Shown: positions 1 to 29,947 of the stretch, one piece after another
How positions within the stretch are numbered: position 1 is the first letter of the stretch
Layout of the letters: the number at the start of each line of letters is the position of its first letter
Virus genome (UHGV): UHGV-0175251
Origin: a virus
Direction: 5' to 3' (one strand)
Length of the DNA: 29,947 bases
Program-made: the position numbers and the translations under genes
The notes under the pieces: generated by a model
The model's database searches: none
Told to the model about the DNA's origin: nothing
The model's input: the letters and a program-made list of their open reading frames with translations, nothing else

Positions 1-149
1 GGCGGCCTCAGTCCGGAACAATTTGAAAACCAGAACCTCGCTTAGGCCTGTGTCCATATTACGTGGGTAGGATCAAATTGTCAGAGATTATGAGGTTTTT
101 TTAACCTATGGAATTACCGGAAGGTGCGAAAATTACAAAGTAAGAAGCG

Positions 150-186
150 TTATAGAAGTCCTTCATACAGTGAAGGACTTCTATAA
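150..186. repeat. near-perfect inverted repeat (about 15-bp stem, 5-nt loop) upstream of cos
   Basis: TATAGAAGTCCTTCA (151-165) / TGAAGGACTTCTATA (171-185) pair perfectly around loop TACAG. No T-run follows on the + strand. Confidence 0.5.
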
Positions 187-508
187 TCTTAGAAATAAAA
201 AAACCGGTCATAGGGAGCTACACAGAACCGGTCGGCGAAGATCGCCAATACCACCCATGCATCGATACAACATACTACTGACAATAGCTGCTATTGATGT
301 AAAAGCAATGTTATGCATCGATGAAAATAAAAAACCGGCAGGGGAAATCCATTGAAGATTTGCCGGTGGCAAAAGTAGCCAATGCTTTTATAACCGTAGT
401 CGCAGAGTTATGAAGTGCAACACCGAATGCTGTCGGTATATGACTGAATGGTGTTTCAATGATGTACATCATTCCTACTGTAAATGTAATTAATAATAAC
501 TCTATTTG

Positions 509-705
509 TACGGGTCCTTCCGGTGGGGTGGTCTGCCACGGGGCGGCAGCGGCGCGGATTTTCGCTATTTATGAAAATTTTTCGGGAAAAAGCGTGTCGG
601 TACTTCTCGTGTATAACTCATTGTTTTTTCATCAATCACATCCGTAAAAGGTCCGACATGAAAGTGCCCGAAAAAGACGTTTTTGAGCACTTCCATGTCG
701 GACCC
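509..705 (+). promoter_or_regulatory. cos packaging site of the lambdoid prophage (cosQ-like, cosN-like, cosB)
   Basis: ACGGGTCCTTCCGGTG (509-524) and GGGGCGGCAG (540-549) followed by TTTTCGCTATTTATGAAAATTTT resemble the lambda right end/cosN/left end as I remember it. An 11-bp perfect inverted repeat GGTCCGACATG (650-660) / CATGTCGGACC (694-704) lies just upstream of nu1, in the position of cosB R sites. Confidence 0.7.
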
Positions 706-728
706 TGCATTTGATATGGAAATGTTTT

Positions 729-1277
729 ATGAAGGTTAATAAAAAGAAGCTCGCGGAAATTTTCAACGTGGATCCACGAACGATTGAACGCTGGCAGTCT
801 CAGGGGCTCTCTTGTGTCTCTGGTGGTAGTAAGGGGGTTGAATCTGTATTTGATACCGCCATGGCAATTCAGTGGTATGCGCAGCGCGAAGCCGATATTG
901 AAAACGAAAAACTCCGCAAAGAGACCGAGGATTTGCGTGCGGCTGCGGAATCAGATTTACAACCCGGCACCATTGACTATGAGCGCTACCGACTCACAAA
1001 AGCACAGGCTGATGCACAGGAACTGAAAAATGCCCGCGAAGAAGGGCTGGTACTGGAAACGGAATTGTTTACCTTCATTCTGCAACGTGTGGCACAGGAG
1101 ATTTCGGGGATACTTGTACGTGTGCCGCTGACATTACAGCGTAAATATCCGGATATTTCACCGTCACACCTTGATGTGGTGAAAACTGAAATCGCAAAAG
1201 CCTCCAACGTTGCAGCTAAAGCTGGTGAGAACGTAGGCGGGTGGATTGATGATTTCAGACGCACAGAAGGCAGCTAA
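729..1277 (+). CDS. nu1: terminase small subunit (lambda Nu1 homolog)
   Basis: Translation [26 protein letters not shown]...[29 protein letters not shown] aligns by eye with lambda Nu1 (N-terminal HTH, DLQPGTIEYER motif). ATG at 729; the ORF-track start at 711 is TTG. Overlaps start of A. Confidence 0.9.
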
Positions 1278-3165
1278 TGCAGCCGGTGCGATAGCAACAG
1301 GGCTTGTATCTCTCAATATTCCGGTACCACTGACGACAGTTCAGTGGGCTGATCAGCATTATTATCTGCCAAAAGAGTCTTCATATACTCCCGGGCAATG
1401 GGAAACACTGCCGTTTCAGGTTGCCATCATGAACAGCATGGGGAATGACCGGATCCGCACCGTTAATCTGATTAAATCGGCGCGTGTTGGTTACACCAAA
1501 ATGCTGTTGGGGGTGGAGGCTTATTTTATTGAACACAAATCCCGTAACAGCCTGCTTTTTCAGCCGACAGATTCTGCGGCAGAAGATTTTATGAAATCCC
1601 ATGTCGAACCAACGATAAGAGACGTTCCTGTATTACTGGAGCTGGCTCCGTGGTTTGGCAGAAAACATCGGGACAACACGCTTACCCTGAAACGTTTCTC
1701 CTCCGGTGTGGGATTCTGGTGTCTGGGCGGAGCTGCTGCCAAAAACTACCGTGAAAAATCTGTGGATGTGGTCTGCTATGACGAACTCTCCTCGTTTGAA
1801 CCGGATGTGGAAAAAGAAGGTTCACCAACTCTGCTTGGCGATAAGCGTATCGAAGGTTCGGTATGGCCTAAATCCATACGCGGCTCAACGCCCAAAATTA
1901 AAGGTTTTTGCCAGATTGAAAAAGCCGCGAACGAATCTGCACATTTTATGCGGTTTTATGTGCCATGCCCTCATTGTGGTGAAGCCCAGTATCTGAAGTT
2001 TGGCGATGATGCGACAACCTTTGGCCTGAAATGGGAGAAGGGCAAGCCGGAGACGGTGTATTACCTGTGTGAACATAATGGCTGCGCGATCCGTCAGTCG
2101 GAACTTGACCAGACCGACGGGCGGTGGATTTGTGACAATACCGGGATGTGGACGCGTGACGGTCTGACATTTTACAGCGCCGGTGATGAGGAAATCCCGC
2201 CACCGCGCTCAATCTCGTACCACATCTGGACGGCATACAGCCCGTTCACCACCTGGGTACAGATTGTTTATGACTGGCTTGATGCACTGAAGGATCCGAA
2301 TGGCGTCAAGACGTTCATTAACACCACGCTGGGGGAGCCTTATGAAGAGGCTGTGGCAGAAAAACTGAGCTTTGAGTTATTGCTGGAAAAAGTCTGCCAC
2401 TATGATGCGCAGGTTCCCCTGCGGGTGGTTTACCTGACCGCAGGGATCGACTCTCAGAAAAACCGTTATGAGATTTATGTCTGGGGCTGGGCTCCTGGCG
2501 AAGAAGCTTTTCTGATTGACAAGCAGATCATCATGGGGAGACCGGAAGATGAGGACACCCTTAAACGCGTTGATGCCGTGATCCGGAAAAAATACCGTCA
2601 TGCAGATGGCACTGAAATTTCCATTTCCCGCGTCTGCTGGGATACCGGTGGTATTGACCAGGACATTGTGTATCAGCGATCCAGAAAACACGGCACTTTT
2701 TTTGTGCTCCCCATCAAAGGGGCGTCGGTGTACGGCAAGCCGGTGATCACCATGCCAAAAAAGCGAAACCAGCGTGGGGTGTTTTTGTGTGAGGTGGGTT
2801 CCGATACCGTCAAGGAAATGCTGTATGCGCGTTTTGCCCTGCCGGTGGTATCTGCCAGTGAAGCCGCACCGTATACCTTCCGTTTTCCGGATAACCCGGA
2901 CATTTTTTCTGATGTTGAAGCTAAACAACTCGTGGCAGAAGAGCTGGTTGAAAAAGTTGTGAACGGGCGGGTGAAACTCCAGTGGGATGCCAGAAAACGG
3001 CGTAATGAAGCTCTGGACTGTCTGGTGTATGCCTATGCAGCGCTGCGCATTTCCGTTCAGCGGTGGCAACTGGATCTGGATGCACTGGCCCGCGCCAGAA
3101 GAGATGAACAGGACGACGATGAAATGACTATTGAAGAAATCGCGGCTGCTCTGAGTGGAGGATAA
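1249..3165 (+). CDS. A: terminase large subunit (lambda gpA homolog)
   Basis: 639-aa ORF; [61 protein letters not shown] and [13 protein letters not shown] motifs match lambda gpA. ATG at 1249. Confidence 0.95.
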
Positions 3166-3168
3166 GTG

Positions 3169-3378
3169 ATGATTTATACGCATGAAATGCTATGCGATGC
3201 CCGCCGGGCGTTACATGAACTGATGATCGGACGTGCTGTGGTTTCCGTCAGCAAGGACGGGCGTCAGGTTCAGTATTCGCGGGCGACAATTGGTGAACTG
3301 CGTCAGTATATTGAAGAGCTGGAAAGTGCGCTGGGTGTATCCGGACGGCGTCGTGGCCCGGCAGGAGTGGGGCTGTGA
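3169..3378 (+). CDS. W: head-tail joining protein (lambda gpW homolog)
   Basis: 69 aa ending RRRGPAGVGL, like lambda gpW (ends RRRGPAGFYV). Sits between A and B as in lambda. Confidence 0.85.
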   Translation: MIYTHEMLCDARRALHELMIGRAVVSVSKDGRQVQYSRATIGELRQYIEELESALGVSGRRRGPAGVGL

Positions 3379-4189
3379 ACGGGGAACTGGTGGATATTCA
3401 TGGGCAGCCTTTACGGCAAAGCATGGGATATTCTGGTGGTGGTTCCGGGTTCGGTGGGCAAATGGCAGAATGGCTGCCTGCACCGGAAAGTGCCGACGTG
3501 GCGCTCTTACCTTCCATTCATCTGGGTAACGCCCGCGCGGATGAGCTGGTCCGTAACAACGGTATTGCATCGAATGCAGTGGAAATTCATAAGGATCATA
3601 TTGTCGGGCACATGTTTCGTCTGAGTTACCGTCCCAACTGGCGCTGGCTGGGGATGTCGGAAGCAGATTCACATGCTTTTATTGAAGATGTTGAGGCGGC
3701 GTGGATGGAATACTGCGATCCGGTGTTTGGTACGATGGATGTGGAAGGGCGTCGTTCGTTTACCGAATTTATTCGTGAAGGGGTGGGGGTCCATACGTTT
3801 AACGGTGAAATTTTTGTCCAGCCCGTATGGGATGCGGAATCCACGTCATTATTCCGGACGAAATTCAAAACCATCAGCCCGAAGCGTGTCAGTACACCCG
3901 GTTATGGTACCGGCGATCGTTTTATGCGTGCCGGGGTGGAAATAAACCGACACGGAAAAGCGCTGGCCTACCATGTTCAGGATGATGACTGGCCCGGCTA
4001 CGGTGTCAGTAAATGGACACGAATTACGGCAACACTGCCTTCCGGACGACCGGGAATGATCCATGTGTTTCAGCCACAGGAAGACGGGCAGACCCGCGGG
4101 GCCAACCAGTTTTATTCTGTAATGGAGCGTCTCAAGATGCTCGACACACTGCAGGCCACGCAACTGCAGTCGGCGGTGGTTCGCGCCAT
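3375..4189 (+). CDS. B: portal protein (lambda gpB homolog), 5' segment; gene interrupted by the insertion at 4190
   Basis: GYSGGGSGFGG, GNARADELVRNNG, FNGEIFVQ and HVFQPQEDGQTRGANQFYSVMERLKMLDTLQATQLQSAVVRA match the lambda portal. Homology stops after codon RA at 4187; the frame then reads 17 unrelated codons to a stop at 4241. GTG start overlapping the W stop. Confidence 0.9.
4183..4189. repeat. left junction 7-bp direct repeat GCGCCAT (candidate attL overlap/core)
   Basis: The same 7 bp recurs at 15010-15016, exactly where portal homology stops and resumes. Flanking bases differ on both sides. Confidence 0.7.
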
Positions 4190-4317
4190 TTATGTCTATT
4201 ATCTCCCCGTAGTTGTCGCCACCATTCATCAACTCCACTAAAACCCTTGATATGTCTGGAATGTCGTTTTTTGTATTTATGATGACCGTTCATTACCTTT
4301 CGTGTTTTTCGCGGTTT

Positions 4318-4371
4318 TGTGTATTGCAATGTGTATTGCAAGTTGGCGTTTGGATGGGGTGTGTATTGCAA
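4318..4371. repeat. integrase arm-type repeats (left arm): three copies of TGTGTATTGCAA
   Basis: TGTGTATTGCAA at 4318-4329, 4330-4341 and 4360-4371. The 19-mer GTATTGCAATGTGTATTGC (4321-4339) is identical to 14916-14934 near the other end. Confidence 0.65.
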
Positions 4372-4390
4372 ATTGACGTGTAGGCTACAT

Positions 4391-5632
4391 ATGGCTATCG
4401 AGAATAAACTGACTGACAAACTTCTGAAAAGTCTTGCAGGTAAGCCGCAGGACAGACAAAAAATCATGGCTGATGGGCGGGGGCTATCTGTTCGTGTAAG
4501 CGTGGTTGGGGGAATTAGTTTCGTTTTTTACTATCGTATTGGCGGCAGGGATGCCCCTCCGGTATGGCTGACCCTTGGGCGTTATCCTGATATGTCTCTG
4601 GCAGCCGCCAGGAGATTACGCGACCAGTGCCGTGAATGGCTGGCGGAAAATCTGGATCCTCGCAGACAAATAAAACTTGTAGCTGAAAAAAACATGCGCC
4701 CTGTAACTGTAAGGGATGCGGTGCTTTACTGGTACGATAATCACGCCAGGACAGCCAGAAAGCAGCATGAGTATTTAATAAAAAGATTTGAAAAGCATAT
4801 TTTTCCATATATCGGAGATATGGCTATAGAACAGTGCAAATTGCATACCTGGCTTACTGTATTTGACAGAATTAAAAAAAATGCTCCTGTTATGTCTGGT
4901 GCTATTTTTCTTGATATTAAACAGGCGTTACGTTTTTGCCGTATCAGGCAATACATTAGTTGCGATCCATTCGGTGATATTAACGTTAGTTATGTTGGAC
5001 GTTCAGCAGGCATAAGGGATCGTGTTCTGAGTATTAATGAAGCCGCTGACGTATGGTCTTATGCCTATGGCAACAATTTACTTACCCTTTCATCAATACA
5101 TAACCGAAGAATTATGGTTATCTGCCTGGTGTTTGGTTGCCGTCAGCAGGAGGCGCGGTTATCCACTTGGGAAGAATGGGATTTAAAAAACTGGATTTGG
5201 ACAGTTCCAAAAGAGCACAGCAAGAACGGCGAGGTTATTGTAAGACCAGTCCCTGATGGAATAAAACAATGGGTTATTAATCTTTATGCGGAAACAAAGC
5301 ACCGGGATTGTGTTATCGGTAGATCACTGAAGCGAGCGACAATAACAGGAGCAGCAAGCCGGATATGCAGGCGGCTAGGGCATGATGTAAATGGTCTGTG
5401 GTGCATACATGATTTCAGGCGTACATTTTCAACAATGCTTAACGATATGGGTGCCGATCCTTATATTGTAGAGCTTCTGCTTGGTCATAAAGTTAAAGGT
5501 GTGGCGGGTGTTTATAATAAAAGCAAGCATGCAAAGAAAAAACTTGAGGTTCTTAATATGTGGGTTAATTACCTTAACACGATAGCCGGATTTAATAATA
5601 ACGTTATTGAACTGAGTAAAGAGGTTGTTTGA
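4391..5632 (+). CDS. int: tyrosine site-specific integrase (P4-type)
   Basis: 413 aa from ATG 4391. N-terminal arm-binding-like region (LTDKLLKSL...GRGLSVRVSVVGGISFVFYYRIGGR...LTLGRYPDMSLAAARR) and C-terminal catalytic motifs (HDFRRTF, LLGHK, VAGVYNK with the tyrosine). Confidence 0.9.
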   Translation: MAIENKLTDKLLKSLAGKPQDRQKIMADGRGLSVRVSVVGGISFVFYYRIGGRDAPPVWLTLGRYPDMSLAAARRLRDQCREWLAENLDPRRQIKLVAEKNMRPVTVRDAVLYWYDNHARTARKQHEYLIKRFEKHIFPYIGDMAIEQCKLHTWLTVFDRIKKNAPVMSGAIFLDIKQALRFCRIRQYISCDPFGDINVSYVGRSAGIRDRVLSINEAADVWSYAYGNNLLTLSSIHNRRIMVICLVFGCRQQEARLSTWEEWDLKNWIWTVPKEHSKNGEVIVRPVPDGIKQWVINLYAETKHRDCVIGRSLKRATITGAASRICRRLGHDVNGLWCIHDFRRTFSTMLNDMGADPYIVELLLGHKVKGVAGVYNKSKHAKKKLEVLNMWVNYLNTIAGFNNNVIELSKEVV

Positions 5633-5633
5633 T

Positions 5634-5891
5634 ATGTCAGTTTATTCACTTGTTGATGAAAAAGATTTTACTGCAATGCCGGATATTGATCGTGTCATTC
5701 GTGAAAAAGAATGCGTGGCACTTACTACGCTGGCAAATTCAACACGCTGGAAACTGGAAAAGACAGGTAAGTTCCCAAAACGTATTAAGATTGGTGAACG
5801 TGCCGCTGGCTATCGTCTCTCGGAGATTCAGGCGTGGATCCGTGGCGATTGGCACCCAGGATGGAAACCGGAAAAAACAAAACAGCAATAA
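5634..5891 (+). CDS. alpA: AlpA-family HTH regulator (possible excisionase)
   Basis: 85 aa, 1 nt after the int stop, GAGG SD. LANSTRWKLEKTGKFPKRIKIGERAAGYRLSEIQAWIR resembles the AlpA family. Confidence 0.7.
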   Translation: MSVYSLVDEKDFTAMPDIDRVIREKECVALTTLANSTRWKLEKTGKFPKRIKIGERAAGYRLSEIQAWIRGDWHPGWKPEKTKQQ

Positions 5892-5907
5892 CCAGGAGAT
5901 AAACACA

Positions 5908-5932
5908 GCCCCGCTCAATGCGGGGTTTTTTG
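5908..5932 (+). terminator. rho-independent terminator after alpA
   Basis: GCCCCGC / TCAAT / GCGGGG hairpin followed by TTTTTT. Confidence 0.75.
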
Positions 5933-5950
5933 TATGTGAGGTAAAAAGCG

Positions 5951-6529
5951 ATGAATAAAAATATTGCCGTGACGGGCAAAGGTGACGCTCGTCTAGTAAA
6001 AAAATTCTGTGATATTCGTGATCTGGTCGTTCTGCGCTTTGATGGTGTGAACGTTCGCGTGGTGTATCTGAACGGCGATCCGTGGTTTGTTGCAGTTGAC
6101 GTGTGCGCTGCGCTGGAAATTGTTGATCACAAGGTTGCGTTACGCCGTCTCGATGATGATGAAAAGGGGGAGTGTTTAATACCCACCCTTGGCGGAAATC
6201 AAACAATGCGAACTGTATGCGAGTCAGGTTTCTACAAACTAATAGCCCGTAGCCGCAAAGCAACGACGCCTGGCACGTTCGCCCATCGTTTCAGTAACTG
6301 GGTATTCAGAAATGTGATACCGGGTATCAGAAAAACGGGGGCTTATGGTATCCCGTGGGGCGCATTACAGGATTTTTCCCGCCGTAAAGAGCAATATCAG
6401 ATAAGTGCCAGCGAGAAGGGGAGGGAGCTACAGGCATGTAAGCGCAAAAAGCGTGAGCTGGAGGAAGAAGAAAAAAGGCTGATACGTGAATATCAGCCTG
6501 AGTTTTACTTTGGTGAGCGTATTCAGTAA
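5951..6529 (+). CDS. Bro-N domain protein (antirepressor-like)
   Basis: 192 aa; N-terminus LRFDGVNVRVVYLNGDPWFVAVDVCAALEI has the Bro-N / phage antirepressor signature; C-terminus charged. GAGGT SD before the ATG. Confidence 0.7.
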   Translation: MNKNIAVTGKGDARLVKKFCDIRDLVVLRFDGVNVRVVYLNGDPWFVAVDVCAALEIVDHKVALRRLDDDEKGECLIPTLGGNQTMRTVCESGFYKLIARSRKATTPGTFAHRFSNWVFRNVIPGIRKTGAYGIPWGALQDFSRRKEQYQISASEKGRELQACKRKKRELEEEEKRLIREYQPEFYFGERIQ

Positions 6530-6810
6530 CCACTCGCAGTGCTGATTATACGGTACATCGTGTTAACCGGGAAGCTACCCACCAGCAAGGCAAAATCTTC
6601 TGCTAAAAAATGATATATGGTCAGCCGTCCGGAAAGCATGAAATTTTACAAAAATGGAAAATGAAGATTTTTATTGTGCTGGTGGGTAAAAACAAAAAGC
6701 GCCCCGTTGCCGGAGCGCCTTTGTGAACAATTAACCTACTGCGCAAAAAATGAATCTGAGCAGTGGGATTATATCAACCGTGTGACGAAGCGCCACAATT
6801 GCCGGATAAC

Positions 6811-6842
6811 AGGCAAAACAAAGGCCACCCGCTACGGTGGCC
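6811..6842 (-). terminator. candidate intrinsic terminator for the leftward small-gene operon
   Basis: GGCCACC / CGCTAC / GGTGGCC perfect 7-bp stem; on the minus strand it is followed by TTTGTTTTG. Confidence 0.5.
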
Positions 6843-6960
6843 CTTCAACACAAGCTACACGTTATCCCCAACGCATGAGCATCACCAACAATGCCACATT
6901 TGCGGCTGGTGGGCAAAGCTTTAGCGGAATTTTTTCCCTGTTGCCTGGAGTGGGTAATGA

Positions 6961-7143
6961 TTACTTGTATCGCTTATTCCTGCACAAAACAGGGCTGCTC
7001 TTTTTGATGAAATCCTCAAGCAAAAAACACTCTGTTGATGCTCTTGGTAATTCTCTGGTGGAAGGATGGGGTTTTATCCCCCATTTTCGTTTACGTTCTT
7101 CCAGAAAGGAGGTGAGTATATCTAGTTTCTGTGCGTCCATCAT
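6961..7143 (-). CDS. hypothetical small protein (60 aa)
   Basis: Third ORF in a leftward series with regular 57-bp spacing; weak SD; no recognisable homology. Confidence 0.3.
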   Translation of the reverse strand: MMDAQKLDILTSFLEERKRKWGIKPHPSTRELPRASTECFLLEDFIKKSSPVLCRNKRYK

Positions 7144-7200
7144 TTTTCTCTTGGATACTTCTTTGTGCCATGGATCCTCACACCACGGCGCTGATAGTGG

Positions 7201-7398
7201 TTATTTCTGCTCTTCAACATCACCATGTCGTGATGTTTTCCAGGTATGCGACCCCATTTTTGTGCGCCTGTACTCTTTTAAGAACTTCTCAAGGCCAAAC
7301 GCACATGGCGCGAATCTCTCCTGTTCTTGTTCGCTTACCGCGTTTTTGCGTTGTTTTTTCCTGGATGAAGATAATTTCTTTAATGATTTGTCAGTCAT
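7201..7398 (-). CDS. hypothetical small basic protein (65 aa)
   Basis: Second ORF of the leftward series (MTDKSLKKLSSSRKKQRKNAV...); no recognisable homology. Confidence 0.35.
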   Translation of the reverse strand: MTDKSLKKLSSSRKKQRKNAVSEQEQERFAPCAFGLEKFLKEYRRTKMGSHTWKTSRHGDVEEQK

Positions 7399-7455
7399 CG
7401 TAGATACCTGTAACCCAGTGCGCCACAGTTCACCGCACCACGGCGCTGGTGATGG

Positions 7456-7635
7456 TTACTCCTGCTCTTTGGCCTTGCGACGCTGGCGGCGTTTGATCTC
7501 GCCTTGCATTGACGCAATGATGAATTGTGATGTGCTTTCGCCTGATTCTTTCACTGATTCCATGGCGTTTACTATTTCGTGTGGTACACGAGCCTTTAGA
7601 GCTTGTGATTTTGCGTTTGTTGTACCCGTTGCCAT
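7456..7635 (-). CDS. putative ribbon-helix-helix DNA-binding protein (candidate repressor)
   Basis: 59 aa from ATG at 7635-7633 with GAGG SD. ALKARVPHEIVNAMESVKE...TSQFIIASMQGEI fits a strand-helix-helix pattern. Transcribed divergently from the rightward operon. Confidence 0.5.
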   Translation of the reverse strand: MATGTTNAKSQALKARVPHEIVNAMESVKESGESTSQFIIASMQGEIKRRQRRKAKEQE

Positions 7636-7639
7636 TTCT

Positions 7640-7740
7640 ATTCCTCTGGTGGATTGGTGGGGAACAGTATACACAGAAAAAACACAAATAAAACTCTTGA
7701 CGTGGACCACACCTAAAACATATAGTGGGCCACACCTTAA
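7640..7740. promoter_or_regulatory. divergent promoter/operator region of the element
   Basis: Rightward TTGACG (7697-7702) and TATAGT (7721-7726), 18-bp spacer. Direct repeats TGGACCACACCT (7703-7714) and TGGGCCACACCT (7725-7736) overlap it. Leftward -10 TATACT on the minus strand around 7657-7662 precedes the RHH gene. Confidence 0.55.
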
Positions 7741-7834
7741 AATTATCAAGGCGCATAAATGCAAAGCCCCGCAAGTGTCGTTACCACTCGCAGGGCTTCT
7801 AACCACCAACGATAGAAAGAGTATCGAGGTAGCT

Positions 7835-8038
7835 ATGAGAAATCATACCACACACCCGCAAGGGCGGGACTCGCACAACCTGAATAAATACATCTGGCGT
7901 TTTATCGCCCTGAGCACGGCACAACCGCGCGTGATTACCATCGAGGCCACCAGCGAACAGGAAGCACGCCAGCAATCTCCGGCTGGCTGCGTGATGGTAT
8001 TCGCCGCCCGTATTCGCCAGGAGGTGCGCCATGATTAA
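7835..8038 (+). CDS. hypothetical protein (possibly Icd-like)
   Basis: 67 aa, first gene after the rightward promoter, GAGG SD. KYIWRFIALSTAQP...FAARIRQEVRH resembles Icd-like proteins of P4-type elements from memory only. Confidence 0.45.
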   Translation: MRNHTTHPQGRDSHNLNKYIWRFIALSTAQPRVITIEATSEQEARQQSPAGCVMVFAARIRQEVRHD

Positions 8039-8243
8039 CCTGTCACTTACCGACCTTAACCGCATTCAGTTTCGTGAGAAATTTACCGGGCAGTTGTTGG
8101 TTAATGTGGATAAAGGTCGCGTGGTGTGTAATTACCACCTGCCAGATGAAGCAATTGTCGCAACAAGGGAATCATTACAGGAACTCGCAGAGCGTGCCGG
8201 AATGATTAACGCGAATATTCAGGGGGTGAGACATGTGCAATAA
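8031..8243 (+). CDS. hypothetical protein (70 aa)
   Basis: ATG overlaps the upstream stop (translational coupling); part of the operon. Confidence 0.45.
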   Translation: MINLSLTDLNRIQFREKFTGQLLVNVDKGRVVCNYHLPDEAIVATRESLQELAERAGMINANIQGVRHVQ

Positions 8244-8496
8244 CCCCCGTCCGGACGCAGCCGCCGAAGCTATCAGAACGCTGATGCACGCGCTGATTGA
8301 TATTTCATGCACGGCAGCAACCGCAGAAAAACACATTACCATAGAGCCGGAATATACAGGGGCAATAATCCCGCATTCGCTGGCATACGCACAGCTTACC
8401 GCTGATATGGCACTGAATGAGGCCAAAGCTATCCTGATTGCTGATTGTGAAAATGGGGGGGGGTGGTTATGCGTGATGATCGTTTTAATGCCCTGA
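8233..8496 (+). CDS. hypothetical protein (87 aa)
   Basis: AGGGGG SD; overlaps neighbours; no recognisable homology. Confidence 0.4.
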   Translation: MCNNPRPDAAAEAIRTLMHALIDISCTAATAEKHITIEPEYTGAIIPHSLAYAQLTADMALNEAKAILIADCENGGGWLCVMIVLMP

Positions 8497-8702
8497 AACA
8501 GGAATTTGATGGCGCACCGGAAGATACAGATATTGCGCTGTTATGTGTTGCTGACATGGTAAAAGCTGCATGTTTTTTACTGGAAACCGCCGAACATTCA
8601 GGAACGGGTAGCGATATTCTCAATATTGCGTCGGACTATGCGGAATATGTGGCAGAGACGCGTTACAGAAGTAAATTCCCGGAGGGGGTGAGCCATGCAT
8701 GA
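8469..8702 (+). CDS. hypothetical protein (77 aa)
   Basis: G-rich SD; first in-frame ATG at 8469 (track start 8463 is GTG). Confidence 0.4.
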   Translation: MRDDRFNALKQEFDGAPEDTDIALLCVADMVKAACFLLETAEHSGTGSDILNIASDYAEYVAETRYRSKFPEGVSHA

Positions 8703-8928
8703 TATTTACAATGACACAGTAGACCATGCATACAGCGCACTTGCTTACAGTGAAAACATGCTTGAAATATTGCGCTTATGGCTTGAAACGCTTGGCGATA
8801 ATGAAAGAGATAAACGCAACAGCAATATTGCAACAGCATTAATAACGCTTCTTGAGCCTGTAATAAATGAACTGCAAGAAATAGACATCTTGCACGACAG
8901 ATATAAAGAGCCACACACCGGAGAATAA
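8695..8928 (+). CDS. hypothetical protein (77 aa)
   Basis: GGAGGGGG SD; start overlaps the upstream stop. Confidence 0.45.
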   Translation: MHDIYNDTVDHAYSALAYSENMLEILRLWLETLGDNERDKRNSNIATALITLLEPVINELQEIDILHDRYKEPHTGE

Positions 8929-8933
8929 AAACC

Positions 8934-9233
8934 ATGAAAAAGAAAAATTCTGGCTTTACTGCCAGCGGCCCCGCTCGGCCTGAAATCCGCCCAGGCGATA
9001 TTTTCCGGGATAACTACGGCGGCACGGTAACGATTAAAAGTATTGCCGGACGGTGCGTTACTTACCGCCGTGATGGGTACAGCTACGACTGCGTGATGCC
9101 TGTTTATCAGTTCCGGCGTGATTTTTCGCTGGTACAGGCCACACCACGCAGACAGCCCACCAGCAACGCAAAGGCACGGGCAAATATTCAGAAAATGAAA
9201 AACATGATTAACGCATTCAGGGGTAAAAAATGA
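8934..9233 (+). CDS. hypothetical protein (99 aa)
   Basis: GGAGAA SD; its stop overlaps the start of the replication gene (ATGA). Confidence 0.45.
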   Translation: MKKKNSGFTASGPARPEIRPGDIFRDNYGGTVTIKSIAGRCVTYRRDGYSYDCVMPVYQFRRDFSLVQATPRRQPTSNAKARANIQKMKNMINAFRGKK

Positions 9234-10645
9234 AACTGGCACCGAACTTAAAAAAACAGCCGCACGACAAAATGACCGAAGTCATTATTTTTGCGGGTAG
9301 TGATGCCTGGGCGCACGCGAAACAGTGGCAGGAACAGGACGGGCGACTTGCTGGCGACAACGTGCCGCCTGTATGGCTTGGAGACAACCAGCTTGACGAA
9401 CTGGCAGACCTGAAAATCATCGATGATGGTCGCTATTGTGTCCGGCTGTACAAGGCAGGCCACATCAAGCCGTCAAATATTAATGCCATCGGGCAAAAGC
9501 TGGCGGCGGCAGGTGTACGGGATGCGAATTATTACCCTGAGGGAATGCACAGCCAGAAGCTGGAGAACTGGCACGACTACCTGCAACGGATCCGCGAACA
9601 GGCAGAGCGCGGGGAAATACTTACTGACGAGCAATACAGCCAGCGAAAAACCACACTACCAATGAGCATTGGGTCCGCAGGATACGACACACAGCTTGAT
9701 TATGTCGTTAAGGGCGTGATTCCGGCTAATTCGTTGTGCAGCACATACGGCGCGAGCGGTTCCTATAAATCGTTCCTCGCGTGTTCCTGGGCGTGTCATG
9801 TTGCCACGGGTCGCCACTGGGGAGGCCGCAGGGTGGCGCATGGTTCGGTGATGTATGTTGTCGGTGAAGGGGGTATAGGTGTCCCCCGCCGTATCAAGGC
9901 ATGGGAAATCGTTAATGATGAACGGGTGGAAAATTTGTACCTGGTAAACCGCCCGATTTTTCCGGCTGTCCCGCTTGATGTTGATGAAATGGTTATCGCG
10001 TCCCGCCAGGTTGAACGGGAAACGGGTAAACCGGTACGCATGATTATTCTGGATACGCTGGCGCGTTGCTTTGGTGGTAATGATGAAAATGACGCGCGGG
10101 ATATGGGGGCGTTTATCCGTGGATGTGACGAACTGAAACGACGCACAGGGGCCACGGTGCTGGTGGTTCACCATTCCGGCAAGGATGAAACAAAGGGGGC
10201 ACGTGGTTCCAGTGCATTTCGTGCATCTCTGGACGCTGAATACCGTATTCGCCGTGAAGGTGCGGACAGTGAAGCCCTGGTTATCTCCTGCACCAAAATG
10301 AAGGACGCGGAGGAACTGAAAGAGGCTGCATATGATTTACGCGTGGTGGAGCTTTTTACCGACGCTGACAAGGAGTTAATCACGTCGCTGGTGGTTGTGG
10401 ATAAGCCGCGCCCACCAGTTGAACTGGAGCGCATCGAGGAAGCCGGGAACAAGACGGAGAATCACGCCGCGCTATGGGGCTGTATCCGTTCACGCACACA
10501 GCGCGGCGATAAATGCACTATCCCGTTATTGCGTGATGATATGAAAAAGCTGGGGTATGAGATGAAGCACTTTAGTCGCTGGTTACGCAAGCTGGAAAGT
10601 GACGACGTAATCGCTATTGACGGCGATGATGTTCACCCGATGTAA
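9230..10645 (+). CDS. replication initiator / RepA-like (AAA_25-type) helicase
   Basis: 471 aa. Deviant Walker A GASGSYKS, Walker B-like RMIILDTLARCF and VLVVHHSGKDETKG motif typical of RepA-like RecA-fold helicases. Iterons immediately downstream. Primase activity cannot be judged from sequence alone. Confidence 0.7.
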   Translation: MKLAPNLKKQPHDKMTEVIIFAGSDAWAHAKQWQEQDGRLAGDNVPPVWLGDNQLDELADLKIIDDGRYCVRLYKAGHIKPSNINAIGQKLAAAGVRDANYYPEGMHSQKLENWHDYLQRIREQAERGEILTDEQYSQRKTTLPMSIGSAGYDTQLDYVVKGVIPANSLCSTYGASGSYKSFLACSWACHVATGRHWGGRRVAHGSVMYVVGEGGIGVPRRIKAWEIVNDERVENLYLVNRPIFPAVPLDVDEMVIASRQVERETGKPVRMIILDTLARCFGGNDENDARDMGAFIRGCDELKRRTGATVLVVHHSGKDETKGARGSSAFRASLDAEYRIRREGADSEALVISCTKMKDAEELKEAAYDLRVVELFTDADKELITSLVVVDKPRPPVELERIEEAGNKTENHAALWGCIRSRTQRGDKCTIPLLRDDMKKLGYEMKHFSRWLRKLESDDVIAIDGDDVHPM

Positions 10646-10850
10646 AAAGTGGGGAACAAAAGTGGGGAGAGTGGGGAATTTAACAAAAAATCAACGTTAC
10701 TCCCCACTTTCCCACCTGTATATACCCAAAAAAGTGGGGAGTAAAAAACACATTGAAAAACATCACGTTAGAATCACAAAAAAACGAGGTGGGGAGCAAG
10801 TGGGGAATTTTAAAAAGTGGGGAACAAAAGTGGGGAGTGGTGGGGAATGA
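10646..10850. repeat. iteron array: about 10 copies of GTGGGGA (candidate ori)
   Basis: GTGGGGA at 10649, 10662, 10671, 10734, 10789, 10800, 10817, 10830, 10840 and inverted (TCCCCAC) at 10701, set in A-rich DNA directly after the rep stop. Confidence 0.75.
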
Positions 10851-11098
10851 ACAGAAAAACCAGAGATAAAACAGTGCCAAAATATCGCGCATTAGACATG
10901 ACAGAGCACGCCTTAAAGGTGGCAATCAGAACGATAGACCGCCACGCCGGGGAAGGATACGCGAAAGCACATCCCGAACTGATAAGCGCATTCATGGCCA
11001 CGACGGCGGCAAACTTTGCCACGCTGACAGAACGGGAGATTGCCGAAGCGGAACAGGTGACAACCATCAACGTTAAAACCGGAGAGCAAACAGCATGA
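10847..11098 (+). CDS. hypothetical protein (83 aa)
   Basis: ATG at 10847 at the end of the iterons; overlaps the SSB start. Confidence 0.4.
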   Translation: MNRKTRDKTVPKYRALDMTEHALKVAIRTIDRHAGEGYAKAHPELISAFMATTAANFATLTEREIAEAEQVTTINVKTGEQTA

Positions 11099-11517
11099 CA
11101 GCACAGATAGCGGCTTACGGGCGGCTGGTGGCTGACCCACAGTTAAAGACCACCAGCAAAGGGACACAAATGGCGATGGCGAGTATGGCGGTTCCCCTGC
11201 CGTGCAGCCAAGCAGATGACGGAACGGCGACGATGTGGTTATCCGTCCTGGCGTTTGGCAGACAGGCCGACGCACTGGCAAAACACCACAAAGGCGAACT
11301 GGTGAGCGTGGCGGGTAACATGCAGGTAAGCCAGTGGACAGGCCAGAACGGCGAAACGCGGCAGGGCTGGCAGGTTATCGCAGACAGCGTAATCAGTGCC
11401 AGAACGGCGCGACCGGGCGGCAAAAAAGGCCAGCAGGGCCAGGCTACTGACGCACTGAACAGGGCAAAACAACAGGCGGGAAATGATGATCCGTACTGGG
11501 ATAACATACCGTTTTAA
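11095..11517 (+). CDS. ssb: single-stranded DNA-binding protein
   Basis: 140 aa with OB-fold-like pattern (GRLVADPQL...W.SV.AFG..A..L.KH.KGELVSVAG...W....G..R....V) and an acidic C-terminal tip ...DPYWDNIPF resembling the E. coli SSB DDDIPF tail. Confidence 0.65.
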   Translation: MTAQIAAYGRLVADPQLKTTSKGTQMAMASMAVPLPCSQADDGTATMWLSVLAFGRQADALAKHHKGELVSVAGNMQVSQWTGQNGETRQGWQVIADSVISARTARPGGKKGQQGQATDALNRAKQQAGNDDPYWDNIPF

Positions 11518-11533
11518 GCAACGAGTGACAGAA

Positions 11534-11597
11534 GCCGGGATTTTTCCCGGCTTTTTTGTGCGCAAAAAAAATCCCCCGGGATGAGGTTCCGGGGGAT
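11534..11597. terminator. pair of hairpins: + strand terminator (11534-11558) and a minus-oriented one (11571-11597)
   Basis: GCCGGGA / TTTTT / TCCCGGC then TTTTTT; followed by AAAAAAAA, ATCCCCCGG / 9-nt loop / CCGGGGGAT. Confidence 0.7.
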
Positions 11598-11674
11598 TTC
11601 ACGCCGCTAACGTGATTAGCGCTGAATGACTCTGTGGTACAAGGAGTAAAACCACGGCATCATGATTTCATGAT

Positions 11675-11723
11675 TTGCAACAACAGTCAATGTCATTGCA
11701 AAAAATGCAATGATAATTAAAAT
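11675..11723 (+). promoter_or_regulatory. candidate promoter with overlapping palindromic operator for the capsid module
   Basis: TTGCAA (11696-11701), 16-bp spacer, TAAAAT (11718-11723). Perfect palindrome CATTGCA-AAAAA-TGCAATG (11694-11712) overlaps the -35. Confidence 0.45.
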
Positions 11724-11775
11724 CATGAATGACTTTTCGTTATGTTTATTTTTTAGTCAAAGAGGAATCTCATTT

Positions 11776-11982
11776 ATGGGAACACAGAAGCCGGGCGGTG
11801 TATCCGTGTACATCAGCCCCGATATTATCGCCGCACTTAATGCGCGCTTTGAGGAGAACGCAGAGGCAGGAAAAAAAATCGGCCTTGATCCGTTGTGCCT
11901 GGTGAAGCCGTCAGTCGGCTGGATGGTACGCAGCCATTTACGCGCTGCGCTTGGTATGAATCAGCCTCATGGGGGTGAGTAA
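11776..11982 (+). CDS. hypothetical small protein, possibly ribbon-helix-helix
   Basis: 68 aa, AAGAGG SD. VSVYISPDIIAALNARFEENAEAGKK...WMVRSHLRAAL is compatible with an RHH fold. Stop overlaps the capsid-homolog start. Confidence 0.4.
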   Translation: MGTQKPGGVSVYISPDIIAALNARFEENAEAGKKIGLDPLCLVKPSVGWMVRSHLRAALGMNQPHGGE

Positions 11983-13037
11983 TGACAGCGCCGCAACTGG
12001 TAAGCACACCAACGCTACTGAAAAATATCGGGCGCGAAGATGTGCCGGAATTTAAATTTAATCCACTCTTTACTACGTTGTTCTTTCCGAACGTCGCTAC
12101 TTTCAGCACCAGAGATATTGCACTTGATACGCTGGATATTGAAAACGTGGTCATGAGTCCGTTTTGTTCTCCAATGTCAGGCAGCCAGGTTATGCGTGAC
12201 AAAGGTTTCACAACGAACACGTTCACGCCGGGTTATATGAAGCCCAAACACGTTATTGATCCCACCAAAACAATCATGCGCATGGCTGGAGAACAGATCG
12301 GCAATGGTCAGTCTTCCCCGGCACTACGCCGCGTAAAAATGGTTCACGACAGCCAGAAAAAACAGCTTGCTGCCATCAAAGCGCGTGTTGAATGGCTGGC
12401 GGTCAATGCCATCACAACAGGCCGTAACGTTATTGAAGGCGAAGGCATTGAGCGTTATGAAATTGACTGGGGATTACCCGCAACCAATCATATTACGCAG
12501 GCTGGCGGGAAAGAATGGTCAAAACAGGATGCCGAAACGTTTGATCCGATAAGCGACATTGAGGCTTACGCTGATTTTTCCAAAGGTACGGTAAATATTA
12601 TCGTCATGGGTGGCGAAGCCTGGCGTATTTTGCGCTCGTTCCGTCGATTCCGCGAACTCCTGGACACGCGTCGCGGTTCAAACTCGTCACTTGAACTTGC
12701 GCTAAAAGATTTGGGCGGCGTTGTCAGCTTCAAGGGGTATCTCGGTGATGTGGCGCTCGTGGTTTATTCCGGTCGTTATGACGACGAATACGGGCAGCAG
12801 CAATATTTCCTGAAACAAAACATGCTGGTTTTCGGCAATACCGAAAATAAAGGCCTTGTTGCTTATGGTGCCATCATGGATCAGGACGCGGCACGCGAGG
12901 GGTTTTCTGAGGGGATGTACTACCCGAAAAATTATATCGTACCTGGCGATCCGGCGATTGAATACGTGCAGACGCACAGCGCCCCGCAGCCAGTACCCGT
13001 GGATATTGGTCGCTTTGTTACCGTCGAAGTGAAATAA
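11982..13037 (+). CDS. major capsid protein homolog (lambda gpE-like), element-encoded
   Basis: 351 aa. Shares FTPGY.KPKH, NITQAGG[KR]EWSKQ[DN]A[ED]TFDP, REKLDTRRGS, ALKDLG.VVSFKGY, GNT...G..YGAI.D and YPK motifs with the prophage E protein (17825-18853) and with lambda gpE. Confidence 0.9.
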   Translation: MTAPQLVSTPTLLKNIGREDVPEFKFNPLFTTLFFPNVATFSTRDIALDTLDIENVVMSPFCSPMSGSQVMRDKGFTTNTFTPGYMKPKHVIDPTKTIMRMAGEQIGNGQSSPALRRVKMVHDSQKKQLAAIKARVEWLAVNAITTGRNVIEGEGIERYEIDWGLPATNHITQAGGKEWSKQDAETFDPISDIEAYADFSKGTVNIIVMGGEAWRILRSFRRFRELLDTRRGSNSSLELALKDLGGVVSFKGYLGDVALVVYSGRYDDEYGQQQYFLKQNMLVFGNTENKGLVAYGAIMDQDAAREGFSEGMYYPKNYIVPGDPAIEYVQTHSAPQPVPVDIGRFVTVEVK

Positions 13038-13047
13038 AGGGGATCGT

Positions 13048-13377
13048 ATGCCAACACCTTACACGCAATTCCTTTCCGGCACGCAGGAACTGGTCAGCAC
13101 GCTGGCCTGTTTTGCCAGTGCCGGAGAAATTAAAGCGAGAACTCCGCTGATGCAGAACGGCGCGGGCCTGATGGTTGAGTGGGACGGTACACCCGGTAAG
13201 GCGGTGTATCTGACCATATCGGACATTAACACGGCCACAAAAAACCGCGCACAGGTTTATAAGTGCGGGGTTTTTAATATCGATGAAATTAACTGGCCTG
13301 ATACAGCGGACACGTTCGAGAAAAAAGTGTCGGCTTTTGTTGGTTCCGGTATTTCCGTGCAGCCTTTAGGGCAATAA
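13048..13377 (+). CDS. head decoration protein homolog (lambda gpD-like), element-encoded
   Basis: 109 aa directly after the capsid homolog. TPLM, WDG and AFVGSGIS motifs shared with the prophage D (17420-17755). Confidence 0.7.
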   Translation: MPTPYTQFLSGTQELVSTLACFASAGEIKARTPLMQNGAGLMVEWDGTPGKAVYLTISDINTATKNRAQVYKCGVFNIDEINWPDTADTFEKKVSAFVGSGISVQPLGQ

Positions 13378-13391
13378 TTTTGTGGTGATTT

Positions 13392-13817
13392 ATGACTGAG
13401 AAAGCAAATTCAACCAGAGCATTGATCATGGCACTGCCTGAGGCGCAGAAATACCCGACGCTTGCGGAAAATCTCGCAAATAATGGCGCATCACTGACAG
13501 AAGCCCGAACGGTGCTTACTGCAAAGGCTGAGAGTGATAAACAGCGCATAGAGGGTATCAAGGCGTTACCGCTGGCATCAAAATACCCTGAGTTCACCAG
13601 TAAGCTGATTGAGTGTGGTTCTGAAGTAATGACAGTAACCTATGCACAAACGTTACTGGCTGCCGTGGATGCCCAGGCAATGATGCAGGAAAAGAAAACG
13701 GCTTTTCTGTTTGAAGCGTACATGGAAAAGCACAGCCCGAAATGTGTTGGATCAGCAGCCGGTGATGGCAACGCCGGACTGACCGAAGATGAAAAGCTGT
13801 TGCTGTCTGTTAAGTAA
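13392..13817 (+). CDS. scaffold-like protein (Nu3-like repeats), element-encoded
   Basis: 141 aa. Two repeat-like units (ALPEAQKYPTLAENL..., ALPLASKYPEFTSKL...) and C-terminus TAFLFEAYMEKH...GDGNAGLTEDEKLL resemble the repeat unit and C-terminus of the prophage C/Nu3 (...VTLFERFMAQH...GTAGNGEEELL). Confidence 0.6.
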   Translation: MTEKANSTRALIMALPEAQKYPTLAENLANNGASLTEARTVLTAKAESDKQRIEGIKALPLASKYPEFTSKLIECGSEVMTVTYAQTLLAAVDAQAMMQEKKTAFLFEAYMEKHSPKCVGSAAGDGNAGLTEDEKLLLSVK

Positions 13818-13830
13818 CTGAAATGAACGT

Positions 13831-13863
13831 TCGCGAGGCTGGCAAGGTCTCGCGATTTTTTTT
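13831..13863 (+). terminator. rho-independent terminator after the capsid module
   Basis: TCGCGAG / 11-nt loop / CTCGCGA followed by eight Ts. Confidence 0.8.
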
Positions 13864-13896
13864 GTATCCGTAACGGTGGTGATCGCCCCAATTTTC

Positions 13897-13975
13897 ACGG
13901 GTCCTTTCCAGAACCAGAAACACCGCGGGGCGGCAGACGCGCAAAAAAGCGCTATTTATGACGCTTTCCGGGAAA
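13897..13975 (+). promoter_or_regulatory. element-borne cos site
   Basis: ACGGGTCCTTTCC (13897-13909), GGGGCGGCAG (13927-13936) and GCTATTTATGA (13951-13961) reproduce the prophage cos motifs at 509/540/564 with nearly identical spacing (30 vs 31 and 24 vs 24 nt). Flanking sequence differs. Confidence 0.75.
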
Positions 13976-14028
13976 GGGTACACCACCACCACTTGATTAA
14001 TATTTAATCGCATTATTAAGGTAACGTT

Positions 14029-14469
14029 ATGAATAATAAAGATTGTTTTGTTAGTCAGCAGGAAATAGCAGAACATTTCAAGGTCAACAGAACCACTATT
14101 CGCGCATGGACCAAACAGGGCATGCCGTATCTTGATGCGGATCGCGGAAAGTCCGGCGGTTATCACATCGGACACACATTATTCTGGTGCATGGGTAAAA
14201 GTCATCTTGATGCTATTGAGTACCACGGAGAAACCAGCGCACTGGAAAAGATTATGGTTGCCAGGTTGATTTCATTAGAGCGCGACGAGTATTTCAGTGA
14301 AGAAACAGAACAGCGATTTGATAATGGTCTGCAGATTTACGGGTACTCGCCGGAAGATGTGAGCAAGGCACGAAATAAAATGGCTGGCTTTCTGGCTGGG
14401 TGGCGTCATGCCGTAGCCGTTCGCCGTGAGCATCTGCAACAATCTGTAGTTACAGAGCAGGAAAACTAA
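14029..14469 (+). CDS. small terminase-like protein (Nu1-like N-terminal HTH)
   Basis: 146 aa just downstream of the element cos. N-terminus VSQQEIAEHFKVNRTTIRAWTKQGMPYLDADRGKSGG parallels Nu1 ([24 protein letters not shown]...GGSKG). The C-terminal half is unrelated to Nu1. Confidence 0.65.
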   Translation: MNNKDCFVSQQEIAEHFKVNRTTIRAWTKQGMPYLDADRGKSGGYHIGHTLFWCMGKSHLDAIEYHGETSALEKIMVARLISLERDEYFSEETEQRFDNGLQIYGYSPEDVSKARNKMAGFLAGWRHAVAVRREHLQQSVVTEQEN

Positions 14470-14476
14470 TAAGTAT

Positions 14477-14573
14477 GCAATACAACAACCGCGTATTTTT
14501 GTTAAACCATTTGATTTAATTGGCATTTTTGGAGCCATAACATCAAAAAAACACCCTCAGGTTGTTGTATTGC
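14477..14573. repeat. 14-bp perfect inverted repeat GCAATACAACAACC / GGTTGTTGTATTGC separated by 69 bp
   Basis: 14477-14490 and 14560-14573; contains the GTATTGC motif also present in the arm-type repeats. Confidence 0.5.
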
Positions 14574-14751
14574 TTTCAGTTTTCTCTTAGTTATCAAATG
14601 GATATAACAAACAATTAAACAACAACCACCCCCTCAAAAAATCTCATAAACAGCGCGTTTTTGCGCGTATGGCTACCCCCGGTGTTTTATTTTCCAGGAA
14701 GGACCCGCCACAATTACGGCATTGTTTTCCATCACCACGGAGGCCATGACA

Positions 14752-14937
14752 ATGACCGAAGCCGAAATGCTCAAAATGATTCGCCGCGTTACCGGATCCA
14801 GCAAGACAGCAGGCAAACAGGAGACCACGCAGCCGGACAGCGTGATAGCCGAAAATTACGCGCGTGTGGTGGCTGAGGTGATGCGCCGTGACGGTATTCA
14901 CAAGCAACAATTTGCGTATTGCAATGTGTATTGCTAA
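14752..14937 (+). CDS. hypothetical small protein (about 61 aa)
   Basis: GGAGG SD at 14739-14743; the 3' end runs into the arm-type repeats. Coding status uncertain. Confidence 0.3.
   Translation: MTEAEMLKMIRRVTGSSKTAGKQETTQPDSVIAENYARVVAEVMRRDGIHKQQFAYCNVYC
14913..14936. repeat. integrase arm-type repeats (right arm)
   Basis: TGCGTATTGCAA + TGTGTATTGCTA; the 19-mer GTATTGCAATGTGTATTGC at 14916-14934 is identical to 4321-4339. Confidence 0.65.
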
Positions 14938-15009
14938 CCCTCCAAACGGGGGAAATATGCAAACATAACATATTGTTTTGTCTTTTTATTTTTTCGTATC
15001 TTTTCATAA

Positions 15010-15016
15010 GCGCCAT
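15010..15016. repeat. right junction 7-bp direct repeat GCGCCAT (candidate attR overlap/core)
   Basis: Identical to 4183-4189; portal homology resumes exactly here. Confidence 0.7.
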
Positions 15017-15773
15017 GTATGCCGCCACGATTGAATCCACACTGGATTCGGAAAAAGCGTTTGAATATATCGCCGGGGTGGGAGATGGAGGTAAAAATCC
15101 CCTGAACACCATCATGAAAGGCTACGCGCGTTATTACGCCACCAATACGGTAAAACTGGGCGGGGTCCGTATTCCGCATCTTTACCCGGGAGATTCACTG
15201 AATCTGCAGACAGCCCAGAATGCGGATAATGGTTTTTCTGAACTGGAAAAGGCGCTGTTACGTTACATTGCTGCCGGACTGGGTGTGTCGTATGAGCAGC
15301 TTTCCCGGGATTATTCACAGGTCAGTTATTCCAGTGCCAGGGCATCCGCCAATGAGTCGTGGCGGTATTTTATGGGAAAACGAAAATTTGTGGCCAGTCG
15401 CCTGGCGTCACAGATGTTTGCCTGCTGGCTGGAGGAAGCCCTTATTCGTGGTGTGATCCGTCCGCCGAAATCCCGTTTCTCATTCTGGGAGGCTCGTTCC
15501 GGGTGGTGCCGTGCCGAGTGGATTGGTGCCGGTCGTATGGCGATTGATGGCCTTAAGGAAGTGCAGGAAGCGGTGATGCGCATTGAAGGCGGCCTGAGTA
15601 CATACGAGAAAGAGCTGGCCCTGATGGGGGATGACTATCAGGAGATTTTCCGCCAGCAGCTACGGGAAACTCAGGAGCGACAGGCTGCCGGTCTTCCGCG
15701 TCCGGTCTGGATAAAGAACGCGTTTCAACAGCAGATCCGACAGACAACGGGAGAAAAAGGCGATGCGCTGTAA
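15017..15773 (+). CDS. B: portal protein (lambda gpB homolog), 3' segment
   Basis: (S)AMYAATIES..., GVRIPHLYPGDSLNLQTAQNADNGF, LLRYIAAGLGVSYEQLSRDYSQVSYSSARASANESW and GRMAIDGLKEVQEAVM match the C-terminal half of the lambda portal. Joined to 3375-4189 it gives a continuous 523-codon ORF. Confidence 0.9.
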
Positions 15774-17379
15774 TTTATCACATATTGCCGCGATGGCATT
15801 TAATGAGCCGCTTTTACTGGAACCCGCCTATGCGCGGGTTTTCTTTTGCGCACTGGGTAAGGAGATGGGGGCGGGCAACCTTGCCGTTCCGCAGCAGGCC
15901 GTTCAGCTTGATGCCGATGGTATGCAGCTGGCGGTTACCGATTATATGACTGGTGGTCCGCGTCCGGTAAAGAGTTACCAGGTGAAAAATGGTATTGCCA
16001 TTCTGCCGGTGAGCGGCACGTTGGTACATAAAATGGGTACCCTGCGGCCATATTCCGGTATGACCGGTTATGACGGTCTGACTGCCCGTCTTAAGTCAGC
16101 GGTGAACGACCCGGATGTACGCGGCATTTTACTGGATATCGACAGTCCGGGTGGTCAGGCTGCCGGGGCGTTTGACTGTGCTGACATGATTTACCGTCTG
16201 CGGGAACAGAAGCCCGTGTGGGCGCTGTGTAATGACATGGCCTGTTCAGCCGCCATGTTGCTGGCGGCGGCCTGTACGCGTCGGCTGGTCACGCAGACGG
16301 CAAAAATTGGTTCGATTGGTGTGATGATGGCGCACACCAGTTACGAGAAACAACTGGCACAGGAAGGCGTGGATATCACGCTGATTTACTCCGGGCAGCA
16401 CAAGGTTGACGGCAACAGTATTCAGGCGTTGCCGACAGGTGTGCGTGCGGATTTTCAGCGCCGTATTGATGAGGCCCGCCGGATGTTTGTCGACAAGGTG
16501 GCGCTTTATACGGGGCTGAGTTCAGAGGCGGTGATGAATACCGAGGCTGCCGTTTATGACGGTCAGGCAGGCATTGATATAGGCCTGGCTGATCAACTGA
16601 TTAATGCTGCAGATGCCGTTGATGTAATGGTTTCTGCTCTGAACGACTCTGTTACACAGGAGAATACGATGACAACAAAAAATCTCACCGTTGCTGAAGC
16701 GGTGTCCCAGGAAAATCAGCGCGTGATGGGGATCCTGAATTGTCAGGAGGCGAAAGGACGCGAAAAACTGGCGCAGATGCTGGCAGGTCAGCAGGGAATG
16801 TCAGTTGAGCAGGCAAAAACATTACTGGCGGCAGCACCGGTTGCCGGTACTGACAGCACAGGCGATCAGATTATGGCACTTCTGGAAGCAAAAGGGCGTG
16901 AACAACTGGCACGGACGCTGGCTGAACAGCCGGGAATGACGGTGGAGCAGGCGAAAACGTTACTGGCAGCGGCACCGGTTTCCGGTGCGGCAAGTACCGG
17001 CGAGCAGATTATGGCACTTCCGGAAGCAAAAGGGCGTGAACAACTCGCACAGGCGCTGGCTGAACAGCCGGGAATGACGGTGGAACAGGCGAAAATGCTA
17101 CTGGTAGCGGCACCGGCAACCGGTACGGCAAGTACCGGCGATCAAATTATTGCGTTGCCGGAAGCAAAAGGACGCGAAAAACTGGCACAGGCGCTGGCTG
17201 AACAACCTGGAATGACAGTGGAGCAGGCGAAAACGCTGCTGGCAGCTGCGCCATCAGTATCGCAACCGTCACAGGTAACACTTTTTGAGCGCTTCATGGC
17301 ACAGCATGCCGCCAGTGCCGTTTCCGGTGGCGGAACTGCCGGGAACGGGGAAGAAGAACTGCTGATGAGTATGCCGTAA
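15763..17379 (+). CDS. C: head protease/scaffold fusion protein (lambda gpC homolog)
   Basis: 538 aa. N-terminus HIAAMAFNEPLLLEPAYARVFFCAL and ILPVSGTL, PYSGMTGY, GILLDIDSPGG, GSIGVMMAH, ITLIYSGQHKVDGN match gpC. C-terminal part contains tandem scaffold repeats. Confidence 0.9.
   Translation: MRCNLSHIAAMAFNEPLLLEPAYARVFFCALGKEMGAGNLAVPQQAVQLDADGMQLAVTDYMTGGPRPVKSYQVKNGIAILPVSGTLVHKMGTLRPYSGMTGYDGLTARLKSAVNDPDVRGILLDIDSPGGQAAGAFDCADMIYRLREQKPVWALCNDMACSAAMLLAAACTRRLVTQTAKIGSIGVMMAHTSYEKQLAQEGVDITLIYSGQHKVDGNSIQALPTGVRADFQRRIDEARRMFVDKVALYTGLSSEAVMNTEAAVYDGQAGIDIGLADQLINAADAVDVMVSALNDSVTQENTMTTKNLTVAEAVSQENQRVMGILNCQEAKGREKLAQMLAGQQGMSVEQAKTLLAAAPVAGTDSTGDQIMALLEAKGREQLARTLAEQPGMTVEQAKTLLAAAPVSGAASTGEQIMALPEAKGREQLAQALAEQPGMTVEQAKMLLVAAPATGTASTGDQIIALPEAKGREKLAQALAEQPGMTVEQAKTLLAAAPSVSQPSQVTLFERFMAQHAASAVSGGGTAGNGEEELLMSMP
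16669..17379 (+). CDS. nu3: scaffold protein (Nu3-like), nested in frame in the 3' part of C
   Basis: Internal ATG at 16669 preceded by AGGAG; product carries the repeats and the GILNCQEA motif conserved with lambda Nu3. Nested start is by analogy with lambda. Confidence 0.5.
   Translation: MTTKNLTVAEAVSQENQRVMGILNCQEAKGREKLAQMLAGQQGMSVEQAKTLLAAAPVAGTDSTGDQIMALLEAKGREQLARTLAEQPGMTVEQAKTLLAAAPVSGAASTGEQIMALPEAKGREQLAQALAEQPGMTVEQAKMLLVAAPATGTASTGDQIIALPEAKGREKLAQALAEQPGMTVEQAKTLLAAAPSVSQPSQVTLFERFMAQHAASAVSGGGTAGNGEEELLMSMP
16747..17275 (+). repeat. four tandem 138-bp (46-aa) repeats within C/Nu3
   Basis: Protein repeats EAKGRE[KQ]LAQ.LAEQPGMTVEQAKTLLAAAP..G.ASTGDQIMALP occur four times (last truncated); nucleotide units begin near 16747, 16885, 17023 and 17161. 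Confidence 0.8.
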
Positions 17380-17419
17380 GCGGGGATCCGTGATTCAGAT
17401 AAATCAGGAGACTGAGAAA

Positions 17420-17755
17420 ATGATTAAAACCACCACAGAAAAGCGCGCGGACGGGCGCATTTTTGCCGGAAGCGATCCGGTATATACCGCAACAGGTACC
17501 AGTGGTATCAGTGTTGCCACGCCTTCACTGACGCCACTGATGCTGGATGACGCCAGCGGAAAACTGGTGGCATGGGATGGTCAGAAAGCCGGAACGGCTG
17601 TGGGGGTGCTGGTACTGGCGCTGGCCGGGACCGAGCCCACACTGACGTACTACAAAAGCGGTACGTTTGCCACCGAATCGCTGGTCTGGCCGGATTCGGT
17701 GGATGCGGTGAAAAAAGCCAACGCGTTTGTGGGAAGTGCCATCAGCCACGCCTGA
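17420..17755 (+). CDS. D: head decoration protein (lambda gpD homolog)
   Basis: 111 aa from ATG 17420 with AGGAG SD; TPLMLD..S.KLVAWDG and YKSGTF...AFVGSAIS match gpD. Confidence 0.9.
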   Translation: MIKTTTEKRADGRIFAGSDPVYTATGTSGISVATPSLTPLMLDDASGKLVAWDGQKAGTAVGVLVLALAGTEPTLTYYKSGTFATESLVWPDSVDAVKKANAFVGSAISHA

Positions 17756-17777
17756 TGGTGAAGTGATTAACTGAAAA

Positions 17778-17809
17778 AACGGGTCGTGATGCGGCCCGTT
17801 TGTGTTTTT
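17778..17809 (+). terminator. stem-loop between D and E (attenuator/terminator-like)
   Basis: AACGGGTCG / TGATG / CGGCCCGTT (9-bp stem with one G-U) followed by a T-rich tract. Confidence 0.5.
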
Positions 17810-17824
17810 AAAGGAAAGTCAATT

Positions 17825-18853
17825 ATGGGGTTATTTACCACGCGTCAGTTGCTCGGCTACACCGAGCAGAAAGTGAAATTCCGTGCGCTGTTTCTGGAGC
17901 TGTTTTTTCGTCGTACGGTCACTTTCCATACTCAGGAAGTGATGCTGGATAAAATCACCGGAAAAACACCGGTTGCGGCATATGTGTCTCCGGTTGTGTC
18001 AGGTAAGGTACTGCGCAGTCGTGGTGGTGAAACCCGCGTGTTACGCCCCGGCTATGTTAAACCAAAACACCGGCTGGATTATCAGCAGGCGGTGGAGCGT
18101 CTTCCGGGGGAAGATCCGGCCCGTCTTAATGACCCGGCCTACCGTCGCCTGCGTATTCTGACTGACAACCTGAAACAGGAAGAGCAAGCGATTGTGCAGG
18201 TGGAAGAAATGCAGGCGGTCAGCGCTGTTCTGCAGGGTAAGTACACCATGAGCGGTGAACAGTTTGAGACGGTGGAAGTGGATTTTGGTCGTTCTGCCGC
18301 CAATAACATTACGCAGGCAGGGGGACGCGAATGGTCAAAACAGAATGCTGACACCTTTGATCCGACGCATGATCTGGATGCGTACTGCGATTTTGCTTCC
18401 GGTACCATCAATATTGCGATTATGGACGGTACTGTCTGGCGTATGCTGAACGGTTTTAAGCTGTTTCGTGAAAAACTGGATACCCGCCGTGGCTCAAAAT
18501 CTGAACTGGAAACCGCGCTGAAAGATCTGGGTTCCGTGGTTTCTTTTAAAGGTTATTACGGTGATCTGGCCATCATGGTGGCGAAAACAACGTATGTTGA
18601 TGAAAACGGGGATGAGCAGCGTTATCTGCCGGAAGGCACACTGATTCTTGGAAACACTCAGGTGGAGGGTGTCCGTTGTTATGGCGCAATCCAGGATAAC
18701 CAGGCGCTGAGTGAAGGGATCACCTCTGCAATTCGTTATCCGAAACACTGGTTAGAGGTGGGGGACCCGGGGTGCGAATATACCATGACGCAGTCTGCGC
18801 CGTTGATGGTGTTGCCGGATCCGGACGCGTTTGTGGTAGTTCAGGTGAAATAA
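17825..18853 (+). CDS. E: major capsid protein (lambda gpE homolog)
   Basis: ATG at 17825; AAYVSPVVSGKVLRSRGG, PGYVKPKH, QVEEMQAVSAVLQGKYTMSGEQFE and NITQAGGREWSK match lambda gpE closely. Confidence 0.95.
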   Translation: MGLFTTRQLLGYTEQKVKFRALFLELFFRRTVTFHTQEVMLDKITGKTPVAAYVSPVVSGKVLRSRGGETRVLRPGYVKPKHRLDYQQAVERLPGEDPARLNDPAYRRLRILTDNLKQEEQAIVQVEEMQAVSAVLQGKYTMSGEQFETVEVDFGRSAANNITQAGGREWSKQNADTFDPTHDLDAYCDFASGTINIAIMDGTVWRMLNGFKLFREKLDTRRGSKSELETALKDLGSVVSFKGYYGDLAIMVAKTTYVDENGDEQRYLPEGTLILGNTQVEGVRCYGAIQDNQALSEGITSAIRYPKHWLEVGDPGCEYTMTQSAPLMVLPDPDAFVVVQVK

Positions 18854-18858
18854 GGTCA

Positions 18859-18884
18859 GGCGGGATATTCCCGCCTTTTTCTTT
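18859..18884 (+). terminator. rho-independent terminator after E
   Basis: GGCGGGA / TAT / TCCCGCC followed by TTTTTCTTT. Confidence 0.75.
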
Positions 18885-18903
18885 ATCGCACAGGAGAGAT
18901 GTG

Positions 18904-19284
18904 ATGACAAAAGAAGAAATAACAGCGCGTCTTCAGGAGCTGGCGGCAGTACTCGGGCGCGATGCCGATATTTCAGGCTCTAAAGCTGATCTTGAACAAC
19001 GTCTGGCGGAGTGGGAAGAAGAATTAAGTGATGGTTCAGACGGCCTGTATAAGGATGATGAAGAACCACAACAAAAAAACGAAACACGATCCGAACGTGG
19101 GGAGAGTGAGAACCGAAATTCTGTGGATATGGTCATGGTCAAAGCTGTGGTGATGTTACATGTCAATGCACTCCACGCCACACGGGATAACCCCGTGGCA
19201 TTTGTACGTCCGGGAGAAGTGTTTCGTGTATCTGCCGTGGTGGCAGCCAGCATGGTAGAAAGTGGCCTCGTGAAAATGTGTTGA
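18904..19284 (+). CDS. FI: DNA packaging/head assembly protein (lambda gpFI homolog)
   Basis: 126 aa; MTKEEITARL... and VMLHVNALHATRDNPVAFVRPGEVFRVSA match gpFI. Confidence 0.85.
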   Translation: MTKEEITARLQELAAVLGRDADISGSKADLEQRLAEWEEELSDGSDGLYKDDEEPQQKNETRSERGESENRNSVDMVMVKAVVMLHVNALHATRDNPVAFVRPGEVFRVSAVVAASMVESGLVKMC

Positions 19285-19297
19285 ATGTGGGGGAAAG

Positions 19298-19672
19298 GTG
19301 GCAGATTTCGATAATCCGTTTGATGCCGCCGTCGCCATGGCTGACGAGGTCATTCTTTGTCATATGGGGATTACGGCGGTAATTACGTCCGGTCAGCTTG
19401 AAGGAAAAACACTCAGGGGTGTTTTTGATGATCCTGAAAAAATTTCGTTCGTTGCCGGAGGAGTACGGTTTGAAGATTCTTCACCGTCTTTGTTTGTGAA
19501 AACAGCAGATATTACGGGACTGCGCCGTCTGGATACGCTGGAGGTTGGTGGGGATCTTTTTCGGGTGGATCGCATTACTCAGGACGACGGGGGATGCTGT
19601 TATATCCGCCTGCAACGGTGTGACAGTTCCCGGGGTGATATCAGTACGGGGCGATATTATGAAAGGTCTTGA
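19298..19672 (+). CDS. FII: head-tail connector protein (lambda gpFII homolog)
   Basis: (M)ADFDNPFDAA...GVFDDPEKIS...SSPSLFVKT...DDGG matches gpFII. GTG start; 3' end overlaps Z. Confidence 0.85.
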   Translation: MADFDNPFDAAVAMADEVILCHMGITAVITSGQLEGKTLRGVFDDPEKISFVAGGVRFEDSSPSLFVKTADITGLRRLDTLEVGGDLFRVDRITQDDGGCCYIRLQRCDSSRGDISTGRYYERS

Positions 19673-20249
19673 AAACGCCATCCGTAATCTGGACATCCTT
19701 GATACCCGTATGGTGCCACAGGCCAGCGCCTGGGCAATAAATCGTGTGGCACAGAAAGCCATTTCTCAGGCTACCCGACAGGTTGCCCGCGATACCGTAG
19801 CCGGTGATAACCAGATGAAGGGGATCCCCCTGAAACTGGTCAGGGGGCGCGTCAGGATGCTGAGTGCCAGCCCTTCCGGAAAAATGTATGCCAGGATCCG
19901 CATTAACCGTGGCAACCTTCCCGCCATCAAACTGAACACAACGCGACGGCGTGCCGGTGACGGGCTGAGGGTGGGGAAATATTTTTTCCGTGGCGCGTTT
20001 ATCCGGCAACTGGCGAATGGTCGCTGGCATGTTCTGAGACGTCTTCCTGAAGCGCGTTTCGCAACAGGGCGCGACCATCAGGGCAGACCGAAAAAAAATC
20101 GTCTACCTGTGGAGGTTGTGAAAATCCCGCTGGCCGGAGCGCTGACACAGGCATTTGAGGATGCCCGTAAAAGCGTCATTGATAACGAGATGCCGAAACA
20201 GCTGGGGTATGCCCTGAAACACCAACTGAGGTTATATCTGACCCGATGA
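19659..20249 (+). CDS. Z: tail completion protein (lambda gpZ homolog)
   Basis: MKGLENAIRNL...AINRVAQKAISQA...GAFIRQLANGRWHV...VVKIP...LGYALKHQLR matches gpZ. Confidence 0.85.
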   Translation: MKGLENAIRNLDILDTRMVPQASAWAINRVAQKAISQATRQVARDTVAGDNQMKGIPLKLVRGRVRMLSASPSGKMYARIRINRGNLPAIKLNTTRRRAGDGLRVGKYFFRGAFIRQLANGRWHVLRRLPEARFATGRDHQGRPKKNRLPVEVVKIPLAGALTQAFEDARKSVIDNEMPKQLGYALKHQLRLYLTR

Positions 20250-20647
20250 ACCGACACACACAAATTCGTCAGGCCGTATTGTCGCGCCTGAAAACGACGT
20301 GCGGGGAGAAGACCGTCCTGTTTGACGGCCTTCCTGCCTTTATTGATGCGCAGGAGCTGCCTGCCGTGGCGGTGTGGCTGAGTGATGCACAGTACACCGG
20401 AAAAATGACGGATGAGGATGACTGGCTGGCAGTTCTGCATGTCGCCGTCTTTATCCGCGCACAGGCACCGGATTCTGATCTGGATACGTGGATGGACAAC
20501 ATTATTTACCCGGCACTGGAGGATATTCCGGCGCTTTACGGCCTTATCGATACCATGATCCCACGGGGATTTAACTATCAGCGTGATAACGATATGGCAA
20601 CATGGGCGATGGCGGAAATCACGTATCAAATCACATATACAAATTAA
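20246..20647 (+). CDS. U: tail terminator protein (lambda gpU homolog)
   Basis: 133 aa; LPAVAVWLSDAQYTG, PDSDLDTWM and ITYQITY match gpU. ATGA overlap with the Z stop. Confidence 0.9.
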   Translation: MNRHTQIRQAVLSRLKTTCGEKTVLFDGLPAFIDAQELPAVAVWLSDAQYTGKMTDEDDWLAVLHVAVFIRAQAPDSDLDTWMDNIIYPALEDIPALYGLIDTMIPRGFNYQRDNDMATWAMAEITYQITYTN

Positions 20648-20657
20648 GGGGTGGGAA

Positions 20658-21398
20658 ATGACGACACCGAATCCACTTGAAAAAATGAAAGGGGCGGGGA
20701 CGACGTTCTGGATGTATACCGGCAAGGGCGACGCATTTGCGAATCCTTTGTCAGATACGGACTGGCTGCGCCTCGCGATGGTGAAGGATCTGCAGCCGGG
20801 GGAAATGACTGCAGATGCGGAAGATGACGATTATCTCGATGATGAAAATGCTGACTGGAAAACGACAACTCAGGGGCAAAAATCTGTTGGTGATACATCC
20901 GCGACGCTGGCCTGGCGTCCGGGTGACAGCGGACAGAAAAAACTGATTCAGTTGTTTGATTCCGGTGAAGTTCGTGCATTCCGCATTAAATACCCTAACG
21001 GTACCGTTGATGTGTTCCGCGGCTGGCTGAGTTCGCTGGGTAAAACCATTACGTCAAAAGATGTGATGACCCGTACGGTTAAAATCAGCGGTGTGGGGCG
21101 TCCGTATCTGGCTGAGGAGGGGACTGAAATTGTGGGGGTGACCGGGCTGACAGTAATGCCGGTTTCCGCCAGTGTCAGAGTGGGGGCAACGACGACGCTG
21201 ACATTCAGCACAGTACCGGAAGATGCTTCTGATAAAACGGTGAGCGTGGCGTCATCATCTCCTGATATCGCCACGGTTACGCTGAGTGGCATGGTGGCCA
21301 CGGTGAAAGGTGTGAAAGCGGGCAGCACCTCGATTGTGGGGATGACTGCGGGTGGTGCGCAGGTTGCTGTGGCCGGTATTACCGTTAATGGTGATTAA
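20658..21398 (+). CDS. V: major tail protein (lambda gpV homolog) with C-terminal Ig-like domain
   Basis: MTTPNPLEKMKGAGTTFWMY...ANPLSDTDW...YPNGTVDVFRGW match gpV; C-terminal Big_2-like segment. Confidence 0.9.
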   Translation: MTTPNPLEKMKGAGTTFWMYTGKGDAFANPLSDTDWLRLAMVKDLQPGEMTADAEDDDYLDDENADWKTTTQGQKSVGDTSATLAWRPGDSGQKKLIQLFDSGEVRAFRIKYPNGTVDVFRGWLSSLGKTITSKDVMTRTVKISGVGRPYLAEEGTEIVGVTGLTVMPVSASVRVGATTTLTFSTVPEDASDKTVSVASSSPDIATVTLSGMVATVKGVKAGSTSIVGMTAGGAQVAVAGITVNGD

Positions 21399-21416
21399 CC
21401 TGGCAGTCTGTTTTTT

Positions 21417-21440
21417 ACCCCGGTATGCCGGGGTTTTTTG
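21417..21440 (+). terminator. hairpin with T-run after V
   Basis: ACCCCGG / TATG / CCGGGGT followed by TTTTTT; also preceded by a T-run. Confidence 0.65.
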
Positions 21441-21454
21441 TTTACGGAGGGGAC

Positions 21455-21844
21455 ATGTTTCTGAAACAGGACACATTTAACTACGGTAATCAGTCTGTGG
21501 TACTGACGGAATTATCCGGACTTCAGCGGGTGGAGTATCTGGCGTTTGTCCAGAAACGGACAGCTGAGTTTGACGCCCTGGATGATGCCATGCCGGTGGC
21601 GGATCGTCAGATTGAATTTCTGCGTATGGGGATGGATATCAATGCCTGGCTGGTTTCCCGGTCAATGTGGAATACGGACCCGTCACAGGATGTGGATGCG
21701 CTGAATGAGGATGTAAAAAACACCTGGTCTTATGACGCGCTTGGCGACGGGGGCAGTCTGGTTTTATCCCTGAGTGGTATGCCGGTCTCCACCGGTGATG
21801 TTCAGAACGGTGAACAGGTTCCCCTGACACCGGAAAAGTCCTGA
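21455..21844 (+). CDS. G: tail assembly chaperone (lambda gpG homolog)
   Basis: MFLKQDTFNYGNQSVVLTELSGLQRVEYLAF parallels lambda gpG. Confidence 0.85.
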   Translation: MFLKQDTFNYGNQSVVLTELSGLQRVEYLAFVQKRTAEFDALDDAMPVADRQIEFLRMGMDINAWLVSRSMWNTDPSQDVDALNEDVKNTWSYDALGDGGSLVLSLSGMPVSTGDVQNGEQVPLTPEKS

Positions 21845-22167
21845 CGCGGGAGATGCAGTTTGTGATGCAGCTTGCCCGTGAGTTCCGGCGGGCAGACTGG
21901 CGGCGGATGTTATCAGAAATGTCAGCGTCAGAACTGGGCGAATGGGGGGATTTCTTCCGGAAGCAGAGTTTCGGGGATATCTGGCTGGATGCACAGATTT
22001 CCACACTGAAGTCGCTGATGGTTCAGATGGTGTCCGGTGAACGTATTCCGGCGGATGATTTCAGTCTGGTTACGGATGACAGGGTGATCCCTGAACGCAC
22101 GGATGAAGAGCTGATGCATCTGGGGGAAGGTATATCGGGAGGAATGAGATTTGGACCAGATTGCTGA
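21835..22167 (+). CDS. T: T portion of the G-T tail assembly chaperone, expressed by -1 frameshift from G
   Basis: The -1 frame is open from 21814 to 22167 and overlaps the 3' end of G. Likely slip region CCGGAAAAG (21830-21838), which is not the canonical lambda GGGAAAG. Confidence 0.6.
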   Translation, partial: KVLTREMQFVMQLAREFRRADWRRMLSEMSASELGEWGDFFRKQSFGDIWLDAQISTLKSLMVQMVSGERIPADDFSLVTDDRVIPERTDEELMHLGEGISGGMRFGPDC

Positions 22168-25100
22168 CCTTGTCATTGATTTAAGCATTGATACCGCCGA
22201 TTTTAAAGAGCAGCTTCCGCGTGTAAAAAATCTGCTGAATGGTACAGCAAGGGAGGCGGAGCGGGCCGAAGCCCGTATGAAACGGTTTGAGGAAAGTCAG
22301 AAACAGGCTGCCAGCGCGACGGTGATACAGACTCAGGCCGTGGTGAAGCATGCGCAGGGGCATGTTTCGCTGGCGGAAGATGTGGAAAGGGCGCGCCTGC
22401 GGATGGAGGCCCTGAGTCGTCAGATGCGGGAGGAGCAGGTTCAGGCGGCTGCGCTGGCTGCGGCGCAGGATAAGATGGCTGCCGCATTTTATCGTCAGAT
22501 CGACAGCGTAAAACAGGCCAGTGCGGGGCTGCAGGAGTTACAGCGTATTCAGCAGCAGATCCGACAGGCCAGAAACAGTGGCGGGATTGCTCAGCAGGAT
22601 TATCTGGCCCTGATTTCTGAGGTGACAGCGAAAACCCGCGTTCTGACACAGGCAGAGGAAACGGCCACCCGCCAGAAAACCGCATTTATTCGTCAGCTGA
22701 AAGAACAGACAAGTCGCCAGAAAATGACCACGACGGAACTGCTTCGGGCAAAGGCGGCACAACTTGGGTGCAGCAGTGCCGCGGAGGTGTACATCCGTAA
22801 AATGGAGAAAGCCGGAAACACCACACATTCGCTGGGACTGAAAAGTGCGGCAGCCCGTCGGGAGCTGGGGGTCATGATTGGTGAGCTGGCGCGAGGTAAT
22901 TTCGGTGCGCTTCGTGGCTCCGGGATCACCCTGGCTAACCGTGCCGGCTGGATTGATAAATTAATGACTCCGAAAGGCCTGGCGGTGGGGGGAGTTATCG
23001 GAGGGATCACTGCTGCGGTTATTGGTCTGGGTAAAGCCTGGATGGAGGGGCAGGAAGAAGGCGAAGCCTTTAACCGGCAGCTTGAGCTCACCGGACACTA
23101 TGCCGGTGTGACAGCCGGGCAGTTGTGGGCGCTCAGTAAAAATCTTTCCGGTAATGGCATCACGCAACATGCCATGGCGGGGTCACTGGCGCAGGTAGTG
23201 GGGAGCGGTGCATTTCACGGTAACGATATTGGTATGGTGGCGAAAGCTGCCGCACAGATGGAACGCTCGGTAGGGCAGTCTGTCAGTGACACCATCAGTC
23301 AGTTTAAACGGCTGAAGGATGATCCGGTCAGTGCTGCGAAGGCGCTGGATGATGAACTGCATTTTCTGACAGCCACCCAGCTTGAACAGATCCGTGTGCT
23401 CGGAGAGCAGGGGCGCACCAGTGACGCAGCCCGGATAGCCATGTCTGCACTGGCAGAGGAAACCGGTAAACGTACGTCGGATATTGATAATAACCTCAAT
23501 GCGCTGGGCAGTACGCTGCAAACCTTGTCTGACTGGTGGAAGCAGTTCTGGGATGCGGCCATGAACATTGGTCGGGAAGATTCCCTTGATGCGCAGATTG
23601 CGTCGCTGCAGGAAAAAATTCAGCGGGCGAAGAAATTTCCGTGGACTAAGGCGTCCACCACGGGGGAATACGATCAGCAACAACTGGATGCGCTGCAAGA
23701 GCGAAAACGCCAGCAGGATTTGCAGGATGCAAAAGAGCAGGCTGAGCGAAATTATCAGGAGCAGCAGAAACGCCGGAATGCTGAAAATGCCGCGCTGAAC
23801 CGGATGAACGAAACGGAAGCAGCACGACATCAGCGTGAAATTGCGCGTATTAATGCCATGCAGTACGCCGATCAGGCGGTCAGGGACGCAGCGATACAGC
23901 GTGAAAATGAACGTTACGAAAAAGCCATTAAGAAAAAAACGCCTGCCACCCGTAATGATGAGGCCACCCGGCTATTACTGCAGTACAGCCAGCAACAGGC
24001 GCAGGTGGAGGGACAGATTGCCGCCGCCAGACAGTCAGCGGGCATGGCTACTGAAAGGATGACAGAAGCGCATAAACAGCTTCTGGCCCTTCAGCAGCGT
24101 ATCAGCGATTTAGCCGGTAAAAAACTGACAGCAGATGAAAAAAGTGTACTGGCTCACAAGGATGAGCTGATTCAGGCACTGACGCTGCTGGATGCAAAAC
24201 AGCAGGAGCTGCAGAAGCAGACTGCCCTCAATGACCTGAAGAAAAAGACCATTCAGCTGACCAGTCAACTGGCTGAGGAAGAGCGCGCACAGCGTCAGCA
24301 ACACGATCTGGACGTTGCCATGGCAGGAATGGGCGATCAGCAACGGCAGCGGTACCAGTCGCAGTTGCGTCTACGACAGCAGTACCAGCAACAGCTGGAG
24401 CAACTTGAACGGGACAGTAAGCAGAAAGGCTCGTATGGTTCTGACGCATACCGGAAGGCTGAACAGACGCTGACAGACAGTCTGAACCGGAAACTGAATG
24501 AGAATCGCCGCTACTGGCAACAGATGGATGCTGCGCAGGGGGAGTGGAGAAACGGTACAAAACGCGCGTTCATGAATTTTACTGCCGACGCGGATAATGC
24601 TGCCGGGACTGCAGAACAGATGTTTATGTCTGCTTTCAGTAGTATGGGAAATGGTCTGGCAACTTTTGTTACCACCGGCAAACTCAATTTCAAATCTTTC
24701 ACCTCATCTGTGCTGTCAGATATGGCAAAAATTCTGGCGCAGGCAACCATGATGAAGGCTGTCAAAGGGATTGGCAGTGTGATGGGGTTTGATTTCGGTG
24801 ATGTGAAAACCAATGCAGAAGGTGGTGTTTATCAGTCTGCTGATTTGAGTCGCTACAGTGGCACGGTGGTTAACCGTCCGACGTTTTTTGCTTTTGCAAA
24901 AGGCGCGGGGGTGATGGGTGAAGCGGGGCCTGAGGCTATCCTGCCCTTGCGCAGGGGGGCTGACGGTAAGCTGGGTGTTGTGGCAGCGACCTGTGGTTCG
25001 GGGATGGTGATGTTTGCGCCGCAGTACAACATCGAGATCAATAATGATGGCCAGAACGGACAGATTGGGCCGGAAGTCATGCAGGCGGTTTACAACCTGG

Positions 25101-25174
25101 GGAAAAGGGCTGCAGAAGATTTTATGCAACAACAGTCCCGTGATGGCGGGCAGTTAAGCGGAGTATACCGGTGA
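22151..25174 (+). CDS. H: tail tape measure protein (lambda gpH homolog)
   Basis: 1007 aa, TTG start after a GGGAGGA SD. N-terminus DLVIDLSIDTADFKEQL and C-terminus INNDGQNGQIGPEVMQAVYNLGKRAAEDF...RDGG match gpH. Confidence 0.9.
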   Translation: MDQIADLVIDLSIDTADFKEQLPRVKNLLNGTAREAERAEARMKRFEESQKQAASATVIQTQAVVKHAQGHVSLAEDVERARLRMEALSRQMREEQVQAAALAAAQDKMAAAFYRQIDSVKQASAGLQELQRIQQQIRQARNSGGIAQQDYLALISEVTAKTRVLTQAEETATRQKTAFIRQLKEQTSRQKMTTTELLRAKAAQLGCSSAAEVYIRKMEKAGNTTHSLGLKSAAARRELGVMIGELARGNFGALRGSGITLANRAGWIDKLMTPKGLAVGGVIGGITAAVIGLGKAWMEGQEEGEAFNRQLELTGHYAGVTAGQLWALSKNLSGNGITQHAMAGSLAQVVGSGAFHGNDIGMVAKAAAQMERSVGQSVSDTISQFKRLKDDPVSAAKALDDELHFLTATQLEQIRVLGEQGRTSDAARIAMSALAEETGKRTSDIDNNLNALGSTLQTLSDWWKQFWDAAMNIGREDSLDAQIASLQEKIQRAKKFPWTKASTTGEYDQQQLDALQERKRQQDLQDAKEQAERNYQEQQKRRNAENAALNRMNETEAARHQREIARINAMQYADQAVRDAAIQRENERYEKAIKKKTPATRNDEATRLLLQYSQQQAQVEGQIAAARQSAGMATERMTEAHKQLLALQQRISDLAGKKLTADEKSVLAHKDELIQALTLLDAKQQELQKQTALNDLKKKTIQLTSQLAEEERAQRQQHDLDVAMAGMGDQQRQRYQSQLRLRQQYQQQLEQLERDSKQKGSYGSDAYRKAEQTLTDSLNRKLNENRRYWQQMDAAQGEWRNGTKRAFMNFTADADNAAGTAEQMFMSAFSSMGNGLATFVTTGKLNFKSFTSSVLSDMAKILAQATMMKAVKGIGSVMGFDFGDVKTNAEGGVYQSADLSRYSGTVVNRPTFFAFAKGAGVMGEAGPEAILPLRRGADGKLGVVAATCGSGMVMFAPQYNIEINNDGQNGQIGPEVMQAVYNLGKRAAEDFMQQQSRDGGQLSGVYR

Positions 25175-25503
25175 TGGAGATATTTAGCTGGAAAGTCCGT
25201 CCGGATATGAAGGTGGATTCAGAGCCCAAAGTGGTGACAGTTAAACTGGGTGATGGTTATGAACAGCGTCGTCCGGCGGGACTGAATCCTCTGTTGCCAA
25301 CGTACAGTGTCACGATCCGTGTCCGTAAAGGGGAGCATCAGGCGCTGGAAGCGTTTCTGGCCCGGCACGGTGGGGTCAGGGCGTTTCAGTGGACACCGCC
25401 TTATGGCTGGACACCTGTCCGGGTGGTCTGCCGTAAATGGTCGTCCAGTGTGGGGGCGCTGTGGGTCACGGTAACCGCAAATTTTGAACAGGTCGTGGTA
25501 TGA
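25174..25503 (+). CDS. M: minor tail protein (lambda gpM homolog)
   Basis: FSWKVRPDM...GDGYEQRRPAGLN...TYSVT...FQWTPPYGW...NFEQVV match gpM. Confidence 0.9.
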   Translation: MEIFSWKVRPDMKVDSEPKVVTVKLGDGYEQRRPAGLNPLLPTYSVTIRVRKGEHQALEAFLARHGGVRAFQWTPPYGWTPVRVVCRKWSSSVGALWVTVTANFEQVVV

Positions 25504-25512
25504 GGAGGACGG

Positions 25513-26211
25513 ATGCAGGATATCCGGCAGGAAACACTGAATGAATGTACCCGTACGGAGCAGTCTGCCAGCCTGGTACTCTGGGAAATTGATCTGACAG
25601 AGATTGGCGGGGAGCGTTATTTTTTCAGTAATGAGCCTAACGAGAAGGGGGAGGCCGTCACCTGGCAGGGCCGGAAATATGAGGTGTATCCTGTTCAGGG
25701 AGCAGGGTTTGAAATGAAAGGCAAGGGAAGCAGCGCCCGCCCCACCCTGACGGTGTCCAACCTGTACGGGATGGTTACCGGGATGGTGGAGGATTTACAG
25801 AGTCTGGCTGGCGGAACGGTGATCCGGCGTAAGGTTTACGCCCGTTTTCTGGATGCGGTGAATTTTACTAACGGAAACAGTGAAGCCGATCCGGAACAGG
25901 AGGTGATCAGTTACTGGCGTATTGAACAGTGCAGCGATCTGACGGCGTTGACGGCAACGTTTGTTCTGGCCTCGCCAGCGGAGACAGACGGTGCGGTTTT
26001 CCCGGGACGTACCATGCTGGCCAACACCTGTACCTGGACCTATCGCGGTGATGAGTGCGGTTATCACGGTCCGGCTGTCGCGGATGAATATGACCAGCCG
26101 ACGTCTGATATCACGAAGGATAAATGCAGTAAATGCCTGAGTGGCTGTAAGTCACGTCATAACGTCGGTAACTTTGGCGGTTTCCTTTCCATCAATAAAC
26201 TTTCGCAGTAA
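25513..26211 (+). CDS. L: minor tail protein (lambda gpL homolog)
   Basis: 232 aa, GAGGAGG SD, Cys-rich C-terminus as in gpL. Confidence 0.9.
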   Translation: MQDIRQETLNECTRTEQSASLVLWEIDLTEIGGERYFFSNEPNEKGEAVTWQGRKYEVYPVQGAGFEMKGKGSSARPTLTVSNLYGMVTGMVEDLQSLAGGTVIRRKVYARFLDAVNFTNGNSEADPEQEVISYWRIEQCSDLTALTATFVLASPAETDGAVFPGRTMLANTCTWTYRGDECGYHGPAVADEYDQPTSDITKDKCSKCLSGCKSRHNVGNFGGFLSINKLSQ

Positions 26212-26215
26212 ATCC

Positions 26216-26959
26216 ATGACAGAGACTGAATCAGTGATTCTGGCGCACGCCCGGCGATGTGCGCCAGCGGAGTCGTGCGGCTTCGTGGTGAGAACGCCGG
26301 AGGGGGAAAGGTATCTTCCCTGCGTGAATATCTCCGGTACTCCGGAGGCGTGTTTCCGGATGGTACCGGAAGACTGGCTGCGGGCACAAATACAGGGCGA
26401 GGTGGTGGCGCTGGTCCACAGCCATCCCGGTGGTCTGCCCTGGCTGAGTGAAGCCGACCGTCAGCTGCAGGTACAGAGTGATTTGCCGTGGTGGCTGGTC
26501 TGTCGGGGGGCTCTCCATAAATTCCGCTGCGTGCCACATCTGACCGGAAGGCGCTTTGATCACGGGGTGACGGACTGTTACACGCTGTTCCGGGACGCTT
26601 ATCATCTGGCAGGAATTGAGATACCGGATTTTCATCGTGAGGATGACTGGTGGCGTAACGGTCAGAATCTTTACCTGGACAACATGGCAGATACAGGCTT
26701 TTACCCGGTCACCCTGTCAGCGGCGCAGCCGGGCGATGTGTTGCTGTGCTGCTTTGGTTCATCGGTGCCGAATCATGCCGCCATTTACTGTGGTGACGGC
26801 GAGCTGCTGCACCATATTCCTGAACAACTGAGTAAACGAGAGAGGTATACAGAAAAATGGCAGCGACGCACACACTCCCTCTGGCGGCACCGGGCATGGC
26901 ACGCCTCTGCCTTTACGGGGATTTGCAACGATTTGGCCGCCGCATCGACCTTCGTGTGA
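26216..26959 (+). CDS. K: tail assembly protein (lambda gpK homolog; JAB/MPN and NlpC/P60-like regions)
   Basis: E...HSHPGG...SEAD (JAMM-like) followed by DCYTLFRDAY...H. Overlaps I by 103 nt. Start is the first ATG after the L stop. Confidence 0.8.
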   Translation: MTETESVILAHARRCAPAESCGFVVRTPEGERYLPCVNISGTPEACFRMVPEDWLRAQIQGEVVALVHSHPGGLPWLSEADRQLQVQSDLPWWLVCRGALHKFRCVPHLTGRRFDHGVTDCYTLFRDAYHLAGIEIPDFHREDDWWRNGQNLYLDNMADTGFYPVTLSAAQPGDVLLCCFGSSVPNHAAIYCGDGELLHHIPEQLSKRERYTEKWQRRTHSLWRHRAWHASAFTGICNDLAAASTFV

Positions 26960-27504
26960 AAACGGGGGCTGAAGCCATCCGGGCGCTGGCCACACAACTT
27001 CCGTCGTTTCGTCAGAAACTGAGTGACGGCTGGTATCAGGTACGTATCGCCGGGCGGGATGTCAGCGAGTCCGGGGTAACGGCACAGCTCCATGAGCCGT
27101 TACCGGACGGTGCGGTGATCCACATTGTTCCCCGGCTTGCCGGTGCAAAGCATGGCGGAATTTTTCAGACCATCCTGGGTGCTGTGGTTGTTGCGGTAGC
27201 CTGGTGGAACCCCGCGGGCTGGCTGGGTGCGGCAGCACTTACGGGGATGTATGCCGCCGGGGCCAGTATGATCCTCGGCGGGATAGCGCAGATGCTGACA
27301 CCGGCCATCAAAACGCCGTCCATGGAGTCCGCGGATAACGGCAAACAGAACACCTTTTTTTCCTCGCTGGATAATATGATCGCCCAGGGGAATCCGTTAC
27401 CGGTACTGTATGGTGAGATGCGTGTGGGGTCGCGTGTGATTTCACAGAGTATCAGTACTGCTGATGAGGGTAATGGTGGTCAGGTTGTGGTGATTGGTCG
27501 CTGA
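26857..27504 (+). CDS. I: tail assembly protein (lambda gpI homolog)
   Basis: MAATHTLPLAAPGMARLCLYGDLQRFGRRIDLRVKTGAEAIRALATQLPSFRQKLSDGWYQVRIAGRDV...GQVVVIGR is nearly identical to lambda gpI as remembered. Confidence 0.9.
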   Translation: MAATHTLPLAAPGMARLCLYGDLQRFGRRIDLRVKTGAEAIRALATQLPSFRQKLSDGWYQVRIAGRDVSESGVTAQLHEPLPDGAVIHIVPRLAGAKHGGIFQTILGAVVVAVAWWNPAGWLGAAALTGMYAAGASMILGGIAQMLTPAIKTPSMESADNGKQNTFFSSLDNMIAQGNPLPVLYGEMRVGSRVISQSISTADEGNGGQVVVIGR

Positions 27505-27522
27505 TGTAAAACGTTTTATGTG

Positions 27523-27546
27523 AAACCGCCTGCGGGCGGTTTTGTT
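27523..27546 (+). terminator. hairpin between I and J
   Basis: AAACCGCC / TGCG / GGCGGTTT followed by a T-rich tract. Confidence 0.45.
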
Positions 27547-27564
27547 GTTAATGGAGCCAGATAA

Positions 27565-29947
<2,383 letters not shown>

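Follow-up and report, generated by a model that had tools for sequence, protein, structure and literature searches.

The window, i.e., the whole 29,947-nt stretch of viral DNA (UHGV-0175251) analysed here, carries the late genes of a lambda-like prophage in which the portal gene is split by a large insert. On the + strand, the ORF layout places the packaging genes of this prophage at 711-3378, namely Nu1 (711-1277; Pfam Phage_Nu1, E = 2.6e-83), a gpA-type large terminase (1246-3165) and gpW (3166-3378), and gene calls in sister loci give the same set, including GpA_ATPase/GpA_nuclease and gpW. Upstream of Nu1 lies a cos-like site (536-589, + strand; GGGCGGC...CGCTATTTATGA), which we take to resemble the left end of lambda (cosN-like). 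The head genes, also on the + strand, encode C (S49 protease/scaffold; 15763-17379), a D-like decoration protein (17390-17755) and an E-like capsid protein (17786-18853), and are colinear with annotated genes of the E. coli C5 prophage. The portal gene is present as a 5' fragment (3375-4189, + strand; 815 nt, codons 1-271 plus 'at') and a 3' fragment (15017-15773, + strand; 757 nt, 'g' plus codons 273-523 and the stop). Removal of the intervening 10,827 bp rejoins them in frame into 523 codons plus stop, the split codon being codon 272 (ATG, divided as at|g), and the rejoined protein gives one continuous match to Pfam Phage_portal_2 (positions 2-353/354 of the profile, E = 8e-95). In the unexcised state, the 5' fragment reads into 17 unrelated codons and then a stop at 4241; its counterpart in sister locus L013 is called as a 288-aa Phage_portal_2 product. 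The RefSeq start of the portal lies 16 codons 3' of GTG 3375, which gives 507 aa and not 523, and this discrepancy leaves the insertion finding unaffected.

Attachment sites and arm motifs

Both ends of the insert carry the 7-bp identity block GCGCCAT, which constitutes the crossover region of attL (4183-4189) and of attR (15010-15016) and falls in portal codons 270-272. The similarity of the two sites extends imperfectly rightward (GCGCCATtTATGtC in attL vs GCGCCATgTATGcC in attR), their identity being limited to the 7 bp and a few scattered bases. The predicted attB junction is GTTCGCGCCATGTATGCC and the predicted attP junction is TTTTCATAAGCGCCATTTATGTCT; they have in common the full 7-bp overlap and 4/5 bases of the right core arm, and when the circular form is reconstructed, the inverted sequences CATAA and TTATG border the overlap on either side. 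A precise in-frame insertion bounded by this direct repeat and flanked by such inverted core sites had been proposed in a first-pass annotation, and all of it holds; the exactness of the junctions together with the in-frame restoration is far beyond chance. The attP brings no replacement for the 3' end of the portal gene, which is therefore split for as long as the element is integrated.

Two doubled motifs surround attP. That of the P' arm (tgTGTATTGCaatgTGTATTGCa; 4318-4340, + strand) starts 132-134 nt downstream of the attP centre and is followed by a third copy of the motif at 4362-4369, and that of the P arm (gcGTATTGCaatgTGTATTGCt; 14913-14935, + strand) ends 79-80 nt upstream of it. The doubled motif diagnostic of helper-embedded PICIs (HE-PICIs; PICI, phage-inducible chromosomal island) is tgTGTATTGCantgTGTATTGCa, located 81 +/- 2 upstream and 132 +/- 2 downstream of the attP centre (PMC10111431). 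Here the downstream copy is exact and the upstream copy has one mismatch, both at the published distances. No further doubled copies occur elsewhere in the window, in which the single motif TGTATTGC is found 9 times vs 1.26 expected.

Gene content of the satellite

The insert (4190-15016, + strand; 10,827 bp with one repeat copy counted), which we annotate as an HE-PICI, carries the genes typical of Gram-negative PICIs, in agreement with the earlier proposal of a satellite-like element that occupies an essential gene of its likely helper. Its genes are all intact in Pfam and PHROG profile searches, and the main ones are co-oriented with the helper late operon (Int, AlpA, helicase and capsid on the + strand). 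It begins with a P4-type tyrosine integrase (4391-5632, + strand; Arm-DNA-bind_3, Phage_int_M and Phage_integrase of Pfam; PHROG 1) of 413 aa counted from ATG 4391, the ORF itself being listed from GTG 4319, and an AlpA-family excisionase/regulator (5634-5891, + strand; Pfam Phage_AlpA, E = 3.8e-15; 85 aa according to sister-locus calls). A Bro-N/antirepressor-like protein follows (5951-6529, + strand; Pfam Bro-N, E = 5.8e-16; PHROG 2593 anti-repressor, E = 1e-78). This Bro zone is variable and includes two small genes on the - strand (7201-7398, PHROG 21027, E = 1.6e-42; 7456-7632, PHROG 949, E = 1.7e-21), at the position of which YlcI/YnfO-family genes are annotated in sister loci L001 and L003. 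Five small conserved + strand genes (8031-9233; PHROGs 340, 5146/2512, 2512/24341, 2196 and 285) come next, the first of which is termed 'Icd-like' in the annotation of relatives while the last (8934-9233) encodes a DUF4222 protein.

The replication zone consists of a RepA-type replicative helicase (9230-10645, + strand; Pfam AAA_25, E = 3.2e-44; PHROG 2850, E = 2e-249, with primase/helicase families among the lower-ranking PHROG matches) and a single-strand DNA-binding protein (11095-11517, + strand; Pfam SSB, E = 3.9e-16). Between them, a region (10643-10858; repeat family D4) contains two 48-nt copies of a GTGGGGA(A)-rich iteron block (10643-10690 and 10811-10858) with 85% identity, and its position just 3' of the helicase gene makes it the putative satellite origin.

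The late zone encodes relatives of the helper head proteins: a major capsid protein of the lambda gpE family (11982-13037, + strand; Pfam Phage_cap_E, E = 3.4e-46; PHROG 29) 46% identical to the helper capsid, a gpD-family head decoration protein (13048-13377, + strand; Pfam HDPD; PHROG 49) 41% identical to its helper counterpart, and a scaffold-like protein (13392-13817, + strand; PHROG 1999, and PHROG 53, a head maturation protease family matched at its C-terminal end) that shares 36% identity with helper C residues 409-535. A cos-like site (13923-13975, + strand) has 40/54 nt in common with that of the helper, and it precedes a Nu1-like HTH protein (14029-14469, + strand; PHROG 57, E = 2.5e-8, residues 2-46) that resembles a small terminase in its N-terminal domain only and is 33% identical to the N-terminus of helper Nu1; relatives carry longer 'terminase small subunit' genes at this position. 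Among the satellite ORFs scanned with Pfam and PHROG, no match to portal, connector or HNH families was found, and the only protease-related match is that of the scaffold-like protein to the C-terminal end of PHROG 53. Against late read-through, terminator-like hairpins are present on the + strand at 5907-5927 and 13831-13855, which a Q-modified polymerase should, however, ignore.

Empty sites and sister loci

Six complete E. coli genomes have the 800-nt reconstruction of the empty site, uninterrupted and at 100% identity, inside an annotated portal gene, and a further 12 genomes have it at >=99.4%. The search for intact portals suggested by the first-pass annotation thus succeeded, although such a natural empty site shows that the predicted attB exists and not that the copy in the window excises. 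Once the insert is taken out, the E. coli C5 prophage aligns colinearly with the window, at 98.9% identity over the 8.6 kb that span the junction and at 96% over 9.9 kb of tail genes, and the two portals differ in 2/507 residues.

The same junctions are also found in other, independent assemblies. The exact integrase protein is present in 292 index blocks, and int directly follows Nu1-gpA-gpW in all of the places considered (10/10, among 24 contigs from these blocks); both exact junction strings are found in seven of the ten, spaced 10,822-11,365 bp apart. Sister elements at this portal codon have the overlaps AGGCGAT and AAGCCAT, each matching the portal of its own helper, as would be expected of the 7-bp tyrosine-recombinase overlap proposed at first reading, and CATAA...TTATG is retained in the Escherichia members examined at this codon. 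The AAGCCAT sister (L003) has an integrase 89% identical to that described here and lies in a different portal. In five complete E. coli genomes, near-identical replication and late zones are coupled to a very different integrase (26% identity and another arm motif), and these elements sit in frame in the gpA-type large terminase gene or in a tail-region gene; their att sequences are absent from the att files of PMC10111431.

Assignment to the helper-embedded PICIs

The arrangement, for which the first-pass annotation knew of no described case, has been in the literature since 2023. HE-PICIs were described by Tommasini, Mageeney and Williams (NAR Genom Bioinform 2023; PMC10111431) in a survey that reported 491 further elements and 14 sites in prophage late genes, with the helper-embedded class, its motif, zones and orientation as seen here, and reviews already cite helper-embedded PICIs. 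One of these sites, B:Phage_portal_2:241, has members with the identity block "gcgccat" and is named ~200 times, twice per table row, i.e., for roughly 100 elements (PMC10111431). The block is printed in upper case in Supplementary File 3 of that work, and that of attR also appears in Supplementary File 4. By the published coordinates, the listed sisters Eco14386.11, Eco10760.11, Eco13983.11 and others measure 10,824-10,826 bp (PMC10111431 Supplementary File 1). The attL/attR strings printed for Eco10760.11, Eco13983.11 and Eco8720.11 (B_Phage_portal_2_241) do not differ from those of the window by a single letter, and this includes ~130 nt on the element side, adjacent to int (PMC10111431). 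The window holds either a further copy of one of the listed elements or that very copy, and adds one more copy to those of 2023.

Other features of the class are present as well. The insert lies between gpW and the C protease, co-oriented with the late genes, and disrupts its target gene as HE-PICIs do, and its zones follow the HE-PICI order (Int and AlpA, 4391-5891; Bro-N, 5951-6529; helicase and SSB, 9230-11517; late genes, 11982-14469). Judged from the identical att strings, the doubled motif and the 89% identity with the integrase of L003 at the same site, the integrase probably belongs to the HE-PICI clade. We therefore regard the insert as an HE-PICI of the site group B:Phage_portal_2:241, integrated by its P4-type tyrosine integrase via GCGCCAT (probability about 0.9). 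Other element types fit less well. A capsid-forming PICI (cf-PICI) was rejected because the satellite head and packaging genes are restricted to those for the capsid, decoration, scaffold-like and Nu1-like HTH proteins, which do not make up a full module. A P4-like satellite, with its core set (Psu, Delta, Sid, Alpha primase and Epsilon) and CI/seqA immunity RNA, was rejected as only the integrase and AlpA are P4-like; there is no Psu or Sid among the Pfam/PHROG matches of the satellite and no Rfam match to C4 or isrK RNAs at the gathering threshold or E <= 1. A mobile intron or intein was rejected since no Rfam intron family matches and the insert holds many genes, an integrase among them, between the copies of a 7-bp target duplication.

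Proposed life cycle

In the proposed model, the satellite attP had the inverted CATAA/TTATG around GCGCCAT and a doubled TGTATTGC motif on each arm, and Int would have recombined this GCGCCAT with the copy in portal codons 270-272. The later steps are modelled on the single sister element that has been induced: the composite prophage would be induced, excised and replicated, with the satellite being copied passively. Helper late transcription would enter the co-oriented satellite, presumably by read-through, leading to expression of int and alpA, and Int and AlpA would cut the satellite out precisely, restoring the portal reading frame. The satellite may subsequently replicate with its own RepA helicase and iteron origin, and the helper terminase would package it via the cos-like site into heads on the helper portal, probably built from the satellite's own capsid, decoration and scaffold-like proteins. 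The location in an essential late gene implies that no portal is made until precise excision occurs, and the lack of a portal gene in the satellite implies that both partners need this excision. In the induced sister, 11capE, mitomycin C causes precise excision of the composite, then replication and then satellite excision restoring the late gene (PMC10111431). This element, which resides in capsid gene E, is the sole HE-PICI with measured excision, and virions of neither partner were recovered (PMC10111431); we infer portal-restoring excision at the portal site by extension from it.

The choice of the portal could be functional and not arbitrary, which we put forward tentatively as a possible but unlikely refinement. 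The portal is the nucleator of procapsid assembly. With the gene split until Int and AlpA act, portal protein could appear only after satellite head proteins have accumulated and, if so, satellite-type capsids would be favoured in head assembly. Equally tentatively, helper-embedding could have originated more than once, in separate integrase lineages, as suggested by the near-identical replication and late zones that go with the 26%-identity integrase and with att sequences missing from the 2023 files.

In general terms, a parasite of a virus housed in an essential gene of that virus would control when the virus builds its particles.

Alternative explanations

The alternative that survives best, although improbable, is that the satellite killed its prophage and that the composite is immobile and decaying, without regulatory role. 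Some composites are visibly in decay: in L005, everything between the late zone of the satellite and gene J of the helper is deleted, which fuses the satellite to helper tail genes. Many helpers appear truncated (PMC10111431), so any given copy may be a dead end; the failure to obtain virions from the model composite points in the same direction. However, the portal halves are stop-free and nearly identical to the intact portal, and the helper late genes in the window are all open and colinear with the unoccupied prophage, next to a satellite with intact genes. Moreover, integrases of this lineage are found at the same codon of portals that have diverged, each time with an overlap fitting the helper, and a sister element did excise on induction. 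Far less probable is an off-target integration by a PICI with a normal chromosomal site, in which the portal location would be accidental. Although HE-PICI integrases have 28 documented events of this kind and fis or hpt serves as the site of related integrases (PMC10111431), the invariable position of the exact integrase after Nu1-gpA-gpW, the roughly 100 elements at the listed site and the attP/attB match over the full overlap and most of the right core arm argue against an accident. An assembly chimera joining a chromosomal island to a prophage contig, which the first-pass annotation had contemplated, has nothing in its favour and can be dismissed, as the junction strings recur unchanged in at least seven separate NCBI assemblies, among them several complete chromosomes, as well as in independent drafts listed in PMC10111431, and the 7-bp duplication with exact frame restoration is a signature of site-specific recombination.

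Comparison with known systems

The closest relatives of the element assigned here to the HE-PICIs are the members of B:Phage_portal_2:241, with which it has in common the codon, gcgccat, the att flanks, the ~10.8 kb size, the doubled motif, the zone order and the orientation, and from which no difference was found. The founding HE-PICI, Eco567.11capE (capsid gene E, lambdoid prophage of E. coli NRG857c), is of the same class and logic, as it also lacks an attP replacement, is co-oriented, encodes its own capsid and has a cos-like region in common with its helper. It differs in its target, E:Phage_cap_E:80, and its 10-bp identity block, and its own capsid gene could replace the disrupted helper gene, whereas the element described here has no portal gene and thus no substitute before excision. 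Classical Gram-negative PICIs (e.g., EcCICFT073) are alike in the int-alpA pair, the replication module with origin, the dependence on lambdoid cos helpers and the ~11 kb size, but occupy chromosomal sites and interact with the helper in trans only; EcCICFT073 redirects packaging via Rpp. The cf-PICIs also encode a major capsid and accessory head proteins, but theirs is a full head and packaging module (portal, protease, connectors, TerS, HNH), with only the tails coming from the helper, while the present element is devoid of portal, protease and connector genes. Finally, the arrangement recalls regulated gene integrity or active lysogeny, as known for the skin element in sigK of Bacillus subtilis and the comK prophage in Listeria, where a gene split by an integrative element is restored only on precise excision and its expression is thus conditional. 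In those systems the interrupted gene is cellular and the switch serves the cell, whereas here the split gene is that of another mobile element and the beneficiary of the switch is presumably the satellite.

Insertion site and the split portal gene

The portal gene of the lambda-like helper prophage is interrupted by a 10,827-bp element (4190..15016), and the in-frame rejoining claimed in the first-pass annotation holds: 3375-4189 (815 nt) and 15017-15773 (757 nt) form a single frame of 523 codons, in which the split codon is 272 (ATG, with "at" to the left of the insert and "g" to its right). The joined protein aligns to the Pfam profile Phage_portal_2 without a break, from profile position 2 to position 353 of 354 (E = 8e-95); unjoined, the 5' portal fragment acquires 17 codons of unrelated sequence before a stop at 4241. 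The repeat GCGCCAT that had been described at the boundaries is present at 4183-4189 and at 15010-15016, and to the right of it the two copies are alike without full identity (GCGCCATtTATGtC vs GCGCCATgTATGcC). The reconstructed portal junction (attB) reads ...GGTGGTTCGCGCCATGTATGCCGCC... and the reconstructed circular satellite junction (attP) reads ...CTTTTCATAAGCGCCATTTATGTCTATT.... The element was integrated by a conservative site-specific event, which split the portal gene without leaving replacement sequence.

Gene content of the element

The main genes of the element all lie on the + strand, as does the helper late operon. From left to right, they encode a P4-type tyrosine integrase (4391-5632; Arm-DNA-bind_3, Phage_int_M and Phage_integrase domains), AlpA (5634-5891) and a Bro-N/antirepressor-like protein (5951-6529), followed, between Bro-N and 8031, by a variable region that has two small genes of unknown function on the minus strand, by five small conserved genes (8031-9233, +) and by a RepA-type AAA_25 helicase (9230-10645, +). 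Two 48-nt iteron blocks (10643-10690 and 10811-10858) precede the genes for SSB (11095-11517, +), a gpE-family major capsid protein (11982-13037, +), a gpD-family decoration protein (13048-13377, +) and a scaffold-like protein (13392-13817, +). A cos-like site (13923-13975), which matches the helper site preceding Nu1 at 40 of 54 nt, and a protein with a Nu1-like N-terminal HTH (14029-14469, +) complete the set. The satellite head proteins are homologous to those of the helper but well diverged: identity is 46% for the capsid protein (helper gene at 17786-18853), 41% for the decoration protein, 36% for the scaffold-like protein (against the C-terminal portion of helper protein C) and 33% for the Nu1-like HTH (against helper Nu1). 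Pfam and PHROG annotation of the element revealed neither a portal or large terminase gene nor one for a protease or connector. As read from its annotated genes, the plan is that of a Gram-negative phage-inducible chromosomal island (PICI).

An intron or intein interrupting the portal frame is rejected, since Rfam yielded no credible RNA family, whether the whole window was scanned at gathering thresholds or the element alone at E <= 1, and the insert is a multi-gene element with an integrase. These scans also gave no C4/isrK immunity RNA, which has been reported in some Bro zones of helper-embedded PICIs (HE-PICIs; PMC10111431).

Between Bro-N and the Icd-like gene (6530-8030) there is no convincing + strand gene. 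The small minus-strand ORFs at 6961-7809 have no Pfam match, and PHROGs assign two of them to families whose function is unknown (21027 and 949). This zone contains a 51-nt direct repeat (7164-7214 and 7419-7469, 255 nt apart), strong minus-strand terminator-like hairpins (6695-6722 and 6820-6845) and, at 7697-7726 on the + strand, the best promoter-like match within the scanned 3300-15800. Its content differs among sister elements, e.g., a Phage_ASH gene in comparison locus L008 and a 342-aa ORF in L004. A 454-codon TTG ORF (6674-8038) was rejected as a gene, as its translation is of low complexity, most sister loci have no gene call on its strand and the real small genes lie opposite. A 472-codon minus-strand ORF (28495-29913) was likewise rejected, being antisense to helper gene J, which extends past the window end. 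The helper C gene (S49 protease/scaffold) contains, at 16743-17252, 3-4 tandem 138-nt (46-codon) repeats, 78-85% identical, and each of them has in common a 36-nt motif with the satellite scaffold-like gene (13628-13663). In the replication zone, module swapping occurs within one att-site group, because at L012 (14947-16701) a D5_N/DUF5906 primase replaces the RepA-type helicase while integrase and junctions are the same as in the window.

Empty and occupied sites in other genomes

The empty site was modelled over 800 nt and searched for in 5,426 complete E. coli genomes. It was found at 100% identity in six genomes and at 99.4% or more in 12 further ones, all in annotated intact portal genes; the predicted attB is thus present in nature, as are the uninterrupted portals that the first-pass annotation had proposed to look for. 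One of these genomes, E. coli C5, carries a prophage colinear with the window minus its insert: an 8.6-kb stretch straight across the restored junction is 98.9% identical, the tail genes are 96% identical over 9.9 kb, and two of the 507 residues of the portal protein differ.

Carriers of the occupied site were located through an exact-protein index, in which the integrase protein occurs in 292 index blocks of a public assembly collection; CP057487.1, CP056928.1 and CP058012.1 are among the carriers. Directly before int, each of the ten places read has Nu1, gpA and gpW, for which reason accidental integration at a secondary site is rejected. Both exact junction strings were found in seven of the ten, 10,822-11,365 bp apart; an assembly artefact is ruled out because the occupied state is reproducible across assemblies. 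The same integrase lineage uses this portal codon repeatedly. The exact composite of helper and satellite, over at least 80% of its length, is absent from complete RefSeq E. coli genomes, and an integrase scan of GTDB species-representative genomes gave no confirmed relative.

E. coli VG35A2 (NZ_CP128590.1) has an unoccupied portal site (2885103-2885902, 99.9% identity) and, elsewhere on the chromosome (1805545-1812680), a satellite 97% identical to the replication and late zones of the window. The same satellite backbone therefore also lives outside the helper, presumably with another integrase.

Attachment sites and a second integrase type

The reconstructed attP has, as had been claimed, a 7-bp overlap between CATAA and TTATG. 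Sister overlaps at the same portal codon are AGGCGAT and AAGCCAT in Escherichia and GGGCGAT in a Serratia element, and each equals the portal sequence of its own helper. CATAA...TTATG is kept in the Escherichia elements. Since the overlaps follow the helper portal while the Escherichia core arms stay constant, it is reasonable to model attP as the overlap of a tyrosine recombinase, set between core-type sites that do not vary. The diagnostic HE-PICI attP motif, a doubled tgTGTATTGCantgTGTATTGCa, flanks the centre at distances of 81 +/- 2 bp on the upstream side and 132 +/- 2 bp on the downstream side (PMC10111431). In the window, the upstream copy (14915-14934, one mismatch) ends 79-80 nt before the attP centre and the downstream copy (4320-4339, exact) starts 132-134 nt after it, with no further doubled copies elsewhere in the window. 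A small conserved ORF at 14752-14937, assigned to PHROG 1561 (function unknown) and 61 aa long in the gene calls of sister loci, terminates within the upstream motif, its last codons (YCNVYC) being the motif itself; likewise, a GTG-started int extension at 4319 opens with the other copy (MYCNVYC).

Two satellites, of E. coli TUM9812 (L001; repeat 2364-2374/12985-12995) and E. coli PapRG-04-4 (L002; 10453-10461/21606-21614), have replication and late zones ~94% identical to those of the window. Their 410-aa integrases are 94.6% identical to each other and 26% identical to that of the window; the doubled TGTATTGC motif is absent from both satellites, whose arms have GGACTAGAA..TTTGTA repeated instead. 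The TUM9812 element interrupts, in frame, a large terminase gene of gpA type (983 + 934 nt = 639 codons, block CACATCTGGAC), and the PapRG-04-4 element splits a 189-codon gene (stop included; 406 + 161 nt, block TCTCTTTTG) located between head-tail joining genes and baseplate V. Five complete E. coli genomes have this integrase type, which is at the terminase site in two of them and at the other site in three. It may represent a second lineage of integrases among helper-embedded satellites.

Proposed life cycle

For the window element, helper late transcription would read into int and alpA and trigger excision, for which antitermination would have to override two + strand terminator-like hairpins (5907-5927 and 13831-13855). 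The satellite would then replicate from its own origin, and the helper terminase would package it via its cos-like site, using the helper portal, in heads probably built from the satellite's capsid, decoration and scaffold-like proteins. As the satellite brings no portal gene, both partners depend on its excision.

Some composites are decaying. At L005 (17385-21242), the satellite ends after the small gene upstream of the capsid gene and is fused to helper tail genes (gpJ C-terminus, Lom and tail fibre), and attR is absent. This composite has decayed by deletion and has lost the late genes of the satellite, the 3' half of the portal gene and most of the head and tail genes of the helper.

Comparison with the published HE-PICI class

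The first-pass annotation had considered this arrangement to be without known precedent. This does not stand: the window element is among the listed members of a class already in print, named HE-PICI when an 11-kb PICI was found within capsid gene E of a lambdoid prophage (PMC10111431), and the phenomenon has already been cited by a 2024 review. The supplementary table of the 2023 paper lists B_Phage_portal_2_241 elements with att identity "gcgccat" and lengths, by coordinates, of 10,824-10,826 bp, one of them in a mapped 58-kb helper composite at potB (PMC10111431). Window positions 4128-4290 and 14958-15110 are letter-identical to the printed attL/attR of Eco10760.11, Eco13983.11 and Eco8720.11 (PMC10111431). 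The predicted membership of the HE-PICI clade rests on these identical att strings, the arm motif and 89% integrase identity to another portal-site element. The observation itself is confirmed, and its interpretation as an embedded satellite-like element is supported. The att sequence of the TUM9812/PapRG-04-4 type is absent from the att files of the 2023 paper (PMC10111431), and this second integrase type may be the one thing beyond that survey.

After mitomycin C, the whole composite of the capsid-gene sister, 11capE, excises precisely and replicates; satellite excision follows at 2 h, reaches 42-98% at 2-3 h and restores the late gene. Virions could not be recovered by the authors from this model (PMC10111431). 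The capsid gene of 11capE could in principle substitute for the disrupted helper gene, whereas the window element has no portal gene. The four-zone gene order and co-orientation of HE-PICIs are the same in the window element.

Follow-up and report, generated by a model that had tools for sequence, protein, structure and literature searches.

The analysed window, the whole 29,947-nucleotide stretch of viral genome UHGV-0175251, contains a lambdoid prophage whose lambda-type portal gene is split by a satellite element at the core GCGCCAT (Table 1). Joining the two portal segments gives an open 523-residue Phage_portal_2 protein (E 8e-95), and the genes coding for Nu1, gpA, W, an S49 protease and the gpE capsid protein flank the satellite and share the strand of its int, alpA and repA. 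The satellite genes code for Int, AlpA, a Bro-N protein, a DUF4222 protein, a RepA-type helicase, an SSB, a gpE-like capsid protein, a gpD-like decoration protein and an HTH protein, and the Pfam matches are to Arm-DNA-bind_3/Phage_integrase, Phage_AlpA, Bro-N, DUF4222, AAA_25 helicase, SSB, Phage_cap_E and HDPD. The HTH protein is annotated as the terminase small subunit in relatives. Related elements occupy the same site in E. coli. Judged by its sequence, the element is a helper-embedded phage-inducible chromosomal island (HE-PICI): it sits in a late gene, is co-oriented with a lambdoid helper, codes for an 11capE-related Int, carries doubled copies of TGTATTGC, and has the PICI gene order of int-alpA, a Bro zone, a replication zone and a late zone with captured late genes.

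Table 1. Coordinates in the window of the satellite, its attachment-site features and the interrupted portal gene
Feature	Position	Strand	Remarks
Helper prophage portal gene, 5' part (lambda B cognate)	3375..4189	+	broken after codon 271
attL copy of identity block GCGCCAT	4183..4189	+	presumed 7-bp overlap for strand crossing
Helper-embedded PICI satellite	4190..15016	+	~10.83 kb including one core copy; from Pfam matches and the split portal gene
TTATG, candidate core-type half-site C'	4190..4194	+	read from sequence; kept in L002 and L003
P' arm doubled motif, two copies of TGTGTATTGCAA	4318-4329, 4330-4341	+	12-bp period
Extra single half-site TGTGTATTGCAA, P' arm	4360-4371	+	20 bp before int ATG
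int	4391..5632	+	413-aa tyrosine integrase, N-terminal arm-type DNA-binding domain
alpA	5634..5891	+	85 aa, candidate excisionase/regulator; PF05930, E 3.8e-15
P arm doubled motif, TGCGTATTGCAA then TGTGTATTGCTA	14913-14924, 14925-14936	+	
T-rich tract TTTTATTTTTTCGTATCTTT, P arm motif to core	14985..15004	+	
CATAA, candidate core-type half-site C	15005..15009	+	read from sequence; kept in L002 and L003
attR copy of identity block GCGCCAT	15010..15016	+	
Helper prophage portal gene, 3' part	15017..15773	+	

Int has matches to PF13356 (Arm-DNA-bind_3; E 9.7e-19), PF00589 (E 4.5e-14) and PF22022, and its residues 7–89 match PDB entries 3JTZ and 3JU0, the N-terminal domains of CP4-like integrases. 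Its full-length identity to the integrase of an element at the capsid E site (L004) is 52.6%; it shares 46–89% identity with motif-adjacent integrases in IMG/VR contigs but only 41.6% with a fis-PICI Int and 22% with P4 Int, and these pairwise identities place it in the 11capE-related clade.

GCGCCAT is the longest block common to attL and attR. The host-side junction sequence differs between lysogens, and within each lysogen attL and attR are the same. In the reconstructed attP, CATAA and TTATG form an inverted repeat spanning the 7-bp overlap, and this core (CATAA-GCGCCAT-TTATG) is unrelated in sequence to TGTATTGC. The T-rich tract next to the core is possibly a bend or an accessory-factor site; TTTTATTTTTTC and TCTTTTCATAA are identical in three portal-site elements, and the adjoining bases differ. 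The reconstructed attP has no perfect match to the IHF consensus WATCAANNNNTTR and three matches with one mismatch; none of these is at the repeats described below, and an IHF site was rejected as the identity of the repeats.

A search of the whole window finds the 19-mer GTATTGCAATGTGTATTGC exactly at 4321–4339 and 14916–14934, both on the + strand, with no further match in the window when up to three mismatches are allowed. The 19-mer is a portion of a tandem 12-bp unit, TGTGTATTGCAA, with half-site copies distributed as two plus one upstream of int and two at the far end, and the two doubled motifs are co-oriented. With at most one mismatch, the 10-mer TGTATTGCAA occurs on the + strand only at the five half-sites in the 29.9 kb scanned, and there is a single match on the − strand (14475–14484). 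A preliminary description had reported identical 19-bp repeats inside both ends of the element, lying 132 bp in from the left junction and 76 bp in from the right one, adjoining the integrase gene and with a third half-site copy on the left, and all of this is borne out when distances are taken from the two GCGCCAT blocks. The P' arm doubled motif starts 132 bp from the core centre; in the P arm the first half-site begins about 98–100 bp before the core centre and the doubled motif ends 78 bp before it. The repeats thus sit on both sides of the core at fixed distances and are distinct in sequence from the core sites. The spacing between the doubled motifs through the core is 232 bp in this satellite and 232–235 bp among five portal-site and capsid-site elements, these being only the elements with a correctly found junction block (n=5), in agreement with the published distances of 81 and 132 bp (PMC10111431). 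The right repeat copy overlaps the final codons of an ORF at 14722–14937, an overlap produced only by a deletion that truncated the ORF, the right copy not being a coding feature. There are also iteron-like repeats (AAAAAGTGGGGA) at 10643–10860, directly after repA; TGTATTGC is absent from this region, and replication-origin iterons were rejected as the identity of the repeats.

The doubled motif is conserved well beyond this satellite. At ~50 loci an Int homologue (46–89% identical) begins 32–85 bp past it, and in 11 integrase groups with different target genes the motif is invariant and its flanks are unalignable. In relatives at the same site the doubled motif is unchanged and at an equal distance from the crossover while the flanks have diverged; one example is the P arm doubled motif, kept in L002 and L003 despite diverged flanks. 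The check on positional conservation that the preliminary description proposed thus came out in its favour, and the wider comparison, with the motif unchanged in the 11 groups targeting other late genes, extends it. The single half-site ahead of int is kept only in the portal-site integrase groups g1 and g6. Recombination between the cargo and int/att modules takes place only 17 bp beyond the P arm motif, so that no conserved element of the att module lies further out than the motif. Short repeats do arise by chance, and the pair could in principle be a coincidental similarity or a functionless remnant of duplication or gene conversion, but none of 100 dinucleotide-preserving shuffles yielded two matches to GTATTGCAATGTGTATTGC, dozens of diverged elements with unrelated flanks share the motif, and a published survey records it in 491 elements (PMC10111431); there is virtually no chance that this reading is correct, and the comparative data already refute it.

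That survey (Tommasini, Mageeney and Williams 2023, NAR Genom Bioinform 5:lqad036; PMC10111431) had described the motif, as tgTGTATTGCantgTGTATTGCa, in 491 satellites, with copies 81 bp upstream and 132 ± 2 bp downstream of the attP centre, named the Int arm domain, AlpA or another protein as candidate binders, and included the portal gene among the HE-PICI target genes. The motif, its spacing and the arm-site hypothesis have therefore been known since 2023. The published HE-PICIs have the same two co-oriented copies of tgTGTATTGCantgTGTATTGCa with the downstream copy starting at +132, the same int-alpA-Bro-replication-late zone order, and the same embedding in, and co-orientation with, a lambda-cognate late gene. 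Nothing essential differs from what is described there, and the present satellite is a further instance rather than a discovery; the extra half-site of the portal-site groups does not appear to be mentioned in the main text of that paper.

The best interpretation, which we think likely from the sequence comparisons, is that the satellite's own integrase binds the repeats as its arm-type sites. A lambda/P4-type arm-site layout had been suggested in the preliminary description, and both the Arm-DNA-bind_3 domain at the N-terminus of Int and the annotated arm repeats of P4 agree with it. Lambda attP likewise has a heterobivalent integrase, arm sites flanking the core and a 7-bp overlap with inverted core-type sites, and its arm sites (P1 and P2, P'1–P'3) have the same two-plus-three distribution as those of the satellite. 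The lambda arm-site consensus is unrelated to that of the satellite, the 3' end of lambda int is towards attP with no P' sites ahead of the gene, unlike in the satellite, and lambda relies on IHF sites whereas the satellite attP is without a good IHF consensus.

Phage P4 has the same layout; it targets a tRNA-Leu gene rather than a prophage late gene. Its attP arm repeats were reportedly described by Pierson and Kahn in 1987. The P4 GenBank record (NC_001609) annotates tandem pairs of a 12-bp 'attP arm sequence repeat' flanking the core. As in the satellite, the pairs are co-oriented in both arms. The int-side pair of P4 starts 39 bp before the int ATG, and P4 has an Int of the same broad family and an AlpA-like excisionase, Vis. 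The P4 arms are asymmetric: their first 12-mers lie 86.5 and 122.5 bp away from the core centre, compared with about 100 and 132 bp here. The departures are in the half-site (TTGGGGGCAT instead of TGTATTGC), in arms that are each about one helical turn shorter (209 bp as against 232 bp), in an Int that is only 22% identical, and in an additional inverted repeat copy across the P4 int start.

The left copies lie within 70 bp before the int ATG, and in most integrase groups the doubled motif ends ~15 bp before it, so that the repeats could be mainly transcriptional, with an int operator or promoter on the left, a coincidental site on the right, a host or helper factor as the binder, and no structural role in recombination. 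Overlap of attL with an autoregulated integrase promoter is common (PMC2951348). In KplE1 (IntS-TorI; Panis et al. 2010, PMC2951348) the int promoter/leader region contains the P' arm sites and the integrase represses its own synthesis; int reads away from attL, as in the satellite, although KplE1 targets a tRNA gene and its directionality-factor sites have been mapped experimentally. P4 Int is also reported to autoregulate, through direct contact with DNA close to the int promoter (Piazzolla 2006, cited in PMC2951348). Against the transcriptional interpretation, no sigma-70-like promoter was detected between the junction and int, nor, in contrast to KplE1, any promoter-like sequence upstream of int, and helper late transcription may instead extend into int, as argued in PMC10111431. 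At the right end there is no element gene downstream of the copy for it to regulate, and the distance of this copy is fixed to the crossover and not to any gene. A mainly transcriptional function seems very unlikely, and regulation at the left copies is expected of Int arm sites in any case, as an addition and not an alternative. Since the P' sites are situated upstream of the int start codon, on the int side of the junction, Int bound there would probably damp int expression, as in P4 and KplE1.

The sister fis-PICIs, with Int proteins about 42–45% identical, lack TGTATTGC but have the same layout of doubled 12-bp repeats with another sequence. They carry GTGCAGTCAGT-g-GTGCAGTCAGT 46–57 bp before int, and where attP is intact the GTGCAGTCAGT motif recurs 234 bp upstream. 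The absence of the TGTATTGC motif from fis-PICIs was noted in PMC10111431, which does not appear to mention a motif of their own. Across groups no part of Int is better conserved than the arm-binding domain, where identity averages 66% and 35 of 95 positions are invariant, against mean identities of 46.5% for the core-binding domain, 47.8% for the catalytic domain and 47.8% for AlpA. All HE-HE pairs of arm domains are at least 58.5% identical and all HE-fis pairs at most 55.8%, and the gap falls mostly in residues 30–66 (69% versus 43%), a predicted beta-sheet where the fis-PICIs have other residues; with a pLDDT of 56 for the arm-domain model, the placement of the diagnostic residues on beta-strands is tentative. 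On this evidence arm-site sequence covaries with the Int arm domain in a comparison of two clades plus P4, with part of the HE/fis separation expected from ancestry alone because the clades are defined by Int phylogeny.

These comparisons also bear on the possibility that the doubled motifs are AlpA sites, for bending the arms in excision, regulating int or both, with Int using other, unrecognised arm sites. AlpA was named as a possible binder in PMC10111431, and direct repeats spaced by about one helical turn are typical binding sites of directionality factors (PMC7498355). The 12-bp period fits this, although it is non-discriminating, as Int arm sites share the feature. All complete HE-PICIs examined have an alpA homologue as the gene immediately following int, and because AlpA co-occurs with the motif in all of these, presence and absence have no power to separate the two proteins. 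Similarity does so: the Int arm domain separates the TGTATTGC elements from the GTGCAGTCAG elements and AlpA does not, since AlpA core identities overlap heavily between the clades (for 83% of HE-HE pairs the identity does not exceed that of the best HE-fis pair). Moreover, the motif is invariant among HE groups whose putative AlpA recognition helix varies widely (ANSTRWKLEK, PKSTRAFMEK, GRNHRYYLEK, SQAGLYRAEK and DSQYIRKLEK), no other repeat is common to both arms that could serve as Int arm sites, and the equal layout in P4 is annotated as attP arm repeats. The repeats are also the outermost elements of both arms, whereas the sites of directionality factors, to judge from lambda Xis, are usually confined to a single arm and placed closer to the core than the arm sites. 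We regard AlpA as an unlikely binder of the doubled motifs.

With Int at the arm sites, the right and left ends of the excised circular satellite would join to form an attP of ~300 bp, in the order P doubled motif, ~75 bp spacer with the T-rich tract, CATAA-GCGCCAT-TTATG, ~125 bp spacer, P' doubled motif and half-site, and int start. A heterobivalent Int would cut and join at the core through its C-terminal domains while the N-terminal Arm-DNA-bind_3 domains contact the TGTATTGC half-sites. We infer that an Int tetramer could place one protomer on each of the four co-oriented half-sites of the doubled motifs, with both arms folded onto the core. Integration into the helper portal gene would split attP: attL would keep the P' sites, beside int, and attR the P sites, at the opposite end of the satellite. 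Excision would need the P and P' sites together, probably with help from AlpA, and would yield an intact portal gene.

What the present analysis adds is the comparison pointing to Int over AlpA and the recognition of a layout common to fis-PICIs and P4. The half-sites are TGTATTGC in HE-PICIs, GTGCAGTCAG in fis-PICIs and TTGGGGGCAT in P4, and the attP spacings are 232–235 bp, 234 bp and 209 bp respectively. We give about even odds to the broader proposal that a doubled 12-bp pair in both arms, a near-integral number of helical turns apart, is a shared, re-addressable attP scaffold of the whole P4/PICI integrase group, with a small number of arm-domain residues, on strands 2 and 3, setting the half-site specificity (e.g. 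SFVFFYR...PVWLTLG as against TWYFTFR...SQRIKLG). If true, this would amount to a small recognition code that could be swapped by experiment, and the shared layout with different half-site sequences makes a direct swap easy to design. For the helper, the satellite's position in the portal gene means that there would be no head assembly until the satellite excises, and the arm sites would belong to the machinery that times this excision.

The window corresponds to a lambdoid prophage's late region, with genes for Nu1, a gpA-type terminase, W, an S49 protease and a gpE-type capsid protein. Its portal gene is interrupted: when 3375-4189 and 15017-15773 are joined, an open 523-aa Phage_portal_2 protein results (E 8e-95), and a 10.8-kb element lies between the two halves on the same strand (Table). 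GCGCCAT is common to both junctions. In the reconstructed attP it lies between CATAA and TTATG, pentamers inverted relative to each other, an arrangement typical of a 7-bp overlap between core-type sites. Published helper-embedded PICI satellites (HE-PICIs) number 491 and occupy 14 sites, three of them portal, within cognates of lambda late genes; all are co-oriented with the late gene, and their integrases all belong to one clade (Tommasini, Mageeney and Williams 2023, PMC10111431). Their motif tgTGTATTGCantgTGTATTGCa is described as a co-oriented pair, with one copy lying 81 ± 2 bp upstream of the attP centre and the other 132 ± 2 bp downstream of it (PMC10111431, 'Attachment sites').

The preliminary description correctly placed identical 19-bp repeats in direct orientation at both ends of the element, 132 bp inside the left junction and 76 bp inside the right one, with a third half-site copy on the left. 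The repeat, GTATTGCAATGTGTATTGC, is present in two exact copies with no others at up to three mismatches in the window, and two matches were seen in none of 100 dinucleotide-preserving shuffles. Both direct reading and a repeat finder show that the repeat unit is a 12-bp tandem, and at up to one mismatch the 10-mer TGTATTGCAA matches the plus strand of the window only at the five 12-bp units, with one match on the minus strand. Integration splits attP such that two half-sites go to attR (the P arm) and three to attL beside int (the P' arm), and the sites keep a constant distance from the crossover. From the core centre to the start of the left doubled motif is exactly 132 bp, the published spacing for the published motif, and the repeats are therefore an already published feature of a published element type, rediscovered in a new instance.

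Features of the window element and of compared satellites
Feature	Coordinates	Strand	Remark
Integrase with Arm-DNA-bind_3 domain	4391-5632	+	element gene
AlpA			element gene
Bro-N protein			element gene
DUF4222			element gene
RepA-type helicase, then iteron-like repeats			element gene
SSB			element gene
gpE-like capsid protein			element gene
gpD-like decoration protein			element gene
HTH protein			element gene, 146 aa
GCGCCAT	4183-4189, 15010-15016		both junctions
GTATTGCAATGTGTATTGC	4321-4339, 14916-14934	+	19-bp repeat
TGTGTATTGCAA	4318-4329, 4330-4341, 4360-4371	+	last is a single copy; reading, repeat finder
TGCGTATTGCAA	14913-14924	+	followed by TGTGTATTGCTA
TGTGTATTGCTA	14925-14936	+	
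TGTATTGCAA	14475-14484	-	up to one mismatch
Terminator-like stem	4300-4314		weak
51-nt repeat	7164-7214, 7419-7469		
AAAAAGTGGGGA(A/G) repeats	10643-10860		three copies
L001 end motifs and core	1364-1374, 1513-1531, 11904-11919, 11985-11995		
GTGCAGTCAGTgGTGCAGTCAGT, fis-PICI doubled motif	282-304, 15333-15355		12-bp period; L247 (NZ_CP010151.1)

Two other readings of the repeats were rejected. The right repeat overlaps ORF 14722-14937, but in relatives this ORF is longer and ends hundreds of base pairs earlier; the comparison thus identifies the overlap as accidental, produced by a deletion, rather than as a coding feature. Nor are they replication iterons, as separate repeats adjoin repA. 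An Rfam scan of the whole window matched no family, a promoter scan found no sigma-70-like promoter at either end, a terminator scan of both ends gave a weak stem no better than shuffled expectation, and the reconstructed attP has no perfect IHF consensus site.

The repeats directly after the RepA-type helicase gene are spaced ~84 bp apart in an interval that also holds two 48-nt copies 168 bp apart, and are probably the satellite replication origin. A further segment, 6530-8030, has few credible ORFs and no Rfam match, and includes a 51-nt repeat (76% identical copies, 255 bp apart); it falls in the 'dynamic zone' described as the place of Bro genes and immunity RNAs (PMC10111431).

The preliminary description read this layout as lambda/P4-type arm sites and proposed positional conservation in related elements as a check, which supports that reading. 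Homologous int/attL sequences (~83% identity) are present in ~63 of 5426 complete E. coli genomes, with a matching right arm in 62. Two E. coli relatives, L002 and L003, carry the element at the same portal site, with the repeats unchanged at both ends and the adjacent bases different. When IMG/VR was scanned for TGTATTGCNNNNTGTATTGC and then searched by tblastn for Int homologues, about 50 loci had an Int homologue (46-89% identical) starting 32-85 bp after the motif; these cluster at 80% Int identity into 11 groups whose flanking late genes differ, and the motif is identical across them in surrounding DNA that is unalignable. Measured through the core, 232-235 bp separate the two doubled motifs in the five portal-site and capsid-site elements with the junction block correctly identified. 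The extra half-site at 4360-4371 is kept, among the 11 groups, only in the two portal-site ones, and the capsid-site group has in its place a weaker TGTGTTGC 17 bp before the doubled motif. No integrase relatives were found in species-representative genomes; a motif scan of these gave mostly chance matches in unrelated phyla (by our own estimate, a motif with 16 specified bases has ~280 chance matches in 596 Gb), with an adjacent Int homologue at only two loci, L077 (Xenorhabdus bakwenae) and L113.

Lysogens have different 7-8 bp identity blocks (GCGCCAT in the window, AAGGCGAT and AAAGCCAT at the L002/L003 junctions); within each, attL and attR have the same block, which matches the portal codons of that helper. 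Either the helper 'imprints' the satellite's overlap sequence or the actual crossover occupies a narrower region. In another locus, L245 (NZ_LR882978.1, 1310-3400), an HE-PICI occupies the gene for a ClpP-type head protease, and IS100 interrupts its int just past the part coding for the arm-binding domain.

Homology to most cargo relatives stops at window 14898, 17 bp before the right motif, and the alignments place the motif at the outer edge of the int/att module. Relative to L003 and L001, a satellite with a distant integrase, the window element has lost the 3' third of ORF 14722-14937 and several hundred base pairs of non-coding DNA. The deletion is at window 14897-14913 (compared with L001 11440-11900 and L003 19240-19880), and in relatives the stretch that is missing here contains GTGAC or TAACCCATTGAT repeats and is a possible packaging site; the window element may therefore be packaging-defective.

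L001 (NZ_CP128926.1, E. coli TUM9812) is a satellite with cargo ~94% identical to the window element, and it lies within a lambdoid prophage's gene for a gpA-type terminase large subunit. The L001 integrase, found in five of the 5426 E. coli genomes, is only 26% identical to the window Int and outside the published HE-PICI clade; TGTATTGC is absent, and GGACTAGAA(AA)ATTTGTA is present at both ends, ~230 bp apart through the core CACATCTGGAC. It was therefore rejected as a same-family control and is only a distant negative control, and it points to a second integrase lineage with helper late genes as targets.

The sister-clade fis-PICIs and the satellite phage P4 give further comparisons of layout. 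For fis-PICIs, the relevant part of PMC10111431 reports only the absence of the TGTATTGC motif. The fis-PICI of E. coli D8 (Int 41.6% identical to the window Int) likewise lacks it, and has GTGCAGTCAGT-g-GTGCAGTCAGT 46 bp before int and again at the far end beside fis. In an IMG/VR scan, 14 of the 16 related elements that have an Int match carry the fis motif 46-57 bp ahead of int, and two contigs with an intact attP (L262 and L274) have it twice, exactly 234 bp apart. The doubled-motif geometry is thus the same as in HE-PICIs, but the half-site sequence differs (GTGCAGTCAG as the counterpart of the HE-PICI TGTATTGC); the layout is conserved and its sequence clade-specific. The P4 GenBank record annotates 12-bp 'attP arm sequence repeat' features, tandem pairs of which flank the core on both sides; the half-sites are TTGGGGGCAT, the pairs are 209 bp apart, and the int-side pair begins 39 bp before the int ATG.

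Either Int or AlpA could read these sites, and since AlpA follows int in every complete element examined, presence or absence cannot decide between them. Among representatives of the 11 Int groups, mean pairwise identity is 66% in the Int arm domain (residues 1-95; 35 of 95 invariant), 46.5% in the core-binding domain (15 of 110), 47.8% in the catalytic domain (45 of 208), and 47.8% in AlpA. An arm domain that reads an invariant motif, alongside a core-binding domain that follows changing targets, would produce this pattern. In the arm domain all HE-HE pairs (≥58.5% identical) are above all HE-fis pairs (≤55.8%), a contrast that sits in residues 30-66 (69% vs 43%) and is weak in the helix that follows (68% vs 59%). 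A low-confidence single-sequence AlphaFold model of residues 1-110 (pLDDT 56, and so used only for secondary-structure boundaries) has strands at 33-39, 43-50 and 58-65, then a helix at 70-87. A sheet-plus-helix arm-binding fold is known for the lambda and Tn916 integrases, and the modelled elements are consistent with it. The predicted beta-sheet of the Int arm domain, and not AlpA, thus appears to track the arm motif class. Binding of the doubled motifs by AlpA would fit the constant place of its gene after int, but its putative recognition helix differs widely between groups and in the AlpA core the best HE-fis pair is at least as similar as 83% of HE-HE pairs; we regard it as improbable. 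Domain conservation, the fis-PICI comparison and P4 together make the Int arm domain the likeliest binder of the TGTATTGC half-sites, and we hold this with good confidence.

Int protomers would bridge arm half-sites and core sites to assemble the recombination complex, with AlpA as the putative directionality factor, and Int at the P' sites may limit int expression. P4 Int is reported to repress its own gene by binding DNA in the int-side arm-repeat region (Piazzolla 2006, as cited in PMC2951348). No sigma-70-like promoter was detected between the junction and int, which, as negative evidence only, fits helper late transcription entering the satellite, a published idea (PMC10111431).

The helper tail genes (window 15017-23000) are at most ~79-80% identical to known coliphages and int (window 4197-5632) has no match at >84% identity among the 5426 E. 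coli genomes; E. coli may therefore not be the host, and the window probably comes from another enterobacterial host or a divergent lambdoid lineage. What little is new here is comparative: one layout is common to HE-PICIs, fis-PICIs and P4 under different half-sites, and it tracks the predicted sheet of the Int arm domain rather than AlpA.

Follow-up and report, generated by a model that had tools for sequence, protein, structure and literature searches.

Which protein, if any, controls the back-to-back promoters located near position 7700 of the virus genome UHGV-0175251, and what do these promoters switch on? An earlier note on this DNA proposed a lysogeny-type control point, composed of a rightward promoter overlapped by two repeats and a leftward promoter driving a 59-aa RHH-like protein. 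Here, the window designates the whole stretch of DNA that was analysed (29,947 nt).

The window corresponds to a lambda-like prophage, and a PICI satellite of the helper-embedded type (HE-PICI), at about 4242-14918, interrupts its portal gene. The two halves of the lambda-family portal (3375-4241, profile positions 2-242, and 14919-15773, positions 235-353) lie between a terminase gene upstream and an S49 protease gene downstream, placing the satellite inside, and co-oriented with, a prophage late gene. This location and orientation characterize HE-PICIs, as do int and alpA at the upstream end in the same orientation as the replication genes (PMC10111431), an arrangement that we also observed:

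4319-5632, plus strand: int, at the upstream end of the satellite
5625-5891, plus strand: alpA (Pfam Phage_AlpA, E=3.8e-15), upstream of and convergent with the RHH gene
9230-10645, plus strand: AAA_25 initiator (replication)

HE-PICIs carry a doubled repeat motif (TGTATTGC) near both ends (PMC10111431). It occurs here as TGTATTGCAATGTGTATTGC at 4320 and again, differing by one mismatch, at 14915, against 0.03 matches expected from shuffles. The switch module is also found in EcCICFT073, which serves as the model for Gram-negative PICIs, and the 1.6-kb switch region was matched in 1,672 of 5,426 complete E. coli genomes. Our comparison set comprised 78 homologous loci from over 25 enterobacterial genera; int and alpA, the latter being the activator gene of Gram-negative PICIs (PMC6092414), are located upstream of and convergent with the RHH gene in 48 of them.

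The switch region of the window contains the following features:

6664-8035, plus strand: stop-free frame of 1371 nt, whose phase is that of the Bro-N ORF and of the Icd-like gene
6820-6845, minus strand: intrinsic terminator closing the leftward unit (10-bp stem with 6 GC pairs, T-run)
6961-7143, minus strand: 60-aa ORF without family match, last ORF of the leftward unit here
7201-7398, minus strand: 65-aa ORF, phrog_21027 (unknown function), downstream of the RHH gene
7456-7635, minus strand: 59-aa YlcI/YnfO-family gene, predicted RHH repressor (MATGTTNAKSQALKARVPHEIV...EIKRRQRRKAKEQE)
7641-7647, minus strand: ribosome-binding site AGAGGAA of the RHH gene, whose complement (ctcct) is conserved as a block among the aligned class representatives
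7657-7667: predicted operator O3, GTGGGGAACAG, running over the final 2 nt of the leftward -10 and over the leftward start predicted near 7659-7661
7666-7671, minus strand: leftward -10 TATACT, preceded by a T-rich tract but by no recognisable -35
7697-7702, plus strand: rightward -35 TTGACG, its TTGA kept at offset 61 in nearly all loci
7702-7712: predicted operator O1, GTGGACCACAC, which occupies the spacer between the rightward -35 and -10
7721-7726, plus strand: rightward -10 TATAGT, a 'Ta.t' block conserved 17 nt past the -35
7725-7735: predicted operator O2, GTGGGCCACAC, running over the final 2 nt of the rightward -10 and over the predicted start (about 7732-7734)
7766-7796, plus strand: hairpin 1 in the leader of the rightward transcript, with the conserved single-stranded UCUAACCAC (7798-7806) after it
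7810-7826, plus strand: leader hairpin 2, by RNAalifold and single-sequence folding
7827-7830, plus strand: Shine-Dalgarno GAGG of the Icd-like gene
7835-8038, plus strand: 67-aa Icd-like gene, homologue of P4 kil (NF033153, E=1.4e-19), first gene of the rightward replication operon

The rightward promoter is present as proposed. TTGACG-18-TATAGT agrees with 10 of 12 consensus positions and was the sole sigma-70-type match in a consensus scan of 6400-8300; shuffles of this region expect 2.3 such matches, so that one match is within chance and proves nothing alone. The leftward promoter, which a minus-strand consensus scan did not find, is supported by conservation: nearly every homologous locus has CAGTATAC at offset 29-36 relative to the start codon. 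The two -10 hexamers are about 60 bp apart, in keeping with the earlier estimate of back-to-back promoters within about 70 bp. Furthermore, the rightward promoter heads the kil/Icd-like gene (start codon at 7835, not 7836 as first given) and then the replication genes, before which a consensus scan of 7700-8300 revealed no further promoter. A kil/Icd-like ORF occupies the first rightward position in 40 of the 78 loci. Together with the comparative data presented below, this position supports the proposal that the locus is a control point of a mobile element.

The leader of the rightward transcript is structured. Alignment of 30 loci with RNAalifold gave 9 pairs in hairpin 1, most of them with compensatory changes, and the single-sequence fold of this hairpin had a z-score of -2.6. 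Rfam searches revealed no C4, isrK or other credible family, either window-wide at gathering scores or within 6400-8100 at E<=10; the best match on the leader was R1162 antisense RNA (21.7 bits vs a gathering score of 55). A candidate small RNA (6768-6688, minus strand) pairing with the conserved leader was dropped, as only about 5 bp could be paired by eye. TAACCAC-type sequences occur at 7188-7203 and 7443-7458 (past leftward stop codons), at 6526-6543 (past the Bro-N stop) and in the leader (7780-7797); pairing of the P4 seqA/B/C kind was rejected for these, as the leftward RNAs share the sense of the leader and not its complement.

The motif TGG[AG]CCACACCT that the earlier note took as the repeat has two copies and no more in the 29.9-kb window (7703 and 7726), and both do overlap the rightward promoter. 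Around O1 and O2, the repeat extends to 22 nt with 82% identity, the copies being 23 bp apart. Comparison of the homologous loci redefined the unit as GTG-N5-CAC, an 11-bp putative binding site, and revealed a third, weaker copy that had been missed. About 64 of 73 loci have this copy, O3, at offset 21 relative to the start codon, and there it shares the N5 core of O1 and O2 of its own locus. All three predicted operators lie at fixed offsets in 64 cleanly parsed loci, and in other specificity classes O2 is inverted and/or located 35 bp from O1. O3 is degenerate in the window (4 mismatches to O1) as well as in CFT073.

The 59-aa protein is predicted to adopt an RHH-like fold, as the earlier note supposed. 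It belongs to NCBIfam family NF041551 (YlcI/YnfO; residues 9-50, 67.4 bits vs a cut-off of 30, E=7.9e-19). Its AlphaFold2 model, computed as a monomer, has a pLDDT of 89.5 and consists of an extended segment (6-17) and two helices (19-28 and 35-58), that is, the order N-terminal beta-strand, helix A and helix B of the RHH (MetJ/Arc) superfamily. The turn between the helices, S31-G32-E33-S34-T35 with an invariant E33, contains the Gly-x-Ser/Thr/Asn pattern of RHH proteins. Polar and hydrophobic residues alternate along the strand; S10/x12/x14/R16 and L13/A15/V17 align to M7/Q9/N11/R13 and F10/L12/W14 of Arc, respectively. In the hhalign alignment to Arc, which has a probability of 20%, the variable residues 12 and 14 correspond to Gln9 and Asn11, and the invariant Arg16 corresponds to Arg13. 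These three Arc residues contact bases. Members of the family gave weak Pfam matches to CB_ParB_C, PSK_trans_fac, Arc, HicB_lk_antitox and RHH_5; the single 59-aa sequence gave nothing relevant in Pfam. No match was found in the PDB with Foldseek using the predicted model, or with phmmer and profile searches of PDB sequences, and tblastn detected no homologue in 50,697 phage records. In the literature consulted, mostly outside subscription journals, neither this regulator nor any such repressor of Gram-negative PICIs is described.

We observed that the N5 core shifts in step at all three sites and follows residues 11-15 of the RHH protein. Cores differ at 0.62 of 5 positions within a locus vs 3.40 between loci with different beta strands, and loci sharing one of the 26 distinct beta-strand strings have identical or near-identical cores. 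Core distance correlates with beta-strand distance (Mantel r=0.29, p=4e-4) but not with that of the flanking DNA (r=0.05, p=0.25). A correlation is seen with the remainder of the protein too (r=0.30), and a partial Mantel test gives the beta strand a lower value (r=0.19, p=0.006), showing that linkage contributes to the correlation between core and protein. Mutual information with the core peaks at residues 12, 14 and 13. Residues 11-15 predict the operator class with an AUC of 0.96, whereas AlpA is a weak predictor (AUC 0.70). In 35 pairs of loci, AlpA is at least 80% identical and the operators differ; conversely, in 24 pairs, AlpA is less than 45% identical and the operators are identical. 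The operators thus track the RHH protein and not AlpA. Predictions made out of sample, with the protein as sole input, also held. For an E. coli protein (P0032, beta strand KSKKLEARV), the predicted core was GCTGA and all three sites read GTGGCTGACA(C/G). For a Siccibacter protein (P0047), a GGAGT core and an inverted O2 were predicted and borne out at O1 and O2. Because the variable core co-varies with the beta-strand residues across genera, these results support the view that the repeats behave as operators of the RHH protein.

The segment with the predicted operators was swapped between otherwise similar elements. The flanks of one locus (L082) are 94-96% identical to the window, and identity drops to 62-76% from the N-terminal half of the RHH gene through the first leader hairpin. 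At residues 11-15, the window type reads QALKA (core G[A/G]CCA) and the CP028739 type KKLEA (core GCTGA, which is also that of the L082 type). Furthermore, none of 24 pairs of elements residing in the same genome share a class, compared with a mean of 4.8 pairs in within-genus shuffles, only 0.06% of which gave zero shared-class pairs; draft assemblies collapse identical repeats, which could bias this co-residence statistic.

We consider it probable that the 59-aa protein is an autoregulated repressor of the early/replication promoter of the satellite, with exchangeable specificity cassettes. Bound to O1 in the spacer and to O2 at the start site, presumably as one dimer per site, it would shut off the rightward promoter of the kil/Icd-like and replication genes rather than activate it. 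Bound to O3, over its own leftward -10 and start site, it would limit its own synthesis. The presence of three operators, including O3, makes autoregulation probable in general; since O3 is degenerate in the window and in CFT073, the effect may be weak in these elements. Recognition of the N5 core would fall to beta-strand residues 12 and 14, and that of the invariant outer G/C bases to the invariant Arg16. A cassette some 250 bp long, composed of the N-terminal half of the gene and the operators, would be exchanged by recombination, thereby creating many mutually blind specificity (immunity) classes.

How would such a switch be relieved? More speculatively, it may be bypassed rather than inactivated, by transcription that enters from upstream and follows the conserved frame without stops, on the strand opposite the repressor gene, in the manner of PLL/eta transcription in P4. 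The source could be the alpA promoter activated by AlpA or, for a helper-embedded element, the late operon of the helper. Given that the operators track the RHH protein and not AlpA, a response to AlpA or to the helper more likely passes through upstream transcription than through binding at the repeats. The frame runs antisense through all three leftward ORFs and both promoters, and EcCICFT073 has a single 428-aa ORF in its place. One stop-free frame is kept in 52 of 63 distinct homologous intergenic regions, out-of-phase frames having a mean of 4-5 stops; this count uses a heuristic start codon, whose ATG is out of phase with the stop-free frame in some loci. Simple translated read-through sits awkwardly with the in-frame stops between Bro-N and the long frame (6527-6663) and with a terminator-like site on the plus strand (7063-7087).

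The same observations can be read differently. The RHH protein could bind these sites and yet be a local, autoregulated damper on a toxic kil/Icd-like gene, induction being decided by AlpA and the helper. AlpA is necessary for induction of EcCICFT073, and its over-expression alone is sufficient (PMC6092414); therefore, the effect of the RHH protein can be overridden, and the decisive regulator may be something else. Cell killing is the function ascribed to P4 kil (PMC10111431), and the degenerate O3 of E. coli elements fits a local role as well. However, the replication genes lie behind this promoter too, the scan of 7700-8300 having shown no second one ahead of them, and the classes are strongly diversified and never common to co-resident elements, as expected of immunity but not of toxin damping. 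We regard the damper as unlikely, though it is the alternative that we take most seriously.

The other alternatives give the repeats or the protein another purpose. AlpA/Xis-type proteins and integrase arm domains bind direct repeats, and the repeats could be activator or recombination sites for AlpA, Bro-N or the integrase arm domain, leaving the small ORF incidental; AlpA does activate PICI genes (PMC6092414), and HE-PICIs do have their doubled motif near the ends (PMC10111431). Yet operator class is uncoupled from AlpA in the discordant pairs of loci, a Bro-N match is found in the flank of only 7 of the 78 loci, the arm motif TGTATTGC lies at 4320 and 14915 and not at the repeats, and the sites occupy a core-promoter spacer and start sites, which are positions for repression; we leave this explanation a small chance. 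A slimmer one goes to a type II toxin-antitoxin pair, in which the RHH protein would be the antitoxin of a small downstream ORF such as the 65-aa one and the repeats its autoregulatory operator. The 65-aa ORF is a variable accessory gene, to which EcCICFT073 has a related 62-aa ORF, and no homologue of it was found in the 78 loci of other species, where no downstream family is conserved as a co-transcribed toxin would be. Moreover, a terminator-like hairpin lies at most 130 nt past the RHH stop codon in 35 of 76 loci, and two of the three sites are on the divergent promoter and not on that of the RHH gene itself. Finally, short repeats adjoining replication genes are typical of origins, and P4 has annotated origin repeats, which would make iterons recognised by the initiator of the element conceivable. 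But there are three copies only, placed exactly on promoter elements; the window encodes an AAA_25 initiator and EcCICFT073 a P4-family primase, yet both have the same operator class; and the origin of EcCICFT073 was mapped with the rep gene, downstream of rep (PMC6092414, PMC10111431). The chance that the repeats are iterons appears negligible.

Beyond the repressor of a single satellite, a wider reading can be put forward only tentatively, and we would not yet bet on it: the RHH protein would be the master repressor so far missing from Gram-negative PICIs (EcCICFT073 included) and from related int-alpA satellites across Enterobacterales, would determine their immunity, and would be bypassed by translated read-through rather than removed. 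About 20 or more exchangeable cassettes would then exist, and co-resident satellites would be mutually blind. Gram-negative PICIs are widespread and mobilise virulence and defence genes. Their regulation is currently described as activator-driven via AlpA, and a global repressor was not found (PMC6092414). A small repressor with predictable operators, if confirmed, would explain how these islands stay silent, allow them to be sorted into immunity groups based on sequence, and assign a function to the YlcI/YnfO (DUF3950) family, so far uncharacterised. It would also provide natural, orthogonal pairs of 59-aa repressors and 11-bp operators with a readable link between residues and bases, a set useful for studies of RHH recognition and for synthetic circuits.

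Several known systems resemble this locus in part. The namesakes of the family, YlcI (DLP12) and YnfO (Qin) of E. coli K-12, belong to the same NCBIfam family as the window protein, and YlcI reads as RHH-type (RNIRFPNQMIEQI...GSGNFSAWVIEA). K-12 ylcI is transcribed, with a convergent ybcW-ylcI overlap (PMC12288877); in the literature, the function of YlcI/YnfO is not reported. Unlike the window gene, ylcI and ynfO adjoin cos/nohD in late regions of lambdoid prophages and are not divergent from a kil-like gene, and neither a GTG-N5-CAC triplet nor a CAGTATAC block is evident upstream of them. SaPIs also have a leftward repressor gene, stl, divergent from the excision/replication operon that it silences (PMC6092414). 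However, Stl is larger, has no detected relationship to the 59-aa protein and is removed by binding a helper-phage protein, whereas nothing in the window points to an anti-repressor; in addition, int and alpA are co-oriented with the replication operon in the window, and AlpA-dependent activation exists. In P22 immI, the RHH repressors Arc and Mnt act at the divergent promoters Pant and Pmnt. The window has one repressor instead of two, three separated 11-bp sites instead of one 21-bp operator bound by a tetramer, and a replication operon as its target instead of an antirepressor. Arc itself has no detectable sequence-family relationship to the window protein, Pfam Arc matching a single family member (E=0.012).

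The likeness to phage P4 lies in the scaffold. Both elements have the order AlpA-type gene (vis in P4), early promoter, kil/Icd-like gene of roughly 65 aa and replication genes. The early control region of P4 runs PLL - vis - eta/kil, with PLE as an internal promoter. The Icd-like domain NF033153 is found in the C-terminus of P4 ORF 8584-8168 (E=7.8e-21) as in the window gene (E=1.4e-19), P4 kil matches the first rightward ORF of 26 loci, and P4 has TATAGT upstream of kil at the equivalent position. Each element also places its small gene, in phase, inside a longer open frame that begins upstream of the promoter: kil lies inside eta in P4 (PMC10111431), and the kil/Icd-like first gene of the window is in phase with the stop-free frame 6664-8035. 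Immunity, in contrast, is exerted in P4 by the CI RNA with seqA/seqC, from a leader of about 325 nt. The leader of the window is about 100 nt long, and the two Rfam searches (window-wide at gathering score, 6400-8100 at E<=10) returned no CI/C4-type RNA; instead, a predicted protein repressor gene, which P4 does not have, lies antisense inside the long frame together with three putative operators. If the repressor reading is correct, it would link PICIs and P4 mechanistically, RNA immunity having been replaced by protein immunity on the same kil/eta scaffold. By analogy, and with the same reserve as for the wider reading to which this belongs, the switch would then be a protein-based counterpart of P4 RNA immunity and of its PLL/eta bypass.

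The window comes from a lambda-like prophage, of which it is the late region; the lambda-family portal gene lies in two pieces, 3375-4241 (Pfam profile positions 2-242) and 14919-15773 (positions 235-353), split at about profile position 235-242. A doubled motif, TGTATTGCaatgTGTATTGC (TGTATTGC), stands at both ends of the insert (4320-4339 and 14915-14934), where shuffles expect 0.03 matches. The insert has the helper-embedded PICI (phage-parasitic satellite island) configuration of Tommasini et al. (PMC10111431), here with the lambda-family portal gene as its insertion site. The features are as follows.

1246-3165, gpA-type large terminase
~4242-14918, insert splitting the portal gene
4319-5632 (+), tyrosine integrase
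5625-5891 (+), alpA
5951-6529 (+), Bro-N gene
6845-6820 (-), terminator ending the leftward unit
leftward unit, 60-aa ORF, after the 65-aa ORF
leftward unit, 65-aa ORF, after the ribbon-helix-helix (RHH) gene; phrog_21027, with a 62-aa relative in CFT073
7456-7635 (-), RHH gene
7657-7667, O3, GTGGGGAACAG
7702-7712, O1, GTGGACCACAC
7725-7735, O2, GTGGGCCACAC
7835-8038 (+), Icd-like gene, first of the rightward operon; 67 aa, NF033153, E=1.4e-19
9230-10645 (+), AAA_25 replication protein
within the insert (+), SSB gene
within the insert (+), E-type capsid gene

The 1.6 kb around the switch were matched in 1,672 of 5,426 complete E. coli genomes; the model Gram-negative PICI EcCICFT073 is among them, with about 92% identity to the window.

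The earlier note had described back-to-back promoters, the rightward one overlapped by two repeats and the leftward one driving a small RHH-like gene. The rightward promoter, TTGACG(7697)-18-TATAGT(7726), agrees with 10 of 12 consensus positions, but a single match of this type is within shuffle expectation. The repeats are real: the window has exactly two copies of TGG[AG]CCACACCT (7703 and 7726), the unit stretching to 22 nt, and these copies are O1 and O2; the third site, O3, had been missed. On the leftward side the -10 TATACT (7671->7666) is there alone, without a -35, and a consensus scan returned no leftward promoter.

The decisive step was comparative anatomy. When one genome per species was scanned, 78 homologous loci turned up in more than 25 Enterobacterales genera. 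In these loci the 200 bp upstream of the RHH gene have a fixed layout, read here in the window orientation.

RBS
site at offset 21, running into CAGTATAC, the complement of which holds the -10 TATACT
A-rich tract
TTGA at offset 61
second site, directly after TTGA
'Ta.t' -10 block, 17 nt past the -35
third site, direct or inverted, 22-25 or 35 bp past the second site

Every site is GTG-N5-CAC, apart from a final CAG in the one lying on the leftward -10. The outer GTG and CAC do not vary, whereas the N5 core changes from locus to locus and is common to the three sites of one locus, with a mean mismatch of 0.62/5 within a locus versus 3.40 when loci of differing beta strand are compared. The 64 loci that parsed cleanly had 26 distinct strings at residues 9-17 of the RHH protein, and the same string went with the same or a near-identical core.

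Residue 9-17 strings and their N5 cores
KSQALKARV or KSQSLKSRV: G[A/G]CCA
KSKKLEARV: GCTGA
KSQMTTVRI: TAT[T/G]T
KSQQLNARF: CGATT
RSLQVSVRL: GTGTT

In Mantel tests, core distance correlated with the distance between beta strands (r=0.29, p=4e-4) and was uncorrelated with flanking intergenic DNA (r=0.05, p=0.25). Its correlation with the remainder of the protein (r=0.30) is what linkage would give, and the partial correlation of core with strand was weaker yet present (r=0.19, p=0.006). Mutual information with the core was highest at residues 12, 14 and 13, and residues 11-15 gave the operator class with an AUC of 0.96. Furthermore, core predictions made from protein sequence alone were borne out for an E. 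coli homologue (P0032, GCTGA) and a Siccibacter homologue (P0047, GGAGT with an inverted O2).

Other readings of the locus fared less well. AlpA is out as the determinant of the operators, since its identity predicted operator class weakly (AUC 0.70), 35 pairs with at least 80% identical AlpA having different operators and 24 pairs with less than 45% identical AlpA having identical ones. The sites are not iterons, because the window and EcCICFT073 have the same operator class and unrelated replication proteins (AAA_25 and a P4-family primase, respectively). A toxin-antitoxin pair is disfavoured: conservation of the 65-aa and 60-aa ORFs was looked for in other genera and not found, and a terminator-like hairpin directly follows the RHH gene in about half of the loci.

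The locus of the E. coli homologue P0032, L082 (E. coli CP028739, 1090-1680; class GCTGA), matches window positions 7456-8040 with flanks 94-96% identical, enclosing a cassette of about 250 bp that is only 62-76% identical. The exchanged segment takes in the N-terminal half of the RHH gene and the operators and extends as far as the first leader hairpin, and the pair reads as a natural specificity-cassette swap experiment. Two to five such loci were found in each of nine genomes: Yersinia pekkanenii (L027/L038/L043/L070), Xenorhabdus innexi (L013/L047/L054/L062) and seven others. None of the 24 same-genome pairs had a class in common, a count to which collapsed identical repeats in draft assemblies could contribute; within-genus shuffles gave a mean of 4.8 shared pairs, and zero in only 0.06% of shuffles. 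This pattern is as expected of immunity groups.

The 59-residue product of 7456-7635 belongs to the NCBIfam YlcI/YnfO family (E=7.9e-19). Its RHH-like nature, proposed earlier, was supported by its predicted fold, by weak Pfam matches of family members to several RHH families and by an hhalign alignment to Arc. The AlphaFold model, built from a 33-sequence alignment (pLDDT 89.5), shows an extended N-terminus and two helices, 19-28 and 35-58. Residues 9-32 aligned to Arc residues 6-29, placing the variable residues 12 and 14 and the invariant Arg16 on Gln9, Asn11 and Arg13, the base-contacting residues of Arc. Within the RHH gene, GTGTACCACAC (7580-7590, -; codons Arg-Val-Pro-His) is one mismatch from O1, inverted; conservation of the RVPH codons probably accounts for it, but it could be an extra site in the window's specificity class.

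All three leftward ORFs have one reading phase. The 57-nt spacers 3' of the stops of the 65-aa ORF and the RHH gene (7144-7214 and 7399-7469) are copies, 76% identical, each starting with TAACCA and containing a CACCAGCGCCGTGGTG-type hairpin. Together, these observations suggest modular duplication or insertion of small-gene cassettes.

In the rightward operon, the Icd-like gene is followed by small ORFs and then replication genes. An Icd-like domain also occurs at the end of phage P4 ORF 8584-8168, which holds kil, and an Icd- or kil-like ORF occupies the rightward first-gene position in 40 of the 78 loci. The window's Icd-like protein has matches to phrog_6196 and phrog_1743, which both carry the label 'transcriptional repressor'. 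That label probably goes back to an old annotation naming the P4 ORF 'cI gene product', and if so is misleading, as P4 immunity is now described as RNA. The 100-nt leader (hairpin part 7766-7830, +), conserved across all operator classes, forms two predicted hairpins, in which 9 of the 13 pairs show compensatory changes (30 loci), separated by an invariant single-stranded UCUAACCAC; the Shine-Dalgarno adjoins the second hairpin, and comparison of the leader with Rfam families gave no match. The C-terminal EIKRRQR(R/K) of the RHH protein (residues 46-52; 7456-7500, -) is likewise invariant in all specificity classes and similar to arginine-rich RNA-binding motifs. With tail and leader hairpin both invariant, the protein may have a second activity, at the RNA level.

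A rightward frame is stop-free over 1371 nt (6664-8035, +), sharing its phase with Bro-N and the Icd-like gene, antisense to all three leftward ORFs and crossing both promoters. Its counterpart in EcCICFT073 (L001, 8760-10046) is one 428-aa ORF starting 53 nt past alpA. Among 63 distinct homologous intergenic regions, with start codons assigned heuristically, 52 had one frame without stops over about 190 nt, whereas the average was 4-5 stops in the two frames that do not match the phase of the start codon. A candidate small RNA lies nearby on the minus strand (6688-6780), with an extended -10, TGATATAAT, at about 6772-6780; it would be about 80 nt long with two hairpins (MFE -32.3 kcal/mol, z=-4.8), ending in a strong terminator (6722-6695). 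Its sequence is also in EcCICFT073, and it matched no Rfam family.

The evidence for the switch is computational throughout, comprising the anatomy, predicted fold, co-variation, cassette exchange and identity of the target operon. We infer that the RHH protein on O1 and O2 would cover the spacer and start site of the rightward promoter and so block it, and on O3 would limit its own promoter, residues 12 and 14 reading the N5 core and Arg16 the outer G/C bases. More speculatively, induction may go round the repressor, leaving it in place. Bypass transcription might come from an AlpA-activated promoter, AlpA being necessary and sufficient in EcCICFT073 (PMC6092414), or, in the embedded element, possibly from the helper's late operon, transcription of which 'should propagate passively' into the satellite (PMC10111431). 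Running along the open frame, it would oppose repressor expression and reach the replication genes. In-frame stops at 6527-6663, between Bro-N and the long frame, and a terminator-like site at 7063-7087 (+) are awkward for this idea.

In P4, kil is nested in eta, the start of which lies upstream of the early promoter, and termination is avoided when eta is translated from the late promoter upstream (PMC10111431). The nesting is alike in the window, although here the frame is predicted from stop-free sequence. Neither a function for YlcI, YnfO or DUF3950 nor an RHH repressor of Gram-negative PICIs was found in the searchable literature, and the helper-embedded PICI paper discusses RNA immunity alone for this zone (PMC10111431). 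A device in which an RHH repressor has its operators on divergent promoters is of a classical kind. What appears to be new is the protein family, its predicted role in these satellites and the three-site co-evolving cassette, as well as its antisense placement inside a P4-type eta/kil frame, where it would replace RNA immunity.

Follow-up and report, generated by a model that had tools for sequence, protein, structure and literature searches.

[quoted passage not shown] Judged from its sequence, the module appears to be a common version of a known design, in which a helicase reads its own repeat-built origin and an SSB is optional. The first-pass annotation had described the replication module of an excisable element, composed of helicase, iteron origin and SSB, and we recovered all of its parts: an ATPase-fold helicase, iterons that covary with Rep, an SSB and the island boundaries.

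The module lies in a 10.8 kb PICI island (4190–15016) inserted within the lambda-type portal gene of a prophage, and the junctions are defined by an identical 7-mer and by the two halves of the interrupted gene:

4183–4189, + strand: attL core GCGCCAT, left island boundary
15010–15016, + strand: attR core GCGCCAT, right island boundary
3375–4241: left half of the portal gene, Phage_portal_2 profile positions 2–242
14919–15773: right half of the portal gene, Phage_portal_2 profile positions 235–353

Joining position 4189 to 15017 restored the portal gene: the 400-nt junction sequence aligned in one piece, at 100% identity, with intact portal genes of other E. coli. The interruption falls at profile position ~240, a precise insertion of the kind that marks an HE-PICI. 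Another att candidate, a 19-nt repeat found at 4321 and again at 14916, was dropped, since the empty-site reconstruction favours the 7-bp core. The island carries integrase, Bro-N, rep, SSB, and capsid E-like and D-like genes, and follows the Gram-negative PICI/HE-PICI layout: a small island with unidirectional int, regulator, Bro, replication and late zones, and without tail or lysis genes. Pfam identified no AlpA in the island, and an Rfam scan at gathering thresholds found no RNA elements there. Published HE-PICIs likewise lie within lambda-type late genes, oriented the same way, their site B:Phage_portal_2:241 matches the insertion seen here, and their four zones (integration, Bro, replication with SSB, late) are all present in the window island (PMC10111431). 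The element is an HE-PICI in the portal gene. It differs from the model element 11capE, which has a capsid-gene site and an SF3-type 'DNA primase family' Rep, in using the portal gene and an AAA_25 Rep; the replication category of HE-PICIs comprises Primase, SSB and DUF5906 families, not AAA_25 (PMC10111431). The experimentally tested PICIs EcCICFT073 and 11capE (and EcCIEDL933, per its authors' statement) have an SF3-type Rep, and we found no description of an AAA_25 or RepA-type Rep in PICIs in the literature.

We then resolved the Rep protein into three parts, the last of which is assigned as winged-helix-like by prediction:

9230–10645, + strand: rep, 471 aa; N-domain, RepA/DnaB-type RecA-fold core and C-terminal winged-helix-like domain
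9230–9622, + strand: N-terminal domain, aa 1–131; alpha/beta, function not assigned, common to the SF3-type Rep of EcCICFT073
9683–10399, + strand: helicase core, aa ~152–390; P-loop GASGSYKS, Walker B ILDTLAR and HHSGK motif, from alignment to RSF1010 RepA and fold searches
10418–10642, + strand: C-terminal domain, aa 397–471; three helices and a beta-hairpin in the secondary structure of the model
10571–10600, + strand: predicted recognition helix, aa 448–457; His448 tracks iteron base 4

Both motifs named in the earlier reading (GASGSYKS, here within YGASGSYKS, and VLVVHHSGK) are present in this 471-aa open reading frame, and the profile search proposed there returned Pfam AAA_25 (E 3.2e-44, aa 152–320), with the RecA-fold core above the gathering threshold of this family of RepA/DnaB-like SF4 helicases; fold searches also gave a helicase fold. 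No match to the Rep_3 fold of iteron-plasmid initiators (RepA/RepE/pi) was obtained in Rep, the protein being a helicase fusion. RSF1010 RepA is a bare helicase that works beside a separate RepC (iteron binding) and RepB' (primase); compared with it (PDB 1g8y), the window Rep adds a fused origin-recognition domain (predicted), an extra N-domain and a deviant P-loop. The Walker A motif was correctly called deviant: GASGSYKS has Tyr at the second-Gly position of the canonical GxxxxGK[ST] and keeps the Lys-Ser pair. In the structure model, a monomer computed from a 66-sequence alignment that replaced a poor 16-sequence version (pLDDT 61), this P-loop lies between strand 169–174 and helix 180–193.

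Because the P-loop is non-canonical, the ATPase activity of Rep is assumed from the invariance of the motif, and the same deviation, together with the lack of a primase domain, could be taken as a sign of a module in decay or already inactive, with Rep a dead ATPase and the island wholly reliant on helper replication. We consider such decay very improbable. The variant is conserved across the subfamily: GASGSYKS is invariant in 16 homologues and the majority residue among 66, and it persists as invariant or majority in homologues down to ~30% identity, including those fused to a primase. Conservation extends to Lys180, Asp275, the HH motif and Arg325, intact copies number in the hundreds, and the codon differences (31 synonymous vs 1 non-synonymous) show purifying selection.

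The N-terminal domain shares 62% identity with aa 1–134 of the EcCICFT073 Rep, where the similarity ends, and it also occurs fused to DUF927 proteins. Searches for a primase in Rep aa 1–140 gave no Pfam match beyond one noise hit, even at E 10, and when the N-domain was compared in hhalign with Toprim regions of relatives (two alignments, three modes), the probability stayed <1%. Rep has no zinc ribbon or Cys cluster and no Toprim or AEP primase signature, the module encodes no polymerase, and Rep does not qualify as a bifunctional primase-helicase of the T7 gp4 or P4 alpha kind. A phrog_864 'DNA primase' match (aa 3–135) is confined to a non-catalytic part of a 1064-position profile, and some Foldseek matches are Toprim-helicases over the full protein length, a whole-protein comparison that carries no domain-level information. 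The helicase and C-terminal domain are 50–70% identical to those of AAA_25 primase-helicases of phages and islands (Zn-ribbon/Toprim or Prim-Pol/PriCT_2 fusions). These relatives measure ~680–700 aa and carry a zinc ribbon and Toprim (EGYATA, DxD), where the window Rep has the 131-aa domain instead; in Xenorhabdus, Serratia, Pectobacterium and Morganella, their genes are followed by an iteron array in the same layout as in the window. The description of the module as 'self-contained' goes too far: helicase, origin and SSB are present, but a primase signature and a polymerase are absent and the SSB is missing in many relatives, which makes the module dependent on the primase and polymerase of the host.

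Immediately downstream of rep, we mapped the repeat array, which had been estimated at about ten GTGGGGA copies in about 200 bp and contains exactly ten in 10649–10846, all on the + strand except for a single − strand copy at 10701:

10649–10677, + strand: left iteron set, three direct GTGGGGA (10649, 10662, 10671)
10697–10744: origin core, formed by two 14-nt iteron arms in perfect inverted repeat (10697–10710 and 10731–10744) with a 20-nt intervening spacer holding TGTATATA (10717–10724)
10741–10788: A+T-rich spacer, 29% G+C, between origin core and right iteron set
10789–10846, + strand: right iteron set, five direct GTGGGGA (10789, 10800, 10817, 10830, 10840)

Shuffling gave a mean of 4.73 GTGGGGA per whole window, or 0.03 per 198 bp; a one-mismatch copy lies at 10709. 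The first iteron begins 3 nt past the rep stop codon, an origin position directly 3' of the initiator gene that recurs in related loci, and an iteron array directly follows rep in ~65 of 79 loci across many Enterobacterales genera. The two sets (3 left, 5 right) flank an A+T-rich region as in PICI-type origins; the central 111 bp between them have 34% G+C (22–29% outside the two iterons they contain) and hold the inverted pair, whose arms are 100% complementary. At the position of TGTATATA, TGTATAYA was found in 20 of 79 related loci vs 1% of random windows, and we propose the origin core as a candidate site of melting and helicase loading. Neither a DnaA box (<=1 mismatch) nor an IHF consensus was found in 10500–11000, which is consistent with Rep-driven initiation.

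The same layout has been examined experimentally in EcCICFT073, the Pri-Rep/ori prototype, in which two iteron sets surround an A+T-rich region directly 3' of rep, the rep-ori segment drives plasmid replication, and deletion of the origin significantly lowers plasmid maintenance (PMC6092414). After this allele, the rep-ori segment of the window would constitute an autonomous replicon. SaPIs usually have a separate or fused primase; in layout, SaPI Rep/ori follows the same logic, with an initiator-helicase whose specificity matches iterons 3' of its gene, again in two sets with an A+T-rich region (PMC6092414).

The repeats might instead serve mainly as operators for orf83-ssb or for rep autoregulation, with the origin elsewhere or the island copied passively with the helper prophage. 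The array does occupy the entire rep–orf83 intergenic region, reaching the orf83 start codon, and plasmid iterons are often autoregulatory sites as well; 11capE, moreover, was amplified mostly within the composite. Three observations make this account improbable: no sigma-70-like promoter was predicted in 10646–10846 (by a scan that failed to detect the clear terminators as well), loci without orf83 or ssb downstream have the same array after rep, and the inverted pair around a TATATA core with an A+T-rich spacer reproduces the layout of the origin defined in EcCICFT073 (PMC6092414). Operator and origin roles of the repeats are compatible, not mutually exclusive. For 11capE, which has the other rep allele and is the sole HE-PICI followed after induction, attP:attB was ~1 in two of three repeats, hence little or no replication of the excised island, and 1.6–1.9 in the third (PMC10111431); this result counts against autonomous replication of the module.

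We compared the C-terminal domain of Rep with the repeats of each locus. Pfam found nothing in this domain and a PDB profile search nothing significant (best suggestion a CRP-type HTH, E 0.86); its winged-helix assignment is predicted from secondary structure and the covariation that follows. A KHF motif in Rep accompanies GTGGGGA iterons, KNF accompanies GTGAGGA, KSF or KGF accompanies GTGCGG, and KKF accompanies GTGGGGGA, with zero exceptions in 69 classified loci, a covariation that is partly confounded by common ancestry of the loci. Iteron base 4 follows the residue of the recognition helix (H with G, N with A, S/G with C) across genera and also within E. coli. A prediction for the H-to-N change, fixed beforehand, held in four of five further alleles (E. 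coli P0010, P0030, P0061 and P0045); the fifth, P0069 of Salmonella, has a mixed iteron array.

Comparison with EcCICFT073 (PMC6092414) revealed the same gene order, int ... DUF4222, rep, ori, orf83, ssb, capsid and decoration, with identities of 70% for DUF4222, 82% for orf83, 70% for SSB and 65% for capsid. The DNA homology breaks exactly at 9583–10886, a segment that takes in the helicase core along with the DNA-binding domain and the iteron array. Across this break, the EcCICFT073 Rep consists of D5_N, DUF5906 and Pox_D5 (SF3), whereas the window Rep is of the RepA/DnaB-type AAA_25 family; the C-terminal domains differ, and the iterons are GGTAGAYA in EcCICFT073 and GTGGGGA in the window. 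Relative to EcCICFT073, helicase core, C-terminal domain and iterons have thus been exchanged as a single block for an unrelated helicase type. This exchange as one cassette and the motif/iteron covariation indirectly suggest that the specificity of Rep matches its own iterons. Both observations also bear on whether the repeats are a packaging signal (terminase small-subunit sites, cosB-like) instead of an origin: the island has a small HTH protein (14029–14469) and late genes, and cosB is likewise built of repeats (PMC6092414), but the window repeats covary with the Rep C-terminal domain and were exchanged with the helicase, not with late genes, and the arrays are present in relatives with very different late regions. 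A packaging role is extremely unlikely.

The origin assignment is accompanied by a conserved set of neighbouring genes, closed by terminators; of these features, the first-pass annotation named ssb alone:

8934–9233, + strand: DUF4222 gene (Pfam DUF4222, E 1.5e-24), stop overlapping the rep start by 4 nt (ATGA)
10847–11098, + strand: orf83, 83 aa (phrog_1231, E 5.5e-49), function not assigned, stop overlapping the ssb start
11095–11517, + strand: ssb, 140 aa (Pfam SSB 3.9e-16, aa 5–99; TIGR00621 1.8e-16, above its cut-off)
11525–11600: back-to-back intrinsic terminators (+ strand 11525–11563, − strand 11560–11600) closing the early/replication operon

In Escherichia PICIs (L001, L083–L093), rep is consistently preceded by the DUF4222 gene, which the non-Escherichia relatives examined lack; orf83, between iterons and ssb, has an equally placed annotated counterpart in both L001 and L083. 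The SSB homolog with a DNIPF tip was confirmed as an OB-fold protein (PF00436) ending in DDPYWDNIPF, an acidic/hydrophobic C-terminal tip of the ...D-I-P-F type that serves in partner recruitment by SSBs; the tip of E. coli SSB is ...DDDIPF. Of nine further rep loci found by exact protein look-up (mostly E. coli), four have no SSB (L085, L088, L089, L092), and neither does any of the 78 non-Escherichia loci; SSB is an accessory, non-obligatory part of the module. The terminators fold at −22.5 kcal/mol (z −4.6) and −25.8 kcal/mol (z −4.2), with a U-run after each hairpin.

We propose that Rep acts as an initiator-helicase whose C-terminal winged-helix-like domain would recognise the GTGGGGA iterons. 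Copies of Rep would first occupy both sets of direct repeats together with the inverted iteron pair at the centre; bound Rep would then melt the TGTATATA/A+T-rich core, and the RepA/DnaB-type RecA-fold core would load as a ring helicase. Since no primase is recognisable in Rep, priming and synthesis would have to be supplied by host DnaG and Pol III or by helper-phage functions, and the island SSB, with its host-like ...IPF tip, probably coats the unwound DNA and recruits host proteins. That Rep binds and melts DNA and forms hexamers, that host factors take part and that the island is amplified after induction is inferred from the features described above; the autonomous replication after excision expected in the first-pass annotation would follow by analogy with EcCICFT073.

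Two further readings, which we regard as doubtful when taken jointly, concern the specificity of Rep and its N-domain. The recognition helix may set iteron base 4 (G, A, C or GG) through its first residue (His, Asn, Ser/Gly or Lys), making rep-ori specificity re-programmable by one residue, and the rep/iteron allele series suggests a near one-residue/one-base relationship. The 131-aa N-domain, present in two unrelated helicase superfamilies alongside an island SSB, may be an adaptor to host DnaG or the replisome that stands in for the fused primase of relatives. If true, such a code would yield orthogonal replicons and let several satellites coexist in one cell; it may explain how satellites avoid origin cross-talk, and could supply orthogonal origins for engineering. 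The combination of no primase, a common N-domain and an optional SSB raises the question of how satellites tap the host replisome. PICIs and cf-PICIs move genes for virulence, resistance and defence, and they rely on the replication module to be amplified once induced.

Finally, we surveyed the distribution of the module. A phage origin was considered and rejected: megablast against 50,697 phage records gave no match, and by tblastn the best named phages reach <=40% identity over the helicase core, the best match (54% over the same core) being a Salmonella draft-genome record within the phage collection. Module DNA was detected in 1884 of 5426 E. coli genomes; among complete genomes of this species, roughly one in three contains DNA matching the module and about a tenth contain most of it, yet the experiments to date have all been performed on the unrelated SF3 allele.

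The first-pass annotation had described a self-contained replication module: a RepA-like helicase with a deviant P-loop and a VLVVHHSGK motif, about ten GTGGGGA iterons in some 200 bp, and an SSB homologue with a DNIPF tip. All three components were confirmed, and the profile search it proposed for the rep protein matched Pfam AAA_25 (E 3.2e-44); orf83, the DUF4222 gene and the terminator pair are additions to it.

Features of the replication module (window coordinates).
8934-9233: DUF4222 gene, its stop overlapping the rep start
9230-10645, + strand: rep, 471 aa, with YGASGSYKS and VLVVHHSGK motifs
10649-10846: ten exact GTGGGGA copies
left iterons: three direct copies, the first 3 nt past the rep stop codon
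10697-10710 and 10731-10744: inverted iteron pair, perfect, 14 nt, enclosing TGTATATA
spacer after the inverted pair: 48 bp, 29% G+C
right iterons: five direct copies beyond the spacer
10847-11098: orf83, a conserved 83-aa ORF (phrog_1231) between the repeats and ssb
11095-11517: ssb, 140-aa SSB (Pfam 3.9e-16; TIGR00621 above cut-off), ending in DNIPF
11525-11600: two back-to-back intrinsic terminators closing the module

The terminators appear as two strong convergent hairpins directly 3' of ssb; a consensus terminator scan reported neither. Within the origin, nine of the ten exact GTGGGGA copies are on the + strand and the tenth on the - strand, and an eleventh copy has a single mismatch; shuffles of the window give an expectation of 4.7 copies per whole window, or 0.03 per 198 bp. 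A search of the origin revealed neither a DnaA box nor an IHF consensus. The motif TGTATAYA between the inverted pair (10717-10724) was conserved in 20 of 79 related origins versus 1% of random windows, lying 56-74 nt past the rep stop irrespective of iteron type, and may be a melting or priming site.

The AlphaFold model of Rep (pLDDT 91.5; 66-sequence alignment) revealed an alpha/beta domain at residues 1-131, and three helices plus a beta-hairpin, a winged-helix topology, at residues 397-471. The deviant P-loop (Tyr for Gly) is invariant within the subfamily, and of the codon changes separating rep from a copy in another strain, 31 are synonymous and 1 is non-synonymous. Relatives with other N-termini keep the same helicase and C-terminal domain, the alternatives being a zinc ribbon plus Toprim (EGYATA, DxD), Prim-Pol/PriCT_2 and a DnaB N-terminal domain. 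A third class of N-terminus (about 120 aa, starting MS.PLRLTEPLSDALF...) occurs on the same helicase and DNA-binding domain in L030, L036, L047 and similar loci; therefore, the N-terminal slot takes at least five different domains. Residues 1-131 matched no Pfam family and bore no significant resemblance to Toprim, in the place where some relatives carry primase domains. Rep is therefore best described as an initiator-helicase without primase; its assigned NCBI name is "helicase RepA family protein".

We compared the module with that of EcCICFT073, the prototype Gram-negative PICI, which is syntenic with the window island (protein identity: DUF4222 70%, orf83 82%, SSB 70%, capsid 65%). Similarity between the two Reps is confined to the first ~131 residues (62% identity), and DNA homology ends at 9583 and restarts at 10886. 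Within this gap EcCICFT073 encodes D5_N, DUF5906 and Pox_D5 (SF3 helicase) followed by GGTAGAYA iterons, whereas the window has a helicase of RepA/DnaB type with another C-terminal domain, and GTGGGGA iterons. These results indicate that helicase core, DNA-binding domain and origin were exchanged as one cassette, with the neighbours and the N-terminal domain unchanged in place. The EcCICFT073 rep-ori segment sustains plasmid replication, and its origin is an A+T-rich region between two iteron sets directly 3' of rep (PMC6092414), the same layout as in the window. The EcCIEDL933 rep is that of EcCICFT073 by its authors' statement. The tested PICIs EcCICFT073 and 11capE, the latter helper-embedded, have an SF3-type Rep, unlike the window; of three post-induction repeats with 11capE, two gave an attP:attB ratio near 1 and one gave 1.6-1.9. 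From the sister allele, it can reasonably be inferred that the excised element would replicate autonomously. The earlier description stands as to a replication module of an excisable element, but not as to "self-contained", since the host or the helper has to supply primase and polymerase.

We examined rep-iteron pairing in 80 fetched loci encoding relatives (one genome per species), 79 of them with enough downstream sequence. About 65 of the 79 had an iteron array directly past the rep stop in the same layout. The repeat sequence varied by lineage and followed one position of the predicted recognition helix, with 0 exceptions in 69 classifiable loci. Before rep alleles were fetched by protein look-up, we recorded the prediction that E. 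coli KNF alleles would have GTGAGG repeats.

Recognition-helix motifs and iterons, by lineage and in the fetched alleles.
KHF: GTGGGGA
KNF: GTGAGGA
K(V)RKSF: GTGCGGC
SKKF: GTGGGGGA
P0010, P0030 and P0061, KNF: AAAGTGAGG
P0045, KNM: GTGAG
P0077, KHL: GTGGG then a non-G base
P0089, KHF: GTGGGGA
Enterobacter allele, KGF: GTGCG
P0069 (Salmonella), KNF: mixed array

Primase-fused Xenorhabdus proteins show the His/Asn switch, as do E. coli N-domain proteins, and the covariation is therefore not explained by shared ancestry alone. Separately, a sub-group from Xenorhabdus and relatives (L025, L080, L005, L015) has ATGAGGAA-type repeats in place of GTGAGGA, and its Rep has the recognition-helix end KLEND versus KLEQD, which may mark a second specificity position; one X. 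bakwenae genome has both repeat types.

Helicase, C-terminal domain and iterons together make up the conserved unit. In the 78 non-Escherichia loci, no SSB, orf83 or DUF4222 was found beside rep, and ssb was missing from 4 of 9 further rep loci (exact protein look-up; mostly E. coli). In this phylogenetically narrow sample, SSB was seen only with Reps lacking a primase domain, which weakly suggests that it helps recruit host priming functions via its ...IPF tip.

Of 5426 complete E. coli genomes, 1884 gave megablast matches to the module (572 covering most of it); a set of 50,697 phage records gave no close match. Classical PICIs carry the module, and so does a cf-PICI-like element: in E. coli 2014C-3075 (L001, 14991-29377), rep-ori-orf83-ssb (97% nt identity) is part of a capsid-forming, PICI-like element encoding HK97-type capsid, protease, portal, HNH, TerS and TerL, inserted in the terL (terminase large-subunit) gene of a Stx1d-encoding prophage. 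Our literature search found no paper on this rep type in PICIs; cassette exchange and residue-base covariation are the module's most useful aspects.

The module is part of a 10.8-kb island (4190-15016) that interrupts a lambdoid prophage in its lambda-type portal gene, whose two pieces are 3375-4241 and 14919-15773. The 7-bp core GCGCCAT marks each junction (4183-4189, 15010-15016). When 4189 is joined to 15017, the resulting sequence aligns without a break to uninterrupted portal genes of other E. coli, at 100% identity across 400 nt. Besides the replication genes, the island encodes an integrase and a Bro-N protein and has small early genes and late genes. It is a helper-embedded PICI of the published type, and its insertion point corresponds to site B:Phage_portal_2:241 of Tommasini et al. 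(PMC10111431); as long as the island stays integrated, the prophage is unable to produce portal protein. In the late zone (11982-14469), genes for a lambda E-like major capsid protein and a D-like decoration protein are accompanied by two ORFs of 141 and 146 aa, the latter with weak HTH matches and possibly TerS-like.

Region 6600-8000, where an Rfam gathering scan returned no immunity RNAs, matches the zone in which published work places them; it has no convincing + strand gene and shows 90-96% identity to an EcCICFT073 region of minus-strand YlcI/YnfO-like genes and an Icd-like gene. Just within both island ends lie TGTATTGCAA-type repeats (three copies at 4318-4379, two at 14916-14934), which are candidate integrase arm-type sites or binding sites for excisionase/AlpA.

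Follow-up and report, generated by a model that had tools for sequence, protein, structure and literature searches.

How a phage satellite lodged within a prophage governs its own capsid and packaging genes, and whether a palindrome at the head of those genes takes part, is the question raised by this locus. The DNA analysed, a stretch of 29,947 nucleotides hereafter called the window, is a lambda-like prophage in which a helper-embedded PICI satellite of ~10.8 kb splits the portal gene; the two halves of the helper portal gene correspond to positions 2–242 and 235–353 of the Phage_portal_2 profile. The satellite encodes int, AlpA, Bro-N, AAA_25, SSB, capsid and HDPD. Its int-alpA, Bro, replication and late zones, together with a co-directional insertion in a helper late gene, are those of a helper-embedded PICI. 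In agreement with the HE-PICIs of Tommasini et al. 2023, it is inserted in the portal gene close to position ~241 of the Phage_portal_2 profile, and PMC10111431 lists the site group B:Phage_portal_2:241; a portal-interrupting embedded PICI is an arrangement already in the literature. Gene order in the late region is the same as in EcCICFT073 (c1499–c1503, rppA), as is the arrangement of cos and Rpp, and the satellite belongs to the EcCICFT073/HE-PICI family. A cosN-like satellite cos region (13923–13961, plus strand) is recognizable from its similarity to the helper cos at 536–574 and from the literature on EcCICFT073 cos1. Iteron-like repeats at 10643–10860 mark the likely ori, and the att and arm repeats lie at 4316–4379 and 14911–14934.

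The late promoter and its operon

The initial annotation had placed a capsid/packaging-module promoter, here termed P_late, upstream of these genes, and this assignment is borne out by two upstream terminators, conserved −35 and −10 hexamers, a Shine-Dalgarno sequence and a translationally coupled operon. The plus-strand −35 hexamer TTGCAA (11696–11701) and −10 hexamer TAAAAT (11718–11723), separated by a 16 bp spacer, score 9/12 in a promoter consensus scan, as befits sigma70 hexamers, with a start predicted at ~11730. TTGC and TAWAAT are 86–100% conserved among 66 unique relatives; TTGC reads as invariant across the relatives, most of which carry TTGCAC rather than TTGCAA at the −35 and TATAAT at the −10. 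About 45 bp downstream of the hexamers come the Shine-Dalgarno region AAAGAGGAA (11758–11766, plus strand), an invariant block in the relatives' alignments, and, ~9 nt further, the ATG at 11776.

Upstream of P_late, an inverted repeat forms terminator T1 (11532–11557, plus strand; stem AAGCCGGGA/TCCCGGCTT followed by T6) at the end of rightward transcription out of the SSB gene. A second hairpin, T2 (11564–11599, minus strand; stem AAATCCCCCGG/CCGGGGGATTT), was recognized from its inverted repeat and from folding; it is oriented mainly against leftward transcription, because its long run, A8 on the plus strand, becomes a U8 that follows the stem in a minus-strand transcript. The stretch 11520–11610 folds at −45.2 kcal/mol (z −5.3), and EcCICFT073 has the same A7-stem-T4 layout at the T2 position in unrelated sequence. 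These terminators insulate the late operon from the genes before it, and the operon has a conserved −35/−10 of its own. The P_late architecture recurs in 233/5426 E. coli genomes and in EcCICFT073, where the promoter upstream of the capsid gene is homologous to P_late at about 71% identity. P_late, with its predicted start, is very probably a genuine promoter.

All genes of the operon lie on the plus strand. The first encodes a 68-aa protein of phrog_3255 (11776–11982), and its stop codon overlaps the capsid start codon (TAATG). There follow the satellite major capsid protein (11982–13037; Phage_cap_E, E 3.4e-46), a homologue of the head decoration protein HDPD (13048–13377) and a 141-aa scaffold-like protein (13392–13817; phrog_1999, and phrog_53 positions 502–578) that resembles head maturation proteases in their C-terminal, scaffold-like region. 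The last recognizable late-module gene (14029–14469) encodes an Rpp-like winged-HTH protein with a NRTTIRAWTKQG motif, which was compared with the RppC residues of PMC6739421.

A conserved dyad core and its upstream partner

The palindrome CATTGCA-AAAAA-TGCAATG is present at 11694–11712 as first described, and its reported overlap with the TTGCAA −35 of P_late holds. The perfect dyad is longer than had been claimed, with 8-bp arms (TCATTGCA-AAAAA-TGCAATGA, 11693–11700 and 11706–11713). We refer to the element as O_down (11693–11713, assigned to neither strand); its conserved core, TTGCA-N5-TGCAA, spans 11696–11710 and is centred on 11703, ~−27 for P_late. Judged from this single sequence, the palindrome has modest significance. 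With up to three mismatches allowed, the full pattern occurs once in the window against 0.26 expected, and at least once in 25/100 shuffles. Perfect 8-bp inverted repeats with spacers of up to 10 bp yield 18 raw matches in the window against ~5.7 in shuffles, most of the 18 being terminator stems, and ~10% of shuffles of the local 126-bp AT-rich stretch produce such a perfect 8-bp palindrome.

The palindrome stands above chance because its core, TTGC...TGCAA, is 94–100% conserved in 55–66 unique homologous promoters, a count to be read with the phylogenetic relatedness, and hence non-independence, of both comparison sets (55 or 66 unique relatives). In the columns beside the core, 11700–11701 and 11712–11713, conservation drops to 62–77%. 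Core pairs 11696–11699/11707–11710 are complementary in 51–55 of 55 sequences, the TGCAA resident in the spacer is 94–100% conserved, and the P_late spacer positions 11702–11711 (AAAATGCAAT) are 92–100% conserved; sigma70 spacers are normally free of sequence constraint. The core looks protein-bound because invariant G/C-containing positions sit inside the promoter spacer, and the element combines inverted half-sites, fixed spacing and conservation beyond promoter needs, as a dyad operator should. The arms themselves are a different matter. Only 5 bp per arm, not 7–8, are kept as a conserved unit among the 55 unique relatives; the perfect 8-bp dyad occurs in 3/55, and pairs 11694/11712, 11693/11713 and 11700/11706 are complementary in 7/55, 34/55 and 37/55, respectively. 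Outer arm bases vary without compensation, with 11700 being A, G or T opposite an invariant T at 11706. The palindromic operator of the initial annotation thus survives as a 5-bp core that behaves like a protein-binding site, and its 7–8 bp arms do not survive as the functional unit.

The earlier description mentioned neither a second dyad, present upstream of O_down, nor a predicted divergent promoter. The second dyad, O_up (TTTCA-TGATT-TGCAA, 11666–11680, assigned to neither strand), is centred on 11673, ~−57 from the predicted P_late start. The exact motif TTKCA-N5-TGMAA, defined post hoc from the same data, has just two sites in the window, O_up and O_down, against 0.22 expected. O_up lies exactly 30 bp upstream of O_down in 45/66 relatives, and the four half-sites (h1 to h4) are therefore spaced 10, 20 and 10 bp centre to centre. 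Clean dyads occupy the O_up position in the relatives L120, L139, L010 and L014. In L120, a distant relative, the dyad unit is present as two clean 22-bp copies, 32 bp apart, and L139, likewise distant, reads TTGCG-N5-TGCAA-N15-TTGCA with spacing identical to that of the window, the other intergenic DNA being not recognizably similar by eye. In six complete islands the dyad motif has no other conserved position, so a local, single-target regulator fits. Wider searches added no further relatives: a megablast of the region against phage genomes gave no match, and in species-representative genomes a DNA pattern scan returned chance matches alone, in AT-rich unrelated taxa, while a protein-pattern scan turned up no relatives.

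The divergent promoter, P_div (11662–11690, minus strand), is sigma70-like and scores 9/12 with TG in the promoter scan. Its −35, TTGACT, is the reverse complement of 11685–11690 and its extended −10, TGA+AATCAT, that of 11662–11670, with a 17 bp spacer; the diagnostic positions 11662, 11663, 11665–11667, 11669, 11670 and 11687–11690 are 94–100% conserved (n = 66). O_up, centred at ~−18 for P_div, spans the core of this back-to-back promoter, and O_down spans the P_late −35 and upstream spacer. Part of the dyad conservation is accordingly explicable by RNA polymerase, because the left arm of O_down is the −35 (TTGC) and h1 is the P_div extended −10. From P_div to T2, a putative leftward RNA of ~90 nt (11564–11655, minus strand) would fold at −38.4 kcal/mol (z −5.4) into three stem-loops; it has no Rfam family at gathering score and we treat this predicted RNA as a lead only. 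Through a 9-nt direct repeat, TGAATGACT (11623 and 11726), the leftward RNA would be complementary to the late mRNA start. We rejected this repeat, which is near chance expectation and lacks conservation in the close relative HNSQ2209. A third dyad, TGATTA/TAATCA, is centred on the −10 (11714–11725, neither strand); it is imperfect here (TAATTA/AAATCA), and 6–7 of its 7 pairs are symmetric in 52/55 unique relatives.

Proposed regulation and competing readings

These features suggest a model in which P_late contains a bipartite operator and the palindrome forms its promoter-proximal half. P_late would drive a late operon comprising the 68-aa ORF, capsid, decoration and scaffold-like proteins, cos and Rpp. 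A dimeric or tetrameric sequence-specific protein would sit on the dyads and hold down P_late and P_div by occlusion, and late expression would follow release of this repressor, a rise in satellite copy number or anti-terminated helper late read-through. That the palindrome core is a protein-binding operator, as predicted from sequence conservation, is rather probable. An operator pair acting negatively on the satellite's own late promoter is, in our judgement, evenly poised. The operator may well be repressive because its dyads are centred at ~−27 and ~−57, O_down lies over the −35 and spacer and the −10 is near consensus; taken by itself, this sign falls a little short of an even call.

Our leading guess for the binder is the product of the first gene, which would regulate its own operon much as Arc does at P22 Pant, and we regard this candidate as doubtful. 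The 68-aa protein has no match in Pfam, PDB or fold searches and no detected DNA-binding fold, an Arc/CopG-like ribbon-helix-helix included, and a tblastn search against phage genomes gave no match; the phrog_3255 relatives form a tiny family. By a count of its charged residues, the protein has a net charge of ~+1 in the window and −1 in CFT073, atypical values for a repressor. In its favour, L139 encodes a distant relative of the protein (profile E 1.9e-5) with a TTGCA-type array upstream, and downstream of it come small ORFs and a tail-spike gene in place of the capsid genes, so that operator and small gene have been inherited together despite different cargo. As a guess, the binder is only slightly less likely to be a conserved host factor, for instance one with CytR-like half-sites, than the first gene product. 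Rpp was rejected as the dyad binder; the conserved PICI cosB segment ACACCACCACCACTTGATTAATATTTAA has nothing in common with the dyads. The most far-reaching version of the model, which we consider unlikely, is that the four TTGCA-type half-sites, arrayed over 45 bp with two-fold symmetry, could be an undescribed switch common to the EcCICFT073 family and helper-embedded PICIs, in which phrog_3255, as a new family of tiny proteins, would bind both dyads and toggle between the divergent ~90-nt RNA and the capsid/Rpp operon, timing interference with the helper.

A tie to the integrase had also been suggested, through a ATTGCAAT core common to the palindrome and the integrase arm repeats. This correspondence is inexact, as the palindrome reads ATTGCAAA and AATGCAAT. 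Exact ATTGCAAT occurs in the window at 4323 and 14918 only, and the motif is not enriched, with 13 matches (up to one mismatch) against 20.9 expected. E. coli C311 has a promoter region 99.4% identical to that of the window, an integrase and AlpA that are 24% and 32% identical, and arm repeats of TAGCTA type; CFT073 has the promoter and unrelated, GTAGTTAAT-type arm repeats. Since C311 pairs a near-identical promoter with a different integrase and arms, the likeness of ATTGCAA to the arm repeats is coincidental. An integrase arm-type or AlpA site is rejected by this module shuffling, the motif not co-varying with the integrase/att module, and no copy of it lies upstream of alpA or int. On these sequence comparisons, the predicted operator is tied to neither the integrase nor the AlpA module, which removes a misleading link between the palindrome and the arm repeats; the site looks more like a repressor-type operator than an integrase-linked "on" switch.

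Could the conservation reflect promoters without any operator? The left arm would then be simply the −35, the right arm AAATGCAAT a separately constrained spacer or UP-like element for P_late or P_div, and the perfect palindrome an accident of this lineage. The rarity of the perfect dyad (3/55 relatives), its variable, uncompensated outer arms and the ~10% of local shuffles that give such a palindrome are all consistent with this account, as are TTGC and TTTCA, both of them RNA-polymerase recognition elements of the two promoters; the A-tract at 11702–11705 would fall at −47 to −50 of P_div, a location suited to an UP element. UP elements and spacers leave unexplained, however, the invariant G and C at 11707–11708 and 11677–11678, the recurrence of the full dyad unit at a second, non-−35 position in L120 and L139, and the fixed 30-bp spacing, and we assign this account a low though appreciable probability. 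That the palindrome acts as a nucleic-acid structure is very improbable and largely refuted, be it as a hairpin or terminator in read-through RNA, as a cruciform in the DNA, or as a site of packaging, replication or recombination (cos, ori, att). The palindrome, if transcribed, folds at −11.4 kcal/mol (z −4.8), but its stem is A/T-rich with no U-run after it on either strand, as an intrinsic terminator would have, and T1 and T2 should halt transcripts arriving from upstream. The 55 sequences hold one double (compensatory) change and broken pairs are common, no Rfam family matches, and the satellite cos, likely ori and att/arm repeats all lie elsewhere; the helper cos at 536–574 matches the satellite at 13923–13961 and not at 11693.

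Turning to proteins other than a dedicated repressor, the initial annotation had expression switched on through the palindrome, possibly by a helper- or element-encoded regulator. On this reading a helper- or satellite-encoded activator would bind the dyads (for instance h2–h3 at ~−42, or O_up at −57) and turn the late operon on after helper induction. The positions are indeed those of classical class I (O_up, ~−57) and class II (h2/h3, ~−42) activators, and the −35 is an imperfect one, being TTGCAA in the window and TTGCAC in most relatives. O_down, however, overlaps the −35 and spacer, and P_late should not need activation, because its −10 is the consensus TATAAT in most relatives. Lambdoid late genes are controlled by Q antitermination, not by activation, which also speaks against such a site. 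Helpers do induce PICIs via the activator AlpA, but helpers of differing immunity and Q types mobilize these PICIs (PMC6092414). AlpA is moreover 32–56% identical between islands whose promoters are 99% or 71% identical, and upstream of alpA and int the motif is absent. The claim of switching on is not supported, with O_down placed like repressor operators and nothing tested favouring activation; we give an activator a small probability.

Less probable still is a host CytR-type operator, through which the cytidine repressor of E. coli/Salmonella, possibly with CRP, would tie late expression to nucleoside/cAMP status. Known CytR motifs comprise TGCAA-N2-3-TTGCA, TTGCAA and the octamers GTTGCATT/AATGCAAC, with spacers of 0 to ~3 helical turns (PMC3454398). 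The half-sites here (h2 ATTTGCAAC, h3 ATTGCAAA, h4 AAATGCAAT) are of that kind: h2 and h4 each match the octamer at 7/8 positions, the h2–h3 gap of 13 bp is within the published 10–13 bp, exact GTTGCATT occurs in L139, and the natural udp operator is TTATGCAAC-GCA-TTTGCGTCA. CytR repression, though, needs CRP with a CRP site within ~5 bp (PMC3454398), and no TGTGA-N6-TCACA match of at least 8/10 is found in any of the 66 promoters. A 7/10 CRP site at −145 is confined to CFT073-type sequences and is not seen in the window type, P_late is not of the CRP-dependent type, and the dyads (TTGCA-N5-TGCAA) are everted, the usual order being TGCAA...TTGCA. Other regulators were discarded. The best Fur box (GATAATGATAATCATTATC) matches, 13–14/19 at 11706 and 11712, are background, with 19 such sites on the two strands of the window. 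A lambda CII promoter would require TTGC-N6-TTGC where the sequence is TTGC-N5-ATGC, and its TTGC is the −35 itself. Judged by eye against consensus sequences, none of LexA, IHF, Fis, sigma54, P2 Ogr/P4 Delta (TGT-N12-ACA) and P1 C1 fits.

Relation to known regulatory systems

The PICI literature examined contains no description of P_late, its dyads or P_div, nor of late-operon timing; published regulation ends at AlpA and its own promoter. P_late drives Rpp and the capsid homologues across the EcCICFT073 family, and Rpp both blocks helper packaging and redirects packaging to the satellite. The predicted operator pair and the candidate divergent RNA thus offer mutable targets for when and how Gram-negative PICIs start interference. 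They could reveal whether embedded satellites depend on a promoter of their own or on read-through from the helper, and are relevant to tuning engineered PICI delivery vehicles.

Set against systems already described, the bipartite operator proposed here has partial counterparts. CytR operators (udp, deoP2, cdd) share the half-sites TGCAA/TTGCA and the octamer AATGCAAY and tolerate long, helically phased spacers; here there are no flanking CRP sites, the half-sites are everted and the promoter is not CRP-dependent. As in SaPI operon I, a dedicated promoter serves a PICI operon for capsid remodelling and packaging. The SaPI operon I promoter is LexA-repressed and off until helper induction, whereas no LexA box is visible here by eye, the host belongs to another phylum and there is no sequence relationship. 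At lambda OR (PR/PRM, OR1–3), related dyads are placed at whole helical turns across divergent promoters, as here, although lambda has three sites at ~23–24 bp in place of two 30 bp apart, no CI/Cro-like gene is adjacent here, and one arm would yield just a ~90-nt RNA. P22 immI (Arc/Mnt operators, Pant/Pmnt) offers an architectural analogy alone. The two systems differ in operator sequence and in the layout of four half-sites found here, and the 68-aa protein has no ribbon-helix-helix or other DNA-binding fold that we could detect. As here, its promoters are divergent and back to back, with a palindromic operator placed between −35 and −10; in P22 the first gene of the regulated operon, arc, encodes a very small repressor.

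The late operon of a portal-embedded satellite

The window covers the head and tail genes of a lambda-like prophage, among them those for the terminase large subunit (1246-3165), an S49 protease (15763-17379), decoration protein D (17390-17755), capsid protein E (17786-18853) and the tape measure (22151-25174). Its portal gene is split, with Phage_portal_2 profile positions 2-242 matching at 3375-4241 and positions 235-353 at 14919-15773; a co-directional satellite (PICI) of ~10.8 kb lies between the two halves (~4190-15016). The profile breaks at about position 241, and the short repeat GCGCCAT is present at both junctions (4183-4189 and 15010-15016). The satellite is a helper-embedded PICI of the kind described by Tommasini, Mageeney and Williams (PMC10111431), whose listed site group B:Phage_portal_2:241 matches the portal insertion here; the context is therefore already known. 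The text of PMC10111431 contains no occurrence of 'operator', 'palindrom' or 'inverted repeat' and does not discuss satellite-internal promoters or operators.

The satellite encodes an integrase (4391-5632), a translationally coupled AlpA (5634-5891), a Bro-N protein (5951-6529), DUF4222 and an AAA_25 replication protein (8934-10645) and an SSB (11095-11517). Downstream of the AAA_25 gene come iteron-like repeats of the AAAAAGTGGGGA type, with intervals of roughly 83-85 bp and 168 bp; this region (10643-10860) is likely the satellite origin of replication. A ~1.4 kb stretch (6600-8030) shows reversed GC skew and imperfect direct repeats of 51 nt (7164/7419) and 33 nt (7039/7630), and lacks a convincing gene, holding only an implausible 454-aa TTG ORF; an Rfam search of this stretch returned nothing near threshold, with C4 and IsrK undetected.

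Two strong hairpins, T1 (11532-11557, T6 at the plus strand end) and T2 (11569-11599, A8 preceding the stem), stand directly upstream of P_late, the predicted promoter of the capsid and packaging operon. Forty-five bases downstream of the promoter, a Shine-Dalgarno sequence and ATG (11776) open a 68-aa ORF, the stop codon of which overlaps the start codon of a Phage_cap_E capsid gene; genes for an HDPD decoration protein and a 141-aa scaffold-like protein (13392-13817) follow. Within head maturation protease families, the 141-aa protein matches nothing but the scaffold-like C-terminal portion (phrog_53 positions 502-578), which suggests a satellite-encoded Nu3-like scaffold. The satellite cos (13923-13961, CCGCGGGGCGGCAGACGCGC...GCTATTTATGA) mimics the matching helper cos (536-574); a conserved PICI-type cosB (ACACCACCACCACTTGATTAATATTTAA) and the gene for an Rpp-like winged-HTH protein (14029-14469) come next, the same as EcCICFT073 cos1/rppA. 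This late-module arrangement is that described for EcCICFT073 (PMC6739421). EcCICFT073 itself shares the layout around the promoter: SSB, PerC, two hairpins, promoter, small ORF, capsid, decoration, cos and Rpp. We are fairly confident that P_late belongs to the satellite itself as its late promoter, with T1 and T2 providing insulation.

A conserved half-site array at P_late

The palindrome at P_late, O_down (11693-11713, TCATTGCA-AAAAA-TGCAATGA), overlaps a TTGCAA hexamer (11696-11701) that a 16-bp spacer separates from TAAAAT (11718-11723), a pair scoring 9/12 in the promoter scan. The initial annotation had described the palindrome with 7-bp arms; the dyad is indeed present and perfect, with arms of 8 bp rather than 7. 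On the window sequence alone it is only modestly unusual, with 0.26 matches to the pattern expected and the pattern present in 25/100 shuffles; shuffling the 126 bp of AT-rich sequence around it yields an inverted repeat with 8-bp arms in about 10% of cases.

Relatives of the region are more informative about its organization. A segment matching 11518-11982 is present in 233 of 5426 complete E. coli genomes. The copy in E. coli strain C311, 99.4% identical, lies within an ordinary PICI at a tRNA-Pro gene, and in CFT073-type islands homology extends from about 11655 through the promoter and small ORF at ~71% identity. A set of 94 upstream regions, 66 of them unique, was assembled; the sources were E. 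coli genomes, IMG/VR, and contigs of Salmonella or metagenomic origin reached via small-protein homologues. Over the 66 unique sequences, column conservation is sharply banded across the promoter region: ATTTCATRATTTGCAAC (11665-11681, 85-100%), TCAA (11687-11690, 94-98%), TTGC (11696-11699, 100%), AAAATGCAAT (11702-11711, 92-100%) and TGATTAWAATCA (11714-11725, 86-100%) alternate with variable columns (11682-11686, 11691-11695, 11700-11701, 11712-11713 and 11726-11728) that fall to 56-77%. The -10 is the consensus TATAAT in most relatives. A third dyad, TGATTA/TAATCA, is centred on the -10 hexamer (11714-11725), symmetric in 52/55 relatives and imperfect in the window; conservation of the flanking TGAT and CA exceeds what the -10 itself explains.

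Dyad pairs were counted in a set of 55 unique segments of 73 bp. Complementarity is found in 51-55 of them for the four inner pairs (11696-11699 with 11707-11710); the corresponding counts are 37 for 11700/11706, 43 for 11695/11711, 34 for 11693/11713 and only seven for 11694/11712. The perfect 8-bp dyad occurs in 3/55 sequences, and a double (compensatory) change in one only. Because the outer pairs vary while the inner four are kept, the conserved unit is TTGCA-N5-TGCAA and not the 7-8 bp arms. Selection does not act on base pairing itself, which counts against a hairpin function of any kind and points to recognition of the sequence. In the core, the left half coincides with the -35 hexamer and the right half lies inside the promoter spacer. 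Spacers of sigma70 promoters are normally unconstrained in sequence, and the invariant G and C of the spacer-resident half are the best individual piece of evidence that a factor binds here.

A related upstream dyad, O_up (11666-11680, TTTCA-TGATT-TGCAA), departs from the O_down core pattern only once. Exact matches to the degenerate motif TTKCA-N5-TGMAA number two in the 30-kb window, and this promoter contains both; 0.22 would be expected, and two matches were reached in 1/100 shuffles, a count that is indicative only since the motif was defined after seeing the data. Both sites fit the strict motif in 46 of the 66 unique relatives, spaced by 30 bp in 45 and by 32 bp in one. One divergent relative (L120) bears two clean 22-bp copies, ATTGCACTTTATGCAATGATGA and GTTGCATGTTATGCAATGATGA, and another (L010) a perfect ATTTCATATTATGAAAT at the O_up position; across six complete islands, the motif is found at no further conserved position. 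The half-site centres are 10, 20 and 10 bp apart and thus lie roughly on one helix face, and the whole 45-bp array is an imperfect palindrome. A third divergent relative is L139 (logan:ERR11525680_10155, 1-4468), where the small protein is related to the 68-aa family only at profile E 1.9e-5 and its gene precedes small ORFs and one for a tail spike (Tail_spike_N), in place of capsid genes. It keeps TTGCG-N5-TGCAA-N15-TTGCA, the same 5-5-5-15-5 framework, in surrounding DNA not recognisably similar by eye. L139 also retains GTGAGGAG iterons and may represent a different kind of satellite late module. Both the core of the palindrome and O_up are probably binding sites for a sequence-specific protein.

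A predicted divergent promoter and leftward RNA

The scan also placed a promoter, P_div, on the minus strand (TTGACT, 17 bp, TG-extended AATCAT; 11690 to 11662). Its diagnostic bases, namely TTGA, the TG of the extended -10, and the A and final T of the hexamer, are 94-100% conserved; conservation of the TTTCA half of O_up may partly reflect this extended -10 rather than a half-site. Relative to the predicted promoters, the centre of O_down falls near -27 of P_late and that of O_up near -18 of P_div; the region is laid out like a switch, with back-to-back promoters and one dyad over each.

P_div is directed at T2, which has a long U-run on the minus strand in the window and in CFT073; a structured leftward RNA of ~90 nt is therefore predicted (window 11564-11690, minus strand). 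Its fold has a z of -5.4 in the window and -3.4 in CFT073, and it has no Rfam family match. The T2 region sequences of the two are unrelated; CFT073-type islands keep P_div and the terminator around an unrelated RNA body. CFT073-type leaders also contain a 14-bp hairpin with a T-run (-19.8 kcal/mol, z -6.5; 9057-9088 of the CFT073 sequence L002, ~3942-3975 in L140). Its 5' arm begins within the -10 hexamer, so that read-through RNA could form the full terminator, while in transcripts initiated at P_late the outer stem would be missing. The window-type leader has no such hairpin (z 0.04).

Candidate binders and relation to known systems

The ATTGCAA that the initial annotation saw as linking the palindrome to the integrase arm repeats proved to be a 7-mer coincidence. 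Integrase and AlpA were rejected as module-linked partners, as in C311 this promoter occurs together with an integrase of 24% identity, an AlpA of 32% identity and arm repeats of the TAGCTA type; the CFT073 arm repeats are different again. In six complete islands, the motif is missing from the neighbourhood of int and alpA. Three copies of TGTGTATTGCAA just upstream of int (4318-4379) and two near the satellite's other end (14911-14934) are probably integrase arm-type sites, functionally unrelated to the promoter dyads; in a Salmonella relative (L012), ATTGCAAT lies just upstream of int (position 660; int start 702). Rpp is an unlikely binder because the conserved satellite cosB has nothing in common with the dyads, and Fur-like matches are no more frequent than background.

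Of the satellite's proteins, the 68-aa first gene product alone is found with the site in every case. It has an invariant segment, GGV(S/T)VYISPDI, at the N-terminus, its net charge is near zero by a count of charged residues, and its relatives number only 13 among 1.8 billion representative proteins. It belongs to no Pfam family, PHROGs assigns it to phrog_3255 with no function attached, and a PDB sequence search gave no match; none of the three provides a DNA-binding link. That this protein binds the array, in an autoregulation resembling that of Arc, is a rather doubtful possibility, and binding by a host factor has almost the same likelihood. One host candidate is CytR, whose published motif (PMC3454398; udp operator) the half-sites resemble: it consists of TGCAA/TTGCA or the octamer GTTGCATT/AATGCAAC, and its spacers can reach three helical turns (PMC3454398); however, CytR depends on CRP sites, none of which is present here, and the promoter is not of a CRP-dependent type.

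O_down lies over both the -35 and the spacer, and the -10 of this promoter is the consensus in most relatives; for that reason we tentatively suggest that occupancy of the site represses. Read-through of helper late transcription has been proposed by Tommasini et al. (PMC10111431); in the embedded state, Q-modified helper late transcription would be expected to pass T1 and T2, and such read-through would bypass P_late. No mention of this regulatory region was found in the PICI literature searched, and the region, common to the window and the model EcCICFT073, appears to be undescribed. A promoter with operators is an ordinary element type, and the helper-embedded PICI context is already published.

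Follow-up and report, generated by a model that had tools for sequence, protein, structure and literature searches.

The window analysed here is the whole 29,947-nucleotide stretch of virus genome UHGV-0175251, in which a satellite of 10,827 bp lies co-oriented with the portal gene that it interrupts in a lambda-like prophage. Positions 11776-13817 hold an operon of four genes, comprising a 68-aa gene, absent from an earlier sequence-only reading of this DNA, and the genes for a capsid, a decoration and a Nu3-like protein:

11534-11557, + strand: terminator ahead of the capsid operon, read from the sequence (hairpin GCCGGG-N6-CCCGGC, then T6)
11694-11712, + strand: palindrome CATTGCA-A5-TGCAATG, overlapping the promoter-like site
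11696-11723, + strand: promoter-like site TTGCAA-16-TAAAAT
11776-11982, + strand: first gene, 68 aa, c1498-like (phrog_3255; dN/dS ~0.2-0.3)
11982-13037, + strand: satellite major capsid protein, 351 aa, gpE / HK97 fold (Pfam Phage_cap_E PF03864, E 3.4e-46)
13048-13377, + strand: satellite head-decoration protein, 109 aa, gpD family (Pfam HDPD PF02924; phrog_49)
13392-13817, + strand: Nu3-like protein, 141 aa (no Pfam family; all-helical AlphaFold2 model)
13831-13865, + strand: intrinsic terminator ending the capsid operon (10-bp stem, T8)

The capsid protein matches PF03864 at 158 bits over residues 25-349 (cut-off 22.9) as well as the structures 7VI9 and 3BQW, the latter being c1499 of the island EcCICFT073, and is 45% identical to lambda E. 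The decoration protein scores 32.8 bits against PF02924 (cut-off 29.1) and matches both phrog_49 ('head decoration', E 1.4e-18) and the lambda gpD structures (E ~5e-9). Together with the matches of the Nu3-like protein described below, these Pfam, PHROG and pairwise results bear out the earlier claim that the element encodes a gpE-, gpD- and Nu3-like set of its own in these reading frames; PADLOC and NCBIfam gave no match for the capsid module. The AlphaFold2 model of the 68-aa protein is of low confidence (pLDDT 63) and too uncertain for a fold search, and our guess is a ribbon-helix-helix protein.

For the Nu3-like protein no curated family exists, and remote homology is based on pairwise, PHROG and profile-profile evidence. 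Its match to phrog_53 ('head maturation protease') falls at the C-terminal end of that family (positions 502-578 of 583, E 1.1e-8), and the protein consists of two Nu3 repeat units and a conserved C-terminal tail, the protease domain being absent; its AlphaFold2 model is all-helical (pLDDT 75). Alignment by hhalign to lambda-type gpC gave E 7.6e-5 at a probability of only 62%, and pairwise comparison with lambda Nu3 gave E 0.1. A phmmer search of 1.8 billion representatives returned the protein itself and one near-identical fragment only, a word-indexed homologue search near-identical proteins only, and tblastn against 50,697 phage records no match. In a fold search of the model against BFVD and PDB no match had E <2; the top matches, 'prohead protease' and 'peptidase S49', were weak and not significant. 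On the sequence evidence, the 141-aa protein is probably related to the Nu3 scaffolding tail of gpC, with a homology of moderate strength. This third gene of the shell set is not universal: in many relatives an AlpA-like HTH gene stands in its place, and an Edwardsiella element has the capsid and decoration genes only.

The description of the module as promoter-driven is plausible in that the candidate promoter and palindrome are conserved in the EcCICFT073 lineage despite 35% protein-level coding divergence, and the operon is bracketed by terminators, of which the one at 11534-11557 keeps its position in that lineage; against it, the score of the TTGCAA-16-TAAAAT site was not above chance in a promoter scan.

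Carrier element and insertion site

The satellite and the portal fragments on either side of it contain the following further features:

3375-4194, + strand: 5' part of the portal gene (lambda B type); alignment to an intact portal ends at ...AVVRA
4183-4194, + strand: attL core GCGCCATTTATG, ending the 5' portal fragment
4318-4341, + strand: doubled TGTATTGC motif, right arm of attP, ~131 bp from the core
4391-5632, + strand: tyrosine integrase (Arm-DNA-bind_3, PF13356, and Phage_integrase, PF00589)
5625-5891, + strand: AlpA regulator/excisionase (PF05930, E 3.8e-15)
5951-6529, + strand: Bro-N / anti-repressor-like protein (PF02498; phrog_2593)
8934-9233, + strand: DUF4222 gene
9230-10645, + strand: RepA-type AAA_25 replicase
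10643-10858, + strand: iteron-like repeats (AAAAAGTGGGGAACAAAAGTGGGGAG; repeat families D2 and D4), probable replication origin
11095-11517, + strand: single-strand DNA-binding protein, SSB (PF00436, E 3.9e-16)
13897-13975, + strand: satellite cos, with cosQ-like, cosN-like and adjacent boxes common to the prophage cos at 510-600
14029-14469, + strand: Rpp (redirecting phage packaging) protein (RppC structure 6HLK, E 4.8e-34)
14913-14936, + strand: doubled TGTATTGC motif, left arm of attP, ~81 bp from the core
15010-15773, + strand: attR core GCGCCATGTATG (15010-15021) and 3' part of the portal gene

In keeping with a PICI, the element has an integrase gene followed by a co-oriented alpA at one end, a replicase of its own with a putative origin directly downstream, which is the usual layout in Gram-negative PICIs (PMC6092414), capsid-morphogenesis genes and Rpp but no portal, protease, TerL or tail homologue, and a size within 10-20 kb. 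The N-terminal portal fragment covers positions 2-237 of the Phage_portal_2 profile, which puts the insertion at about profile position 238-241; the att cores read GCGCCAT(T/G)TATG, and a 523-aa portal ORF is regained when the satellite is excised in silico. A third copy of TGTATTGC lies at 4362-4371, and the doubled motif agrees, in itself and in its spacing, with the published hallmark of helper-embedded PICIs (HE-PICIs), in which it stands ~81 bp upstream and ~132 bp downstream of the attP centre (PMC10111431). The integrase is 89% identical to that of another portal-embedded element (L001). Rfam families, among them the C4/isrK immunity RNAs described in some PICIs, gave no match in a scan of the whole window.

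The closest known system compared is the model E. coli PICI EcCICFT073, which has in the same order the 68-aa gene (63% identity), the capsid gene (351 aa in both, 65%), the decoration gene (49%), the gene for a protein of 137 (here 141) aa (c1501, 31%), cos, Rpp (RppA, c1503, 83%) and a small gene, together with the same promoter/operator sequence and the same int-alpA-Bro-replication-late layout. It differs in its site, which is chromosomal and adjoins phoQ rather than lying in a prophage gene, in its integrase, in the strongly diverged third gene and in a PerC-like gene upstream of its module. The HE-PICIs (Tommasini, Mageeney and Williams 2023) share with the present satellite a four-zone organisation, a length of ~11 kb and a capsid gene of their own, although the type element Eco567.11capE interrupts gene E and not the portal gene; the words 'decoration', 'scaffold' and 'Nu3' are absent from the text of that paper (PMC10111431). 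Because gene content and order, the split portal gene, its in-frame restoration on excision, the doubled TGTATTGC spacing and the synteny with EcCICFT073 all agree, the carrier is identified with high confidence as a helper-embedded PICI at or near the published site B:Phage_portal_2:241, and positions 11776-13817, likewise with high confidence, as the 'late zone' capsid operon of a Gram-negative PICI, orthologous to c1498-c1501 of EcCICFT073.

Other element classes were considered and rejected. Pfam and PHROG scans of the element genes found no Sid, Psu, Delta, epsilon or alpha primase, and the satellite has only its integrase type and alpA in common with P4-like elements. Capsid-forming PICIs (cf-PICIs, e.g. 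EcCIEDL933) have a related int/alpA/replication backbone and a capsid protein of their own in a clade apart from phage capsids; however, they also encode protease, portal, head-tail connectors, HNH, TerS and TerL, need the helper for tails only and form small capsids, whereas the present element has none of these additional genes and, as read from its genes, would rely on Rpp and the helper terminase. A truncated prophage without J was also rejected, gene J running past the window end.

The earlier statement that the element has no portal, protease, large terminase or tail genes proved correct: when the prophage Nu1, A, W, portal, gpC, D, E and tail proteins were compared by tblastn with positions 4190-15012, matches were limited to the capsid gene and the Nu3-like gene. 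Both cos sites were located by comparison of prophage and element, the lambda cosN sequence as such not being found, and in several related loci cos-like boxes likewise separate the capsid module from the packaging gene. Binding of the helper TerS by Rpp is predicted from homology. Because the satellite cos matches the prophage cos, Rpp is present and the portal, protease, TerL and tail genes are absent, the satellite must draw on a helper for these functions, as had been proposed.

Divergence and lineage of the shell proteins

The prophage carries its own copies of the shell genes, which served for comparison:

15763-17379, + strand: prophage gpC protease/Nu3, with tandem 138-bp repeats in the Nu3 part
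17390-17755, + strand: prophage gpD
17786-18853, + strand: prophage gpE

Satellite and prophage proteins are 46% identical for the capsid (327 aa, E 5e-103), 41% for the decoration protein (74 aa, E 1e-12) and 36% for the Nu3-like protein against the gpC C-terminus (135 aa, E 3e-11). At the DNA level, the satellite and prophage genes share a single 280-bp aligned stretch of 66% identity, and megablast found no match between them. The divergence asserted from the sequence alone therefore stands, and recent duplication of the prophage genes is rejected by the protein identities and the lack of near-identical DNA.

Among 50,697 phage records, no capsid protein was more than 48% identical to that of the satellite. 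The relatives of 49-76% identity, from Edwardsiella, Serratia and Salmonella, all lie within int/alpA/replicase islands, and a relative of 46% identity lies within a complete phage head module. In a neighbour-joining tree, the satellite capsids split from phage gpE with 100% bootstrap; gene order follows the same division, E preceding D in every satellite and D preceding E in phages. In lambda, the order is C/Nu3-D-E as against E-D-Nu3-like here and Nu3 is nested in the protease gene whereas its satellite counterpart stands alone, although the protein families are the same and the Nu3 repeat unit and C-terminal tail remain recognisable. Sequence changes specific to the satellites, and distinguishing the present element from lambda, lie at both ends of the decoration protein and in the N-arm of the capsid protein. 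Structures of the lambda capsid, 7VIK among them, show these regions in mutual contact; the two satellite proteins appear to be adapted to each other.

All four operon genes have dN/dS values of 0.1-0.3. The operon block is also found, with proteins 97-100% identical, in satellites that have another integrase, one of them TerL-embedded (L002) and the other at tRNA-Pro with TerS in place of Rpp (L010); in a further locus (L009) the natural copy of the capsid gene is frameshifted. Related loci were sought in a collection of one genome per species, where a search with an alignment yielded four and a search with the single capsid protein no confirmed locus. On the grounds of the separate clade, the E-then-D order, the clade-specific termini and the dN/dS of 0.1-0.3, the capsid operon is an old, selected and matched shell set and not a recent capture.

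Contrary to the sequence-only reading, the set is not unusual. SatelliteFinder counts a capsid homologue, more frequent in Proteobacteria, among its five core PICI components (PMC10085698); of 29 reference Gram-negative PICIs, 21 have one (PMC10111431); and the same four-gene module is found as c1498-c1501 of EcCICFT073. A PICI-borne capsid gene set in E. coli satellites is thus a real finding but an already known feature.

Possible roles of the shell set

The account that we favour, to which we give somewhat under an even chance, is that the satellite shell proteins build lambda-size or mixed shells on the helper portal. Induction of the prophage would lead to excision of the satellite, which would restore the portal gene; the satellite would replicate from its own RepA and iterons and express the operon from its own regulated promoter; its capsid protein would assemble on the helper portal with the aid of the short cognate scaffold, and maturation of the shell would fall to the helper gpC protease, its stabilisation to the cognate decoration trimer; Rpp would redirect the helper terminase to the satellite cos, so that lambda-size (T=7) or mixed shells would be filled with about four genome copies each, before helper tails are attached. 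Four copies of the element amount to 43.3 kb, which is within the packaging window of lambda. The capsid set would confer independence from helper shell proteins, with a wider helper range and tolerance of interrupted or incompatible helper late genes, and would be an advantage rather than a requirement, consistent with the lack of a laboratory phenotype. Several points speak against this mechanism, namely the null result of the EcCICFT073 deletions, inhibition by c1503 only, the L009 frameshift, the non-universal third gene and the moderate Nu3 homology. As a whole, a helper-embedded PICI capsid operon is probably the best explanation of the locus.

The experiments that bear on the rival readings were made with EcCICFT073. 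Islands lacking c1499 or c1500 showed the same transfer and the same interference as before the deletion, and no phenotype was found (PMC6092414); the DNA packaged with lambda and EcCICFT073 was entirely phage-sized (PMC6092414), with no island-monomer band; and when the genes downstream of ori were expressed singly from a plasmid, c1503 was the only one to inhibit lambda (PMC6739421). All published EcCICFT073 assays used islands marked c1501::tetA or c1499::cat, c1501 being the 137-aa Nu3-like orthologue, and the intact trio therefore falls outside the scope of the 'no phenotype' result.

The earlier proposal of capsid redirection, in which the satellite capsid and the short scaffold would lower the T number, leaving room in each head for one or two 10.8-kb genomes but not for that of the helper, is not supported by these experiments, as the orthologous module gave phage-sized DNA and the c1499 and c1500 deletions had no effect. 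Moreover, Rpp fully accounts for the interference (PMC6739421), a lambda-size head accommodates four element copies, and the Nu3-like gene is missing from many satellites of the clade that retain the other two shell genes, for capsid and decoration protein. Precedents do exist in Ccm of SaPIbov5, a homologue of the helper capsid protein, and CpmB of SaPI1, a scaffold-like protein homologous to the C-terminal part of the helper scaffold, both of which join helper capsid assembly; however, these are unrelated in sequence to the E. coli module, have no decoration partner and yield small capsids from the helper capsid protein, which the E. coli module is not known to do. Small heads are also made by the Gram-negative PICI PmCI172, which carries a capsid homologue, and the satellite scaffold-like protein is shorter than its helper counterpart (141 aa and two units vs ~237 aa and at least four units). 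Since the EcCICFT073 assays were all made on marked islands, size redirection is to be regarded as unlikely rather than excluded. A related reading, that the intact module builds distinct smaller shells for one or two 10.8-kb genomes on the helper portal with the helper protease, is similarly doubtful; such a class could have been overlooked because c1501 or c1499 was disrupted by the marker in every assayed derivative.

Poisoning of phage assembly, whereby the shell proteins would co-assemble with, or titrate, the scaffold, portal and protease of helper or invading lambdoid phages and so lower their yield as a form of host defence, appears quite improbable. PICIs in general interfere with their helpers, an identity of 36-46% to gpE, gpD and Nu3 is enough to engage the same partners, and the operon would have its own regulated promoter; against this, neither the c1499 nor the c1500 deletion relieved interference with lambda, c1503 (Rpp) was the sole inhibitor among the genes expressed alone, no PADLOC defence model matched, and a cognate decoration protein is hard to explain in a pure poison. 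Least credible of all is the view that the genes are late genes captured from a helper prophage as a back-up for an interrupted helper gene, or decaying relics. In its favour, PICIs are documented to take up late genes, satellites embedded in gene E have been proposed to use theirs as a back-up (PMC10111431), the L009 homologue is frameshifted and the EcCICFT073 deletions lack a phenotype. Against it, the gene interrupted here is the portal and not E, D or C, the same block is found in PICIs integrated in the chromosome, at tRNA-Pro and, in EcCICFT073, next to phoQ, identity to the helper genes is only 36-46%, and the operon belongs to a deep satellite-only clade with inverted gene order and is under purifying selection.

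Significance of the satellite shell set

A large proportion of E. coli genomes contain capsid genes belonging to Gram-negative PICIs, and programs that search for satellites treat these genes as a defining component; the sole functional study of them reported no phenotype, and in the islands assayed there the set was already broken. What is modestly new here is the Nu3-like assignment of the third gene, by which one sub-lineage of the satellite set would include a stand-alone Nu3-type putative scaffold annotated only as 'hypothetical', and the conserved promoter/operator. Given an old selected set, apparent co-adaptation, a Nu3-type gene and the broken state of the assayed islands, 'no phenotype' becomes a specific and feasible experiment. 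If the satellite proteins were absent from the shell, the finding would be an ordinary and already catalogued feature; if the intact module made smaller shells of its own, a widespread class of E. coli PICIs would be the missing intermediate between classical and capsid-forming PICIs; and if the satellite proteins form the shell of the transducing particle, dependence on the helper would be narrower than has been assumed, which would bear on the question of which phages mobilise virulence-carrying islands.

A satellite within the prophage portal gene

The window covers the late genes of a lambda-like prophage. This prophage is interrupted within its portal gene, whose first 271 codons run to ~4190 and whose remainder resumes from 15013, the halves being separated by a 10,827-bp insert edged by near-identical 12-bp cores. 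In-silico removal of the insert, a satellite that sits in frame, regains a portal ORF of 523 aa, and the insertion point, at about profile position 238-241 of Phage_portal_2, agrees with the site group B:Phage_portal_2:241 of helper-embedded PICIs (PMC10111431). Because the satellite lies inside the portal gene, the helper is unable to make heads before the satellite excises.

Prophage genes and insert boundaries
711-1277, Nu1
1246-3165, large terminase A
3166-3378, W
4183-4194, left core GCGCCATTTATG, insert boundary
15010-15021, right core GCGCCATGTATG, insert boundary
15763-17379, gpC protease/Nu3, beyond the interruption
17390-17755, D
17786-18853, E

After E, the prophage continues with FI, FII, tail tube, tape measure, L and I, and an incomplete J that extends past the window end.

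From left to right, the insert begins with a tyrosine integrase carrying an arm-binding domain, AlpA and a Bro-N protein, continues with small genes on both strands, a DUF4222 protein, a RepA-type replicase with iterons and SSB, and ends with the capsid operon, a cos site, an Rpp protein matching the RppC structure 6HLK (E 4.8e-34) and one further small gene. This integration, Bro, replication and late layout is that of Gram-negative PICIs. The attP centre is flanked (~81 bp left, ~131 bp right) by a doubled TGTATTGC motif reported as unique to helper-embedded PICIs, satellites integrated in late genes of lambdoid prophages (Tommasini, Mageeney and Williams, PMC10111431). The element is a helper-embedded PICI, and its capsid module is the one standard in E. 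coli PICIs. In complete E. coli genomes, close relatives occupy the portal gene (L001), the large terminase gene (L002) or chromosomal tRNA-Pro (L010); same-family relatives L005 and L008 interrupt capsid gene E.

Directly 3' of the RepA-type gene, three to four iteron-like repeats (AAAAAGTGGGGAACAAAAGTGGGGAG, 10643-10858) probably form the satellite replication origin. The region 6530-8030 carries small minus-strand genes, such as a YlcI/YnfO-like 59-aa ORF at 7456-7635, and a 51-nt imperfect direct repeat (7164-7214 and 7419-7469); an Rfam scan detected no family there, C4/isrK immunity RNAs included, and a 454-aa plus-strand ORF at 6674-8038 looks spurious.

The capsid operon and its precedents

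Four closely spaced plus-strand ORFs occupy 11776-13817 of the insert.

Genes of the capsid operon
11776-11982, +, 68-aa gene (phrog_3255)
11982-13037, +, 351-aa major capsid protein, gpE-type
13048-13377, +, 109-aa decoration protein, gpD-type
13392-13817, +, 141-aa protein, no Pfam family

The sequence-only reading had proposed a gpE-, gpD- and Nu3-like shell set, related to but divergent from the prophage copies and dependent on the helper for portal, protease, TerL and tails; this observation was confirmed, and its interpretation was supported only in part. The capsid protein aligns with prophage E at 46% identity over 327 residues (E 5e-103) and with lambda gpE at 45%, the decoration protein scores above the Pfam HDPD cut-off with 41% identity to prophage D over 74 residues, and the 141-aa protein matches the last 130 residues, the Nu3 part, of prophage gpC (36%, E 3e-11). 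At the DNA level the alignment to the prophage copies is confined to 280 bp at 66% identity, so the genes are not recent duplicates, and comparison with the prophage proteins found no homologue of the portal, protease domain, large terminase, W or tail proteins in the element.

The tail of EcCICFT073, the model E. coli PICI, has the same gene order and sizes (68-aa gene, 351-aa capsid, 111-aa decoration, 137-aa protein, cos, RppA and a small gene), the first five genes being 63%, 65%, 49%, 31% and 83% identical, in order, to those of the window. Its capsid protein, c1499, is PDB 3BQW; Fillol-Salom et al. (2018) designated c1499 and c1500 as capsid and head-decoration proteins, respectively, and listed c1501 in their supplement as a 137-aa protein with no function given (PMC6092414). 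Because of this module, of the status of 'capsid morphogenesis' as one of five core PICI components in SatelliteFinder (PMC10085698), and of the capsid gene found in 21 of 29 reference Gram-negative PICIs (Tommasini et al., PMC10111431), a capsid set first judged unusual on this backbone is the rule.

The Nu3-like label of the third gene is reasonable on sequence grounds, if not firmly established. In the PHROG for lambda-type head proteases, it is likewise the C-terminal end that the 141-aa protein matches (E 1.1e-8), and, with the resident gpC left out, the protein aligns to the C-terminal region of lambda-type gpC at only 62% probability in profile-profile comparison; more sensitive or structural searches gained nothing further. 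It consists of two copies of a ~40-residue unit, roughly IMxLPEAxxxxxLAxxLAxxPGMTVxxAxxLLAAAP, followed by a conserved tail. Lambda Nu3 has a single copy of this unit and this prophage at least four; in the prophage the unit corresponds to a 138-bp (46-aa) tandem DNA repeat (3.6 copies, 16746-17246, gpC/Nu3 region); scaffold length therefore varies with unit copy number. Since RefSeq names the gene 'hypothetical protein' and our literature search found no paper tying a PICI gene to Nu3, the scaffold-like assignment may be a small addition to knowledge.

A Nu3-like third gene occurs in the window, L002, L010, CFT073 and L009; in L001, L005-L008, L013 and L014 its place is taken by an AlpA-like HTH gene, and the Edwardsiella element has no third gene. 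The capsid-decoration pair is the sole part of the module present in all satellites examined. In Edwardsiella tarda (L012, 7789-9908), a portal-embedded satellite carries a 70-aa gene, a capsid gene and a decoration gene, with no Nu3-like, Rpp or TerS gene detected ahead of the resumed portal 3' part, and may represent a minimal version of the module. An EcCICFT073-type island of E. coli EPSSH018 (L009, 11396-12450) has a frameshifted capsid gene beside intact decoration and Nu3-like genes; the module can therefore decay in nature.

An old, selected and matched unit

The capsid set is an old, selected and matched unit. No capsid protein more than 48% identical to that of the satellite is encoded in 50,697 phage genome records. 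A large protein collection has relatives at 49-98% identity from Escherichia, Salmonella, Edwardsiella, Serratia, Lelliottia, Cedecea and others. Genomic context was examined for four capsid relatives: those at 76% (Edwardsiella), 57% (Serratia) and 49% (Salmonella) belong to int/alpA/primase islands embedded in a portal gene, adjoining fis and within a prophage tail region, respectively, and that at 46% to a full phage module, Nu1-A-W-portal-protease-D-E. The Cedecea and Kosakonia loci are also satellites, with a phage E gene as their insertion site. In the capsid tree, all satellites split from all phages with 100% bootstrap (neighbour-joining, 200 replicates), and capsid precedes decoration in every satellite and follows it in every phage. 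All four operon genes show dN/dS of 0.1-0.3 in close and distant pairs alike, and satellites with another integrase, among them L010, in which TerS replaces Rpp, carry the block at 97-100% protein identity.

Satellite capsid proteins have in common a four-residue N-arm insertion, and satellite decoration proteins are extended C-terminally by VQPL and have an N-terminus that is shortened and distinctive. As established from lambda capsid structures, gpE pairs through its E-loop and N-arm with the N-terminus of gpD. This suggests that satellite capsid and decoration proteins are co-adapted partners, and hence that lattices are built of satellite capsid protein.

Terminators flank the operon on both sides. 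Its regulatory region, which includes TTGCAA-16-TAAAAT and the palindrome CATTGCA-A5-TGCAATG (11694-11723), is kept between lineages, including that of EcCICFT073, whose proteins differ by 35%. The palindrome overlaps the -35 element of the putative promoter and is a probable operator, possibly bound by the 68-aa first gene product, in which the sequence pattern hints at a ribbon-helix-helix fold.

Packaging and the role of the shell

The satellite cos (13897-13975) and prophage cos (510-600) have in common cosQ-like and cosN-like elements and adjacent boxes (ACGGGTCCTT, CGGGGCGGCAG, GCGCTATTTATG, TTTCCGGGAAA), and diverge on the right, at the expected place of cosB. This pattern fits cutting of both sites by helper TerL, with recognition altered by Rpp. 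Four satellite genome copies amount to 43.3 kb, which falls inside lambda's packaging range. The EcCICFT073 Rpp binds the TerS of the helper and turns packaging towards the island (PMC6739421).

An essential role of the module is counted against by published work on EcCICFT073, in which deletion of c1499 or c1500 left transfer and interference unchanged, packaged DNA was phage-sized (PMC6092414), and c1503 (RppA) alone inhibited lambda among genes downstream of ori expressed singly (PMC6739421), as well as by the one frameshifted natural capsid gene. The islands assayed were 'c1501::tetA' or 'c1499::cat' (PMC6092414); judged by its name, the former carries the tetA marker in c1501, the Nu3-like orthologue, so published work may never have assayed an intact set. 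These disruptions keep alive the earlier proposal that the set redirects assembly to small capsids, which the phage-sized DNA and null deletions nevertheless make improbable.

We tentatively favour, as a possibility somewhat short of an even one, a satellite shell on helper parts. After excision from the portal gene, needed for any head, satellite shell proteins would assemble on the helper portal, be matured by the helper protease and be decorated by the cognate decoration trimer; the resulting heads would be of lambda size, or mixed, and the satellite would thereby be independent of helper E, D and Nu3.

New here are the interpretation of the third gene as Nu3-like, the conserved promoter/operator, the evidence that capsid and decoration form a deep, co-adapted pair specific to satellites and inverted in gene order, and the recognition that, judged by the marker names, published tests relied on islands with a disrupted module. 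The finding would gain in interest if shells encoded by the satellite, or a size class of their own, were demonstrated.

Follow-up and report, generated by a model that had tools for sequence, protein, structure and literature searches.

The window analysed here, the whole 29,947-nucleotide stretch of the UHGV virus genome UHGV-0175251, contains the late genes of a lambdoid prophage similar to phage 21, and the portal gene of this prophage is split by a 10.8-kb element. The features of the resident prophage were as follows:

510-605 (+), prophage cos, with a cosQ-like sequence at 510-521, the cohesive end GGGCGGCAGCGG at 541-552, CGCTATTTATGA at 563-574 and a phage-21-type R3 at 590-605
729-1277 (+), resident Nu1/TerS gene of the phage-21 type (PF07471, E 2e-83), the presumed binding target of RppB (see below)
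1246-3165, gpA
3166-3378, W
3375-4241, N-terminal half of the portal gene (Pfam Phage_portal_2 positions 2-242)
about 15006-15773, C-terminal half of the portal gene (Phage_portal_2 positions 235-353)
3' of the portal gene, in order, the genes for the S49 protease/scaffold, D, E and the tail genes H, M, L, K and I, then J
from 27566, J, which runs past the end of the window

The DNA from the prophage cos through Nu1 was 88% identical to that of phage 21, and R3 and Nu1 were both of the phage-21 type. A truncated prophage remnant, considered while no ORF had been listed for J, was rejected on the position of this gene, which exits the window. The prophage S49 protease/scaffold gene carried, at 16743-17252, 3-4 tandem 138-nt (46-codon) repeats that were 78-85% identical.

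The following features were assigned to the element:

4183-15021 (+), helper-embedded PICI with a 12-bp att identity block at either end (4183-4194 and 15010-15021)
4391-5632, tyrosine integrase gene int
5634-5891, alpA, identical to the PF05930-positive gene of comparison locus L006
5951-6529, Bro-N protein
within the element, DUF4222 protein
9230-10645, RepA-like helicase
11095-11517, SSB
11982-13037, gpE-like capsid protein
13048-13377, gpD-like decoration protein
13392-13817, scaffold-like gene (141 aa)

With int-alpA and replication modules, no lysis or tail genes and a length of 10.8 kb (range 10-20 kb), the element had the gene content of a PICI. The portal gene was split at the 12-bp att block GCGCCAT[T/G]TATG, and in-silico excision at this block yielded a 523-codon portal ORF that was 96% identical to the intact portal of another prophage. 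The same prophage is present in Escherichia coli VG35A2, where its portal is uninterrupted and the arms (99.9% and 99.2% identical to those of the window) meet exactly at the att block. A doubled tgTGTATTGCantgTGTATTGCa motif flanked the att sites (4318-4341 and 14913-14936), with an extra single copy from 4363. Overall, the element resembled the group described by Tommasini, Mageeney & Williams in 2023 under the site B:Phage_portal_2:240-243 (PMC10111431); the insertion at about positions 235-242 of the portal profile, the co-orientation with the late operon, the doubled TGTATTGC on both sides of attP and the int-alpA, Bro, replication and late zones were all shared by the element. The main text of that study mentions Rpp zero times, while the element studied here carries RppB (see below).

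Several side observations were made within the element. The 141-aa scaffold-like protein shared 36% identity with the scaffold portion at the C-terminus of the prophage S49 protease/scaffold, and the capsid, decoration and scaffold-like trio (11982-13817) was also present in EcCICFT073; according to the literature, the PICI capsid gene is dispensable for transfer. For the 454-codon ORF at 6674-8038, only the last 82 residues matched phrog_6196 (labelled as a transcriptional repressor), and neighbouring records annotate an Icd-like protein in this region; the upstream 370 codons, with internal repeats and an unusual skew, are probably not a real gene. The att core GCGCCATTTATGT (4183-4195) resembled the cos motif GCGCTATTTATGA with two mismatches, probably by coincidence. 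Rfam searches of the window at gathering thresholds returned nothing, including the C4/isrK-type immunity RNAs described for some islands of this kind. None of the eight element ORFs submitted to PADLOC was assigned to a defence system.

The cos sites of the prophage and the element

Downstream of the scaffold-like gene, the element carried a compact set of packaging signals and one gene:

13831-13865 (+), terminator-like hairpin with a 10-bp stem followed by a T8 run, after the scaffold-like gene and directly 5' of cos1
13897-13909 (+), cosQ-like ACGGGTCCTTTCC of cos1, holding the 7-mer GGGTCCT that is the annotated cosQ of phage 21
13928-13939 (+), predicted 12-nt cohesive end and cosN core GGGCGGCAGACG, placed by alignment in register with phage 21 and lambda
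13950-13961 (+), conserved CGCTATTTATGA (bp 23-34 from the predicted cohesive end), at the same position in the prophage, phage 21 and EcCICFT073
13975-13992 (+), cosB-PICI with the proposed R3-PICI AGGGTACACCACCACCAC (bp 48-65), identical to EcCICFT073 cos1 at 16/18 and to the prophage R3 at 2/18 positions
14029-14469 (+), rppB (146 aa), assigned by homology to Rpp proteins
14709->14644 (-), cos2, with a cosQ-like sequence at 14707->14696, cosN-like GGTAGCCATACG at 14677->14666 and GCGCTGTTTATGA at 14656->14644

A sequence-only reading of this DNA had proposed that the cosQ-like, cosN-like and CGCTATTTATGA motifs of the prophage cos recur on the element. We confirmed this recurrence (510-605 in the prophage, 13897-13992 in the element) and found the motifs in the same 63-nt register, the span from GGGTCC to TATGA being 63 nt in the prophage (512-574), in cos1 (13899-13961) and in the inverted cos2 (14706->14644). 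When the window was searched with up to one mismatch, CGGGTCCTTNCC occurred only at 511 (+), 13898 (+) and 14696 (-), and three hits were obtained in none of 100 shuffles. Similarly, GCGCTATTTATGA matched at 562, 13949 and 14644 (-), with two further two-mismatch matches that correspond to chance level, and exact matches to CGGGGCGGCAG were restricted to 539 and 13926. Since position 541 of the window aligned with bp 1 of the phage 21 record, where the annotated cohesive end starts, bp 1 of the element corresponds to 13928; the cohesive ends, previously placed at 13927-13940, were therefore corrected to a predicted 13928-13939. In cos1, cosQ and the nine 5'-most bases of cosN were intact, as were bp 23-34 and the subsite spacing; the site had the helper-like cosQ and cosN at lambda-like spacing that characterize a PICI cos1.

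The claim that the DNA equivalent to cosB differs downstream was borne out as well. Between the prophage and the element, identity fell from 10/12 at bp 1-12 and 16/22 at bp 13-34 to 2/18 in the R3 segment (bp 48-65), and the corresponding values for the prophage and phage 21 were 8/12, 20/22 and 17/18. Compared to EcCICFT073 cos1, the element was identical at 8/12, 15/22 and 16/18 positions of the same segments and at 28/36 positions of bp 66-101. A PICI-specific cosB was present, bp 55-63 (ACCACCACC) and the cosB core ACACCACCACCACTTGATTAATATTTAA being identical in the element and EcCICFT073 cos1. In EcCICFT073, cosB is the part of cos1 that confers RppA-dependent transfer (PMC6739421), and Murialdo & Feiss proposed the R3-like site at bp 48-65 as the Rpp target (PMC9026076). 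Counted from the predicted cohesive end, the rpp ATG was located at bp 102, which is likewise where rpp starts in PICI-C (PMC9026076). Similar to lambda and phage 21, in which the gpNu1 gene directly follows cos, the element has a winged-HTH gene directly after cos and a cosB element at bp 48-65 from the nick; in contrast to the lambda/21 cosB, a single R-like site with another DNA specificity was found and R2/R1 repeats were not seen. The 11capE island also differs from the element, as a 258-bp region of 11capE is 90% identical to its helper at both cos (PMC10111431), whereas the R3 segment of the element shared only the 2/18 positions with its carrier. An inverted repeat flanking cos1 (GGTGGTG/CACCACC, at 13876 and 13982) was considered as a pair of Rpp sites and dropped, as it was not present in EcCICFT073.

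In addition, we identified a third cos-like site that was absent from the earlier reading, the degenerate cos2 on the minus strand 3' of rppB. Its cosN-like GGTAGCCATACG matched cos1 cosN at 8/12 positions (our count). The layout of cos1 (+), rpp and cos2 (-) was the same as in EcCICFT073 (locus L004, 11949-12012 and 12759->12696), and the two islands shared the whole order of capsid gene, decoration gene, 141-aa gene, cos1, rpp, cos2 and a small ORF. They differed in that both cos of EcCICFT073 have GGGCGGCGACCT, the lambda-type cohesive end, compared to GGGCGGCAGACG in cos1 and the degenerate cos2 of the element, and in that EcCICFT073 is chromosomal, lies between roxA and phoQ and uses a different integrase, while the element resides inside a prophage portal gene. 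The cos2 of EcCICFT073 is dispensable for transfer (PMC6739421). The cosB side of cos2 in the window (14709->14540) was homologous to the cosB of an island in E. coli CFSAN064035 (locus L003, 13713-13858) that precedes a full-length satellite TerS, and the alignment suggests that cos2 is a relic of a different, second packaging specificity.

The cohesive end GGGCGGCGACCT is common to lambda, phage 21 and EcCICFT073, and that of cos1 differed from the lambda and EcCICFT073 sequence at four of 12 positions and from the resident prophage at two. Nicking of the cos1 cosN by the gpA of this helper is thus assumed. Could the module have decayed, so that cos1 is no longer cut after drift of cosN and the element is not packaged from it, even if RppB may still interfere with phages? 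Besides these mismatches and the clear degeneracy of the adjoining cos2, such a reading could draw on an embedded satellite at a related capsid-gene site that gave no plaque-forming units upon induction, in an assay that is blind to satellite transfer (PMC10111431). However, the 901-bp segment spanning cos1, rppB and cos2 (13860-14760) differed at only 0-2 positions from ten independent genomes, the cos1 subsites and their spacing were intact as described above, and cosN varies naturally among lambda-like phages (the topic of a cited study). We consider decay of the module improbable.

Conversely, the cohesive end of cos1 might have diverged on purpose, with the divergence of cosN acting besides cosB and Rpp to separate packaging of the embedded satellite from that of its carrier, a speculative idea to which we give a small chance. 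Like the GGGCGGCAGCGG of the carrier, and unlike the lambda, phage 21 and EcCICFT073 type, GGGCGGCAGACG begins with an unusual GGGCGGCAG, and the two differ among their last three bases (two mismatches). If the idea held, the shared GGGCGGCAG would keep cos1 cuttable by the gpA of this helper, and the differences in the last three bases would leave a molecule running from cos1 to the prophage cos (co-oriented and 13.4 kb apart), or the reverse, with non-complementary ends. A strict co-variation of cosN between satellite and carrier was not consistent with the islands compared, which matched their carriers at 12/12 (CFSAN064035), 10/12 (this window) and 7/12 positions (E. coli TUM9812, our count). 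At least three cohesive-end variants other than the lambda type were observed in the family, GGGCGGCAGCGG in the resident prophage, GGGCGGCAGACG in the satellite and GGTCTGGGGACG in the TUM9812 prophage (locus L002, 2656-2718; the register is our own reading), and the right flank CGCAAAAAAG of the satellite was closer to the TUM9812 prophage than to its own carrier.

The gene downstream of cos1

The ORF at 14029-14469 had been described as a small terminase with a Nu1-like HTH at its N-terminus and an unrelated C-terminus. This division of the protein was confirmed, as BLASTP against the resident Nu1 aligned residues 8-52 only (31% identity, E 2e-4); the label was not, because the ORF, about 35 residues shorter than TerS, encodes RppB, which is a TerS mimic rather than a terminase subunit. 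The Pfam profile Phage_Nu1 (PF07471) matched residues 8-37 with E 0.037 and 14.1 bits (cut-off 30), covering profile positions 3-32 of 164, and PHROG 57 (small terminase) covered residues 2-46 only. The ORF did not qualify as a full-length member of the Nu1 family (PF07471), and the C-terminal part had no BLASTP match to the resident Nu1.

In contrast to these partial matches, the ORF aligned to the solved structures of RppC (6HLK and 6HN7) over residues 1-135 with E 4.8e-34, and 120 of its 146 residues (82%) were identical to RppA (c1503 from E. coli CFT073), a value close to the 82.64% reported between RppA and RppB by Fillol-Salom and colleagues in 2019 (PMC6739421). Of the RppB sequence printed in the supplement of that study, available to us as OCR text, 142/146 residues agreed with the ORF; the four differences fall in stretches in which the RppA row of the OCR text also errs (at least five positions compared to the true sequence), and look like OCR noise. 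The length of 146 aa given for RppB by Murialdo & Feiss (PMC9026076) is also that of the ORF. Based on this agreement, we take the ORF to be RppB or a protein within a few residues of it. Compared to the published cos-rpp module of 'PICI-B' (PMC6739421, PMC9026076), with at least 142/146 identical residues, a protein of 146 aa and the same cos-rpp organisation, a substantive difference was not found.

Residues with assigned functions were retained: the proposed DNA-reading residues R21, T22, R25, K29 and K41, which were invariant in the Rpp alignment, L51 of the TerS interface and F121 for dimerisation (RppA numbering). R30 of RppC was replaced by Q in the ORF, as in RppA, and K39 of RppC by R. 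Relative to RppC, crystallised alone (6HLK) and with lambda TerS 1-98 (6HN7), identity was 42% across the whole ORF with the DNA-reading and interface residues conserved, whereas the dimer-interface residues were poorly conserved and RppC is longer (153 aa compared to 146 aa); RppA and RppC do not cross-dimerise (PMC6739421). An AlphaFold2 single-sequence model of the ORF (mean pLDDT 47.8, HTH region below 50) was too poor to bear on the fold, and the homology to 6HLK was used as structural support instead, from which we infer a winged-HTH fold. The interval from the upstream terminator to the rpp ATG yielded no sigma-70-like promoter. Expression of rppB may rely on an AlpA-driven operon of the island or on antiterminated late transcription of the helper, the latter having been suggested for embedded islands by Tommasini et al. 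(PMC10111431).

The Nu1-like HTH and the Nu1-like position relative to cos might also be expected of a true satellite small terminase that binds cosB and recruits the TerL of the helper directly, as the TerS of SaPIs does, and the CFSAN064035 sibling in fact carries a 180-aa Nu1-family TerS at the same position that may recruit TerL in this way. However, the ORF has 146 aa compared to the 182 aa of Nu1, its Phage_Nu1 match is below threshold and limited to residues 8-37, and its C-terminus is unlike Nu1. Moreover, it is RppB; elements with Rpp still need the helper TerS for transfer, and Murialdo & Feiss argue that Rpps lack a conserved TerL-binding domain (PMC9026076). This makes a genuine satellite terminase very unlikely here. 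An ordinary MerR/excisionase-type HTH regulator lying near cos incidentally would agree with weak Pfam matches of the ORF to HTH_17, MerR_1 and HTH_36 (E 0.001-0.014) and with its public names 'hypothetical' and 'helix-turn-helix domain-containing', but can be dismissed almost completely: these matches are all under the curated cut-offs and far weaker than the full-length Rpp match, the distance from cos to ATG is fixed and common to other Rpp islands, and RppB has been published as blocking lambda and phi80 from its expression alone.

Proposed packaging redirection and distribution of the module

Taken together, 13897-14469 very probably represents the packaging module, cos1 with rppB, of a cos-type PICI of Gram-negative bacteria, which here lies within the portal gene of a lambdoid prophage similar to phage 21. 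The proposal that such a configuration redirects the helper terminase to the cos of the element itself is supported, as Rpp proteins have been shown experimentally to act in this way in the cos PICIs of Gram-negative hosts (PMC6739421, PMC9026076). The helper gpA, previously named as the partner to be tested, was the wrong one: the documented partner is TerS (gpNu1).

Published experiments define the individual steps. RppA, RppB and RppC each block lambda and phi80 when expressed alone (PMC6739421), and TerS binding together with a block of phage packaging has been published for RppA, RppB, RppC and RppG against lambda and phi80. Transfer of EcCICFT073 needs RppA as well as the helper TerS, and TerS escape mutants without Rpp binding transfer the island poorly (PMC6739421). 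In the crystal of RppC with TerS(1-98), the winged-HTH of Rpp stands in for the second DNA-binding domain of TerS; RppA raises the transfer of a cos1 plasmid and lowers that of a phage-cos plasmid, and the RppA R21A/T22A mutant keeps the phage block and loses the promotion of island packaging (PMC6739421). Packaging promotion has been demonstrated for RppA only, RppB having been shown only to block lambda and phi80 (PMC9026076). Murialdo & Feiss further propose that TerS is retained in the complex to bring TerL, and state that Rpps interact with 21-type TerS (PMC9026076).

Drawing on these experiments with the homologues RppA and RppC, we propose the following sequence of events. RppB would dimerise through its C-terminal helices, and its N-terminal winged-HTH, mimicking the DNA-binding domain of TerS, would pair with the helper TerS; compared to the lambda and phage 21 gpNu1, RppB has no TerS-like C-terminal half, and it would form a heterodimer with TerS instead of replacing it. 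The hybrid DNA-binding unit would fail on the R sites of the phage, blocking helper packaging, and would recognise the cosB of the satellite (ACACCACCACC...). TerS would still recruit TerL (gpA), which would nick the satellite cosN at the predicted 13928-13939, so that satellite concatemers would be packaged into helper-built particles, with cosQ serving termination. The nick positions, the binding of RppB to the resident TerS and the activity of the module in this strain are our predictions from homology. The resident Nu1 matched the TerS(1-98) fragment of lambda in the RppC co-crystal (6HN7) with E 1.4e-37, and 49/54 residues were identical to the TerS DNA-binding domain structure 7LWR (our count from the alignment). 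It also keeps V3, Y50, A55, E65, D68 and R70, the wild-type residues at the positions at which escape mutations in TerS abolish Rpp sensitivity (PMC6739421). Given the match and these retained residues, binding of RppB to the resident Nu1 is plausible.

The exact protein of the window was found on 249 contigs. The portal-embedded arrangement was the same in nine of the ten contexts shown, and the composite of prophage and element occurred at 98-99% identity over 20 kb in many E. coli genomes. RppB-type modules were also present elsewhere, in an island adjoining tRNA-Pro near yejM and in an island inside a gpA terminase gene, and both VG35A2 and C311 combine the same prophage cos type with a separate RppB-type island that is unembedded and lies at another chromosomal position. 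In TUM9812, a closely related RppB island with a different integrase (L002, 3392-15929) lies within the large-terminase gene (gpA) of another prophage. When one genome per species was searched for Rpp relatives, a single distant match was obtained, in a Dokdonella MAG (36% identity), and the phage collection contained no rppB-like DNA, as expected for a satellite gene.

The sibling island of CFSAN064035 (L003, 13683-14400) shares the insertion gene and the gene order with the element. Its cosQ and cosN are those of its carrier (cosN 12/12, bp 13-34 22/22) and its cosB diverges (R3 segment 8/18); in place of Rpp, it carries the full-length 180-aa Nu1-family TerS, 37% identical to the carrier TerS.

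The module has already been described in the literature, as have the Rpp mechanism (2019) and islands of this kind embedded in the late genes of prophages (2023). Nevertheless, a tool-free reading of the sequence recovered a real and subtle hijack, consisting of a satellite cos and a TerS mimic, and a protein labelled as hypothetical or HTH in public records can now be named RppB on the 249 contigs. A minor new point concerns the strategies of the embedded islands themselves: the TerS of the CFSAN064035 island represents a second natural route to packaging redirection, and the portal-embedded element with Rpp and a PICI-type cosB and its sibling with a full TerS thus provide two natural solutions to compare.

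Follow-up and report, generated by a model that had tools for sequence, protein, structure and literature searches.

The question raised by this locus is why the scaffold region of a lambda-like head gene holds four tandem copies of a small module, and whether the number of copies is linked to capsid size. The window, that is, the whole stretch of DNA that was analysed, is a 29,947-nucleotide virus genome (UHGV-0175251).

The protease/scaffold gene and its repeat array

The array is hosted by an E. coli lambda-like prophage, in a known C/Nu3-type gene that encodes a 538-residue protein with an N-terminal S49 (SppA/ClpP-like) domain. Pfam places Peptidase_S49 (PF01343) at residues 146-290 with 5.1e-33 and 114.7 bits against a cutoff of 24.9, and the protein matches phrog_53, "head maturation protease", at 1e-219 and phrog_8399, "head scaffolding protein", in four stretches. 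The late operon in the window is ordered Nu1-A-(W)-B-[insert]-B'-C-D-E-FI, so that the gene follows the portal gene and precedes the D and E homologs, and the same B-C-D-E order is found in intact relatives. The E-like capsid protein is encoded at 17825-18853. The features of the gene are as follows.

15763..17379, + strand: lambda C-like head maturation protease/scaffold fusion gene, 538 aa (S49 domain, phrog_53, gene order B-C-D-E)
16658..16671, + strand: Shine-Dalgarno AGGAG and in-frame internal ATG (Met303), predicted nested scaffold start, cAGGAGaatacgATG
16669..17379, + strand: putative nested Nu3-like scaffold ORF, 236 aa, with a short N-terminal helix, four modules and a C-terminal tail
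16726..16839, + strand: module 1 core, aa 322-359, MGILNCQEAKGREKLAQMLAGQQGMSVEQAKTLLAAAP, positional ortholog of the single lambda module
16864..16977, + strand: module 2 core, aa 368-405 (unit HMM)
17002..17115, + strand: module 3 core, aa 414-451 (unit HMM)
17140..17253, + strand: module 4 core, aa 460-497 (unit HMM)
17254..17376, + strand: C-terminal tail, ~40 aa, SVSQPSQVTLFERFMAQHAASAVSGGGTAGNGEEELLMSMP, shared with phage 21 and, less strongly, with the satellite scaffold

The four tandem 46-residue repeats that the earlier note had read in this gene are borne out by three lines of evidence. Tandem Repeats Finder (TRF) reports a single array at 16746-17246, with 3.6 copies of a 138-nt (46-aa) unit, a score of 645, 84% matches and no indels; any other array in the window scores 48 or less. 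The EAKGRE motif occurs at residues 329, 375, 421 and 467, spaced by exactly 46 residues in the frame of the ORF 15763-17379, and its first codon is at 16747, where the earlier note had begun the array. The unit HMM finds four full-length 38-aa cores of 83-86 bits each, which together span 16726-17253. TRF counts 3.6 copies rather than 4 because the N-terminal helix of unit 1 differs (RVMGILNCQ versus DQIMALP) and unit 4 lacks the linker. Each unit consists of a 38-aa predicted three-helix module and an 8-aa flexible linker rich in Gly, Ser, Thr and Pro.

The 38-aa module is the conserved signature, or core, of the Nu3 scaffold domain. Lambda C carries a single unit at residues 362-399 of 439, which scores 50.8 bits (1.2e-17) on the unit HMM, and the statement in the earlier note that lambda Nu3 is not visibly repetitive is thus correct. 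Pfam and NCBIfam hold no family for the module. Sub-threshold Pfam rows for Peptidase_C23, Bac_DNA_binding, T2SSK and DUF732, of which no stretch passes alone, were treated as noise from the repeated Ala/Leu/Gln-rich helices. A search for literature on repeats in Nu3 or other lambdoid scaffolds returned no relevant paper; a 1993 paper on the phage 21 head genes was outside the reach of the search.

AlphaFold models suggest a three-helix fold for the module. Each unit is modelled as three short helices with a block mean pLDDT of 61-82 in the whole-protein model, and the linkers fall below 50. The models are of moderate confidence (mean pLDDT 62-66) with a pTM of 0.25-0.40, and because of this low pTM no fixed arrangement between units is predicted. 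PDB sequence searches with the Nu3 part and with the unit profile gave best E values of 0.21 and 0.33, both for unrelated proteins, and a Foldseek search of the Nu3 model against the PDB gave nothing below E = 0.6. The top Foldseek rows, obtained with this low-confidence model, are engineered Protein A repeat proteins and Myb repeats, and they merely echo the theme of tandem small helical modules.

The internal Shine-Dalgarno sequence and ATG have a counterpart in lambda at Met309 (cAGGAGGgcgaATG), and the annotated scaffold start of phage 21, Met302, is equivalent to Met303 of the prophage. The arrangement is kept in three-copy and four-copy relatives; the five-copy relative keeps the internal Met with a weaker Shine-Dalgarno match. 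Expression of the nested 236-aa product from this internal start is predicted. Nearly all family members have a tail of 40-60 aa after the last module.

Copy number, selection and capsid proteins in relatives

Four copies is the commonest state in close relatives, within a range of three to five. The 120 closest database proteins include 74 with three copies, 41 with four and 2 with five, and the clusters with four units hold ~1,500 member sequences, those with three ~200 and those with five 2. Entries that carry the labels E. coli, E. marmotae, E. albertii, Citrobacter and Salmonella retain the four-unit state, with protein identities of 86-91%. In the phage collection, the four-unit version is absent from isolated phages, in which the best protein identity is 61%. 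A search of 1.84 billion representatives with the module profile matched 719 proteins; among the best 150 matches, 58 of the 60 long proteins have one copy, and in nearly all cases 40-60 aa separate the last module from the C-terminus. The expectation that a tandem array of this kind is prone to copy-number variation is upheld by relatives with 2, 3, 4 and 5 units and by one larger block duplication.

Every copy of the module is under purifying selection, with an omega of ~0.1. Compared with a 90%-identical ortholog, omega is 0.11 in the module cores, 0.07 in the protease and 0.35 in the linkers, and the paralogous pairs 2/4 and 3/4 have a dS of 0.66-0.80 with an omega of ~0.1. Modules 2 and 3 differ by a dS of only 0.11, which points to a recent duplication or gene conversion. 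Units 2-4 of the prophage protein are 84-87% identical among themselves. Module 1 shares 82-95% identity with unit 1 of relatives and only 66-74% with units 2-4 of its own protein. The copies are homogenised within proteins: lineage-specific substitutions are common to the units of one protein, and hybrid units are located exactly at the junctions of deletions and duplications. The in-register loss and gain of copies, together with their homogenisation, points to unequal recombination.

Copy number is independent of capsid protein sequence. The three-copy E. coli PapRG-04-4 and the four-copy window have major capsid proteins that are identical at 342 of 342 positions and decoration proteins that are 99% identical, and the capsid protein of the five-copy variant is 97.4% identical to that of the window. 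The capsid proteins of lambda (1 unit, 48.5 kb) and phage 21 (3 units, 42.9 kb) belong to one family and are equal in size, and genome size runs opposite to unit number in this pair. Among the phage-collection rows that were sampled, lambda-type one-unit phages have genomes of 42.0-51.1 kb, and three-unit phages have genomes of 48.1-53.7 kb, or 42.9-53.7 kb when phage 21 is included. Scaffold copy number did not co-vary with capsid protein type or genome size in the compared variants and phages. The earlier suggestion that repeat number could be tied to capsid size is therefore not supported, given that three-, four- and five-copy variants occur beside 97-100% identical major capsid proteins and that the genome sizes of one- and three-copy phages overlap. 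Variation of repeat number with no correlation to the capsid was the outcome that the earlier note had itself named as refuting. Because no link to capsid size was found, the array ranks as unexceptional variation in a gene that is already known.

The inserted satellite and its scaffold homolog

[quoted passage not shown]

4190..15016, + strand: helper-embedded PICI, 10,827 bp, in the prophage portal gene
5629-5958: candidate AlpA-like ORF of the satellite
11982-13037: capsid gene of the satellite
13392..13817, + strand: stand-alone scaffold homolog of the satellite, 141 aa, with two diverged modules and a related tail

In-silico excision of 4190-15016 restored an uninterrupted 523-aa portal ORF that is 99.4% identical to an intact homolog. 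The satellite genes comprise integrase, Bro, primase/helicase, SSB, E-like, D-like and Nu3-like genes. Pfam identifies the integrase domains and an AAA_25 helicase-primase, PHROG matches support the Bro/anti-repressor and the SSB, and an Rpp homolog matches PDB 6HLK (4.8e-34). A doubled TGTATTGC motif flanks the crossover at both ends of the satellite, as described in PMC10111431. On the integrase side the copies are at 4320 and 4332, ~130 bp from the crossover, and on the opposite side gtATTGCAatgTGTATTGC is at 14915-14934, ~85 bp from the crossover; the published spacings are 132 and 81 bp (PMC10111431). Like the published HE-PICIs, the element has an integrase, Bro, primase and a late zone, is co-oriented with the interrupted late gene, is inserted in the portal (B) gene and has the doubled tgTGTATTGCantgTGTATTGCa motif flanking the crossover (PMC10111431). 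The idea that the HE-PICI attachment site of gene C falls within the repeats was rejected; in the literature this site maps to the protease domain (CLP_protease:110).

The satellite scaffold homolog carries the shorter related array that the earlier note had noticed. Its two modules, at residues 12-44 and 55-91, are diverged, and both have KYP in place of GRE. The self-alignment of the two units scored 55 compared with a maximum of 45 in 2000 shuffles. The protein is 38% identical over 125 aa to the last two units and tail of the prophage protein, and it matches phrog_1999 (7.6e-12) and phrog_53 (1e-8). A word-indexed search found no homologs beyond its own 177-member cluster. The words "scaffold" and "Nu3" do not occur in PMC10111431, which gives no scaffold gene for the PICI late zone, and the two-module Nu3-like gene is a small addition to the published HE-PICI picture.

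Readings of the array and comparison with known systems

The reading that we favour, with a probability of roughly 0.6, is that the Nu3 core module has been amplified in frame to four copies, making a multivalent, beads-on-a-string scaffold, the copy number of which does not set capsid geometry. One frame would give two products, the full-length S49 protease C and a 236-aa scaffold from the internal start, and both would share the C-terminal string of four three-helix modules, flexible 8-aa linkers and the ~40-aa tail. The modules may act as interaction beads that make weak scaffold-scaffold, scaffold-capsid protein and scaffold-portal contacts, as for lambda Nu3, and may also bring the protease into the procapsid; this binding role is suggested by the known contacts of the lambda protein. 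The prophage protein would then be a multivalent form of the scaffold, compared with the single bead of lambda and the three of phage 21. In-register alleles of 2, 3, 4 and 5 units would arise by gene conversion and by unequal homologous recombination among the units, and selection would preserve every copy. The extra beads are not strictly required, since lambda works with one and the three-, four- and five-unit alleles occur beside near-identical capsid proteins.

The alternative that survives best, possible but unlikely, is that the additional copies are padding, neutral or nearly so, in a disordered scaffold that tolerates insertions, so that copy number drifts without consequence. Consistent with such padding, copy number is polymorphic among near-identical prophages, one module is enough for lambda, and the models point to beads that are independent of one another and joined by flexible linkers. 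This reading is opposed by the observation that all copies are in frame and under purifying selection as strong as that on unit 1, with omega remaining at ~0.1 between paralogs at a dS of 0.66-0.80. It is also opposed by the retention of four units at 86-91% identity across the Escherichia, Citrobacter and Salmonella entries listed above and by the predominance of the ~1,500 four-unit member sequences over the ~200 with three and 2 with five.

It is rather improbable that copy number acts as an adaptive valency dial, which is set at four in this lineage, is reshuffled by recombination, sets scaffold:capsid stoichiometry or assembly kinetics, and is under pressure from the two-module (GRE to KYP) scaffold of satellites. 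If this were true, the satellite scaffold would compete for or recruit the helper protease, portal and shell, and the array would be part of an arms race. A related proposal, which we consider very improbable, is a helper-satellite conflict in which the valency of the helper scaffold co-evolves with the divergent two-unit scaffold of the satellite because the satellite depends on bringing the helper protease and portal into shells of its own capsid protein. The satellite does have E-, D- and Nu3-like genes of its own, lacks a protease and a portal, and resides inside the helper portal gene; additionally, its scaffold tail resembles the helper tail, and both of its modules have the same motif replacement. 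However, a three-unit prophage likewise has an embedded satellite, free-living phages, phage 21 among them, also have multi-unit arrays, and PICI transfer is reported not to require the PICI capsid genes (PMC10111431).

A scaffold ruler, in which scaffold length sets capsid size and the four units of the prophage would give large heads and the two of the satellite small ones, is hardly tenable and is already largely refuted for the prophage. Such a ruler would fit the 10.8-kb satellite with a two-unit scaffold beside a four-unit helper, and scaffold-driven size redirection occurs in other satellites, namely with P4 Sid and SaPI CpmB (10.1101/2022.09.08.507074). It is contradicted by the three-, four- and five-unit alleles, whose major capsid proteins are 100% identical, the reference and 97.4% identical, respectively, by the same-family capsid proteins and opposite genome-size order of lambda (1) and phage 21 (3), and by the overlapping genome sizes of one-unit and three-unit phages. 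For the satellite, the dispensability of PICI capsid genes (PMC10111431) and the phage-sized heads used by published Rpp-type E. coli PICIs, including the model element (PMC6739421), also argue against a ruler. Finally, an assembly artefact in the form of a mis-expanded repeat, which the earlier note had raised and which has only the general risk of tandem repeats in its favour, is ruled out because, of the 40 best-matching complete E. coli genomes listed, 39 have the gene at its length of 1617 nt (one match is 100% identical and 17 are at least 98.5% identical), and nucleotide differences of 12-35% between the units make them individually resolvable.

The finding reveals no new mechanism, the link to capsid size is unsupported, and the surrounding satellite is of an already published kind. 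The finding refines the picture of a classic gene, in that the heart of lambda Nu3 is a discrete module of ~38 aa that occurs singly or in arrays of 2-5 copies that recombine and are under selection. The natural one- to five-copy series beside near-identical capsid proteins is a ready-made allelic series for the role of the module in procapsid assembly.

Herpesvirus UL26/UL26.5, P2 gpO and Mu I/Z follow the same logic as the prophage gene: the protease has its C-terminal region in common with an abundant scaffold, and because of this sharing the protease co-assembles inside the procapsid. We know of no sequence relationship of these systems to the prophage gene and of no tandem amplification of the scaffold core in them. 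Among satellites, P4 Sid, SaPI CpmB and SaPIbov5 Ccm are likewise satellite-encoded scaffold-like or capsid-like proteins beside a helper; they differ in having no homology to the proteins described here, and there is no evidence of size redirection in the present case. Lambda gpC/gpNu3, for which Nu3-Nu3, Nu3-E, Nu3-B and C-Nu3 interactions are published (PMC3224144), shares with the prophage gene the S49 domain, the position between portal B and D/E, the internal Shine-Dalgarno sequence and ATG, the 38-aa module and the tail. Lambda differs in having a single module, separated from the protease by a long low-complexity linker, its nested product has 131 aa compared with the 236 aa predicted in the prophage, and the capsid proteins are 59% identical. 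The closest sequenced phage is phage 21, whose gene 5 (capsid protease/scaffolding protein)/gene 6 (nested scaffolding protein) is also multi-unit, with the nested scaffold annotated at the equivalent Met. Its E protein is 83% identical to that of the prophage, and gene 5 is 73% identical to the prophage gene at the nucleotide level over the protease part. The phage 21 array features three mutually diverged units that are 45-63% identical to the prophage units, whereas the prophage has four.

The repeat array and its gene

The window covers the late operon of a lambda-like E. coli prophage, which encodes Nu1- and A-like terminase proteins, a portal, a C-like protein, D- and E-like head proteins, and tail proteins. 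Tandem Repeats Finder returned one strong array only (138-nt period, 3.6 copies, 84% matches, zero indels, score 645), which is held in frame by the C-like ORF.

15763-17379, C-like ORF of 538 aa
16746-17246, tandem array
aa 322-359, 368-405, 414-451 and 460-497 of the protein, four full-length cores found with the 38-aa core HMM

The core HMM has the consensus DxIxALxEAKGRExLAxxLAxxPGMTVEQAKxxLAAAP, and EAKGRE occurs at aa 329, 375, 421 and 467 with a spacing of 46 aa, so the earlier note was correct in describing and placing four tandem 46-aa repeats in the prophage scaffold. The cores are separated by 8-aa linkers rich in Gly/Ser/Thr/Pro, and a 41-aa tail follows the last one.

The N-terminal 300 aa of the protein form an S49 peptidase domain (Pfam 5e-33), and the whole protein matches the PHROG family 'head maturation protease' at 1e-219. 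The PHROG 'head scaffolding protein' profile (131 positions) gives four matches, all in the repeat region. A Shine-Dalgarno sequence and an ATG at aa 303 (cAGGAGaatacgATG) are equivalent to lambda Met309 and the annotated phage 21 scaffold start, and this internal start is kept in 3- and 4-copy relatives and weaker in the 5-copy relative. The peptidase domain, the PHROG matches and the internal start point to a C/Nu3-type nested pair, in which the four modules and the tail are common to the protease and to a scaffold predicted at 236 aa. From the sequence, the nested scaffold product is predicted to be expressed.

AlphaFold models of the whole protein (mean pLDDT 66) and of the scaffold part (62) are of moderate quality, and both feature three short helices per unit. 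Blocks inside the units average pLDDT 61-82 when the whole protein is modelled; the scaffold-only model has lower values. The linkers fall below 50. The pTM is low (0.40 whole protein, 0.25 scaffold part), so the models show the units as beads on a string whose mutual arrangement is not fixed. A sequence search of solved structures found none related to the module region, and Foldseek gave no significant match for the scaffold model.

Distribution and copy number of the module

A module profile of 22 diverse units matched 719 proteins among 1.84 billion representatives (E <= 0.001). The best 150 of these include 60 long proteins fused to the protease; 58 of them carry a single module and 56 have 40-60 aa between the last module and the C terminus. 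The module is thus the signature that this family of scaffolds conserves, and its amplification is limited to an enterobacterial subgroup. The array had been suspected of being prone to copy-number change, which is borne out by the 120 closest database proteins, where three units are found in 74, four in 41, five in 2 and two in 2; a partial sixth unit match in one of them is explained by duplication of a larger block of 156 aa. When cluster members are counted, four-unit forms predominate in the clade of the window gene (~1,500 member sequences vs ~200 three-unit and 2 five-unit). P0044, a phage 21-type C protein of 657 aa encoded in a complete E. coli genome, has a 156-aa internal duplication that covers the end of the protease linker and units 1-3, a larger scale than the single-unit changes elsewhere.

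An assembly artefact, a worry raised earlier, is ruled out by the equal gene length of 1617 nt in 39 of the 40 best complete E. coli genome records, one of which is 100% identical. Only strain PapRG-04-4 differs, with a gene of 1479 nt and three units; the middle one combines window units 2 and 3 in a hybrid, as expected for in-register unequal crossing-over. Similar junctions occur in other alleles, e.g. the database proteins P0004, P0066, P0072 and the five-unit P0001, in which two neighbouring units are identical. Unit 1 is a positional ortholog across all relatives and of lambda's unit. Units 2-4 have lineage-specific substitutions in common within each protein, a sign of concerted evolution.

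The earlier note had suggested that repeat number could be tied to capsid size. E of the three-unit PapRG-04-4 prophage is identical to that of the window (342/342) and its D is 99% identical; E is 97.4% identical in a five-unit prophage and 98% identical in another four-unit prophage. E belongs to the same family and has the same length in lambda (one unit, 48.5 kb) and in phage 21 (three units, 42.9 kb). Genomes sampled from a phage collection measure 48.1-53.7 kb for three-unit phages (42.9-53.7 kb with phage 21) and 42.0-51.1 kb for one-unit lambda-type phages. Copy number thus varies with no visible tie to either the capsid protein or the size of the genome, the outcome named beforehand as refuting the link. 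At locus L004 (GCA_040149825.1 contig, 1836-13737), the genes Nu1, A, W, B, C, D, E and FI form a lambda-type head module whose C gene has five units. The P2/Mu-type baseplate genes GPW_gp25, Baseplate_J and Tail_P2_I come next, so the locus is a mosaic of a lambda-like head and a contractile-tail-type baseplate.

The embedded satellite and its scaffold

4190-15016, PICI insert of 10,827 bp, splitting the portal gene
4318-4341, doubled motif tgTGTATTGCAAtgTGTATTGCAA, ~130 bp inside the left junction
4362 (within 4360-4371), third copy of the left-side motif
11982-14469, PICI late zone with E-like capsid, D-like decoration, Nu3-like two-module scaffold and Rpp homolog
14915-14934, GTATTGCAATGTGTATTGC, ~85 bp inside the right junction

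In-silico removal of the insert gives an intact portal ORF that is 99.4% identical to an uninterrupted homolog. The insert carries integrase, Bro/anti-repressor, helicase-primase and SSB genes and has the att core GCGCCAT(T/G)TATG(T/C)C. A doubled TGTATTGC motif lies on both sides of the crossover with the published spacing; the distances of ~130 and ~85 bp agree with those given for the attP sites of helper-embedded PICIs, 132 and 81 bp (PMC10111431). The insert is a helper-embedded PICI of that kind (PMC10111431), at a portal (B) site. Its E-like protein is 46% identical to helper E and its Rpp homolog matches PDB 6HLK at 4.8e-34; protease and portal are absent from the late zone. Gram-negative PICIs reportedly often carry capsid genes, which their transfer does not need (PMC10111431), and capsids of the model Rpp-type PICI are reported to be phage-sized (PMC6739421).

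The PICI scaffold homolog (141 aa) has two diverged modules, vs four in the helper, and a tail related to the helper's, in keeping with the shorter related array noticed before. In both modules, KYP stands in place of the GRE that all phage modules contain. A word-indexed search of 5.8 billion sequences returned a single full-length 90% cluster (177 members) and one cluster of partial copies.

A chromosomal PICI between rcnR and thiM in E. coli VG35A2 (L006, 3775-14336) has a different integrase and a capsid/decoration/scaffold/Rpp module 99% identical to that of the window PICI, so the late module is common to embedded and chromosomal PICIs. A satellite-like element is also embedded in the three-unit prophage of PapRG-04-4 (L003, 11074-13479), where it occupies another late-gene position, downstream of the genes for head-tail joining. 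Identity to the window's counterpart is only 29% for the integrase of this element but 87% for its Bro protein. In each of the 25 complete E. coli genomes listed (H146-H170), a related integrase gene adjoins a phage portal gene fragment, with junctions ~80% identical to that of the window, suggesting that this integrase clade commonly inserts into portal genes. No convincing gene was found on the plus strand of 6600-8900, the stretch that separates the PICI's Bro gene from its replication genes; the only long plus-strand ORF there, 6674-8038, begins with TTG and would encode a low-complexity product. The GC skew is reversed locally at 7001-8000.

Constraint on the modules and a proposed multivalent scaffold

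Against the 90%-identical ortholog in strain E41, the window gene has an omega of 0.07 in the protease, 0.11 in the module cores and 0.35 in the linkers. Within the window gene, modules 2/4 and 3/4 differ with dS 0.66-0.80 and dN ~0.075, and modules 2/3 with dS 0.11. The copies are thus not recent junk, since each is constrained at the protein level. The main rival explanation, in which the additional copies would be padding that the scaffold tolerates, is made less likely by this purifying selection on old paralogs and by the stability of the four-unit state across species.

A multivalent scaffold is the best-supported reading. An interaction module present once in lambda would be strung four times in both the protease and the scaffold product, unequal recombination would make and remodel the copies, and selection would maintain each individually. 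The interactions published for lambda are Nu3-Nu3, Nu3-E, Nu3-B and C-Nu3 (PMC3224144), and the modules may mediate one or more of these. The copy-number variants are a useful natural allelic series.

The array gene is an ordinary, though tidy, member of a known gene family. The 439 aa of lambda C contain the module just once, at aa 362-399, in agreement with the earlier note's statement that lambda Nu3 is not visibly repetitive, and phage 21 has three modules, diverged from each other, whereas the window gene has four.
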